DNA of 63,333 bases, the filler included, from Reticulomyxa filosa (Eukaryota > Protista > Foraminifera), in the NCBI GenBank assembly GCA_000512085.1. It is 18 parts of 18 records of this genome, joined end to end, with 100 filler letters (N's around TTAATTAATTAA, not from the genome) between each part and the next. Parts side by side here need not be neighbours in the genome. Positions count along the whole stretch, not along the records: positions 11,687 to 24,353 come from ASPP01012030.1; 17 more parts are not named here. One strand, 5' to 3'. A program made the position numbers and the translations under genes. Below the pieces are notes generated by a model that searched no databases, was not told the DNA's origin, and was given only the letters and a program-made list of their open reading frames with translations. Below, piece by piece: positions 1 to 63,333 of the stretch (its first letter is position 1; every line of letters starts with the position of its first letter).

Positions 1-96
1 TAAAAAAAAAAAAAAAAAAAAAAAAGGGAAAAAAAAAAGGGGAGCCACTAAAAAAAAAAAAAAAAGAATCAGCGAGAGATGGAGGGCAACTTAACA

Positions 97-1563
97 AACA
101 CAATGAACACACGCGAACGAATTTGTCTTCAGTGTTTCGATCTGGCAATTTATTTATACTGCAGTCTGAGCAAATCAGGTTGCCACTATTATATTCACGT
201 ACATTCCAGAGTTTTTTTACATATATGCAAATAGATCGCAAAAAAAAAAAAAAAAAAAAATTACCAATATCGACAATGATGCCTGCGTCGTGCCCATGAG
301 AAAGATTTGCTGCAGGTATTGACCATGCACTTTTCACTAAAGTCATCTGGTAACCACATTGGTGCTGTGACTTTTTTACTGTCGCAAGCGCGTGTGGCTT
401 CCAGTACCGTCGACATTTTATTCAACTGAAAAAAAGAGAGAGGAAGGAAAGGGTACACACAGACTGAACTTTTTCATCACCGCCTCTCTTTTTTAGTTTA
501 AAAAAAAAAAAAAAAAAATTCAAAACGCATTCACGTATATCTTGAACCCATCCACTCTTTTCATTCGAGTCATTGGCGTAAACTAAGAAGGACTTGACAG
601 TGGAGTGTATTTCGAAGCACAAGTTTCCATATTTGGGGTTGTTTTGGACGTCCACGATTCGGAAGTGGCAGTCAAACGGAATCTTTTGATGGAGCGACAG
701 CTTGTCCGTGGCATTCTTGGAGCAATACACCAGCAAGTCGCTGAACAGAATGAACCAGTATTTGCTGTCTTTATTGCGACACACTTTTACCAAATAGCCT
801 TCGCGCACATGATGGCGAGCTGGAGATATCAGCAAAACTCCGCCTCCAAATTGTTGCTCGATGTCTCGTACATACTTTCGCGATGAAAACTCTTTTATGC
901 GCGTGTTTATTGTCGAATTCACCGCTGCAATTTGTTTCAATGTGTTTTCAATGTCCCCATAATCTGGATGATTTTTATTTGTCAATTTAAGGAGCTCCTT
1001 TTTTTTTCCCCCCCCCCCACCCACACATACAAACAAACAAGTCAAATATTGTTATTTTTTTATTGCACATTCGAGACACTTTTTTTTTTTTTTTAACTCG
1101 AAAACAAAGTTCATAGCGGGGCACACGTTGAATTGGAAGGATCAAAAAACTGGACAATGGCAAACCTTTGCTTCGAGAGTCCGCTTGCTGTTGCGCGCAA
1201 AAACGTTGGAACTGTTCGCCATCACACACACATATACATTTATATACATGTACCATACATCTCCAATGCATCCATATACATTGGTGAACAAAGAGACAAC
1301 AAATGGAAAAGTACTTTTTCCGAATTTTCCAATTCTTCCAACATTTTCGATGCTTTGTCGTGATTATTCACATAACTTTTTTTTTTTGAATGTGCGTATA
1401 TGTTATAAGGAGAGCACACAAACACATCTGCTGTAATGTTGCGAAATAGAATTTGGCTCAACTTTTGGTACATTTTAAAAAACGGCGCAAATTTAATAAA
1501 CTCGTTTCCAATTGTCGATTTTTCATTGTCCCAACACTCCAACTTGTCTTTCAATACTTTTGC
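97..1563 (-). CDS. RhoGEF (DH)-PH-FYVE protein, FGD-like; partial, multi-exon
   Basis: Spliced translation gives DH motif FLILPIQRVPRYELCFRELLK, a PH domain (REGYLVKVC...YWFILFSDLLVY...EKSGWVQDI) and FYVE (WLPDD...RRRHHCRYCGNLICSDC...VRVCSLC). GT-AG introns at e.g. 998-1097 and 1376-1462. Confidence 0.92.
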
Positions 1564-1620
1564 CAAGGGGAGAGAGGGGGAAAAAAAAAACAAGTAAAAA
1601 TAAAGAGTGTGTGTTGCAAG

Positions 1621-1660
<40 letters not shown>

Positions 1661-1760
1661 NNNNNNNNNNNNNNNNNNNNNNNNNNNNNNNNNNNNNNNN
1701 NNNNTTAATTAATTAANNNNNNNNNNNNNNNNNNNNNNNNNNNNNNNNNNNNNNNNNNNN
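1661..1760. other. Artificial contig-joining spacer (N44-TTAATTAATTAA-N44), first of 17
   Basis: Identical 100-nt spacer with stops in all six frames. Also at 2894, 4199, 7961, 9188, 11587, 24354, 26391, 28872, 34013, 41252, 42473, 43573, 48849, 51308, 55716 and 59226. Confidence 0.98.
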
Positions 1761-1843
1761 TGCCTCCTCGTCCTCTCCCCCTTTTTCCCCTCCCCTCCCC
1801 CCTCCCTCCTCCATGAAAAACAGAAAACACTTGGTACTCCAAC

Positions 1844-2052
1844 CTGACTCCCTACTACTGCTATCTGTGGTAAGTCAATCGGCTGATGTCCGACTTTTGC
1901 AAAGACATCTTGCAACCTGTTAATCGTCTGTTTTGCAACACAACCACACTTCCTGCTTTTTCACTCCCTTTTTATTACTTTTCGCTTTTTTTTCTTCACT
2001 AATACACCAAGATACTCAAAAAAAACACACTGACCGGGATCAGCTGTTCCAT
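1844..2052 (-). CDS. Dynamin-related GTPase, first two exons (3' part beyond the contig)
   Basis: Spliced MEQLIP|TINRLQDVFAKVGHQPIDLPQIAVVGSQ is the canonical dynamin/Drp1/Vps1 N-terminus leading into G1. Confidence 0.9.
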
Positions 2053-2277
2053 CTTTGCCTATGTGATTCACAATTTTTTTTTTTTTATATCTTTCCCTCC
2101 CCCCCCGCTTTGCTGCTTTCTTTTTTACTCAATTAAAACCTTTTTTTTTGTTTGGAAGTGACCAGTGGCTGTTAAAGACCTTAATTTCAGAATACGAGTT
2201 TAAAAAAAAAAGAAATTTTTTTGTTTGTGAGCCAGGAGAGGAAAGAGCGAGGGGGAGAAAAAACCAAAAAAAAGATT

Positions 2278-2738
2278 ATGCACGCGAAATCAGTAATCAA
2301 AAAGGCAAAATTTAGTTTTGCTCGACTAACCTCGTATTCGTATTCAACACATCCAAAGTTATCATCGTTTTTCTTGATACCAGGACAGACATTGCCAAAG
2401 AAAGTGAAGATAGTGGAAGTGGGTCCAAGAGACGGGTTGCAAAATGAGCCAGCGGACAAGGCAATATCGAAAGCGTTTAAAGTGGAGCTGGTGAACCGAT
2501 TGTCCGACACGGGACTGAAGAACATCGAGACAGGTGCGTTTGTGAGTCCGAAATGGATACCACAAATGGCGAACTCCTTGGAGGTGTTTAAGGAGATCCG
2601 AAGGAAGCCAGGAGTGACATATTCATGTCTGACACCGAACCTGAAAGGATTAGAAGCAGCAATTGAGGCCAAAGCAAGCGAAATTGCAGTGTTTGCGGCG
2701 GCGTCGGAATCGTTTTCGCAAAAGAACATAAATTGTAG
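2278..2738 (+). CDS. HMGCL: Hydroxymethylglutaryl-CoA lyase, 5' part
   Basis: Motifs [37 protein letters not shown] and [15 protein letters not shown]. Basic, Ser-rich presequence. GT donor at 2739. Confidence 0.95.
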
Positions 2739-2993
2739 GTATGCATATTTATACCTTTTTTTTTTTTTTTTTGAATAAACTAATTTTTTAAAAATGTAAT
2801 TATTATCAAACTTTTTTTTTTTTTTTTTTTTGGACTTTGTGTGTATGTGTGGGGGGGACCGCCTTCCCCTTTTTTTTTTTTTTTTTTTTTTTTNNNNNNN
2901 NNNNNNNNNNNNNNNNNNNNNNNNNNNNNNNNNNNNNTTAATTAATTAANNNNNNNNNNNNNNNNNNNNNNNNNNNNNNNNNNNNNNNNNNNN

Positions 2994-3420
2994 ATGATTA
3001 TGATAATGATATGATGAAAATTTCACACAATTTACATGACTTGAATGTCCTTTGAATGATTGAATTTGTTTGTTGTTATCAACATCCCATACACGAACTG
3101 TGTTATCACCTGATCCAGAATAAATGAATTGACAATAATCAAGTGTTGAATAATCAATACTCCACACATAACTGGTATGTCCAGTGAATGTATTGATTAA
3201 TTTGGATGATGAACGAAATGTGTCAAATATGAAAACAGTTGCCTATGTTAAATAAGCGTTTAAATATTTTGATTAGTATTTTAAAAAGAAAGAGCAAATG
3301 GACTAACATAATCGACAACGAGTTTATCGAAATCTTCGATCCATCCTAATTGAATGTTTAATGTTGGATCCAATGATGAATAATAATTTGGATCTCTTCT
3401 TCTTCTTTTTCTTTTGACTA
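2994..3420 (-). CDS. WD40-repeat family protein, partial, possibly decayed
   Basis: FTGHTSYVWSIDYS...SGSGDNTVRVWDV...FKGHSSHVNCVKFS, plus an upstream exon IQIIIHHWIQHLNIQLGWIEDFDKLV. Confidence 0.85.
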
Positions 3421-4087
3421 TTTCAATTACAGGTATAACGCTAAATAAAAGAAAGACTAAAAACGTAAAGACAACTTAGACTTAACTTTGACTGATAAGT
3501 TTAAGTTCATTCTTGTAACTTTTTTTCTTTTTTTCTTGATATATTTTGATGATGCAAGGTGAAAAAAATGGTTGAACTTTTGTTTAAAAAAGGAAAAACT
3601 GAATTAACGTGTACACAAACATTTTGAAATGAAAGATAAATATTACATTTTGTAAAATATATTTACGTCACAACAACAATTCTATAATGCAAAAATTGTA
3701 AGGTTAGATATTTGTGAATGAAATAAATAAGTTCATATTTATAATTATTCCTTTAATGTTAACAATTTCAATTCAATTTTCATATTTGATTAAAAATAGC
3801 GAAGATACAACAATGTTAATTTCCATAAATGTTCTTAAGCAAGGACTGCAATCAGATGGATGTGTAAGTGAATGTACAAATTGTACAAACGTCAAAATAT
3901 ACTTTTGCAACAAAGTAATAGATATTGACACCTCTACCCAAAATTAAAAATAATAAAAAAGATTTATCAAAATCTTTTTAATTATGTATTAAACTCAATT
4001 TTAAACAATTACAGATATTATTATCCAATTGCTCATGAAAGGAGTATTTTTGTGATTAAAGTAATTCATTGAATTTTTTGCAAAATA

Positions 4088-4198
4088 CAATAGAATGCAA
4101 AGTAAAGTTGACACCTAAAATGGCACCTTATAGAAATGATTGATTTTCTACATGAAAACAACATTCAGACCTAATTTTTTTAAAAAATATCTACAAAT
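4088..4198 (+). mobile_element. Terminal segment of a Tc1/mariner-like MITE family (TA|CA[G/A]TAGAATGCAAAG...)
   Basis: Nearly identical to 51275-51307. Similar to 49275-49370, 49855-49910 (rc), 50079-50160 and 55875-55972 (rc). Confidence 0.7.
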
Positions 4199-4308
4199 NN
4201 NNNNNNNNNNNNNNNNNNNNNNNNNNNNNNNNNNNNNNNNNNTTAATTAATTAANNNNNNNNNNNNNNNNNNNNNNNNNNNNNNNNNNNNNNNNNNNNAA
4301 AAAAAAAT

Positions 4309-4344
<36 letters not shown>

Positions 4345-4354
4345 ACAACAAACA

Positions 4355-5540
4355 GCAAGGTCGTATTCTTGACGATTCATAAGTTGATAATGCATGCACT
4401 TATCCAAATTTGCCACATTTTCCATTTGTCTCATATCGGGATGGTCTTGTGGGTTAGTGAACAGACAAGACAGATTACCACTGTGCGATCGTCGCCAGTC
4501 GTGCTTCGAATGCAGTTTGCTTTTTTTGTGACTTCCCTTTGTGTTTGTATGCGCGGCGACTTCTGATTTCATTGAAACATTGTCTTCGTCTATAAAGACA
4601 GAATTGTGTTGTTGGTGTGGATGAAACTGATGTTGAGGTTGAGGTTGAGGTTGAGGTTGAGGTTGATGTTGATGTTGGGGTTGATGCTGATGCTGATATT
4701 GATATGGATGTTGATATTGATATTGATATGGGTGTAACTGTTGGTCTTGGTGTTGTTGGTCTATCCATTGTCCATTGTTTGTATACGTTGCACTATACGC
4801 TGATAACGAGTTGGAAATGGTGTCCTCATTCAGTTGTTTCATTGTCCATTCTGTGTCTTCCAATGTCTGTGTTTGTGTCAATGCACGATGTTTCGACTTG
4901 GGAATGTGGATATATCTTCTCTTGTTGTTACTATTATTATTGTTATTGTCATTAACATGACCATTATTGTTGTCATTGTCATTGTCATTGTCATTGTCAT
5001 GTTCTATTGCTATGGTGGTCATTGTTGTCGCTGTTGTCGCTGGCTTGTTCTTATCATTGTAGTCTTTGTTTATTGGGTTGTTTTTTTTCGATGAGTTTGT
5101 GTGCGATCCAACTGTTTCATTCATTTCTACAGAGGTCAATACTTCATCATTATGGTGTTCCAATTCACCATCTGATGATAATGAATTGCCACTGGAGTGG
5201 AGCTTTTTTTTTTTTTTTCGACACAAACAAACAAAAAAAAAACAAGTCACATTTGTCCATTGTTACTGGAAAAATAAAAAATAAAAAAATACCTGTATTT
5301 GTTGATGTGATTGTTTCAAATCTTGAATCGCTTTAAGCAACATATGACGTGTGCCAAAGGCATGAATTCCCATTTCGTCACGAAGTATGCTAGTATCCAG
5401 TGATAACAATGCGTCCCCATACACTTTATGTTCCTCAAAAATTGGCACTATTTCATCAAAGGCCCCATCATTTGTTGATCTGAGCCATGATGAAACTTGC
5501 TCTACTGACCAATTGCGAATGTCACTGTTTACTCCTTGCC
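4355..5540 (-). CDS. SAM-domain protein with a long Asn/Gln/His/Pro low-complexity region; partial
   Basis: NWSVEQVSSWL...IFEEHKVYGDALLSLD...LRDEMGIHAFGTRHMLLKAIQDL is a SAM domain. Intron 5203-5292 joins it to the 4309-5250 ORF. Confidence 0.85.
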
Positions 5541-5960
5541 TGTAGAAGCATTCAAACTACCTTTTTTTTTCAGTGTCTTTTTTTTCTCTTGACCCACTCG
5601 GTTTTTCTGATAAGGCATTACTCTACTCTAGTATTCTACAAAAGAAACAGGCAAAAAACAACATACATTTCAATAAAGTAGAGCTATGATTTTGCGTTTT
5701 CAGTTTTGAATTTAGTTATGAGAAAAAAATAACGTTCCCCAAGGGCTGTTTTCTGTTGTTTTTCAACAACAGAAATTTGTCTAAAAAACGGTCTAAAAAA
5801 TTGATTTGCATACTTTTTTTATCTTTGACAGAAACGCCGCAACAATCCTCAAATTTTGATTATCGATCGAGAATGATGAGAAATGTTGTCGATTTTCAGT
5901 TAGACAGTTAACATTAAATTCTATCATGAAAAAAAAAGTGTTACCAAAACCACAAAAATG

Positions 5961-7303
5961 TCACGGCAACAAAATTTTTTCCAAAAAGTGAAGTTGCGCT
6001 CTAATATTTTGTTCAAATGATTCCCCAGCATAAACATCAAAATGTCCACAATCCAATAAGGCCATTTCTGCATGCGGTGTTTTCTTAAGCGCATACTGAA
6101 CTCGTTCCATTGGACACAATTTGTCTTTCTTTGCAGCAATATATAAAACTTTTGTGTTTGGAGAAATTTTTTCCACAGATGCAACTGGACGATAAGTCAG
6201 CACATCAAATAAAGGGCGAATCAAAGCTCCGTTTTTCCAATCATTTGGTCGATTTCTTAAGGAAGGATGCAAACAAACAAAAAAAGGATTTATCCATGTT
6301 ATGTTCTTTTTTTTTTTATATATATAAATAAATTGTTAGCAAAAAAAAAAAAAGAACTTGGGATGCTTTTCAAGCCAGCTTTCTTGTGGTTCTCCAATCA
6401 ATTCCCAATAATTCATGGCCAATCGAAAAGGTTGAGTTGATTGGTGGGCATAAATGGGACCATAAATCTCTGGCATGCCAAGCCAATGGCGAATGTTCGC
6501 TGAGATGGATCCAAGCAATCCCAACCCAATGACTTTGAGACCACGTTTTTTCATTTCATCCAACTTACTTTCATGAGGGGTATTACCCATAAATGGAACC
6601 TGCGATATCACCGCTGCTAACGACGGCAAGTCACTTGCTGCTTTTATCACATGTCCACCTCCGTAGCTGATTTTTAAGAATATGTGAAAAAAAATAAAAA
6701 TAAAAAAGATCCACGAATTTTCGGGAATGTGCAATTTTTTTTTTTTTGAAAAAGTGAACCTTTAAATGTATGCATAAAGATTGACTGAACGAACCTTGAG
6801 CCCCATAAAACAATTCTCTTTTTATCAACAAATGACAATGACTGTACATAAGCAACTGCGTTTTTAAAGTCTTGAACATGACGGGTGGGTGACAAGTAAT
6901 GCCTTGGTAAACCTGGCGAACGACCGTAAGTGCGATAGTCGAAAGCCAATACGGCCAATCCTTGATTTGCAAACTTCTCTGCAAATCGCTGCAAACCTTG
7001 ATCTCTTGTGCTTCCAATTCCGTGCCCCATTATTATTATTGGAAACTCCCCTTTTGTATTTTTATATTTTGACTTCTCAGACGCGGGCTCATATAAATCA
7101 CCGCTGCATTGTCCATCCTCTGATGAAAATGTTATACTTTGAAGCTTTACATCTTTGTCCAGTGTAGACACCCACTTTTCTTCTAGCCCTGGCAACTCGG
7201 GCACATTTTCCCAGCCAATATAGAAATAATTTTGTGGCAACCACACCACCAACACATAGCCCGCAATTCCAAGAATAGCTCCAAACCAAAAAAGTGTTTT
7301 CAT
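5961..7303 (-). CDS. Alpha/beta-hydrolase (bacterial CocE/S15/AidA-like) with N-terminal signal or anchor; 3 exons
   Basis: Motifs MGHGIGS and AVLAFDYRTYGRSPG. The spliced nucleophile elbow reads WGS|SYGGGH. Also VISQVPF, acid AKKDKLC and CGHFDVY. Confidence 0.9.
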
Positions 7304-7924
7304 ATTTTTTAACTGTTGAAATTAGGACGAGGAACGTTTACGTTAACGTTTCACTAAACACGAGGGGTTTTCCTCTTTGCTTGCAGCAATAAACTCTTTT
7401 TCTTCGTTAGGAAGTCTTGTTGAAGCCATGAAATTAAATAAATAACGTTAATTCCAGTTTTATTTTTGAAGAATGGAAATCAATTAATACGTCGACTTTT
7501 CTACTTTGACACTTTGATTAAATGTAATAAGATTTGTGGTGTAGGAATAATGGGGGCTTCTTTTACCGTAGTAATTAATGGCACATTCTATTTTACCTTT
7601 TGTGTTGGAATTGACAGTAATTCATTCCAATGATGGATTAATTCGGTACTTTGATGTAGGTGGAGACGAATTCGTAGTGAAGCGTGTGTCTGACACGGGT
7701 CACAACGGGTCGAAGGGACATGGCATTCATATTTTCCATGAAATGTCACAATTTGTTAAGCCGGTATCATTGGAAGAGTTTTTGGTGTATAGTGCGTTTT
7801 GTATCGGCCTTGTGATGATTGGAGGTGATTTTTCTGAGTAATATTGTTTCGCATTGTGACATATACATAAATAAATGAATGTGCATAAAAGCATACATAC
7901 AAAACAAATGAGAAAGGAGAGGAG

Positions 7925-7960
<36 letters not shown>

Positions 7961-8060
7961 NNNNNNNNNNNNNNNNNNNNNNNNNNNNNNNNNNNNNNNN
8001 NNNNTTAATTAATTAANNNNNNNNNNNNNNNNNNNNNNNNNNNNNNNNNNNNNNNNNNNN

Positions 8061-8101
<41 letters not shown>

Positions 8102-8744
8102 CTATGATGATGATAATAATGGTGGCAATGGAAATGGACATAGAAATGGAAATGGATATCAAAATCAAATCCAAAGACGAAAACGCAACTCGCTGACGAA
8201 ACAGACGAACACGAAACGCAAGCAAGAAGACAAGCGATTGCAGCAATTGGTAATGTCGAGCAAGGAGAAGATCTTCAAGAGTATACTCGACTGTCTGATG
8301 ACAGAGTGTCCAGAGTTGCAACGGATGGACATCTCTTGCAGTATTGCCAGAGAGGCTCAAAACAGCAACACTCTCCCCGATATTGACTTGCTAACTGATA
8401 GCGACGACAATGACAATGACAATGACAATAATGATAATACTGATGATAATAGCAATGACAATGATCACGATGATGAGAGTGACAATAGTAATGCGAATAT
8501 TATGGACAATAACAGTCAATATAGCAATCCGAACAAAAAGACCAAAAGTCTCAATTACAAATACATACGCAAACACAACAACAACAACAACAATAACAAA
8601 GGCGCAGGCAAACACAAACGCAGACAAAGCGATTCCATCGCAAACAGCATCTTTTTTAATTTCTATGATTATTGGATGAAACATATTTTGTCACGTTCCA
8701 ATGTCTTTTTTCCTTTTATCCAAAATGATCATTACTACAATACT

Positions 8745-8782
<38 letters not shown>

Positions 8783-9150
8783 TAATAATAATGTAATAAA
8801 TTCAAATGCTTATCTTAAACACTTGGAAGATATTCGATTTCGTATTGATCAATGGAGTTGTCGATGGTCTGCCATTCGTGGCTTTTTACGCCATTTTGCG
8901 CCTCGCTTGAAATGTATACGTGTCTCTTTGCAAGACAACAGCGCCAATGCGACCAATTGTTATTACCATCTCATCCGCCATCTCGCTCGGCAAAGGAAGT
9001 CCTTTGTCCTGCTGCAGTCCATTCACATTTCGCAAGAGCATCTCAATATCCGCGAGGACCAGCACTCCCTAGTGTGCGAGTGCGTTCAAAAATGGATTCC
9101 CCTTTTGTTGGCCGAATACAAATCTCAATTGAATGTTTACCAATTCTGTC
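8061..9150 (+). CDS. Hypothetical Asn/Asp-rich protein, weakly LRR/F-box-like; partial
   Basis: Long open frame with CPELQRMDIS, FAPRLKCIRVS and LLQSIHIS segments between (GAT)n and (AAT)n tracts. Confidence 0.55.
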
Positions 9151-9289
9151 TTTTTTTTTTTTTTTTTTTTTTTTTAGTGAAAAGTTTNNNNNNNNNNNNN
9201 NNNNNNNNNNNNNNNNNNNNNNNNNNNNNNNTTAATTAATTAANNNNNNNNNNNNNNNNNNNNNNNNNNNNNNNNNNNNNNNNNNNNAA

Positions 9290-9820
9290 CAAGCCCATTT
9301 GGCGTGTGTCTTATTAATTTTATTGTAATATCGAATTCCAACGATTATTTGTTTGGATTCCCGATTTGCAAAAATTCTATCTTTTTCTTTGTTTGTATCT
9401 AATAACATGACTGCTCGATATTGATAATCAAATACAATTTCATAATCTTTCCATTTTCCATCCTTTAACATGCATATCGTTTTTGGAATATAATATTTTC
9501 TTTTGTATCCATTATTTTTATCAATAAGATAATATTTAACAATACATGATTTGTTGTTAATCAATATTTGATAGCATTTCCAATAACCTTAAGAGTATGA
9601 TATCATTATTGGATAATACTAATTATCATTTCGTTTTTCAAATTTGAAAAAACTTGATCAACATTTCCACATAATTTATGACATTTGGATTTTAAATTAT
9701 TGTACAAATTCTTATCACTTATTTGTTGGTATTTTACATTTTGAGGATATTTTAAAAAATTCCATAAGATGTGTAATCTCATTTTTGTCATTATTTTTGA
9801 TTCATTATCTTCTTTCAATC
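9290..9820 (-). pseudogene. Degenerate member of an expanded family with a PUB-like segment
   Basis: ILWNFLKYPQNVKYQQI resembles the PUB motif. WKDYEIVFDYQYR follows. The frame is broken at ~9570-9610. Confidence 0.5.
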
Positions 9821-9859
9821 TGTCATTTCAAATAGCGACAAGAATTCTTTCTCAACAGT

Positions 9860-11069
9860 AATGCATGTATATATTATTTTGCTTGTCCGCATTTTAATCC
9901 TTCCTATGCAACTTGTGACAAATAATCAATTTCCATTCAGTTTATTTTTTGTTCCATTGCATTTGATCCAATTCCATAACATATAGCATATCAAAAATTT
10001 CTCATACAATTTCGAAATGGATATATTATCGAATCTATTTGTCTCTGGTTTATTTCGAATATCTTTTTTTTTTTCTCTTCATTATCATCATTATCATTAT
10101 TATCTTCTTTTTCTTCTTGTGCTTTAATCATCTGTTATCTTGTGAGATAACAAAACAAACGCAAATACAATGAAATGTGACTCAACAACTTCAAACTCGG
10201 ATTGTCGATCAACATTCGCATCAATATATCTGCTTGATCACAATCCTTTTAATCGTCATCATCACTGTCTCTTGTGACACTTTGAAAGTATGCACAAATA
10301 TACTTTCGATGTCTTGGACTGAAATTCAATGATCTCAATCAGTCTCGCATTTTTCAGATCGATTTGTGACAATGGCACGATAATTTTTGCTTTCAATGCA
10401 ATATCGGAGCCATCGTTTTAATCCAGGATTTTGATTTAATTCGCTTGCAATCGCATCAAATCCATTCAAAATCACCAATCCATTCTTTGAATACACAATT
10501 TTTGTATCATTGGAATTCCACTTTGGAATGTTCAATGCATCCATTACTTTCAACCATTGATTTGTTATATTATCGCTGTCGCTGTCCTTGTCATTGTCAA
10601 ACACATGTGCAATCCTTCCAAATGGAATGTGCAACAGCCACTGAAATTGCATTTCATTCTTTGCCCACAAATATGCAATTACTTGTGTTCTACTTCCTGC
10701 TTTTCCACGAATGCTAATATGACGTATTCTCACTGTTTCTTCGTTCTCTTTTCTTTTCTCTCTTTCTTTGTCCTCAACCCAAAAATCTTGAAATTCTACT
10801 GTTTTCTGTCCACTACCGTAGGTCATGAAATAGTCCAGAGTGTTTAACCATTCTTCCGAGTCTTTCTCTTCTTTTTCCTCTTCAATTGCTTCGTTGTTGT
10901 CTTCCTCGTTATTTGATGTCCACTCACTTTTTTCTGGAAAGTATCTTTGTCTCAAAAGAGTCAAGCGGATGTAACAAATGTCTATAAGTTGGTTGTGATC
11001 ATCAAATAATGAAGCTAGTTTATTCTGAGACTTGCAGTGTTCTTTTAGTTTTTTTATTGTTGGTTCCAA
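9860..11069 (-). pseudogene. NACHT/STAND NTPase pseudogene
   Basis: Eroded Walker A (ISIRGKAGSRT), Walker B (VILNGFDAI), sensor IVTNR, then LLSHISLYLRLFC and ISKLYE..L.CYM.WNW. Stops and frameshifts below 10335. Confidence 0.8.
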
Positions 11070-12813
11070 TTTCTTGCTTCTACTTTTTTTGGAGATATTA
11101 ATGGTTCTTTTGTAAAGTTCCTTTCACAAAATACTTTACCCCTCCGATTATGGATTTTAAGATTGTAGTGAAAATTTTATTTTTTTTTTTGACAAGGATA
11201 AGAGCCTATAAAGAACCCTTTTTAATCACTTTGTGTAAGATTAGTTGCTTATGCACATTTTGAATGAAAAAAATGAAAACGCAAAAATTTGTGCGTCGTT
11301 TTTATCGTTTGGTCTCAATTCCAAGAAAACTACTAATTTATTCAAAATCGAAGTCGATTTTCATTTTTTGCTTTCAGACTGTTTGTTGTTGATAATCAAT
11401 GTGCAATGCATTTGTGCTTGATTTCAAAGACATTTATTTATTTTTTAAAAAAACTTTTGCGATTCTTCAAACATTATATATTTGATTACTAAATTGAATA
11501 AATTTAATTAATAATTATTTTTAAACAATAAAAATAAATTTTCATTTTTAAAGTAAAAAAATCAAAGGGTTTTTTTTTTAAAAAATNNNNNNNNNNNNNN
11601 NNNNNNNNNNNNNNNNNNNNNNNNNNNNNNTTAATTAATTAANNNNNNNNNNNNNNNNNNNNNNNNNNNNNNNNNNNNNNNNNNNNGTAGTTTTTAAATA
11701 TGATATTGATTTTTGAATACCTTTTTTTTATGTTGGAGAAAAATATCATTTGTTCAAATGATTTTTGAAAGTGGAAACACAAAGCATGTTTCCTATATTT
11801 ATCCATTGGTGTTGTGCAAGCGGGATTTGCTTGGCACTTGGTCTGAAAGTCTGCTCTGTCTAAGCCGGAAAAGCAATAATGAACAAAAATCGCGAACGTT
11901 GAAATTTGCTTGTGTGTGTTGAGGAAGCCAGGCGCATGTGGTTATGATATAGCATTGACTAATGTTTGATTTATCATTGCCATTTTATCACGAAACGCGC
12001 TTTGGATACACGATCTTTTGTATAGACTAGTTTGATTTAGAATGAAGGCCCAGTCGACAGTGTTATCGTATGGCTTCGTATTTTTATTGTAGTGAGTTAT
12101 TGATCTTCCACTTCGGACTTTGCGTCACATTCGACGCTTTGAACATATGAATGAATGAACGGTAATTGTTAGATTGCTGTCGTGCGAATGCGATGAGATT
12201 AAGGTAATCTTTCATTTCTTTTTGGCATCAGTATTTCTTTATTTCTCTACATTATAGTCATTTTCTTTAGTTTTTGGTTATTGATTCTTGGTTCCGGCGT
12301 CGAAGCCGCCTTTCTTCTTTTTTTCTGACCATGTGTCTTTTTCTTCTGTCATTCTCTATTTCGATATGGATATGCTGGTCAGTCTGTGATTAATCTCACT
12401 TTCTTTTAATATCTCCACCAGTCAACTGACTACGTATGTGCCAGATAATGATTAAGTGATTTTTTTTAGTAAAATCAAAGCATTAATCTAATATGTTACT
12501 TGTTAAAGTTTTAACAACTTATTCTCATCTTCACAAGTGGCACTTAGTGTTGTAGTTTTTTCTCGAACCTACTGTATGAATTTTTTTTACAGTCATGTTA
12601 TATAGCGCGTGCGGTTATACTTTATTCTGGAACAAGTAATAAGTTTGAAAACTTACTTTACTAAATTTTTTTGTAACGAACGCAAGAGTACACTTCAAGT
12701 TGACTTATTATTTGTTGCCAAGTTTATTGTGGATAAAACCGAAAGAAAAACTAAGTTTTTGTATTTTCATTGCTTCCAACACAACATACTGCAACAAAAT
12801 TTTGCAAGTAAAA

Positions 12814-15800
12814 TTAATCAATATCACTCCAAACCTTCCAATCTAATTCAGAGTTAGTATGACTCTGAAGACCAATCGATGTTTTGATAGTGTCTCTGAG
12901 TGGCTGTGTTAGATAAGATATGCTGAAGTTATAGAATACAGTTTTAATATCTTCGATGGTGATTTTTTCGATATCATCAATTGTATACGCAATCAAGTTC
13001 CTGATGTTTGTTTGTGTTTCTATTTTCTCGTCGTTTGCTTGGTTCAATTCTTTTGTGAGTTCTTCTTTCTTTTGTTTGCATACAGAGAGCTGTTTCTCAC
13101 GAAAGGTTCCACCTGCTCTTTCAGCGATTTAAAATTGTCATAGAAATCGCAATCTTTGTTTGTTATCTCTTCCATTGCAGTATTTTCAAGTAAATGCCCA
13201 ATAAATCGATCGGAACATATAAAATCAGAGATTGGAGAAACAATAGACCTTGAAACAAAGTCGGTAACATTGGACAAAGCAATTTGCATGTTTCCAACCT
13301 TGCCATCGTTTAGATCTTGCATTATCTGCTTCAGTTGTGGAACATGGTATTGTAGATGTGTCAAACTTGCAACGTCCTTGGCAATGGCTTGTTTTAATGC
13401 GTTTCTCATTGGCTCTGTTTTGGAAGAAGCAAGGAGAGAGCGGAGAAAGATAGAAATGAAGCATTTGTCCCTTTCTTGTGCCAGCACTTGCAAAAATGCG
13501 AGCAAATACTCGCAATCGTTATTTCTTTCAATGGCAAAGAAATTGTTGAGGTACGATATTATCTTCACTTCCAATTCTTGCTCCACCGTGAGGAAAATGG
13601 TCTCTTCGACACGTTTATAGAGTTCGTGTCTGCTTTGTAAGACCTGGCATCGTTGAAACATCCGCTTGGATTTCGAAAAAGAGGATTGCGAACACCATTT
13701 AGCAATGTCCTCCCAATCAGCTGACTCTTCCTTACTGTCCTCCAAACTCGATTGAACATCGACGTCGTGATACGTATACGTGTTCAAATCTCTTGTCGAC
13801 GTAACGCAGGTGGAAATGTACAACTCGTTTGCTTTAGCCTTTGCAAACGATAGAAGTGGTCCTGTGATAGAGGTCATGTTACATACTTTTGTGATTATGC
13901 TTACTAAGCTGTCAGGATGATGTTGCCTTTCCATCAATGTCACCAAATCGATTGATAACTGTAAATATTTCAACGAGTTTGCGTCGATTGTTTGTGGGAG
14001 CAATCTCAGGACATATCCAAGAGCATGATAGATAGCCGTATCTTTTTTGTCCAAAGCCTGTTGAGCGCAAAGAAGCGAATGGAGGCAGTGAACAGCTTGT
14101 TCATTTATCGTCGTCGATGGAAGATGAATCACCGCAATTAGGGAAATTAATTGAGAAAATCCCTTCAACCAACCCTTATTGCGAATGATGGATACAATTT
14201 CGACCGCCTCACGGATGTGACGCAGAGTCTTGTCAGAGTGCACCAACACCAAATGTGGCAACTCCAAAATGTATTTCAAAGTAAGAACATGACTGTTCAT
14301 GCCCGTATGCATGGCTCTTGTTTTTTCGCATATCTTTTGGATCTTGGACACCAATGTGTCCCTTTGAACTTGCGAGATTTGCTTTTTCACAATCGGCTCA
14401 AGACAGTCGTATACGTCATTGCTATTTCCGTGTTCAAGTGCATTCCACATGGCAAGTGCAGTTTCGAACACCTGTTTCTGTCCAAATGTGCAAGCTGCTT
14501 CGTCGAGAACAAGATCGAGAATTCGTCGGTATGATTCGAGGAAAATGCAGCTGTCGCTTTTGTTGAGAATTTCGACCACCGTTTGACATTTGAGCACGTG
14601 TTGCAAGACACATTGAATGTCCACGTTTGCAAACACTGCCAGTTTTCGTAAGCATTTCAATACGTCTTTTTCTTTTTGTAAATGTCGAACAAGTTTGACT
14701 CCAGAACAAATGCGTTCCATTGCACATCCCACGATTCGTTTCTTCCTTTTGTCTTGAATCGACTCTAACGAATAGTGTAGTCTTTGTTCGTCATTCATGT
14801 CTTCCCATGCTTTGACATTGCTATTGTCTCCGCCTTTGCTGTCGTTCTGACACGACCATGTGTGACTCAAGGTCATGGGACTCAAGGTCATGGGACTCAA
14901 GGTCATGTGACTCAAGGTCATGTGACTCAAGGTCATGTGACTCAAGGTCATGGGCTTGATCACCGATTTCAAGTCCAAGTCTAATGGCCGAGATGCGCTC
15001 CAATTCGAAGAAAGACACGTACCAAGTGAGGCCGGACTTGGCAGTAGGGAAGTCAGAGATCCCACAACCGAGTCTAAATTGCACAGTTTCAAAACGATAT
15101 CATAGACTCGCTTCCAACTGCATTCATTGTTCACAGCATCGACCAGATCACTCGCAACTTGCAAGTACTTGGATAACTTGCTCGCTCCATTTTGCGGCAG
15201 TAAACCGAACATGCACGAGACAGCCCGCGCTCGTTGTCCGTTGTTCAACAGTCCTTGGATGGAAAGAAGAGAATAGATCCGATTTACAACATCCTCCTGC
15301 AAGGAAGAGCCCTTTTCTGTTTGTTTGATCATTGAGACTAGCTGTTGCAACATCTTGGGGAAATCTCTGTTGTGTGCGTTAGATATGATTTCGATGGTCT
15401 GATATGCAATGCGCATCTGGGCTTGCTCTTCGAGGGTAGCCATTGAGAGCTGGAACACACTCAAAATGCTATGCAGCACGTCGAGAGTGGATGTTTGTGT
15501 TCGTGTGGCACTGGCCATTATCTCTTCAATCTTTGCAATTAGCTGCTGTTTGTCGTTTGCAAGAAAGCACTTGTTCGGAGCGATATTCTGCAGACAGTAG
15601 TATACGTCCTGACTGTTTGCACTTTGGAGTGCCTTCCACAGTGGCAGACACTTTTGAAAACTGTTTACAAGGTGGAATTCGAAGACAAAGAAGAAAAAGA
15701 AGAAGAAGAAAGAAGCAATTGTAGTAATTGCTCGTAAGATTGTAATTGCAAAGGTGCAGTTTGGAAAGATGTGATAAGATCATAACATTTGGACAAACTT

Positions 15801-18800
15801 TGCCAAACGTTGGGTATGTTCACATTAGCAAACGCGAAAAAATGCTTCAGACAATCCAAGAGGTCTTTGGTCTGGAGACACCGTACGACGGTAATGCCGC
15901 GGACAATGTACTGAATCGAATCCGAGATGATGTTCTTTTGCCACGAGCTGCCCAGCAGATCTTGCACAGCCTCCAGAATTTTAGCGTAGTCTCTGTCGCG
16001 AATGGCTTGGACCAACTGCGAAGATTGGAAAATCTTTTTCACGGCGGTGTATGCGCTCTTGAACTTGTCGTAGATTTCGAGACAAGCGTCGAGGAACGGG
16101 ACCGGGAGAAAGCGCACGAACGTAGCAAGCAAGCCTCGCCAACCGTCTTTGAGACCATTGAAGAGTACCCCAAATGTGGCCTCTAGCACGTCTTCCTTCA
16201 GGAATTTTCCAAAGTCACTAAACTCGCCGTGGATCATTCCCTTAACACCTTTGACCACTGACTTGATGCCAAGGAAAATGAACGACAATCCGAACGTGCC
16301 ACCTGTCATCATCATGCATGCCACGCCCACTGCAATTTGACATGCACCGATGATAGCAGCAAAGAGGCCTGCCAAAAACCCTTCAATTCGCCACTGAGTT
16401 TTTTGGTCGGATATTTCAAAGCAGCCAATCAGTCCACATTGGGTTAAATACGACGTTACACCTTCAAATTCTTTGTGCTGTCCCAAAATGTCCGACCTTT
16501 CATCCAGCAATTCCTTCCACTTCACGAGCTTGCATTTCAAAAAGTACATCGGACGGTGTTGCAAGGAATTCTGGACAAACTCCAAAGCTTTTTCGCACTG
16601 GCTCTGTACTAGCTTCCACAACTCCGCTTCGAACAAAAACATCTCCCTCAAATTGTGTTGACTATTGCCGTCATCTTCATGATCAGACGTCGAACGTGCA
16701 AGGTAATGTCCATTTGTGCACATGTTTTGAATCACATTGATGCGCTGTAGTTCTATCTCGATGAATCCTGCCGCACTGTGCAATTCTTGGATTGTCTCCT
16801 GCTTGCACTTCTGACGTTTGTCTTCGCTATCTGTCCCACCGTTTTCAATAGTTTTCTGCACACGCCAGTAGGCTGGAATAAAGGAATGTGGACTCAGCTG
16901 CGCCCTGGCATTGTCCAGCATGTGCAATTGGTCGTCGACAGAAGCGCCATTATCGCTGTTGGCTTGTATGGCAGACCAAGTGAGCAAATGGGGGTTAAAG
17001 CAGAGTCGATACGAGTTGGTCGTCAGTTCGGACAATACTTGTCGCTCAAATTGTTCGAATGCGTCATCCGCACCCTTACAGTCGTCGTCGTCGTCGTCGT
17101 CGTCGCAACGGCGAAATATCTTTTGACACACCACAGACCAATGATAGTGAATCATGTCAATCACGGCAGATGTCATTATGCGCTTATCTTTATACGTACC
17201 AACAATGAGTTGGTCGAGCATTTCCAAATACTTATTGAAATATCTCTCTTTTTTTTTTCTTTATTCAGACGAGTGGTAATTTGATTCAAATTTTGTGCGC
17301 TGCGCCAATCCCGCGACTTTCGGATCTCGTCAATGTTGCATCCCTGGTATCGTGCATTTTCCATTTCTTTGTTCACAATGAGAATACACGATCCAGGATC
17401 GGTGGATCGAGCGCTCCGTCCAATGTTTTGCGCTTCGATCCTCCCATTCTCTGGCAGGAACGTTACGATAACGTGCAGTCCGCCCATGCGCTTAACGTAT
17501 TCTTGCAATTGCACGTCCGTGCCTCTTCCTGCAAGATTCGTAGCAACAATTACGTCTCCCTTTGCAAACTTGTTTTGCATCAATCCAACCTGCTGACTGT
17601 TGTCGCTACGTGAGTATACGTATATCTCTCCATTGCGCAGATGTTTCCTCAGTCTGACTGTTTCCTTGCGCAGTCTGCGGGCGATTTTATCTGTCGTTTT
17701 GATGTCCTCGGTGATAATGAGGACCACTTTTTCTTTTTTCATTTGTACGAATACGTTGACACAAATGGACTGGAGCCACTCGCATTCGTTAGTGCACAGC
17801 ACGTCAGTATAAAACATCTTTGTCTTTGTGGCAAACGACGGGATCTTTAGGATGTGAGCGTCAAAGTGCTGCGTGTAATATTCCATTTCTTTGGTGCCAC
17901 CCAACGTCCCCGTCAATCCAAAGACCTTTCCACCTGTCACGTACTTGCGATAAAAAGTAAAGTTAGTGATCATCTGCGCTACGCTGCCGAGCACAGTCAT
18001 CTTTTTCCTGTGCTTGAGCTGCAGACATTGATGGAGTCCATTCGAATACACCGTCTTTTCTTGCACCGTCCCAACGTCCTTGGACATGGGCACGATCTCG
18101 TTGTTTCGAATGATGTAGTCTTTGTCCGCACTGTGCAAGAACGCGGCCTTCCACGCAGATTCGACCCACTCGTCGAGCTGTCCATCGATCAATGGCTTTA
18201 GAAACTGCTGCGAAATACCGAGTGCATCGGGAGAAAAGTCAGAGACGTTGCCGTTGACGGCATCCATAATGTATTTCTTCACGTCGTCGACAATTTTCTG
18301 TTTGATATTGCGAGCGCAGTGCATTTGCACAACCTTGCGCTCTTCAGGATAGTGCAGTAACACCATGGAACACTGTGAGAGATCGGGGATCTCGTCAAAC
18401 TTTTTCCCTTCGCGAAAGTGCTTTACGAACACGCCTTTGCACGGACAGGTTGCGATTTGGAGTCACTCTGTTCCTCCCTTCTTTCGAATAGAGCCACATT
18501 CAAGTTGAGCATGATCGGATGCGAAATGAGTTCCACCAATGCGTCCATGGATAGATTTGCAAGCTTTTCTTTGACGGTGTCCACACTCGATAGCGTACAT
18601 TCGTCGAACCCCAAATGCAACAGAATGTGACCTTTGCGTGATTCACTGCCGCTGTGCAGCCACGCCTGCAGTGCCATGTTGGACACGTTGTCCAACCAGT
18701 TGCCTACTGTGTCTCCTTGCTTTGACAACACATACATTAAATTGCACTCCTTCACGTCCTTTAGAGCCATCCACATGTCACACTTGATCTGAACTACCAT

Positions 18801-20360
18801 GTCGCTCAATGACGACACGAGAAGCATCATACGCGTATACGTCATGCCGAGGATGCAGTTCAGCGGTGCATAGCCAGCTGCCGGTCTCGTCAGCTGCGTC
18901 GCGCCAAAGATGGTGTCGATGAAGCCGTAGTCACACTCATCGACAATCGCGACACTGTGTGGACGACCACTGGCAGCGCGTACGTTGTTTTCCGTTGCCT
19001 TGATATTGTGCTCCGAGTCTTGCTCGTGCAGCATGTCGCACTCGTAACCGTACGCTGTCGAAAATGCACGTCCATGTTTCTATACGGTCCTGCGTGCTCT
19101 AGCTTTGGATTCTTGACATTCGGGTCGATATATCCACATGACAGACCGCCACACATGCCGAGCCATGCATTTGTTTTTTCGTCGCTGGCTTCGCGCTGTG
19201 CTAACAGCGATTGCGATGTAATCACGTCTACGCGCTCGCCAAAATATAAGCGCTCGATAATCGTTAGAAATATTACAATCACTGATTTGCCTTCGCCGGT
19301 GCCCACTTGAAACAACACGTTACTTTTTTTTGTTTGTTTTGTTTTGTTTTGCGAACAACGGAACGCTGCAAATACCACCAGCACCTGCGCTAATCGTGGA
19401 GGGTACGTATACGTCCACTCCATTCCCAGTGCCACCATTGCAAACAGCTCGTGCACAAAATGCTTTGTCTTTTCTTTCTCTTCGCATGTCATGTGCAAGC
19501 ATTGCTCACAAAAGCGAGTCACGTCTTCTCTGCTTCGTGATCTGCGACACTTGTCGAGCATGTGTTCGTACGACAATAGGTCTTGACGTAGCTCCTCGAT
19601 ATTTATAAAAGAGTGACAACTCGGATTTAAGTTTTGCAATTCGGATATTAGCTCTGTCAATGTTCTCGCACGGCCCTGAGGCCAGGTAACGGGGTTGATT
19701 TGTCCAAATTTCAGACACTCGTCGAACAATCCTTCTAACATCTGGCATCTCGTCGTTACATTCCATTCGAGACGACGGGCTTGCTTTTTTTCGCTTGGTG
19801 TCATATCATGGCCACTTCGCATGGCCTGGACTTGATGCTGTCGACTTTGAAACTTTACCAACAATTCTCTATAATCATTTTTTGCCCAATTTGGTGTCAC
19901 TCTGTTTTTTCTCCTACGAGCTATGGACGCAATTACAAAAAGAACTGGCTCTGAAAGTAGCTCTCGCAGGGAACGACAGATTCGTGCTTTTTTTGTTGTG
20001 GATCCCATTTTGTTGAAAATGCATTGCAGTGGGTCACACAAACGCTTTGAGTTGTTCTTTTCGTCCAATTGCGCCACTTGGATATGCAGGCCTCTCATCA
20101 ACATTAATGCAACCAAGTCAAGTAAGTGCAAGATTCTGTTCTGTCTTGGGAGTCTTCTCATTGCAAGGGCTCGCTCTGCGATCACTTTATCGCTTTGCTG
20201 GTCTTGACCGTAATCACATAGGCAAGACACAACGAACGGACAAACTCCAGCTGCATTGAGGATACTCAGTCCATTTGCGATCTCATGAACAAATCTCTAT
20301 GTGATAGGCAATGGCCATTTTCTTTTAGTACTTCCAATAGGTGGCTTAAAATCACTCTCA
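12814..20360 (-). CDS. Giant (~2,500 aa) SecA-like SF2 ATPase protein, apparently intronless, interrupted by about six -1 frame breaks (recoded, young pseudogene or sequencing indels)
   Basis: SecA motifs in order across the pieces: QVGTGEGKS; VDVITSQSLLAQRE; DVHF/STAYGYECD; AIVDECD; DKDYIIRNNEIV...YSNGLHQCLQLKH; ITNFTFYRKY...GLTGTLG; VIVATNLAGRGTD; GGLHVIVTFLPENGRIEAQNIGRSAR..DPGS. Then a hydrophobic hairpin and helical repeats. Confidence 0.88.
14861..14950. repeat. Coding minisatellite, 6 x 15 bp TG(T/G)GACTCAAGGTCA, encoding (MTLSH/P)6
   Basis: Six tandem units read directly. In frame within the 824-aa ORF. Confidence 0.97.
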
Positions 20361-21544
20361 TTTGTTTCGTCGAATGTTGAGGTGGCTCCTTTCTTTATTT
20401 GTCCTTTGGTCAATAAATTCAGACTCTTAATGTCTTCAATCAAGGAAGAATTACTAAAATTATCTTGTGCTAAAGTAAACGTTTATTTATTTGCATACGG
20501 CTAAAAAGAACCGACGTGAACTTTAACCCTCTTTTCTGGCTCGTTTTCGTGGAGTCGTGTGGTACATAGCAAAAAATTCGATGTCGCTACGTTTTCATCT
20601 TTCCATAGATCTTTTACAGAATAATGGTACAACTTGTAATAGATAAAATTTGTCTCTTTTTGTCCTCTGAATACTTAGCAATGTTAATTTTTATTTATTA
20701 TTTAAACTCATTTAGCGTGTTGAATCTCAGCGTAATCAAAAGAAAAAGACACTTTTTTTCTTAGTTTTCACATGTTTACTTGTTGTATAATCTTTTTAAT
20801 AATCTTTAAAAATTTTCAAATTGAATATCTTGTGTTTAGTTCTAAGGGAGCTGTAGAACTCCAATTGGGCTAAACTCTTTTACAAAACCAACATTCTAAC
20901 TCACTTTTTTTCTTGTTTTTGTTTCTCATTTTGTTTTCTTCTTAATTTAACTTTTGTTTTATTTTGAAATTAGCTCAAAAGAGCTGTTTCCTTTCGTATT
21001 ACACTTGTCTGGTGCAAAGTAGCTGACATTACTCTCCCTACAGGTGTTCCTTAAAATTAGTTTGTTGCTCAGTTTTCTCTGTAATTGAAATTTTGTCTTT
21101 ACATTTTTTATAAACAAGAAGCTTCCTAAAAAAGCAAAAAACTAGCAGTCAGCAATAAATACCTAAAAATTTAAATTACATATACTGTTATACACTTTAA
21201 GTGAAAGATTTCAATTTTTGAAAAAATTTCGAATGACGGAATGCGATATTTAACAATAACACAATTTGTAGATATTTTTGATCACAAAGAAGTGTGTAGT
21301 GCAATAAAACAAGGTAATAAGAAATTGAGTTTGCACTTAAATGTAGAGGTAAAAACTTGAAAATGTTGAAGTTTTACTGAAACAAACAGAAAGTCTGCAC
21401 AGATTGAAAACTTTGTAGCAAGAACACAATGAGCAAACAAAAGTTCACAACTTTTGAAAAAACAAAGGGCAAGAAAATATTAGGCTTTGTGAAAAAAAAA
21501 ATAATAATTAGCTTTGCAACAGAAGAAAAAGAAGGTTGGAGAAC

Positions 21545-22647
21545 ATGGCATCAAAAGACCATTTGCACGACGAATCAGCGAGCTTAGTTCATCGACATTT
21601 AGGCGGCTTTGATTTTGGACTGGCACACAGAAATGCAGAGCTGATGAAGAAGGGAATGGAACAGCCGAAATACACGAAGACAGGAACGACAATTGTGGGA
21701 CTGGTATTCAAAGACGGGGTAGTGTTGGGAGCAGACACGCGTGCGACAGCAGATACAATTGTCGCGCAAAAGAATTGTGAGAAAATTCATTACATTGCGC
21801 CAAACATTTACTGTTGCGGAGCTGGGACGGCTGCCGACACAGAGAGCGTGACAGAGATGATATCCTCTCAACTCGCATTGATGCGTCTGGACACAAATAC
21901 ACAGTCACGCGTCATCTGCGCATTGACCCGCCTGAAGCGCTATTTGTTCCGCTACATGGGATATGTCTCCGCCGCACTGGTATTGGGCGGCGTGGACTGC
22001 AATGGTCCGCATTTGCACACCGTGTGGCCACACGGCAGCACCGAGACCCTGCCCTATGTCACCATGGGCAGTGGTTCGTTGGCGGCCATGGCTATATTCG
22101 AGGCCGAGTTCAAACCAAATATGCAGGTATGTATGTGTATAATAACAACAATAATAATAATAATAAATAATTATATATATATAAATAATTATATATATAT
22201 ATAATTATTTATATATATAATTATTTATTATTATTATTATTATTATTGTTAATTTGTCAGGAAGAGGAAGCCAAAGAACTTGTGAAACAAGCCATTCTCA
22301 GTGGCATCAACAACGACTTGGGAAGTGGAAGCAATGTCGATTTGTGCGTCATCACCAAAGACAAAACACAATTTTTAAGAAATATCTTCAAAACTGAAAT
22401 TCCTCAAAAAAAAATTCACCAAATCAAATATCCCCATGGAACTACTGGTACCGCTTTCTTTCTCTGTTTGCTTCCCCCCCCACTCTCTTTGTTCCACTTG
22501 CTTTCAGACTCACTCACATACACACCTTGTTCAGTTGTCCTCAGACGTGAAGTGGTGTTACATGGCGAAGAAGATGAAAAAAAAGAGGAATGGTGCGAAC
22601 CTGAAGAAAGGGTCCAAAAGGCTTTAGAGCGCATCGATGCTGACTGA
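21545..22647 (+). CDS. PSMB7: 20S proteasome subunit beta-2 (trypsin-like), 3 exons
   Basis: Propeptide then KTG|[46 protein letters not shown] and [10 protein letters not shown]. Introns 22127-22260 and 22448-22534. Confidence 0.97.
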
Positions 22648-24610
22648 TTTGGTTTTTTTTTCCCAACTAGTTGTTCTTTTACATAAAAAAATAAAAGAAA
22701 AGAACTGGTTAAAAAAAAAAAGGGAACAATATTCAAAGATTTTTTGTGCTCTGTTTTCATGGATGCAGTTATACCGAGACTTGAACTTTCACCCTTTTTA
22801 CTGATCTGTCAATGGAAAGGTAACACAATTTTCAACCGCTTCAATTTTCAATGCAAGACTTTAAAGCACAAGAAAATTAAATACAACCTCTTTGATTCGT
22901 TTCACTTTTAAGGATTGGTGTTACTTTTGCATTTTACTTGGAAAAAATTTTCTTAATGGCAAAATTCCTTGGAAAAAGTAAAAATCTTTAGCAAATTCGT
23001 GTGGAAAAGATATCAACTACAATAAATTGCTTGTATTGATTGTAAGTGTGACTTGTCCATTTGTAAAAACACATGCAAAAGAACAAGGGGTACCGCTACA
23101 TTAATGAAAAAACGGTCTAGTTCATTTTATTGTCTAAAAACCATTTATCATTAATTATTTCCTTCAGAATCGGTCAATTTCGTATATTAAAAAAGTCTGG
23201 TCTTGTCACAAAAAACTAGAAAATACGCACTTAAAAAGCGTCGTTTCAAAATTTTTTTTTTATGTTTGAAAAAGAATACAGTTTTCAAAAGGCAATCAGA
23301 CTTTGTTACTGTTGTAACTCAAATGTGACATAAATTTTCTTTACGGAAAACGTAATTGGTTGACTTTAAAAACACAACTAGTTAAAGTTGAGACCGTGAC
23401 GTTGTGCATTCCTTGATTATGCACGGAACTACTTTCACAGTGGAAAGCTACCTTGTGTGAGCTTGAAGATGATCTTATTACAGAACTATTATAAAAAATG
23501 TTGTACTACTTGCCTAATATTGAGGCATTCCATTTTCTTCAAAGCAAATTGATATTATTCTATTTGTCCATCTATGAACTTTAGCAGGAGGAAAAAAGAA
23601 AAAAGCTTTGACTAGAGACAAACTATTTGACGTGGTTATATCTTATGCTGAATTCAAAGTTTTCAAGAAGCAAAAGAAAAGGACAGCCAAAATATTATCT
23701 CTTTGCTGGTTTATTAGTAAATCCAGAAGCCTAAGCGTAACAAAAAGTGCAAAAATCTTTTTCATGCATGGATAGCCGTGACATGCGTGTATTATGTTAT
23801 TTATTTATGAATAGAAAGCAAGAATGATATTTCTGTAGTTTTCATATTTTTTAAATGTTTTTATGCATAAGACGTTAATCTAATCTTATTTATGTAATAA
23901 ATTTTCTAAGCCTTCATTAGCGTGTACACTGCGTTCTCTCATTGTACTTGTTTTGTTATCTCGTATTTAGTTGTTTTATTAAAAGAACACTATACAATGG
24001 TATTTTTGTCGATTAAATATATCCTTCTTATCTGATGTGATTGCTTCCAATAATCCTATTTTCACATTAAAAATTTAAATAATTTTAGATTGTCTTATTT
24101 ATCTTGTTTATATGCTAAAATTAGATTAAAATAAATGCAAAGAAAGTGTGCAAGTTATTATGATCTCTTTTTTGAGGCACAAGTAATTCATTTACAAATA
24201 TTACTTAAAGAAAATTACATAAAAACAAATATAAAAGTAACCAAAGGCCATTAAATCAAAAAAGGGGTAAAATAATTTTAAATTTTCAAAATTAGATGGA
24301 AAAACACCAAAACAACATTTAAAAAGTGCGCAAAAATTTGAAAAAGTTGCTAGNNNNNNNNNNNNNNNNNNNNNNNNNNNNNNNNNNNNNNNNNNNNTTA
24401 ATTAATTAANNNNNNNNNNNNNNNNNNNNNNNNNNNNNNNNNNNNNNNNNNNNTTATTATTATTGTTATTAATATGCTCATCATCATTATCATTATCATT
24501 ATCATCATTTCCATCATTATCATTATTGTTTGTATTTTTCTTTTTGTTATTATTTGTGATTTTGATTTGCTCATTCTTAGCATGGCCATTGTTACGTGCA
24601 TATTGTTGCT

Positions 24611-26266
24611 TTATTTTATCTCCTTTTCTTTTTCTTTTTCTTTTTCTTTTTCTTCTTGTTCGTCTTGTTCTTGTTTGGACTCACTATTTTCTTCGAGAGA
24701 TTTGATTTCGTGCAGCTTTTTCAGAGCGATTGCTTTTTGATGCTCTTTCAGCACGTAGAAACACAGACTGTCCAATTGCAAAAACTGTTCCAACGCGCTG
24801 TGTAGCGCACGCCCAAAGCTTTTAAACGTGGGCAGCTGCGACACCGTTACCAGCACGTCAAAGTTGATATAGCCGTTTTGATTCGCGTGCAAAAACACCG
24901 TGCGAACGCTCTCATTCGAGTACTGGTTCGGTGGCACCGGGGCTGGTCCACTGTTCTCGTAATCATTGTCCGCACGTTTCTCATCTGATTCTTTTGGTTT
25001 CGATCGAGACCGAGTTAAAGACAGTGACCTATTTGCATTTTATTATTATTATTATTTTTTTTTTTTTTTTGCACAAATGATTTTAAAAAAAAAAAACACA
25101 CCTTTTCAAACGCTGAATCGCAGATTGCTCTTTGTCATCATCAGCAAAGTCGTCGATGGCAGCAACGTCGGAAGTGTCGGGGTCAACATCATTGGAGATG
25201 CTGTTAAGGTTGAAGTTGAAGGGGCCCAAAGAGGGCGAGTTGTTGCAAGCGGCGTGACTGAGCTTGTGTTTGGGAGCGCCGACGTCGCAGTAGACGATGG
25301 GTATGTCATTGAGGAATTTGGTGGACGCCATGTGACTCATGGCGAGCAAGGACAGCTGGTCGTATCCGATCAAAGACGTGGCCCGAGGGAGGTCGCCATG
25401 CGTGCGAGAGTTCAGTTCGATCAAGCAAGTGGCATCTTCGATCGGTAGATACATCACTTCCATGTGCGCACATCCATTGGATACTCCAAGCAACGTCATC
25501 ACCTCAAACACATACTCGATCACACGTCGACATTGGTAATTGTTCCAAGACGAGTTGGGTGCCGTCACGAGTTCTTGGTAGTCATATCGAAAGCTGTAAG
25601 GTAAGTCTTGTTGTGTCGATAATAGATTTACAGTTTCGTTTGTATTTGTATTTGTATTTGTATTTGTATTTGTATTTGTATTTGCATTTACATTTACATT
25701 TACATTTACATTTACATTTACATTTGTATTCGTATTCATATTCGTATTTGTAATGCTCGCAGATAAGGCTCGATCTGCGTACATAGTTTTGTTGGCATAC
25801 CACATGTCGGTACATTTGTGAACACCCTGAACGGACACACAATTAACAACGTATTCGAACCCATGCAGATATTCCATGATTAGCAATGCCTCGTTCACGT
25901 CGCATTCCAAGTTGGTGGCGTGCAAGTACTTGTCAACGACAGTGCACAGGCCCTTGAACGTGTACACCAGGCGCACTCCTTCCGTGCCCGCACTCGTCAG
26001 CGGCTTCACCACCACCGGGAACGACAGTCCGTGCTTCCCGAGCGTATGCGCGCACTCGGACTCGTCCGCAAACACCCGGCTCAGTTCAAAGTGCTTCGCA
26101 AATCGCACATTTTTTTTGCCCATTGTTGCACGTCGCTCTTCTCATTATCGCCATTGGTTTGAGTTTGAGATTGAGATTGAGATTGAGATTGAGTTTGAGA
26201 TGATGATAGTGATTGAGACTGTGATTGTAGTTGCGACTTTTGATACTGAGGATTTGTTTTATCCCT
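24611..26266 (-). CDS. ATP-grasp ligase (L-amino-acid ligase/carnosine-synthase-like) with low-complexity inserts; partial
   Basis: FPVVVKPLTSAGTEGV, IMEYLHGFEYVVN and GCAHMEVM...CLIELNSRTHG. Downstream exon contains VRTVFL. One -1 break at the A8 run near 26110-26117. Confidence 0.85.
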
Positions 26267-26346
26267 ATTTACATATATATATATATATATATATATGTGA
26301 TACATTGATAAATTTTTTTTTTTTTTCATCAAATGCATTAAGATAA

Positions 26347-26390
26347 CCATTACTCATATAATATATATATATATATTATATGAGTAATGG
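26347..26390. repeat. Perfect 44-bp palindrome centred on (AT)n at the contig end
   Basis: CCATTACTCATATA-(AT)8-TATATGAGTAATGG. Confidence 0.9.
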
Positions 26391-28971
26391 NNNNNNNNNN
26401 NNNNNNNNNNNNNNNNNNNNNNNNNNNNNNNNNNTTAATTAATTAANNNNNNNNNNNNNNNNNNNNNNNNNNNNNNNNNNNNNNNNNNNNACCACGAGAC
26501 GTTTTACATATGCAACATGACGGACAATTTCCAGTATTGGATAGTTCTTGTTGAAAAGGAGTTATTTGTTGTACGTTGCAAAAATGGTAGATTGCTGTCA
26601 CCTAACACTTTATTGTCGCTTCAGTTTTCCAAAATTACACATCACAACATTGTTTCAATTTGTTTGGACACTGCCAAATCGTTGATGATTCATATAACGG
26701 ATGTCAATATCGTGAGTTCTGATGGGTCGTCGAACAAGGGTTCCCACCACAAGGTTTTTTGAAAAAATACAATGCAACAACATTGGAAGGAGTCCCTTCA
26801 TGGACGTGATTTTTTAATCAAAGGTGTATTTATATACCGTGGCGAGTTGTTGATGAACGAAACGCTGTCCCCGACAGTAAATTGTGAAGATATTCAGGGG
26901 ATTGAAAATGCAATCACTGGCAAATTTGCATTTGTTTTCGAGGAAAGCATTATAGTAAAAACGGATGAAAGGGAGAACAGATATTTAGAAAATTTCGAAA
27001 TGGTCTCGTTTTTTCAAAGTATTGTTTTATAGAGACGGTTCGACTGTCACTTTTTTTTAAAAAAAAAAGGCAAAAATAATGGACACTGGTGTCCTTTTTC
27101 GTGCAAGTGAAGATCCCAGTGCATTTGAATTACACACAATCGACTTCGGCACTGTGCTTGTATTGCTGATTGGATGAATATCTCTGTCTTACGCTGGAGT
27201 CACGGAAAAATAACAACAATGTCATTCATCACGATGTGTACGATGCGGAATAGTAGAACAAGCCACTTTCTTGATAGAACGCTATGCACAGCAAGGTAAA
27301 TCTTTTCAGGATTGGAGCGATGCTAGAAAATTGAAACTAATGTGTACGTATTGGTGAAAGTGAACTGAACTTTGCATTTAGAGATCCCAAATTTCATCAA
27401 TATTTAAAAAAAAATGTACAACCCATGCCATCACAAACACCTGGACCACAACATATAAAAATAATGTCAATAATTTTAAATCTTTTAATGTTTTTCCTTC
27501 ATTGCTTTATTAACCTTTTCAATTATCATTGCTGCAATGTAAGCTCTTTTCTTTTTCTTTCTCGTAATTATCTTTATCATCTTTATGTTATACGTATTTT
27601 TCTTGTTATTTAATCCTACGTGACGGCAAAGAAGATAACACTCGAAATTTTTTTTGCCAACAGCGATAAGAATCAATTCCTATTTCGCACAGTCCAACGC
27701 GCTTTCTTTTAGATTTAAAGTATTAAAGTTCAGAAAATTTTTTATGATGAGTATGATTTGATTTTAAAGAAGTCAAGTGAGTGGAGGTGGGACATTACGA
27801 TAATCATTAAAAGAAAATAAAAAAGCACAAAAAGATACATTTTTCAACCAAAAAATGTGAAGCAAGCGTTAAATACTTGCAATCAAATATGCCATAAATT
27901 TGGCATTTTTGTACTTTTCTTCACCCTTGCTTGACACGCAACCACAACAACTACTTTCCAATTTCTTGATAGACAAGTATTATATTCTTTGCAGACCTAT
28001 GTTATATACGTGTGTATTGTCATACATATTTCAATCACATTACAAAAAGATATTATAACTTGGAATACAGGTTGCACTATAACAAGCTCACCATTTTCAA
28101 TTCATCATGAACCGCAGTACACGGTATGGACCTCCTATTTTATTTTCCAAACTATACGTCATTTAAAACGAAATAACATGATCCATATTTAATGCACTCC
28201 ATCATTAATAGATTTGTTCAATGATGAACAAATAAATTTATTGGAAAAATGATAGATACGTGCGTTGTAGTGTGGTTTCCATGATTTGACATATTGTGTG
28301 TTCCATAGCAACAATTCGACCATAATGCTGCCACTTTTGCTTTCATTTTCTGCGGCCATCGATATTGCTGTGGATACTGTTACAATTATCATTATCGCTG
28401 GGAACTCGCTGCAGCACTAATAACAATATAAACAGCAAAAATGTGTCCATCTTCATTCCAAAACTTCGTTGATACACATTGGAATATCTGTTAAATATTT
28501 CAAGCAACACATATCACATATATAAAAATAAATAACCAATATACGTATAAAGATGTTGTTTTGCTTTAGTTATTGAATATGTAAATATATTTTTAAAAAA
28601 AAATGTACATATAAAAAACTTTTTTAAGTAATGGACCCAAACATAATTACAACGACAGGTAACAAAAACTTGGAACAGGTACATAACCAAATACTGTGCG
28701 AAAAAGGAGATAGGAGGGGTCTAGACTGCTGACATAAAATGTTGTTCATCAGGATCCAGCGCCACAATTTTTCTTGATTCGCTAAATAATGGAACGATTT
28801 TTGATGATCGATCCAATTATCTACTGACACGATCGATGTTGTTACTTTTTGTAACAAATGTGCAATAGCATNNNNNNNNNNNNNNNNNNNNNNNNNNNNN
28901 NNNNNNNNNNNNNNNTTAATTAATTAANNNNNNNNNNNNNNNNNNNNNNNNNNNNNNNNNNNNNNNNNNNN

Positions 28972-29312
28972 ATGAAAAATCATTGAAAATGAACTTGGAT
29001 AAATTGGGACCTGATCACATTGATGTTGCTAATTCATACAACAATTTAGCATCAGTTTATTGTTGCAAAAAAGAATATGACAAAGCGATGGAATTTGGAA
29101 AGAAAGCATTGGATTTGAGATTGAAGAAATTGGATTCTAATCATCCACATGTTGGCGATACATATGGTATTTTAGGATATATCAATTATAAAAAAGGTAA
29201 CAAAATGGAGGCAAAGAAGTTTTATGAAAATGCATTGTCGATTTATACTCAAAAATTGGGTAAAAATAACCAAAGGACACAAAATGTGATACTTGCATTG
29301 AAGAAATTGTAA
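28972..29312 (+). CDS. TPR (kinesin-light-chain-type) repeat protein, 3' end
   Basis: LGPDHIDVANSYNNLASVY...YDKAMEFGKKALDLR...HPHVGDTYGILG...AKKFYENALSIY. Confidence 0.9.
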
Positions 29313-31279
29313 ATGTGTGTTGAAATAAAGATTATTTTGGAAGCAAAAAACAAAATTTTATTTTGAATTGTACAGTTTTGTTTTGTTTTGTTTATTTTGT
29401 TGTTGGATGATTAAGTGTGACATTTCAAAAGTTGTTCGTTTATCCTTTTTTTCCTTTTTCAATCCAAGCCTAGTTTTTATTATATTTAGGCTTTTGTTGT
29501 CTTAATCCAACTTCAAGTTTATAAGTATTGTCAATGACAAATATATAAATGCAATACAATCCATATTGACTGTATGTTAAATATTTATGTTCAATGTATT
29601 TATCCTTCAAAAATCAACAAATTAAATGAGGAAAAATTTATTTTCTAAAGCCATTACATCAAATATATTTTTATTTCACTTATCAAACAATCTTACACTG
29701 CGGGTTTTCTTTGTCTCGCTCAATCCTATTTCTTTAATTCAGCTTAATACTTTCTTTTTTGGATATGGTAATCCACTTAGCCTTTTTTTTCTTGAAAATT
29801 GAGATTCCTATACAATATTTTTTTTGGCTTGTACGATTTTTGAACTTTGTTTTCAATTCTTCTTTTGAAAATAGGTTAAAGTCTAGCAACGTTTGTCTTT
29901 ATTAAAAAGTAATTTTAAAATGAATTGAAAAAAATCATAACATGTGTTTACAATTTCTTTTCAAACTCAATAATGTTCTGAATATGCCACATACATTACA
30001 AGTTAGTTGGACTTATTTAAACATATGAAATCTGTGTACATTAAATGTAAATATAAATTCATTTTCTTTTTTGTGAATATGAGATATGGAATTTGTATTG
30101 GATAGTATTTGAATTAAGAATTTAGTAACAGAACGTCAAATTGTTGCAAACTGACACATTTAAATAACTTTTAAGCAATTAAATTAAATATTCTTCATTA
30201 GCAACGCACAATGCAAATTTTTATATTAATTTGTGTAATTATTTGGAAAAATTAAACTTATTAATCAAGATCCATTTTAGTAAAATGTTGGACAAAAATC
30301 AGTGCAAATAAAGTAGTGAATGATACTGTCAACTATGAAATCATATTGTGATAAATTTATCTTACACAATTTCAAATAAATTATGTTATTCTGAAAAGAA
30401 ATAGTAAACATTGTTGAGTTCAATTTTTTCTTTTGTTAGCTGCCTGTATAAATTGTGCATATCACAAGAGATTATTGTATTTTAATACAAATTGCATCTT
30501 TGCAGGATCATTTGAGTAATTATTTCAAAAGCAAGCTAATGTCAATACAATGACAATGTTTTACAATTCTTTCAGTTAGAACAAAACAACAATTCGTTCT
30601 TAATACTGCAAATAGAGCACCGATTGAAAATAAATACGATGATTACGCCAATAATAGTATGTTCACAATTTTTTTTTACAAAATGCATCAAATTTCAATT
30701 TGATTAACATAATGAAATGTGATGCTTATTAGAAAAGAAATATATTATGTCGAAGAAATGTACTTTATTTAATTATGTAAAAGAAATTTTATTTTTCTCA
30801 AATACGAATATAACTATTATAAAAATTAATATCACAGTTATGATCATCATGTCATTTCAAAACAGTCTCAGAATTTCAAATGCGCACAGTGGTGTTTATG
30901 GTATTGCATTTTCACCATCTAATAATGTTCTGTTCATTTGCGAGATAAAAATACTGATGATTTTGTAAATTATGTTACGACTTAAACAAAGATCCCGTTT
31001 TTTTAAAAAAAGTTCTATTATTAAAAGCTCAATAAAGCGTTGTGAATATAGATATAAAACAGATTATTTACTCTATCACGGAAATGAATACTGCAGCATC
31101 ACAGTTGGTAGGTTTTCATCTGTTGTGGACATGTTGCCATTAAACACAAATATACATTAAAAAACAGTCACAAAAACAAGTGACATTGATCGTTCAAAAT
31201 TGTCTTCGAATTTTGGAAGTTGATGTTATGCTTTTTTTAAATAGTATTTTAAATGTAAGTTAAAGAAATATGTTTATAA

Positions 31280-31890
31280 AATCAGCATTATGGATTCAAA
31301 AAAGGATATGACGATAATTGGTATTATCAATATGATCATATTCAATTATTATATCTGTGGAAGTGTTAAAAGGGATGCAACATGTAGAACATCAATTACA
31401 AATGATGTATCGTTTTGCAGATGGAAGAAACGAATTAATATTACTTAGATGTAAACTTAACAAATGTAAACCAGAAATATCAAATATCAAAAATGAATGA
31501 CATGATATTTACAAACATCTTCCTCATTATCCAATTATTCAAGTACATTGGGAAATAGATTATTGTTTCATGGTACCCTACAAACGCGCAATTAGTATTG
31601 AAAGAAATGATTTACCAAAAAGTAATGACTTAGATATTGAGTTTATTCCATCAAATCAAAAAACTAAATTCAATTCATTGTTGTATGAATGTGATTTGCA
31701 CAAACTTAAAATGATTGGAAATACAATGTATGTAAAAGTAACAAGAAACAATGAATTGCAGAAACTATTGCACGAAGTGATAAAGAATGACCATTTGCAT
31801 GATTTAGTCACACTTCAGTGCACAAACAAAAAAGAGAAACACAAACTCGATGAAAATATCAATAATAAAAAAAGCATTTATTTTAAATAA
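31280..31890 (+). pseudogene. Degenerate member of an expanded lineage-specific family
   Basis: Broken coding-like frame (YQYDHIQLLYLWKC; YKHLPHYPIIQVHWEIDYCFMVPYKRAISIE) with upstream disruptions. Confidence 0.45.
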
Positions 31891-33379
31891 TAACACTATT
31901 CACATCACTGTTAAGTCACTAATTTGTCTTTGTGCGACATTACTTCTTGAATATTGACAACTATCATGTGATTGAATTGAACAAGAGTTATTTGTGGTTT
32001 TCAAGAAATAATTTCTAAAAAAAAGTCTACAAATACTTAATATGAAATAAAATTACTATTTTTGGAAAAATCTATGTTTTTGATAAATGAATAATTAAAT
32101 GAAGAATGTAATTCCCTTTTTTTTTTTATGCAAAGCAGAAGAACTTCCTATTTGAAGATTTTCCTGTTCAAAAATAAACCCAAACTTACAAAAGTCAATC
32201 ATCATTGCTGTTTGTTCTTTTTTTTTAACCTGTTTTCATATTTGCAAGGGAGAATTAGAAAATTCTCACACTGAACTATTTCTGAACATAAAATTTCTTT
32301 CCCTTCTAAGAAAAGAGTCAACGTGAATAAATTAAATGATATTTTCCTTTTTCCTTTTTTATTTAGATCAATTGATAGTCATTGAACACTCTTTTATTTT
32401 ACTTTGTTGTTTACAAAAATTGAAAAAGCTGCATTCAATATTTTTTAAAGAATTGAAAAGCATAATTTATGAAAACTGTATCCAAATATCACAATAAATT
32501 GCAAGATATTTCAAGTGTTGTGTTTTTTTGTACAATCGAGCACGGCTGTTTTTGTAGTAATTCATGCTAGAATTCTTTTTTGTTTCGAAGAACACTGAAC
32601 ATTATATGAAAACTTGAAATATTGTTGCTACCACTGAATCTTTTTGAAGATAGATATAAAAAAACGGCAAGCCAATAGTGAATCATTTTAGATTGTGCAT
32701 CAATCAAAACATAATAAGAAAAGAGAATATGATCATGGATCAACTGTGGCTATCAAGAAAAGCATTATATATGTATATGGACTATTATGAAAATAATCAC
32801 AAATTAGACAAATACGAAATAGAAATGTTTGTCTGCATCAAGTGTATTGGAAAACACCATGATGACAAAACAAAGCTTTTTTTATTTATTCTACAATCAT
32901 AAAATAAGCAAAGTATGAATTGCGCAAAACATTAAGTTAACTCTCAAAAATCTTGTGTACTTTGTCTATCGAGTGTAATTTTAATCAATGTTTGTATTAT
33001 GTTTTTGTGCAAAGACATTGACTGTTTAGAATAATTCCAGTTTCTTGACTATTACAACTGGTTTTAGATAGAAAGTATTGAACAAGAAACCAATTTGGAC
33101 TCTCATTTCTTATGTTCTCATTAGACAATTTTGTCAACATAAGACATATCAAACCGTATTGCATGAACAGCATCAAAATACTCAAAACAGGAAAATGTTA
33201 AAGTGATACATAGTTGTCAGGACACACGGAGGGGCAATACTGTCAGTGGAGGTGCACAATGACAGTAAACAGGTGGCCACGGGTATTTGCTTGTGGGATA
33301 CGGAGTCGCAAAGTCCAGAAAAAGTGTTAGAAAAGCACAAGCATTGGGTACGTGCAAAGGGACGACGTATGAAGTGATG

Positions 33380-33580
33380 AATAAAGGTTTGATTGCACAT
33401 AAGAAGTGAATCACGAGCATTGCTTGGAAGCCGTTTCACTTGCGCAAGTTGAAGCAAGATTTATGCTTTGCGAGTACGGGGAAAGACACGACAATTAAAA
33501 TTTGGAACTTGCGCACCAAATATGTGCAATTTCACTTGAATGGACTCGATCACAGAGTATTAGCATTAGCAATTCTAAAT
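33380..33580 (+). pseudogene. WD40 repeat remnant
   Basis: FASTGKDTTIKIWNL...LNGLDHRVLALA. The flanking frames are disrupted. Confidence 0.55.
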
Positions 33581-35921
33581 TACAAGTGGCTTCACATAAT
33601 AGTACTTAATATCCTTTTTTTTGTTTGTTTTAAATATCGTTTGCATATTTGAGAAAGTACGGTTTAAAAAAAGTTACTGAAGAAATTTGGTTGCATTATT
33701 GTTTTTTTGTGGAAACAAAGGAGTTAAAAAATCTGCAATATTCAAAGCTTGTCCACCAAAAATTAAATAGACTTTGGAGACATTACAAGAGAGGACTTGC
33801 TTCAAAACCTATGAGCTATTTTTCACAGTGTGTTGGAATTGTAATTATCCAATTATTCAGTATTATTGGAATTATTTAGTATTATTGCGTGTTTTTTTGT
33901 AATTTTTTAAAAAATCTGCTAAGAAATACAATAATGATAAAAAATGTATCAAACAGCAAATAATCAAATTCACTTTAAATTCGCGTGTTTGCCCTTTGAA
34001 GTAATACTAAGTNNNNNNNNNNNNNNNNNNNNNNNNNNNNNNNNNNNNNNNNNNNNTTAATTAATTAANNNNNNNNNNNNNNNNNNNNNNNNNNNNNNNN
34101 NNNNNNNNNNNNAAATGACAGTAAAAATCAGTTATTAAGGTTCTTGAAATGATTTATACTTGTATAGCTTTAAATTATATTCACATTTAGTTTTTGTCGG
34201 TACAAAATCCTTGTGTTAAGGCTTGCAAACAAGTTCTTTTTTAGTGAGATTAAAAAAAACAGGATTGTATGACATCTTAAACAAATTCCATCTTTTTCAC
34301 TTTTTTGCATCGTGCAATGATTAGAGTTTTTAATGGTGTAATTTTTTATTTTTGTGTGAATTCATACAACTTGTAATTAAAAACTTTGGAAAAGCATTAT
34401 TATGGCATGCCGCACGTCAATACTTTTTATTGTTATGTTGTAAAATAACAAAATTTGTGAAAAAAAGACATTTTTTAGCAACTAAAGACCATAAGTAAAT
34501 TTATTATTTGTTTCACAAATCATCATACAATAAGCATAATTAATATTACAACAAAAGATATTTATTTCAATCAACAAATAAAACTGATCAATATTGTTAT
34601 TGAATGTGATATTGAGAAAAAGTGTTTAACAATCAATTAAAGTGCAAAATGAATATTATTAAAAAAATAATTGAATTAGATAAAAATGATAAATGAATTA
34701 TTGTATCGATCAATTAGCAAAACCAAATAATCAAAAAACACAACAAGTGAAATTAAAATGTCATATGTCCAACAATAGTGTAAGGAATAAATGTAAGCAG
34801 ATTCTTGGAATAATATTTTTTCAATATCTTTATTTTCAAAACATATCATCATAATCATTGTGCACGTTATTTCATCAATTAGAATAAACTATTACCACAT
34901 TTTACATAGATTTAACATTGATTGAGATTGTATTAACATTTCTCATTTTTGCACATACAAATAATTAAATTTGACTCACCATTGTAAACATCAATAATTA
35001 AATGAAGATAATGTAATATGTCTATCTGAAATATTCTCCTTAATCATTGTATTAAATGTTAATTATATCAAGTGATGTAAAAGCATACTGTAAAATATGA
35101 TATCTGGAAGAATATATTTGCTTTGCATAATTTCGATAATACAATTAATTGAATTTAAGACACTTAATTTTTTTTGTTTTGGTGATATTCATCCAATTTA
35201 ATTTGACAATAAGAACACAATGAACAAGGTTTCAGATTGGCCTCTTATTCAATACTCTCTGTCTAAGATTAAAAAATTGGAATTATTCCAAAAAAAAAAC
35301 GTTATATCCAGTTTTTTGTGTTTTCGAAAAGAAAAATTGATTAAAATTATTCTCAACAAGATGCACATGTAAAATATTTGAAAGTCAATGTAGTGTTGTA
35401 CGCAATTCATAATTTCTTATTATGTCATTGTGGAAACAAAGCAAGTTTGAACACCAATCTTTCTTCATAGCTCGACAGTTTTCAATATATTTTAAAAAAA
35501 AATAATCAAGATAAATGTGAAATTCCAAAGTTCAAAGATTGAAATAAGTGATAGTTATTAACATAATATTGATAAACAATTTGAAGCATGCATTTTCACT
35601 TTTGTTGCATAAGTGGTGAACAGTCAATTTGTACTACTTAGAGTATAACAAAGAACTTGGAAAAAATGGAATCAATACCCAAAGATTGAAAGCGAATTTC
35701 TGGCGTTCATAATTGAGCTGAAATGGAACTGTAATGTTCAAAGAAGTATAATCTAGCTATATAATAGTTGTAATGCAACATTTGCGAAAAGGCAGGATTT
35801 TCTTATAAGCGCATTGAATAAAGAGAAATGCTAATGAAACTTGAAAATAATAAAGCTGTCTTACGACAAGATAGCACAAGGCCAAAACAAAGTCTATTGA
35901 CATATAATACGGTGCTGCATT

Positions 35922-36090
35922 GTATACAGATCCTTGAAAACACTTATTTTGTCGGAAAAAATTCAGGATTTAGATAATATATATGCAAATAGTATTTTCT
36001 TTTAATAATATTTAGAAAAATAGTTATATTTATATTGTATAATATAATGAAATTATTTTTCTATATAATTTGTATGATTATATAAAAGTG
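35922..36090 (+). repeat. Dispersed AT-rich repeat, copy 1 (copy 2 at ~38329-38520)
   Basis: Shared blocks ACAGATCCTT.AAAACA, AAAAAATTCAGGATT.AGATAATATAT, AAAATAGTTATATT and TATGATTATATAAAA. Confidence 0.75.
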
Positions 36091-39000
36091 AAATTAATGT
36101 TCTTAATATCAAGTTAGCAATGCAAAGATTCGCTTATTTACCTAAAGAAAGTGTAAAGTGCATTAATTGTAGAAAATATTTTTTATAATTATAATTAATT
36201 GATATAAAAAAAAAAAATAAAATCAAGCATAATTTATAATAAAATTTTACATATTTGAAATTTTGTATAATACAAAAAAAAATTGAACAAATTTATATTT
36301 CAAAAATTTTACTGAATTCGAAACTAAGTTTTTATATATTAAAAAAATTGTTGGCACTTATTTTTGACTTTTTGTAACAAATTTATATTCAAAAGTTAAC
36401 AAATAGATAATAAAATGTTTTTTTTTTTGAAATTTTGTTGTGTTTTTTTATTGGTGTCAATGAATGAAACACATCATTGCTACAGTTGTTAGCGCGAAAA
36501 CGTCGCCAAGTACTTTATCTACGTAAAGCTTAAATGTTCATCAAATAAAAAAAAAATAATGTCATAACAAATGTTATCTTCACTTTTTACAGAATAATAA
36601 TTGCTATAATTTTACTTAATGATATATTCTCTAATATAATGTAACATATCATTTAATATATGTCCAATCTTGTACTTTCTTTGATAATACTTTCTATTTT
36701 CGACTTCGTGAATTTGACCAAACTGTAAATAATCCAGAATCGTCATAATAATTAAATATGATTTGATCTTTTTCTATATTATTCTCACTTCATCACGTAA
36801 TGATAAAAATTTTAGTAAACTCTTTAAATAAATCAATTTTATTTTGGCAAAATTCTTCTTATTTGGTCAATTAATAAATATTTTCAATCACTTGTAATAA
36901 TATATCTTTACCTTTTATATTTCCACAATAAGTCCATCATATTTATTCTTATTTTATCTAATATTGTGCTTTAAAATAATTATAATAATAAAATCATAAA
37001 TATCATTCTTAATCATTTCTATTCATGAATGAACTACGTTATAATTAAATTCTTTTTCAAATAACTCAATAACAAGAATATAATAAATACACGAAAAACA
37101 CTAGTAATTAGACTAATTTTAAAATTATGATGTTTTCATTTTTGTGTTTGTGAAGATTGTGCTAAAACTTTAAAAAAATAAGTTTATATAGTATGTGTAC
37201 GTTCATTAGAATGACATTTAACACATATGTTATTATCCAATTTACAACTTACAGCATATATTTTTTTTATAAACTAACTAACTAAATAAAACTAACATTT
37301 TTCTACACGTTTTATTTCAATAATGTTTAAGTTTTCATAAGTACCAATATTTAATGAATTGTACGTAATTTTATACTTTCGAGATTGTACTTTAATAAAC
37401 AAATCATATACATGTACTATATATAAAGGGTTTTTATGACTTTGTTTATACTAAATTAGACTGGATTTTCATGTAGCATATCACTATATGCAAATTGCAA
37501 GAAAGACTTATGTATTCACAAATATGAAAATATTTGGATATTACAATGTGGTCATTTCATATTTGCAACATGCACAAGAACTTATTTGATAATAAGTTAT
37601 ATAAACGATACTAATATTGTAAATTTATTACAACTTACATAACGAACTTATTGATAAATGTCTTGTATATTGAGAAATAAAAAGGAAATGTGATAGTCAT
37701 TATTTCAAATGTATGGTTAATAATAACACAGACAATATAGATGACTATAGTTATTGTAGAACATATATCATGTGGACGTGCAATAACATACAGTGTAAAA
37801 AAATTATAAATTTTTAAGTTTAGTCAAAGATTCAACATGTTCTAAATTTCCAAAACATACAATGACATTTAACGAAGAAATGATAATATTTTTCTTGATT
37901 ACATCAAATGTTATTTTGCATGGTCTAATTCTGGTACGAATCTTGAAAGTCTTAGAAATTGTATCATAAATAACTTGAATATTATTGTCAATGAAATATT
38001 TGTTAATGAAAAAATCACATTAAGTGTTAATAATATTAACACAATTATAAAAAAGTATAAACCATTTGCAAAAAGATATTATGTTAGATAAAAATCATTC
38101 AATTATTGATAAAAGTTCATATAATATTGACAATTGAATAAATCATTATGAAACACAATAATCTTTATAAGATGTTATTTTAGGTATCAATTTTCTTTTT
38201 TATATTTATGTATATTTAAACACACATTCATTAATTTTTTCTATATTTTCATTTTCATGACTTTTTTTTAGGCAAAGTATTTGTTTCATAAATAATTTGA
38301 CAATTTTAATATAAATATTATAACAAGTTATACACAGATCCTTAAAAACATTTTTCTGTTAATAAATTTCATTGCCATTAAAAAATTCAGGATTCAGATA
38401 ATATATGTATATATGGATATATTGTTTTTTTTCTTTTAGTAATATTTATAAAAATAGTTATATTAACAATGCATAATTTGTAGACATTTTTCTACATAAT
38501 TTTTATGATTATATAAAAAGCAAAATTAAAAATTAATAAATTTTCATAATAATTCAACAGACATAAATTGAATTGATAACATTTTGTGGATAATTAAAGT
38601 AAAATTATACAAAATCAAAAAAATTAACAATAAACAAGGACTTTGTGAAAAATCTGAAAAATATTTTAAAAAACTGACAATCAACTATGTCAAGCTCTAG
38701 TTGAATAAATGCCAAAAAGAATTTTACAAGTTTAAGCAGAATTTCTTAGAAAAATGATTGAAATGTTCAATATGAGCAATAATGCAAGTAAATGAAATGG
38801 CACACAAAGCAAATCAACAGAAAATATTGATAAAATAATTGAAAAACATAAGCTATAAGTTTTTTAAAAAAATAATTTTAGATTGAATAAATTTTATTTT
38901 AAATTATTTTGTTATTATTATTTTTTTTAAAATAATTTTAATTTTTTAAGTTTTTTTTTTTTAGAAATTTTTTTTTTATAAGTTTTTGTCATTTGATGCA

Positions 39001-40586
39001 ATTGATGTCAACTTGCATAATGCTTGCAAACATATTAGTGGAAATTTTGTACGTTGTAATTATTGTAATGACAACTTGATATGACGAAAGTGCCACATTG
39101 AAATTGTTCAAAATAAAATTAAAGATGCCAAATGAAAAATTAATTTTTTAGAAGATATTATGTAATTTGATTTTTATTTCTGTCTATTTGTAAAGAAAAT
39201 CCGAACGTTTGCCGGAATTGAACATATTCATGACTCCTGCATACACAATAAGTTGGTACATCTGGTGAATTAGTACAAAATAATTCGACTGCGACCGTTC
39301 AACTTAAACTTGTCTGCAGTAATGAAATAATACAGTCCAGCAAATGTATTATTAATTAATATACTTAAAATAGAAATGGAAAGCATTTAAATTTAGAATT
39401 AATTTGCAGTATTTTTTTGAAGCAAGATCATTTATATCTAGTATATAGTATTGATCATTAGGTGCCACTTGAAAATTTGGTCATCTTATTTTAAATCGGG
39501 CTGACTATGAAGATAAGCTCAAATTACAAGATGAAAATTATATTGTTCGTCGTTTATAAAATAACGAAACTGCAAGTCAATATTTGCAGCATCTTTTTAT
39601 TGCACTAAATTAATCAGTCAAAATGAAAATACTAAATCAGGAAAACCAAAAGCAAAGTAAAAAAATTAAAAAACTGATGAAGAAATTTTCAAATTAAATG
39701 ATCAGACAATTAGATAGTGCGTTAAAATTTGTAAAAAAAAGAAAGAAAAAAGAATTAACTCCAGTATCAACAAGTTCATTTAAAGAATTATGATATTCCA
39801 GCGCTGAAAAGACAAAGATTGTAGTCAATCATGTAAAAATATAAATTAAGTAAATATACTATTTCTGCTTTAATTATGCCAAAAAAGAGTTTGATCATAT
39901 CCATATTCTTGTATTAAACTTACTTTGCAGTCTTGTCTTCTTTTGGATTTGTAGAATTCTTATCACTTTAGTTGTTTCAATTTTTTTAGAATAATACAAA
40001 TACTTATTCTCTTTATCCACTTCTCAATGAAATCTCTTTATCTTTTCTTCATGTTAATTTCCTGGTTATAAGAAATTTACATTACGTCCACGTATCAATT
40101 GTAAAATAATAAAAAGGTCTGATGTTTGTTGCTCAAATTAGTGAACCAAAGCACCAATTGTGAACACAAAAAAAAAATAATCCATTAACGTTTTTGACTT
40201 TTGGAAATTTCAATGCTAGTCAATCCTCATTTCGAATTTTTTTTTAATCTTAAGTCTGTCTTCAATAGAACAACTTCAGAATCATATAGCAAAATTAGGT
40301 TGTATGTGTTTGCACTTTTATTTTTTTTGGAAAAATTTTGTTTTATGTAAAGTTTGATCAAATAAAAGTACATTATAATAAATATTTGATAAATATTTTG
40401 GATGAGACAATTGCATAAATGCAAAATACTTGATCACTGTTACTAATCGATTTTCGTCTCGTCCGTCCAAGACGACCTTGGGTCCATATATTCGCCAAAA
40501 TTCTTCAGTCACGAAAAACAGTAATTGTATCTTTAGTTTTTTTTTTTGCATTATAATAACAATATATATATGTATAAACTTTTTTA

Positions 40587-41237
40587 TTAAAAAAAGGTTA
40601 TATCAAGTTCATCTTGTTTATTTTTATCATATCCATTACCAAAACGATTGCATATATTTGCAATCCAAGGATGATTAATCCCAAAATTATGTAAAGATAT
40701 TTTTAATGCCTTATTATAGCATTCAATTTTTTTATCCCATTCTTCACATATAATTCCTAAAAAAGTATATGAATCTGCGACAAAAGAATGATTTGAACCA
40801 AAATTATCAATACAAATTTGTAAATGTTGTTGTGCATAAATTAATGCATTATCAAAAAGATTTTCTTGTAGACATTGCTTTTTTTTATCTTCGAGATCTT
40901 GTAATAATACAGGAATGTGATAATGTATTTTCATATTCCATTGAATAGATACAATTAATTGTTTCAATTCTTGTTGATTAATTATTGCTTTTTGTGTAAC
41001 AAATGTCTGATTTGTAATTTGTACATTTTCTTGTAATTTAATTTTACAGTTGACAACATATATATTTCCATCGATAATTATACCACTATCCAATATTATT
41101 AATTTTCTTTTTATTAAATATATCCAATAATCTTCAATTTGTTTTTTTGCAATATTATTATCATTTATTAATGTATAAAATAAATTCTTATTTGCATTCG
41201 GATGTATTTTATTTTTCCATTCAGAAGTGTTGTTCAT
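40587..41237 (-). CDS. TPR-containing family protein, truncated or possibly pseudogene
   Basis: FDNALIYAQQHLQICIDNFGSNHSFVADSYTFLG...IECYNKALKISLHNFGINHPWIA. Confidence 0.7.
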   Translation of the reverse strand: MNNTSEWKNKIHPNANKNLFYTLINDNNIAKKQIEDYWIYLIKRKLIILDSGIIIDGNIYVVNCKIKLQENVQITNQTFVTQKAIINQQELKQLIVSIQWNMKIHYHIPVLLQDLEDKKKQCLQENLFDNALIYAQQHLQICIDNFGSNHSFVADSYTFLGIICEEWDKKIECYNKALKISLHNFGINHPWIANICNRFGNGYDKNKQDELDITFF

Positions 41238-42579
41238 TTTTTTCCATCATTNNNNNNNNNNNNNNNNNNNNNNNNNNNNNNNNNNNNNNNNNNNNTTAAT
41301 TAATTAANNNNNNNNNNNNNNNNNNNNNNNNNNNNNNNNNNNNNNNNNNNNTTTTTTTTTTTTTTGCACTGTGTGATTGAATATATTCTTAAAAAAAAAA
41401 AAAAAAAAGGGGGGGGAGCAAAAAGGAGGAAAAAAGATTAAAAATTTGTCCAGCTGTTTTTTTTTAATATTGTTTGTTTTCTTTCTCTTTGCACCATTGG
41501 TTGGTTGCTGCCTTGGAGGGTTGTCCATTTGATATGGTACATCTATTTTCATAATTATGATGTTTTATATCTTTTTTTAGGGGCACAAGGCGTAGAGAAT
41601 TAGCGCAAACAAAAATTGTTTGTTGCCATACCACGAGACTGTTGCAAGCTTCGATTCCGGCTCTGTTTTTAATTGACAAGATTCAGTTTTTACTAACTTT
41701 TTAAAAAGCTGTAAGCACAGCCAAACATACCGAGGCAGCCCTTGGAGATGAAACGTTAAGCTCATCATACTGTTTGTTTCCTGAGTCTGGACGATAATAT
41801 TGGGACATTACCACTGCTTCGAGTTGGTAGACTTTTTTTCGTTGCAAACTGAACACTTGCAGAGTAACGGTATACTTTTCTCGTTATGCCATATTTTTTG
41901 TTTGCAAGTAGTTGATTTTTGGTCCTGCGTCAATATATAAAAATGTAACTACTTGCTTTCTGAAACAATTCTTTTTTGTACGTATTCAGCAAATTTAATC
42001 CGAATGATGTGTGTTTAGAAATATTAATACCTTAATATATGTTAGCATGTGTTGCACATAATCTATCTTTAAAACTATTTATGATCTTGTTGAACAACAA
42101 TTTACTAGTACAGGTAGTTGTGGAGAAAAAAAACTATCTGCTTTCGAAAAGAACTATCGACAACACTCGTCGTTTTTGTAAATTTACAGTTGGACATTGT
42201 TTCAAGTTATAATTTAAAACATTTGTTATGTTGCTACAAACATTAACAATTGTTGTCGTTTGTTGTGGTTATACCCTCAATTACAACAAGTTGAAAAAGA
42301 AGATTTTTAATATTGTTTGATGCAAAAAAATGTTGAAGAAAAAAAAGAAAAATTGAAAATTGTGGGAGATCCAAAATAATGGACACTCAATATTTTTAAA
42401 CGAAGCCTTTTTGGCCACGAGAGTTTTGCCTGAAAAGGCAATTAATTTGATTGGTTTTTTTATTTTAAAAAANNNNNNNNNNNNNNNNNNNNNNNNNNNN
42501 NNNNNNNNNNNNNNNNTTAATTAATTAANNNNNNNNNNNNNNNNNNNNNNNNNNNNNNNNNNNNNNNNNNNNGATTAAG

Positions 42580-43420
42580 CAGACAATTGCAGGAATAAGG
42601 CCAATTCCATCTTCAATTGCTGAACTGTTGCTTGTAGTAATGCAATTTGATCCTTCAGTTGTTTAATTTCTTCCAATTGATCTTTATTCTGTGTTAAGAA
42701 TATCTATCTGCTTCCGTTGCTAGCCACTTGTTCATTTACTTGATTTTTGTTTTTTGGTTTTGCTATAACCTCTTTGTAATTTGGAACTTTGGAAGTTTCT
42801 TTGAAGTCTTTTGGATTTTTGCTTTTATTTTCACTCTTTCTTGTTTTGGACACAATATTGAAGTGCCCTTTGAACGTCTTTGGCATTTGAGAATATTACT
42901 TTCACAATTGGCATATCCTTAAATCCTTCCACTTAATATCCAAGTTCTTCCAATGTGTCAATAACTTCTTGAGGAGATTCTCGTGTTGATACATTTTTTA
43001 ATAACATGCACCGATTTGTTTCAGGATTTTCTTGCTTTCGTTTCTCCAATTGTTCAGAAACGTAATCTTTTCTGATATCTTTAATTCTTGCTTGCCATTG
43101 TCCAATCTTCACTTGACTTTGAAAATGAACAAATAACGTTTTCCATGATTGCAAAAACGTGCTTTCAATTTCTTCACAAATATTCTCTCTTTTACACCAA
43201 TTCTTTTCCATTCACATTTGTAAAAACCAATGTTGGACTTGTCTTGCATCATCTGGTTTCGATCAATTGGTTTGATTTCAATATATTGTCTTCTTTTGTT
43301 TACATTATCAATCATTTTTTCATCACTATTAATCGAATGTGTGACTGTCCTTGCACTTGGCTATGCGATTGTATATTATCATTGATTTGGCTTGGCAATG
43401 ATAATAATGAACCGACAGTC
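42580..43420 (-). pseudogene. Possible non-LTR retrotransposon ORF1/gag-like remnant
   Basis: Broken frames with an RRM-like segment (CMLLKNVSTRESPQEVIDTLEELGY), an eroded Cys/His knuckle (KCQR..KGH....CPK) and a terminal coiled coil. Confidence 0.35.
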
Positions 43421-43672
43421 GATTTACCAATCGACTTTGTCCTTCCCTTTAAACTATTACGTTTGTATATTTCTTCTTGATTCGCTTGGAATTGATGTCA
43501 TTGTTTATCCAAAATCTTGATATTCGGGTGGATCGTGCCTTGATCTCCAAATGATTGGTCTTCCACTAGCCTNNNNNNNNNNNNNNNNNNNNNNNNNNNN
43601 NNNNNNNNNNNNNNNNTTAATTAATTAANNNNNNNNNNNNNNNNNNNNNNNNNNNNNNNNNNNNNNNNNNNN

Positions 43673-44064
43673 GAATCCCTCTCAAAAAAAAAAAAACTGG
43701 GTTGTGACTGCTCTTCAAATTTGACTTCGATGTCTTCTGGAATAACATTGGTCAAGTCAGATTCACTTTTGTACGTGATATGTGCGAAAGTTTGCTCGGT
43801 CGTTTCTTGGTCCGTTGCTGGCGCGTCACTGTCATAGACGCTGCCGAACTCATTGATCACCATCGAATCGGAACGATAATTGCCATCTGCATTTTCTGCT
43901 TCTTCATTCTCGTCCCTAGGAGGGACTATCTCTTTTATGAGGTTTTCAAATGGATCTGCCGGCTCGCTGCGCTCTTCCGTCTCTTCTGTTTCACTCATCT
44001 CCACGGCTCCATCTTCCACTATCAATCCGTCGTTTTCATCTTCCTCCACGTCGCCCTGGGACAT
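43673..44064 (-). CDS. Acidic hypothetical protein, first exon
   Basis: Higher-GC open frame MSQGDVEEDE... running to the contig end. Confidence 0.55.
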
Positions 44065-44711
44065 TCCAACAATTCCCTTTTTGCTTTCAAGTATTTGTTT
44101 AGCCTCTTAAACAATTATTCCTGCTAGCTAAATAAATTGATTTGTTTAACGCATCAATGGATAATATAATCCTTCTAAAAGGGGATTAGCTTTTTTTATT
44201 TAAAAAAAAACCTAATTGAAGTCTTCTTACAGTGACAAAATTTCAAAAAAATATTTTGCTGATTTGTGGAACTGTATTTTTTATTAATATTAGGTTTCAG
44301 TTTTTTCTAACATTGTATTATTTATAAATTTCCTTTTTTTTTTTTTGTCATATAAAAATATACTCGACAATAAGGGTAAGATAGGCCAAAAAAAATATGG
44401 AAACAGCGCAGACAGAAAAAAAACGAAAAGAAAATCGTCATTACATATTTTTATTTTTGAAAAGGTAGCCTTGAACAATCCCATTAAACTCGAAAATCCA
44501 TCCAATATCGCTCAATTCAGCCGTGCGCATCCAATATTGAACAATGGACTTGATTTCAAAAATTGTCCACTGAGCAAAAAAGAAAAAAAAAACGAATACA
44601 AAGTAATTGTATATTATGCAAAGAAATAGATAACATAAAATGAATATATATTATATGTGATCCATTTATGTTTTGTAATAGAAAAACAAAGAATTTGAAA
44701 TCGAGTAAAAA

Positions 44712-45713
44712 TTAAAAAAAAAGAATAACTCCAGTCAAATCTTTAGCATGAACAACAAAGTGGTTGGCTTGGTTGTCAAAGTCAGAGTTTCTGCCACCAA
44801 TGAGATGAACGGAGGAAAGGGTTGAGTCGGCAATAGCAGTATTACGATAGAGTAGCAAAGGGAGATGAGACAAAGATCGGGACCAGAATTTGCGAGAAAT
44901 ATCGAGAGTGAAAATGACATTTAAAATATTGTCATCAACAAAATTCCAGCCTCCAAAAATCAATAATTGGCTTTGAAACAAGACATAAGAGTAAATCCAA
45001 CAAAGGGAAAAAGGGCTCAAAGGCCAAAAGTCATAACTGAATTTGTTTTGTTGTTGATTGAATCGAATGGAAATACAATTGTTTTGACTAACCAATAGAA
45101 ACTCATTACAACCTATCGACACAAAACAATGAAACTCCAACGTATTAGTAATCGAAAGAGGCACCGTGTTGTTTTGTACACGTTTCAAAGGCGTCCATGT
45201 CTGCATTGACAGCACGTCAATCTTATTCGGATAGCGTGTCACAAACAACAAGTCATTGTGTAATCCACTGACAACTCCTCGACAACCTTGCAAGTTTATC
45301 GAGCTTTGGCCATTCGCCTCATTGGTGGTGTCCATTATTGGTGTCCATTCGTTTCGTGTGGATGCTGTTGTACTCTTCCTTTCATTCCACACACTTTCGT
45401 ACTCCATTTGCAACGGCTTGTGCTTCAAACTTGACACCCCAAATGATATCAATGTGAATGTGTCTTCTGTTGAAGACCGTGGCGGACATAACACTACTGT
45501 GTGCCCTCCCAATGTCGCATCGTTCGGATATGAACACACCAATTTGTACTCACGCTTTCCCAAATGGTAGGAATAACAGTTTCTGCTGTTGCTGCCCCCA
45601 CAAATTAACAATTCATCATCCAAGGAAACACAAGCAGGAAGATCCAATGCACTGGGCAAGTCGGGTAGCATCTCATGGTGAAGTATTGATGAAGGGGATT
45701 TTATTCCATCCAT
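44712..45713 (-). CDS. Kelch-type beta-propeller of an expanded family
   Basis: CVSLDDELLICGG..SRNCYSYH...YKLVCSYP...LGGHTVV, LLIFGGWN and VHLIGG. Confidence 0.85.
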   Translation of the reverse strand: MDGIKSPSSILHHEMLPDLPSALDLPACVSLDDELLICGGSNSRNCYSYHLGKREYKLVCSYPNDATLGGHTVVLCPPRSSTEDTFTLISFGVSSLKHKPLQMEYESVWNERKSTTASTRNEWTPIMDTTNEANGQSSINLQGCRGVVSGLHNDLLFVTRYPNKIDVLSMQTWTPLKRVQNNTVPLSITNTLEFHCFVSIGCNEFLLVSQNNCISIRFNQQQNKFSYDFWPLSPFSLCWIYSYVLFQSQLLIFGGWNFVDDNILNVIFTLDISRKFWSRSLSHLPLLLYRNTAIADSTLSSVHLIGGRNSDFDNQANHFVVHAKDLTGVILFF

Positions 45714-46642
45714 AACCTTTCTTTCTCAGAAAACACAAACTTGGAAAAAAACTGCGAAGAACGAACTGTTGTTGTTTCATGATTCTCCAGAAGAGATAAT
45801 TTTAACAGTTTTGTTGCTGGTGTCTGCCATTGAGAATGGAACATGCAACCAAATTTATCTTTTATGCTAGCAAAAAGCTCGGACAAACAAGAATTGTTAT
45901 TAACATAAACAATTGTCAACTTTTTTCATTGCAATTAAATTTTTGACAACAAAACACATCTGTTAGCAAAATTTCTTTTTTTAAGATAGAAATATTACAA
46001 AAAAGTAAAAAAAAAAAAGTGTTACAGATGTGCTTATTAATAATACTTTGTACTAATGAAAATATGTTAAAATAAAAATCAGATAATATAATTTAAGTGT
46101 TAACAAAAATATGGTTGTCATGAAATAAAATAATTTTTAAATTATGTTTAAACTTAAATGTTTTTTTGCAATTTTGTCACACTTTTTATTATTGGATTTT
46201 TCTTGTAATGGCAGATATTTTGACATATAAAAAAACTGAAATTACTAGTATATTTGAACAATTATGTTGCATTTTCATTTAATACAAAAATATTGATTGA
46301 ATAATAAGAATATACTTAAAATAATACTATCTAAAAATTAATATTGAATTGATCTGATATACTTATGAAAAAAATGAAATCTTGTCTTCATTTCAGAAAA
46401 CAAATCAAAACAAAGACGCCAGCCCATTTTTTCGATTCTTGGAAAATTATCATTTCACGCTCTCATTCAGCAGCACGTAAGATCAGTTGAAAACAAACTT
46501 GTACTCGAAAAGGGGAGACAAAAATTTTTGTGCTATAATAAACAGGATCGTTTATTGAAAGATTCTGTTTTGTAAAAGAAAAAGAAGTGCGAATGTGTTG
46601 CATTTTTTTTTGTCTCGAGAATGGGACATAATTTCAAAAATA

Positions 46643-48256
46643 ATGAGCTCTCGCTCGCTTGAGCTAGACCTTGTGAAGACTCAACGAGAATTTGCGCTGA
46701 AGTATATCCGAGTGTTGATGTCACTTCTCGCAATTTTCAATGTGATTGTGATAAACTTTTGGGGGGAAAAGTATTTTCCTTTATTTACATATTTATTGAG
46801 TGGGAAGCATTTATTTTTGAACACAGATATCGCGATAGTGTACATATTGTTTGGTACAACAGTACTACTTGCAATGTTGATCATTATTTCTATTTGTTTA
46901 ATGATCGCGTATTACATGTACATGGAAGCGGCAAGTGACACAAATAGTCTAATAGAGCTGGAGTTTTATGCCTGTCTTGCATGTATGGATAAGACAAAAA
47001 AAAAATAAAATAAAAAAAAAAATCTCCTGTTCTTTTTGTTTGGCCCTGTTTATACCCCTCTTAATAATAATCAAAAAAAAAAAAAAAAAAAAAAAATAGG
47101 TTGCGTGATTCCAGGGATGATGATTCTATCAATAGGAATTTTTGTAGGGACGTTTTGTCTTTGCCCACTGCTTTTATCTTTTCTGTGGATGGAATTAGTA
47201 TTGAGAACAAGATTTTCACTTACGACAATTATATATTTTTCCAAATTGACAAGTCTCCAATATGCAGTATGCATTGAGCACATGAAATATGAAGTAATAG
47301 TCGAACAAGGATTATGGGGAGGTAAAAAAAAAGAGACACAAGATGAAGGGAGAAATATAAGAGAAAAACAGAGACACATATCAGCTCTGTTTAAAGATGT
47401 GGGTAAATATATGCTGGTAAAGAATATGACAGATCGGAATAGTGATTTGATCGAAACATTGAATGCTTTGCCTATCTTGCACTCGCTTGATTATGTATGT
47501 GATATATCTAAGGAAGCCAATAATGTAATTGAGATATCAGCAAACACTGGTAATGTATCCTCTGATCTACTCATGTTAGATGATATCTTTCCAAAGAATT
47601 GGACGATGATCTTATTTGGATATTTGATACTCTTGGCCTTATTTTTGATTGGTGAAATTTGTACATTTTGGTTTGTATATGATATACATTCCCTAATTTC
47701 ATATAGCTCTGTTTGGAAAATGGAATCTCGAGGTTGGAACATTCTCCTTTGTCTTGCGGCGGGCCATGCACTTTTTGCTCTGTTGGTCATTCTCATCACA
47801 TTTTTGCACTTTCAAGATGTTGTAGTACAGGTTAATCAAAATATTAGCTGGGCATATGATTTGGAAAAAAAGATTAGCGATCATAAGTCTCATAATCCTA
47901 ATTTCTCTCCATTTTTGTGTAACTTCAATCAACATCTTTATTTGGCGAATATGGAAAAGGCTTGTTATCATTATTTCATTGTTCGATATATTCATAGTAT
48001 ATATGAAGATTGGATGAGTCAATCTATTTTGCAATTCTTATACGGATCCACTCTGGAATGGCCTGCTGAATCTGCACAAAGCGAAACTGCCCGTGATCAA
48101 GTGCAGCTCAATACTCTTCCCAATTCTATTCCTCCGGCACAAGGCTCTGATTCAAACAAACTTATTGTGGCGGAGTCCAGTTACAATGAACAACACGAAT
48201 TTTCTGGAAACAAGGCAGCAATTGCATACCTTATTCGAGCCATCTTAGAATTTTAA
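46643..48256 (+). CDS. Multi-pass membrane protein of unknown function, 2 exons
   Basis: About five hydrophobic segments across two ORFs, joined by a probable intron (~46983-47099) ending in an A-run then TAG. Confidence 0.7.
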
Positions 48257-49274
48257 ACATTTTTTAACGAATACAAATTTGCTCAAGATACAACAAAACA
48301 CAAATCAAAATTTTTTAGATTTGCATAAACACTTTCAAAGACGACAACTTTATCACAGAACGTTTTTTTTGTCTGTGATTTTAGTGACAAGACATAATGA
48401 AAGATAAATATGTTCAAGTCAAGCTGCACATACGAAGTCATTCAATAAATTTCATACAAGAATTAATAGATACAAATATATTTTTTTGTTTCCAAGAAAA
48501 AAATACACTGTTACAATACAACTAGTATTTTTTTTTTTAACACAAACTTTTATATTTGTTTTTTCAGCATTTCTGGACGAATTTCACTTAAACCAATTTT
48601 GTGGCAATTCATCATTTAACTATCACATTTTATCACTCAATAAAAAAAAAGAAAAAAAGTAATCTAAGAATTAATGTATGCTTATTTTTTTGAGACCGAA
48701 AGATTTTCTTTCATAAAGTTGTACTATCAATGTTGATAAAATACAATTGAAATAAAAGAAAAACAAACAAGAAAAAAATCACTTCAATCCTTTTTCCCAT
48801 ACAAATTCTAAATCTGCCAAATCATTGCTTAAGTTGGTTCGATATTTTNNNNNNNNNNNNNNNNNNNNNNNNNNNNNNNNNNNNNNNNNNNNTTAATTAA
48901 TTAANNNNNNNNNNNNNNNNNNNNNNNNNNNNNNNNNNNNNNNNNNNNTGTGGAAGCATACAGAGCCAAATTCTCGAAATCATTTACTTGATTCATTTTA
49001 TCTTTTGGATAATCTCTTTTGTACATTTGTGTGAACATAAGATGTAATTTTCTATTCAATGACTGAAAATTTGTTTTGGTAAATGATGATATTATTTCCC
49101 CAAGAATTGGACTTTTTGTTCCAAAAGAAGAGAAAATTACGTGTGAAATTTGTATGCATTTTTTCCTTTGTTTATCAGTTTAAAAAAAAGAATATGGCTG
49201 AAATTCAATAAAATAATTCCAAAATCATTCAGTATTTTGTGATAAATTTGCATTTTTGTAAGTTTTATCATTCG

Positions 49275-49910
49275 CAGAACATGACAAAATGTAATACCTA
49301 AAATAGCACCTTATAGAGGTTGATTTTCTTCATATGAAACGACATTTAGACCTAATTTTTAAAAAAATATCCACGGGTCTTTTAAATATGATTTTGGTTT
49401 TTTATTAAATCTTTCCAAATTGTTTGAAAAATTTGAATATTTTATTGATTTTTGAAAATTTTTGAGAAAAAGTTGACAATCGTGCCTGTATCGTAACCTG
49501 AAATTGCCAACTTTTTAAAACATTTTCGAAAATGTTCCACTATAAATATTTTGCATCAATTTTTCCAAAAAATAACAAGATTTTGCAATGAAAATGAATA
49601 ACAAACATTTGTTAAAAAAATGCGTTTAAAATAAAAATTATTGATAGAGTTAAAAAAAGAAATAAATGATGGTAAAATAATTTTATGTTAAGAATATCAT
49701 AATTTAAATGAAATCTTTTTTAAATTTGATTTGTTAATTTTTTTTTGACTTTAACATTGTGTTTAATTTAAAAATTACTTATTTTTGCATAAGCTATGCT
49801 CAAGCTACTAGCAACATTAAATGAGATAAATGTTACTAAAAATAAATTATTATGAAGAAATCATCTCTATAAAGTGCCGTTTTAGGTGTCACCTTTCTTT
49901 TGCATTACTG
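49275..49910. mobile_element. Non-autonomous TIR element (~635 bp), CAGTAG family
   Basis: Left ACCTAAAATAGCACCTTATAGAG and right CTCTATAAAGTGCCGTTTTAGGT...TGCATTACTG are inverted copies. Confidence 0.65.
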
Positions 49911-50078
49911 ATTCATGTGTTCATGCGAAATCTTCAAAACTCATGTGAAAAAAAGATGTTTTCATCCAATTTTTAAAAAGTGATTATAAAATCAATTTCA
50001 TATTTTAAAACTACAAGATTTGACCTTGTTTTATATTAACTAAATAGCATAAAGACTAAATAATGGAAAATATAGTTA

Positions 50079-50323
50079 CAGTAGAATAAAAAAAAATTGA
50101 CACCACTTTATGAAAATGATTGATTTTCTCCATAAAAAACAATATTCACTCAAATTTTTTTTATTTAAAGAAAAAGGTTCTTTTTCAAATTTCTAAACTA
50201 AAAACTAATTAACAAAACAAGATATTGTTAAAAAAATTATGATCAAATATTTGTTTTTCGTGGAGTAAATTGACTATCTTCATAAAGTAGCATATGTGTT
50301 CTATTTTTTTTTGCAAACTACCG
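50079..50323. mobile_element. Complete MITE (~245 bp) with ~85-bp imperfect TIRs and TA target duplication
   Basis: TA|CAGTAGAAT...ACTTTATGAAAAT... inverted with ...ATCTTCATAAAGT...TGCAAACTACCG|TA. Confidence 0.7.
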
Positions 50324-51575
50324 TATTGTAAATCAGAAAAAGTCAATAGTAATATTTAAGTTTAAAAGGAATCAAAAAAGAATAAGGAAATTGCATGTGT
50401 GTTACTCAATTTTTTAAAAGAAATGATTGAAATCATTAAAAAATCATTTAGTCACAACTTTTGACAAATTTCTAAAAAAGTAAATAAATTTTTCACTTAT
50501 AGTTGCTGGTGATTGCTGTCACTTGCTTGAACTTTGTATGTGCTCTGATTTTAGTTTGTTGTCGACTCTAGTTTTACCTACTTTCACTATTTTTGCTTGA
50601 GATTAATGCCAATGTTGGCTCACTAACTGCTTATCATTGTCCAATACAAGTTTTGTATATTTTGCATATCTTGTTTTTGTTATTCGCTTGGCTTGTACAT
50701 ATTTTTCAATTATAGCTTCCTTTTTGTTGCAATTACAAATTTTGTCAATTGTTTAACGATTTTAATTCTTTTTTCAGATGACCATCTTTTGCCACCAATT
50801 ACTAATGTTCTCACAATCAGTTTTTTCGCATATAATTCTGGAATTATGTAACATTTGAGTACAACAATACGTAAGTCATTGTAATGTGGATATTTCATCA
50901 AAAATGTTCCACAGTTTCATGTTCATTTTCGCACCAATTACATTCTGGTGCATGTGCACTGTTAATTTATAGTTTAACCCTACTTTACCTGTAATAATTC
51001 TGCATGTAATTCTTCTTTCGTGCACTTCAGACGACGTAGTAAAATCTTTTCAAAAGATTTTTCTTCAATAATATTAAGTATAAATTTTTTTGGACGCTTA
51101 TGTTGATAATTTTCATTACATTCGTTTGTCCAATGTCTGTTCCATACTACAGTTGCGACAAAAAATTAGTCAACCCCAAAATATGAACTTTTTGTGTTTC
51201 TAACGAAAATTTTAGTAGCAAATTGTGATGATTTTTTCTGGTTTACTGGATATACGTTTACTCTTTTATAAGTACAGTAGAATGCAAAGTAAAGTTGACA
51301 CCTAAAANNNNNNNNNNNNNNNNNNNNNNNNNNNNNNNNNNNNNNNNNNNNTTAATTAATTAANNNNNNNNNNNNNNNNNNNNNNNNNNNNNNNNNNNNN
51401 NNNNNNNAATTTTTCTTTTTCGATTTTCCCTTTTTTGGCCTATTTTTTTAATTTTTTTTTAAAGGACATCTTTTTTAAAATTTAAGATTATTAATTAGGT
51501 ATATTATAAAATATGGAATATTACGTGATAAATTTGCATGAGCAAATGGAAATTATGACACTGATTTTATTTTTA

Positions 51576-52389
51576 TAGTAGTTTGCAAGAATAAATATCT
51601 TTTTTATTTGAGTTGTATATCTTTATTGAAAAGAGCTAAAGTAAAAATAATTTTTTAATGCATAGAACAAATCACAGACTCTCTTTCATTTATGTTGTAC
51701 TAATTTATATCCTGCATCTTTTTTTTTGCAGGAGTTTGAAAAATAAAAAATAAAAAATCTTGCGAAACAAAAAAAGTTTAAAGTGAATTGTACTTACTAA
51801 TATTAAAGTATTTAACGCACAGTAAGCACATAAAAAAGTAAAAATCATTATGAAGAAATATTGTGATGAGTTTACAAAATGAATAGCTTTGCAAATGATT
51901 TTGGATGGAAAGTCTATGCAAAGAGTGACAAAACACTTTAAGATTAGCGCAATGACTGTCCAAAATTGGAAAAAATTTTTAAACGAACGCGAATATTAGC
52001 AGAAAGCATTGATCATGAAGAAAATCTATTTTTAGTGATAAAATGCGCATGTTGCTGTTAGAAACTGCAAAGAACATACAAATAGAACTGGAAAAAAATG
52101 CAGCATATCCTTGCATCACATATAAAAGTTTCTTTTAAACACAAGTGTAAACGTTTGTTAAATGGATTATTTTTTCTTTACAGTTTGATAGATTCAATAA
52201 AAAAATTTTTATTACAAAAAAAATTCATATCTGTAAACTAGCTAAAAAAATTGAATGTATAGATGAAAGATAGTCTGTGATTTGTTCTATGTGTCTACAA
52301 ATTATTTTTACTTTTCAATAAGGATATACAAGTCAAATACAAAAAAAAGCCCCTTTTTTTTGGTTGCACGGTTTTTTTGCAAACTACTG
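51576..52389. mobile_element. Non-autonomous TIR element (~815 bp) with ~120-bp TIRs
   Basis: Left TAGTAGTTTGCAA...TTGTATATCTTTATTGAAAAG...CATAGAACAAATCACAGACT.TCTTTCAT is inverted with right ATGAAAGATAGTCTGTGATTTGTTCTATG...CTTTTCAATAAGGATATACAA...TTGCAAACTACTG. Confidence 0.75.
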
Positions 52390-55300
52390 TCTTTTGATCA
52401 CTTTGTACAATAAATGTAATAGAATGTGATAAAGGCTTGCTTTGTTGTACAAATTTAATTATTTATATTTATATTTAATGTTTCATCGTCTCTTTACCAA
52501 ATTGCTATGTAACGTTATTATTTTGTTATATTTTTTTTTACATATTTACTAAATAATTAATAAATCAGCGACAGTATCAATATGAAGTTATTGTTGTGGG
52601 GACCAGGATGCACAATGCATTCATAGCGATGAATTGTTAGAAGTGAACGACTTGTTTAGATCATTGATTCCACCACCAATCGATCCAGGCCCATTGATAT
52701 TGAAAGTTCTTATTTGAAATTAATTGATTGTTCAAACTTTCTTTTTTTAAGTACTAAAAAAAAGGGTTATAAATATAAAATACATATGAAAGATGATGAG
52801 TTCACTGGCACAATGTTGTTGGGCATACGTTGTGGAGCGGAGGCATAGAATGTTTGCACGGTCAAACTCAAATCAAGACCTTTCTTAGCCTTGGGTGGGA
52901 GATGTCCATGATCGTACATATGTCCTTTTGTAAAGAGAAAAGTTAAGCCACAAGCCAAGATAGGAGTTGATATCGATAAAAAAACCAATTATTAACAAGT
53001 TTTTTTTCTCTTTTATCTTCGTCGTAATGATATATCATATGTTGTATGCCAAGGTTATGCGATATAAAAAAATAAGCGCATAATAAAATATTAAATAATA
53101 AAATTAAAACAGTTATCCCAAAAAGACGACAAAGGCGATCAGGTTAAAGCAAGGAGTCTTCCATATCGCAAAAACTGCTTGATGAACATGTAAGCGTATT
53201 GTGCACGAGACTTGACAGCTGGTTTACCAGACTCATTTTTGGAAGTATCGTATTGCTGTAAAAAAAATGTGACTGCAGTGAAGAAAAAGACATTGAACGC
53301 AGATTTGCCTCAGCCTGCAGAGTACGCACATCAAACGTGTTGTGCAGTTTATGAATGGGATCAACCCTGTAGCATGTGCCACTGTTTTCAATAGATTACG
53401 AACTGTCCCCAATCGATTTGCACGTTTTGGTCATTGATGTACGTGAATTAAAGTCGAAATTATGTTATCCAAACCGAAACTGGTGTCAACAGTACCGATT
53501 GCTGGTGATATGGTGGTAGTTGCAACAGATCCTTCCATAGGCCCAAGCCAAAAATGCCAACTTGTTGGTCATCAAAAAGGTGACTTTGGAATTACCAAAA
53601 AACTTTGAATTAGTACATTTCATTAGTTTGATCACCGAGATAACAAATTTAGTGTTCATTGAAACAAAACTTTACTTAATCATGTAGTATCATATTTACT
53701 TAAAGTGACAGCATTTAGAAAAAAATATTGTTTTACAAAATGATTTCGACTTACCTTTACGCCACATCAGCATTTTTTCAAAAAAACTTCAAAACGCGTT
53801 CACAATTCATTAGCTATAGTCAAATATAATTTGTTAATTTTAATTTTTTTACCTATTTTCATATAAGTCCTTAGTTCTTGTATCGTCACTCATTATATTA
53901 TTATAAAATTGAATACCACCCAAGTCAATTAATATGCTCTTTGTAAATAGAAACAATATACATACCCAAATATATTTGTATTTGTATAATTTTCAATACA
54001 ATTTCATTATAAGTCAAGAAAAAAAGTTAAAAAACAAAAAATTATATTTTTTCTTTTTTCAAATATGTATAAGCATATTTCCAAACAGCCAATCTTAATA
54101 TATTTTGCACAATATAATATATAGTTAATGTTTGTTGAAGATTTGTCTGTTATTGAATTTTTGTATTATTTTGTATTTTTTAAATTTTAGCAAAATTTGT
54201 TTATTTTTAGTTAAAATTTTTTTAAAATTCATTTGTAAATTTTTTTGCATTAAATACTCTTAAATATGAAAAAATAATCATTGTTTATTAAATAATAATT
54301 TTTGATTGCAAATTAAGTCAATATTTTCATTTTTTATTTTAAATTTAATGATTTGACAATCTCGTTTAAAAGTATTTTTGTATAATTTTTTATTTTTCAA
54401 TAATTTATCTTATTATTTTTATCCTTTTTATAAATTTCTTTTTTACTTTTTTTGTTATTTAGATTGTCTTATTTTGTGTATTTTATCGTATAAGCTGTAT
54501 ATTGTTTTTGACATTGTTTTCATATTCAGTCGTCATTTGAGCAATTATTCTCATTAGTTTTTTATGTGATTTATATCTTATTTGTATGCCCTCTTTATGA
54601 AGATAATCATTGCTGTCTTTTCTCTTTACTTGTAGGTTTATCTATTGTTCTTATACTATCTGAAGTTTTTTAAAACCGATGCTAAGTCTGTTTGTATTGT
54701 TTTTACTCTTTTCTTTTTTCCTTATTTATCTTCCTTTTTATTCTTTGACTTCGATTTCTTGCTAATGAATATGAACATCATTTGCTTCATCTGCATTAAT
54801 TTTATATTTGGCTGATTGTGCTAAACAAGCCTTTTCGTCATTATCTTTTGAGTTGATAACCTAATATTAATCAAATAAAATTCATTCTACATTTTGGATT
54901 TTTTCAATACATATTTGATCTTTCTTTCGAACGGTGTTTATAAGAACTTCGTAGCGATCGAGCCGAAATCTGACATTGTAATTTCGCTCCATCCAATGAT
55001 TATTTGTCCCGCTTTGCTTTGATAAACATGACAGACTGTACATAGTTTGAATTCATTTTATATAATAAACCTAAAATAGACACTCACTGAGATACTTTCT
55101 TCGTCACGTATTTTCAATAATTTTAGTTTGTGTCCAATCACCAACTTTACGGATTTTTGCATACGTGTTTTGTTTTCAGTACTTTGTCTGCTACCTGACT
55201 TAGGTCATTCCATACGACAACATTGCCAACAACACTATTATGCCGTTGTGAACGAAAAGAAAAATGTCAGAAAACTGCATTTTAAGTCGACTAACTTTAT

Positions 55301-55829
55301 TATTATCTTTTTTTTTTTTATGAAGAACAAAAAAAACCCCGGCCACTCGTCGTTCAGTTGTGCAATAGCTTGTGTTTAAAGAAAACTAGTTAAAAAAAGT
55401 CAGTTAAACTCACGTGCGTTTAACGAAATTTCACATAAAAAAACACAAAAAGAATAATGAGAACCACAAAAAGTGCTGCGGAGAGGAAATCAGGTGACTT
55501 CTTTCCGTACCGATTGTTTTTTTATATATGATCGACCATAAAAAAAATAAGTGACAAAAAAAAAAAAAGAAATAATAAAATAAAATAAAAAAAATAACAC
55601 AGTGTATAGAGAGAGAAGAATAGTAAAAATGAACAAAAAATAAAAAACACTAACGACCACGAAAATTAAGAAAACAAGGGAAAAAAGAAGAATAAGACTT
55701 GGGAAAAAAAAAAACNNNNNNNNNNNNNNNNNNNNNNNNNNNNNNNNNNNNNNNNNNNNTTAATTAATTAANNNNNNNNNNNNNNNNNNNNNNNNNNNNN
55801 NNNNNNNNNNNNNNNGAAAAAACTTATCA

Positions 55830-55972
55830 TAAAACCAATTTCATATTTAAAAACTACAAGATTAGTATATATTTTTTAAAAAAATTAGGTTTAATATTTA
55901 TTTTTCATGGAGAAAATCGGTTATCTTCATATAGTGCCATTTAGGTATAGCAGTTTTTTTTGCAATCTACTG
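55830..55972 (-). mobile_element. CAGTAG-family element end
   Basis: Ends ...TGCAATCTACTG|TA. The block AATTTCATATTT.AAAACTACAAGATT is shared with ~49990-50020. Confidence 0.65.
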
Positions 55973-57386
55973 TACATTAGAATGTAATATTCATTTATTT
56001 AGTATCGATTTAATGTGTCAAACTTTATTTATATTTTTTGCATTTGCTAGTGAATTTTATAGTGTATAAAAAATATTTACTAGTTGAAAATTTTAGATAT
56101 ATCATAATTCAATATTGCATAAAATAATAAACAATATAGTAAATGAAACTAAAAAAAACAACATTTAAAATATAACTAAACAATAAAGAATTTCGAACAA
56201 AATATTATATAAAATAAAATAAATTTCAATTTAACATTAAAATATTTTCTTTGATAATAATAATTTATTAAATTTTTCTTTTTGTTTGATTTAAGGACTT
56301 ATAATATCATATTTTATGAAACTTCACAATTTGAAAACAATATATATATTATTAAGCTGATCATACGTACAATTATGTACACTGAATATTAAAGTGAAAA
56401 GTACAATTTCTTTCACTACAGTTAATTGATCTCGAATTACAACATTTGTGATTTAATTTATTTTTTTTGACATTTTAATGCTTTTCACTTGTCGTCTAGT
56501 GTGTAATTGTTTCCACAAGTTTTGTCATATTTTCTTTTTGTTTTTTAAAAATATATAAAAAACAAATTCACATCATAAGACCAAACTCAAACGAGTAGTC
56601 GATTGAGATAAGCAATCATTCCACCTAATAATGTCAGTAATCTATGCATGAGATTAAAAATAAAACGTCGAAACACAATCCAGCAAAAATAGACATCAGA
56701 TTAGAAATAAAAAAGAAAAGAAAACATCATAATTATTGTTTATCTTAATATTAAATTATGTTTGCTGTGATAAGTCTATGTGTTTGACAATTTGTTTCGA
56801 TTTTTTTAGCACGCTATGTCCTTTTTGGATAAGGCGGGCAAACTGGTTTCGCAAGTTTAGGCTAATATGCGTATTGCATTCTCAAAAAACAAAAAAATTG
56901 TTTTTTTCAGTAATACATTGCTTTTGGAACGAGGTGCTCTTTTAACTAGGATTAGATCTAATAATATCAAAAGTGCCAAAAAATTACATAAATGAGTATT
57001 TACAAACGTTTACAACATTCATGAAAATGAAATTTAAAAAATATTTTTATTTGATAAATTTTTCGATTCGTCAGTACACGTAGGTATTATTGACTTTTAT
57101 GAAATTACAAAGGTTTTTGGTTTTTTGTGGTCAATTTTACTTTGAAATTTTCTTCACAAAACCAAAATAAAATAAAATAAAATAAAGTTAAACTGCAAGC
57201 ACGGCTAAGGTCAGCCAACAAAGCCCCACACAATAAAATAAGACATTAAAAACTCAGCCACAAATTCTCGAGAGAAAAACAACTGAAAATATTCTATCTT
57301 TGTATGACCACCGCAACAAAAATTGTTAGTTGTCGGTTTTGTGTTTCATTAGTTTTTGAATTGTGTGTTTTTCAATTGCGCAATCA

Positions 57387-59152
57387 TTAGTTTGTATTTG
57401 GTGTATAAGCATATAAGTCATGGTCAATCTGATTGGGAAATGGCTTGATCTCTGTTCCTAAAGCTTTTTCTAAGGCATATAAGTTCATGCGGTCCTAGTG
57501 ATACACAAGTTAAAAAAAAAAAAAGAGCGAATTATGTCAGTGCTTATGTTTTTGCATTTGTATGTTATATATTAACCTCTTCTGTGATGAAATTAATAGC
57601 TAAGGCCAAATGTCCAAATCGTCCAGCACGACCAATACGATGTAAATAAGTTTCGTCAGTTTTGGGAAAGTCAAAGTTGATGACGACATTAACGGATTGA
57701 ATGTCAATACCACGAGTGATCAAATCAGTGCATACTAAAAACCTTGATTTTTTTTCTCGAAAGTCATGAAAGACACGTGAGCGGTCTTGTTGACTCATTT
57801 TCGAATGGGTATAAAAACATGAAAACCCCAACAAATTCAATTTACGGGCCAACAGTTCGACACGATTGACAGATTTACAAAATATGATGCATTGCTCAAT
57901 TTTCAATTTGTTGATGAGTGTATTCAAACAGTGCACTTTTTGCTTTTCTGTAACATACGCGTAGTACTGAGTCACTCCTTTCAATGTCAGTTCATCCATC
58001 AAGTTCAATTTCGTTGCATTATTCGACAGCCATTTCTCGCAAAAATCTTTCACCGAAGAAGGGAAAGTTGCACTGAACAACATCAATTGGCGATTGTCTT
58101 GCGGAGCGTGCTTCAAAATCTTTTCCACCAATTCGACAAAGTCGGGAGACAACAGCTTGTCCGCTTCGTCCAGCACCAACAGTTCACACCGATTCAATGA
58201 ACAAACATTATGTTCAACCAAATCCAACACACGTCCTGGTGTTCCAACGACCAAATGAACAACCCTCTGAAAACTATTTTGTTATCCGATCCAAAAACAA
58301 AACAAAACCAAAAAAATTTGCTTTGTCAGCAAATTTGATGTTTTGCTGCGTTTCTCCCCCCATTGTGTTTTTAAAAAAAAAAAAAAAAACATATTTGTAT
58401 AATTATATGTATCAACCTTAAAATATCATTTTGAAGACTAGTTCCACCAGTAACACAGGCAACAGTCAAATTCAAATAACGACCAATTTCTGTGATCACT
58501 TTGCAAGTTTGCAGTGCCAATTCTCGGGTTGGAACTAAAATCACAGCTTGGGTGTGTTTCTTACTGCTTTCCACTCTTTGCAACACTGGAATTGTATACG
58601 CCCCAGTCTTGCCCGTTCCATTTTTCGCACGTGCCAAAATCGATTGTTTCGACAACACCACGGGGATTGCAGCTTCCTATTTCATTTCAATTTCCGCACC
58701 GGACAAATTGAAACATGCAAATTCTTTTTTTTTTTCTTTTCGAAGAGGGGGGGAGGAAGAGAAAGAGAAGGGGGAAAAAAAAAACACAAACACACACACA
58801 CAAAACAAACCTGAATAGGTGATGGTTTCTCAAAACCTGCTTCTGCAATTCCACGCAACAGCGCTGGCTTCAGTGCAAACTCTTCAAATAAAGAACCTTT
58901 GGTGTTGGTCACGTCATCTGTTTTCTGTCGCTTATCCTTTTCCGGAAGTTTAAGGTTCTCTTTCCAATTCTTCTCATTGAATTCCAATCGTGTTTCTGCC
59001 ATCGTCGGCTGCGTTGTATATCTGGCCTCCCATCCTGGGTTATATTTACCATTCCCTGTCGCGTCTTGATAGCGACGGTTGTCCCCTGTTCCTTGCTGCC
59101 AATTTTGCGAATTGCGAGGCCTCTGTGCATTTCGTTTATCAATTATTTTTTT
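57387..59152 (-). CDS. DDX6: DEAD-box RNA helicase DDX6/Dhh1, at least 4 exons, possibly 5'-partial
   Basis: [74 protein letters not shown] and [14 protein letters not shown]. Confidence 0.97.
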
Positions 59153-59504
59153 CTAAACAAAACAACAGAAAATGTCGATTGAAATTGCAATATCCTTTTT
59201 TTTTTTTTTTTTGTTTGTTTCGTTTNNNNNNNNNNNNNNNNNNNNNNNNNNNNNNNNNNNNNNNNNNNNTTAATTAATTAANNNNNNNNNNNNNNNNNNN
59301 NNNNNNNNNNNNNNNNNNNNNNNNNTAAATTGTTTGCATAGAAGTGTCAGTGGACGAAAGTTCAGCACGCAGATCTCAAAATCCCGGGGGCAGCAGAACC
59401 ACTCCGCAGACGGGAACCGCGTCACCTCGAGGGACGACGGCCGCGGGGTTTGCTCCGCTCGTAGCAGCTGGGGGCCTGGCAGTGAAGGAAAAAGGTCGGT
59501 GCTG

Positions 59505-61531
59505 ATGAACATGGACGTGGCGGAAGTGAAGAACCTGCACGAACGCAGCCAGCGCCAATTGGGCGGGGCCGTCGACGCGGACGCCGCTTCGGCCAACGCA
59601 AACGTACAAAAGACGGGACTGACTTTGAAAGATGCCATTGCCGCCGCTCAAAAGCAAGCCACGACGTTCGTCAATCGTTTGGCGGAGGACGAAAAGCACC
59701 GCGAATCGACCACGCAACAACAGAGCTTCCGTCGTCCCGTTTCCACTCCTGTCGCCGATTACGCCAATCCTTCCGCAAAGGGAGAGGACACCGTCATCAA
59801 CGTCCTGAAAAGCAAAGGCGAAAGGCCCATCGCAAGCAAACCCCTCAAAAGTTTCTTTTTTTGTTTTTCATACAGGCTCTTTTTATGATGTATATATGTA
59901 TTTATACATATATGTTTATGTGATCGAAAGAGCCAATATTGAAAGTCCAATCAAAAAAAAAAAAAAAAAAAGGGTAGGGGGGGGGGGGGAAAAAAATAAA
60001 TACGTATACGTATATGTAATGTACGTGGCGTGTATGTTAATTATATATATGTACGTATGTATGTATTTAAAAAAAAAATACGTATACACGATTTGCAGAG
60101 GATTACCTCCGCCGCCGACGCAAGCCCCACAAGAGTATGTGGATGGATATGACTCGGACGAGAGCATGTATGCGCCGCAATTTGCCAATGGGCTGAACAA
60201 TCGCAGCAATCGCATTTTCTCTCTCGATGACTCCCTCATTCGAGAGAGTCAGCGAGACATGAGCAATGCGTTTGAACAACTGAAGGCAGAACGAGGGCTT
60301 GGCCACTCCAAGCAAAGACTGCACCAGCAAGTCCAAATCGGGTTGCCCGACAAAGAGGGACAACTGACCGAACCTGAATTTTATCAAAAGTATTGGATCG
60401 AAGCAGGCAAGCTTGGAGAAGGGTCTTTTGCACGTGTTCGCAAAATCACTCGAAAACATGACCGAAAGCCATTCGCCCTTAAAGTTATCAAAAAAGCTGG
60501 GAAATCGAAGGAAGATTTGGATGCCTTGCAAAAAGAAATTGAGATATTGCGAAAAGTTTATTATATTTTTTTTTTTTTAATACGTTTCATTTTTTTTTTT
60601 TCCCCTCAAAAAAAAAAATAAAATAAAATTTTGTGCACTCTAGCTGAACCATAAAAATGTCGTGAGACTAACCGATTGGGTCGAAACCAAAAAACGAATT
60701 CATATGGTGGTGGAGTTTTGCAATGGTGGTGATGTGTTTGAACGTATACTGAAGAAAAAAACATTTAGTGAATGGGAAGCCAGTCACGTGGTTCAACAAG
60801 TAGCCGAAGGGTTGGATCATATTCATTCCAAAGGAATTGTGCACAGGGACTTGAAACCAGACAATCTAATGTATTTAGATAGCTCTCCCGATGCAGAAAT
60901 AAAGATTATTGACTTTGGACTGGCCGGTGATTGCTCCAAATCGCCATTAAAAACACCCTGTGGAACTGCCCATTATGTCGCTCCCGAGGTGTTGTCCCAA
61001 ATACCGTATGATACACAAGCTGATATGTGGTCATTGGGGGTCATCATTTACATGCTTTTATGTGGGTTCCCCCCATTTTTTGATGCCACAGGAAATCAAA
61101 AGAGATTGTATCAACTGATTAAATCTGGAAAATTCCGGTTTCCTAGCCCTTATTGGGATTATATCTCTGAACAAGCAAAGGATGTGATCAAAGGATTACT
61201 CACCAAAGACCCCAAACAACGAATGACAGCAGCGGAAGTATTAGCCCATCCTTGGATTGCAGTTCAGTGCATTTTACTATACACACATACATTTTTTACC
61301 AAAGCGAAAAATTGTTCGACATTTTGTTTGATGAAACGAATACGATTCGTTTACTTGTAGGGCAAAGCTGTGAAGAAAGAAATGAGCGATTTGTATATGG
61401 AACAAATGAAGTTCTTCCAGTCTTCAAAACACTTTACCAACATCAAAATTGGCCAAGAAGAACCCCAAGAGACAGAACAAAAACCTGTCAAAATTTTTGC
61501 CAAACAGCAATATGCGTTTGACTATGAATAG
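59505..61531 (+). CDS. CaMK-family Ser/Thr kinase with long N-terminal extension, 4 exons
   Basis: LGEGSFARV, FALKVI, HRDLKPDN, IDFGLA, PCGTAHYVAPE and DMWSLGV. Last exon 61361-61531. Confidence 0.95.
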
Positions 61532-61840
61532 TGCCAACTATGCTCACGTATTTAACTACATGCAAATACGAGAAAAGTGAGATCATTGTTTTTTGGGTTG
61601 AGTTGGTTATTTGTTTGTGTAATAAATAGTTCGTTTGTCTGTTTTTTTGTTTTTTATTATTATTTTTTTTGGTACGTCAGAGCACTTGCTTCGTATGCGG
61701 ACAAATAATTTGCAATTTTCACGCAACTTTTTTTTTACTTTAAAAAAAAAATTGATTTTGGATGAAATATATTGTAACGAGTCAATCCCGAAAACGAAAG
61801 TACTTTATCTTTATCAATTTTGCCACAAAAAAAGAAAAAA

Positions 61841-63250
61841 CTAATAAGCACCAACTTGAAAAAAATCAAGTGTAATGTCCAATCTTCGAAATACTTTATG
61901 CTTAAGTAATCGTTGTAGATAGTTTTGCAGTAAAATTCTTCTCTTTTCTATAAATTCCTCGCTGAAATGATCTGTGAACAGCTTCCAATGTTTCGGTGGT
62001 AAGGTCGGGATCCACTCCAACACCTAAAAGTTCACACACGCACACATTCTCAAGCTTTTAAATGAAGAGGCCTCGTTTTTTTTTTTTTTTTGCAAAAAAA
62101 AAAAAACGTACAGTGGGATTTGATTGTTCAACCACTTGGCATAATTCATCGTGAAAATTGGCTAAATCGTGATACCTTTTCAAGACTGACAATATCATAC
62201 ACAACCTACATCTTTCATTGAAAGGGTCATTGTCTCACCTCTCTCTCTAAACAAAAGCAAGGCAAGACAACACACACCGACGACTACTAACCAACCCATT
62301 CTGAAAATGATTTTCGATTATTGCAATTAACTAAGTGGATATGGTAAATGGTATGTCGGTTTCGAAGAATTTGCGCAAGTGGAATGGATACATCTGTAAT
62401 TTCATCAGTCTAAATTTCACACATTACACCTCTGGTATGCATCAAACATGCACTTTTCTTGAGAGATAAGAAGACAAAACAAAACAAAAAAAAACTTCAT
62501 CAATATCTTCCATAGGAACACGGGTGTACATTGCTGAAATGGCTTCCAAGTCCATAATCAGCAATGTATCGTCCTCCGTATTGCCATTTGTGTCTGTATT
62601 CGTGTTGTTATCAGTATCGTCAAGTTTGCCATTTGTGCCTTTGGTCGAGTGTTGGTGTGACTTTGTTGTTGTCTTCTTGCCATCGTTGTTGCCACTGTCT
62701 TTTTCTTCCTCATCGCCTTTCTTTGTGGATGGTCCATTTGCACGTGGAGAGTTGTCTACGTGTGAATCCTGATTGGGGTCCACGTTCCCATCTTCGCCCA
62801 AACCGTCATCCTCGGTATCTAATTGCAGCCAAGCAACTTCGATTTGCAATGAGACAAAAGAAAGAGAAAAGGGGGAAGGTGGGGGGGGGGGGGGGTGGGG
62901 GGAGGGTAAAAAAAAAAAAAAGAAAAGCACCTGGTGTTAAAAATTTAATAAACATTTCAGAGCATCGTAGATGTCGATTGTGCAAAAGTCTAACCAAATA
63001 ATTTTCCAACAAAACACGCCGATTTTCAACAAAATTTTCTATCCATATTTCAAAATATTAATATCCATGTTTTTATTTGCAATTTCGTTTTTTTTTTTTT
63101 TTTACCTTACAAAATCAATGTCCTTCTCCAAAGTAAACACAGCAGAAAAATTTTTGAGTAAAAAAAAAAAACACGTACCGTCCAAATGGTCTGTCAGGAA
63201 TTTAATTTGTTTTTCCGGGAATGGTGGCAGTGTGATTGCAACACCTTTAC
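61841..63250 (-). CDS. Tandem PX-PX domain protein, 5'-partial, multi-exon
   Basis: PX1: LPPFPGKQIK...FVENRRVLLENYL. PX2: EWVVLKRYHDLANFHDEL...LPPKHWK...FIEKRRILLQNYL. Confidence 0.88.
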
Positions 63251-63333
63251 AATCGCAACGTATATGTTTACATGTTTGCTCTTATTTATTTCTCTCTCTC
63301 ACTCTTTCAAAAAAAAAAAAAGGGGGGGAGGAC

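Follow-up and report, generated by a model that had tools for sequence, protein, structure and literature searches.

Giant SecA-like ATPases that combine the domains SecA_DEAD (PF07517), SecA_PP_bind (PF01043) and P-loop_SecA (PF21090) are annotated in rotifers, fish, beetles, nematodes, Glomeromycota, Tetrahymena and some intracellular bacteria. Most are encoded in one long exon, with a core that is unbroken in 64 of 80 loci, and a literature search found no functional study of them. The giant-family profile matches solved SecA structures (E ~1e-83), a point of likeness to bacterial and plastid SecA. Here we compare with these systems a locus from Reticulomyxa filosa, lying in a window of 63,333 nt (the whole stretch of DNA that was analysed, made up of 18 contigs with artificial N spacers between them). 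By its predicted protein, the 7.5 kb gene on the minus strand of contig ASPP01012030.1 (11687..24353, 12,667 nt, edged by N-padded artificial spacers) is a eukaryote-type giant SecA-like ATPase of ~2,500 residues. It has the family's domain order, with SecA_DEAD, cross-linking and P-loop_SecA domains found in succession in the pieces called A and C below. As a preliminary description had held, the ATPase motifs are intact, namely Walker A (19303-19283), the DExD motif in the form DECD (18941-18930), and motifs III (17913-17899), V (17544-17515) and VI (17430-17407). Among the matches listed, identity to other giant ATPases is 26-37% across the motor, and P0003 and P0245 are nearest, marking a divergent subfamily. 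At 86 conserved columns the gene departs at 17 and P0003 at 16, and many of these departures coincide with those of the closest relative. The long post-motor region, with its Gly-rich hydrophobic segment (16381-16247, in piece D), is also present and matches the family profile. The gene differs from its relatives in its five frame breaks, and in its 900 C-terminal residues, which include a duplicated unit and for which no relatives were found.

Although bacterial and plastid SecA share Walker A, DExD and motifs III, V and VI with the R. filosa gene, the latter is about three times as long and scores far below the cut-offs of the canonical models. Its pieces, scanned one by one, reach 69-138 bits against NCBIfam cut-offs of 725-1493 for all SecA and SecA2 models, the best piece having 138 bits against a cut-off of 862, and no match to the wing/scaffold domain SecA_SW (PF07516) or to SEC-C (PF02810) was found in pieces A-F at E<=0.01. 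Judged by the domain set, the intact ancestor was likely an ATP-driven motor that would pull polypeptides as SecA does, and not the Sec translocase itself. No second R. filosa member of the family appeared among the best 120 of 667 and the best 120 of 176 matches, and the searches gave no close paralogue or orthologue on which a dN/dS estimate could be based.

The coding sequence, all on the minus strand, is divided into six stop-free pieces, A-F, in frames 2, 1, 0, 2, 1 and 0, and therefore contains five breaks, each -1 modulo 3. Piece A (18893..20296, frame 2, coding until ~19065) holds the N-terminal region and the start of SecA_DEAD (Pfam PF07517); it aligns with P0245 in a single frame from ~20280, which rules out hidden compensating shifts within it. 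Piece B (18426..19079, frame 1) carries the Walker B DECD and a subfamily insertion common to P0003 and P0245, and piece C (17179..18462, frame 0) the cross-linking domain and second RecA lobe (Pfam PF01043, PF21090). Piece D (15668..17260, frame 2) is the post-motor helical region, includes a poly-Asp microsatellite (17105-17081), covers family-profile positions 702-1078 with 97 bits, and is matched by P0037, P0043, P0045, P0047, P0068 and P0088; searched among proteins of 903-2575 residues, it gave no relatives. The C-terminal region is formed by piece E (13047..15779, frame 1, 911 codons), with an in-frame tandem repeat of a 15-nt unit (14864..14954, 6.1 copies), and by piece F (12814..13128, frame 0), ending in TAA at 12816-12814. 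A protein search with piece E returned only its own gene model and three matches to the tandem repeat, and its Atlas matches were every one below 0.9.

On their predicted translations, pieces A-F are a single gene, because A, B, C and D match successive parts of the family profile, P0245/P0003 spans A/B and B/C in one frame, and an internal repeat of ~215 residues crosses D/E (copy 1, beginning in piece D, at 15327..15976; copy 2 at 14136..14768). Piece F, moreover, stays open for 75 codons beyond the stop of piece E (chance ~0.002). From 20296 to 12817, ~2,495 codons contain no in-frame stop, and GC at third codon positions is 0.57-0.66 in pieces B-D. GenBank models treat the pieces as separate genes: ETO20998.1 (P0001) is identical to pieces C and D, with the break between them concealed by a predicted intron, and P0121 (824 residues) is identical to most of piece E.

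The breaks, J1 to J5, differ in how closely they can be placed. J1 (A to B, 19058..19069) is best placed at 19067-19064, adjoining a T4 run at 19064-19061. J3 (C to D, 17239..17262) maps to 17259-17251, on an A10 run (17258-17249) that is the longest in the gene and of a kind contained in 0.2% of same-size windows. J4 (D to E, 15677..15701, from a scan against repeat copy 2) lies inside a TCT microsatellite (15715-15681) that is 5 residues longer than the corresponding part of copy 2, and is therefore explained as well by a net gain of 14 nt as by a loss of 1. J2 (B to C, 18426..18462, 37 nt; longest run 3 nt) allows no finer placement, and J5 (E to F, 13047..13128) spans 82 nt with a longest run of 4 nt. 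The J2, J4 and J5 windows are 37, 112 and 82 nt wide, and of all windows of these sizes in the gene, 84%, 34% and 70% hold runs as long as theirs. Only J1 and J3 are well placeable and J4 roughly; the earlier proposal that each break is repaired by one extra base in a run is weak, since J1 lies beside a run and J3 in one, while the other three have wide windows with unremarkable runs. Its D/E break at ~15665-15700 is half upheld, in that the repeat does cross this boundary but a one-base loss is not singled out. Among runs of at least 5 bases, 28 of 30 are unbroken, an A8 and two A7 included, and three of the breaks sit in windows whose runs are <=4. The shared direction of all five is weak evidence (P=0.06 if unbiased, and 0.14-0.33 where a deletion bias makes -1 the outcome of 67-80% of breaks).

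A sixth -1 break, at ~20292, had been proposed at the 5′ end. The frame used for it is open for 33 codons upstream (chance 0.07), against 61 stop-free codons (chance 0.007) in the frame of piece A at 20300..20482, which is probably upstream coding sequence of the gene. An in-frame TAG (20297..20299) separates this stretch from piece A and is a candidate nonsense codon; a sixth -1 break and an intron end are the alternatives. Homology leaves the TAG and the ~20292 break undistinguished, and a nonsense codon is no worse an explanation than the break. The statement that all breaks are -1 stands for five of them, and the absence of any other nonsense codon over ~7 kb is true of 20296-12817, with the candidate stop at 20299-20297 lying just outside.

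Could the breaks be short introns of 3n+2 nt whose removal leaves the mRNA in frame? P0001 bridges J3 with an annotated 44-nt GT-AG intron (17188..17231), at J4 a 26-nt GT-AG candidate scores 221 vs 220 for a 1-nt gap, and a 32-nt GT-AG stretch fits within J2. At J1, however, the profile scan gives a 1-nt gap 126.5 bits and the best GT-AG intron 115.2, 11 bits worse on the family profile. At J3 the best intron is 18 bits worse and the annotated one, with 187.0 bits vs 211.8 for the best 1-nt gap, 25 bits worse; its 44 nt moreover encode residues matching a family motif. In the window, clear introns measure about 85-147 nt (six checked), and a mean intron of 87 nt is given for R. filosa in a published account (PMC13746701). 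A depth-2 contig in each of X1 and X2, two runs of one study (share 0.05), omits exactly the annotated 44 nt. These reads were probably simulated from gene models, since the runs are labelled synthetic metagenome and equal the assembly letter for letter: each yields 3 contigs on the gene-bearing contig, of 155-218 nt, identical with the assembly. One of these spans 12943-13101 with <31 letters on one flank of the A4 run and was not counted as bridging J5; X1 searched over 43673-48848 gave nothing. We regard splicing as a very improbable account of the breaks.

Known recoding includes -1 heptamer sites, A-run slippage in dnaX, +1 frameshifts in Euplotes and insertions in Physarum mitochondria, and transcriptional slippage has an A/T run threshold of about 8 or more. 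The preliminary description raised, beside plainer explanations, the possibility that systematic -1 ribosomal frameshifting, transcriptional slippage or insertional editing could control expression. On this reading the DNA is as assembled and each break would be overcome during expression, with an edited mRNA gaining a single base there. Five breaks all -1 modulo 3 with no stop between them are consistent with this, as is the strict slippery heptamer at the A10 run of J3, the only junction similar to the slip sites known from A runs. In miliolid foraminifera, a conserved frameshift of the mitochondrial cox1 gene, read as possible editing in the sources cited (PMC8589990, PMC10127745), offers a parallel, but that case is mitochondrial and is conserved across species. 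In the R. filosa gene, by contrast, the junctions have no common signal, stimulatory structure or conserved position: an in-phase X XXY YYZ heptamer stands at 1 of 5, five other in-frame heptamers carry no break, and downstream folds, modelled as pseudoknot-free, show no excess of stability over shuffled sequence in 6 segments of 72 nt at the 5 junctions (z +0.93 to -1.13). The comparison of junction positions in related loci, proposed earlier, found none of 80 broken at the same places, and their clear 1-nt breaks run the opposite way; these relatives are only ~30% identical and include no foraminiferan orthologues. In the closest relative an open frame runs through J1 and J2, and the control genes require no recoding. 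Slippage would find a long A/T run at J3 only, the gene's three further runs of 7-8 A carry no break, and five serial steps at 10-30% each would yield 1e-5 to 2e-3 full-length product. The sequence analysis found no sign of programmed recoding, and literature searches for Rhizaria found no nuclear system resembling five -1 corrections. Recoding, if true, would give foraminifera a new way of expressing nuclear genes; we give it an even slighter chance than splicing, and think it very unlikely that expression of this nuclear gene relies on a series of five -1 corrections, whether by mRNA base insertion or by frameshifting that lacks a common slippery signal.

The plainer explanations of the preliminary description, young decay or under-calling in the assembly, are supported. 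Our leading reading, held at slightly better than even confidence, is that the five breaks are real small indels and the gene a young pseudogene, a copy inactivated not long ago. An intact gene in the organism, its breaks being single-base errors of the consensus in a thinly covered stretch of a draft, is a substantial but lesser possibility; it ranks as a close second to the pseudogene, which is most likely, and the present data do not separate the two. In favour of consensus error are ~2,495 codons free of in-frame stops, intact motifs, the third-position GC of pieces B-D, the coincidence of J3 with the longest run, and the fit of J1 and J3, which is best for a 1-nt gap on or next to a run. 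The assembly is indeed reported as fragmented, with 50,809 scaffolds and an N50 of 3,609 (PMC13746701). Against such error, the A8 and two A7 of the gene are unbroken, the A9 run of PSMB7 on the same contig stays in frame, the window's other coding sequence, ~8.0 kb by rough coordinates, is free of such breaks (P=0.027 assuming uniform errors), the TAG at 20299, if nonsense, means a substitution, and J4 is longer, not shorter, than repeat copy 2. The earlier placing of DDX6, the kinase and PSMB7 on the same contig is corrected here, in that only PSMB7 is there and the others lie on other contigs. The control comparison overstates the case for a pseudogene because the broken gene was selected for its brokenness, and a Pfam scan of 142 additional ORF pieces gave 4 weak matches and zero usable frame-break controls.

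We favour the pseudogene because 28 of 30 runs of at least 5 bases are unbroken while three breaks have runs <=4, a pattern with P=0.06 if miscalls rise steeply with run length (weight n^6), and because the control coding sequence and the PSMB7 A9 are unbroken. It is favoured further because A/T runs inside the window reach 30 nt, which suggests a consensus not from pyrosequencing alone, because the TAG at 20299 is a probable in-frame stop, and because microsatellite expansions sit within the coding region. Family members elsewhere are also broken (of the 80 related loci, 3 are best fitted by a 1-nt surplus, and either stops in frame or very small in-frame gaps are seen in 7), and another gene in the window, at 9288-11586, appears decayed; both favour the same reading. 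On the other side, the probability of no stops in ~2,495 codons is 0.54, 0.21 or 0.04 at assumed substitution/indel ratios of 2, 5 or 10, and miscalls with n^3 to n^4 length dependence, plausible under thin read coverage, fit the run pattern equally well (P 0.93-0.66). The position of J3 on the gene's longest run, the intact catalytic motifs, the many departures from conserved columns common to the closest relative, the fragmented draft and the alternatives for the TAG also tell against a pseudogene. Under the pseudogene reading, the lesions would have arisen by ordinary replication slippage at a short T run, the A10 run and the TCT microsatellite once selection had lapsed, their common direction would reflect deletion bias and chance, and the earliest nonsense change may be the TAG. 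Even so, a sequencing miscall could account for the A10 break, and for that one only.

The gain from this locus is a corrected model, in which one gene of ~2,500 codons replaces several and the ETO20998.1 intron is disfavoured by homology. As it stands the locus matters little: its family is widespread, annotated and apparently unstudied, and this member is broken or mis-assembled.

A -1 break was also suspected at an A8 run (26117-26110) in an ATP-grasp gene, for which a search of the genome contigs gave no match. This candidate was dropped after a test with 10 plasmid homologues, in which the upstream frame brought no gain (75.4 bits without it, <=75.2 with a 1-nt gap), and the end of an upstream intron is a likelier explanation of the site than a -1 break.

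The giant SecA-like ATPase gene runs along the minus strand (~20296-12814) as six successive stop-free pieces, A-F, in frames 2, 1, 0, 2, 1 and 0, and the five breaks between them (J1-J5) are really present in the assembled sequence. Judged from the sequence, the pieces are parts of one gene: a family profile made from 71 of 88 eukaryote-type homologues matches pieces A to D in sequence; the alignment with P0245, which with P0003 is the closest relative, crosses J1 and J2 and keeps one frame from ~20280 until piece C ends; an internal repeat of ~215 residues crosses J4; and the coding model changes frame at the E/F junction (J5), where F stays open for 75 codons past the stop of E (chance 0.002). 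As the preliminary description had stated, no other nonsense codon interrupts the gene, with zero in-frame stops across ~2,495 codons between the ends of the pieces, and the ATPase motifs are intact on inspection. It had also stated that all breaks, including a sixth at ~20292, go −1; each of the five is −1 modulo 3, while the sixth is not demonstrated, as the frame proposed there is open for 33 codons (chance 0.07) against 61 (chance 0.007) for frame 2 upstream of a TAG at 20299. Homology at ~20292 prefers neither frame, and the TAG is a candidate nonsense codon.

For J1 and J3 we tried all positions in turn, with a neutral X at the break. J1 is best at 19067-19064, adjoining a T4 run; the best place for J3 is 17259-17251, inside an A10 run (17258-17249). 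A 1-nt gap outscores the best GT-AG intron by 11 bits at J1 and 18 bits at J3, where the 44-nt intron that the GenBank model predicts is 25 bits worse than the gap. J4 (15701-15677) lies inside a TCT microsatellite; copy 1 of the repeat exceeds copy 2 by 5 residues, and a net +14 nt therefore fits as well as −1, while a 26-nt intron scores equal to a 1-nt gap. J2 (18462-18426) and J5 (13128-13047) can be placed only to within 37 and 82 nt. Runs equally long occur in 12% (J1), 84% (J2), 0.2% (J3), 34% (J4) and 70% (J5) of same-size gene windows, and 28 of the 30 runs of at least 5 bases lie outside any break. The proposal that each break is repairable by one extra base in a run fits the best placements of J1 (beside its run) and J3 (in its run); the runs in the J2, J4 and J5 windows are unremarkable.

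Two sequencing runs, labelled synthetic metagenome, contain three short contigs that match the assembly exactly. One run contig (depth 2) omits precisely the predicted 44-nt intron and, at face value, backs splicing at J3; we infer that the run contigs were simulated from gene models, because they are labelled synthetic, have a depth of 2 and agree exactly with the annotation. The mean intron in R. filosa is given as 87 nt (PMC13746701).

Systematic −1 recoding, the other proposal for the breaks, has one A10 run as positive support and nothing more. Of the five junctions, one has a strict −1 heptamer, and a further five in-frame heptamers stand without a break; no stable downstream fold was found, the six segments at the junctions being no better than shuffles. 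Five serial steps at 10-30% each would give a full-length yield of 1e-5 to 2e-3. Metagenome loci were ranked on piece C, and none of the 80 matches listed, only ~30% identical, changes frame where J1, J2 or J3 falls on the profile. Among these 80, 64 have the core in one open frame (eight via a ciliate code), eight change frame, seven show stops in frame or very small in-frame gaps (four look like one genotype) and one has a second partial copy. Of the seven frame changes that were modelled, three fit a 1-nt surplus (+1), two clearly fit introns and two fit introns with less certainty. L066, L068, L070 and L071, four metagenome loci, share the same two in-frame interruptions in a SecA-like gene, with 18-30 nt between stop-free pieces; candidate readings are very short introns or a pseudogene common to the four. 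The sole foraminiferan precedent found is the conserved frameshift reported for miliolid mitochondrial cox1 (PMC8589990, PMC10127745).

Decay of the gene into a young pseudogene is, by a modest measure, the probable origin of the breaks, while assembly error is possible though rather unlikely. The assembly is a draft, described as fragmented, with 50,809 scaffolds and an N50 of 3,609 (PMC13746701), one break (J3) falls on the gene's longest run, and both the intact motifs and the lack of stops (P = 0.04-0.54, by the assumed substitution-to-indel ratio) are in keeping with error. Against this, an A8 and two A7 runs are unbroken in regions kept in frame by homology, which counts toward real lesions, and PSMB7, a gene of this contig, keeps its A9 run in frame. 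Under miscall models the run pattern has P = 0.06 at n^6 and 0.93-0.66 at n^3-n^4; it counts only against steep length dependence, and a moderate kind could come from thin coverage. The ~8.0 kb of other coding sequence in the window (six genes read by eye and two taken as single ORFs) holds zero breaks, with P = 0.027 if errors were uniform. The candidate nonsense codon, the microsatellite expansions within the coding region and the broken copies among relatives also speak against error. A suspected second −1 break, in the A8 run of an ATP-grasp gene, would have favoured error and found no support. Neutral DNA has a deletion bias; five of five breaks in one direction has P = 0.06 without bias and 0.14-0.33 when 67-80% of breaks are taken, as assumed values, to be −1.

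Pfam recognizes SecA_DEAD, SecA_PP_bind and P-loop_SecA domains, solved structures of SecA match the family profile, and the protein would likely work as a SecA-like polypeptide motor. On domain comparisons, however, it is not a SecA: the NCBIfam SecA models score its pieces far under their cut-offs, and the wing/scaffold domain is missing in the Pfam scan. Giant SecA-like relatives occur in rotifers, fish, insects, nematodes, fungi, ciliates and intracellular bacteria, and a limited literature search found no functional study of the family. P0003 and P0245, on metagenome contigs, share subfamily insertions with the foraminiferan gene.

The window is not a single piece of DNA but a chain of 18 contigs with N-padded spacers between them. 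Its 17 artificial 100-nt spacers (44 N, a 12-nt all-frame stop linker and 44 N; e.g., 11587-11686 and 24354-24453) join unrelated contigs, and gene neighbourhood across them is therefore meaningless. The SecA-like gene lies on a contig of 12,667 nt (11687-24353), and the protein of the GenBank R. filosa model P0001 (ETO20998.1) is identical to a part of the gene's product. PSMB7, as had been stated, shares this contig; DDX6 and the kinase are on other contigs. GC content is 45-48% in the gene (14000-20000) and mostly 21-38% in the window; pieces B-D have a third-position GC of 0.57-0.66, close to that of PSMB7 (0.58), and the values for DDX6 (0.43) and the kinase (0.39) are lower.

The PSMB7-like proteasome beta subunit gene (21545-22647, plus strand) is intact, with two introns. 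What looks like a decayed gene occupies 9288-11586 on the minus strand, where a 262-codon ORF (11123-10338), for which Pfam gave no match, gives way to short fragments that contain stops and a change of frame. A 415-codon stop-free stretch (47009-48253, plus) has hydrophobic segments and no Pfam match. Pfam also identifies genes or fragments for an alpha/beta hydrolase, Kelch propeller, RhoGEF-PH, TPR and WD40 proteins (5964-7321, 44715-45725, 425-1051, 40590-41246 and 2994-3242, minus; 28972-29309, plus). The ATP-grasp ligase gene (25086-26141, minus) resembles bacterial plasmid ATP-grasp proteins (31-42% over ~80-100 residues) and contains an in-frame Asn/Thr/Val microsatellite stretch at ~25770-25640, which may be an intron.
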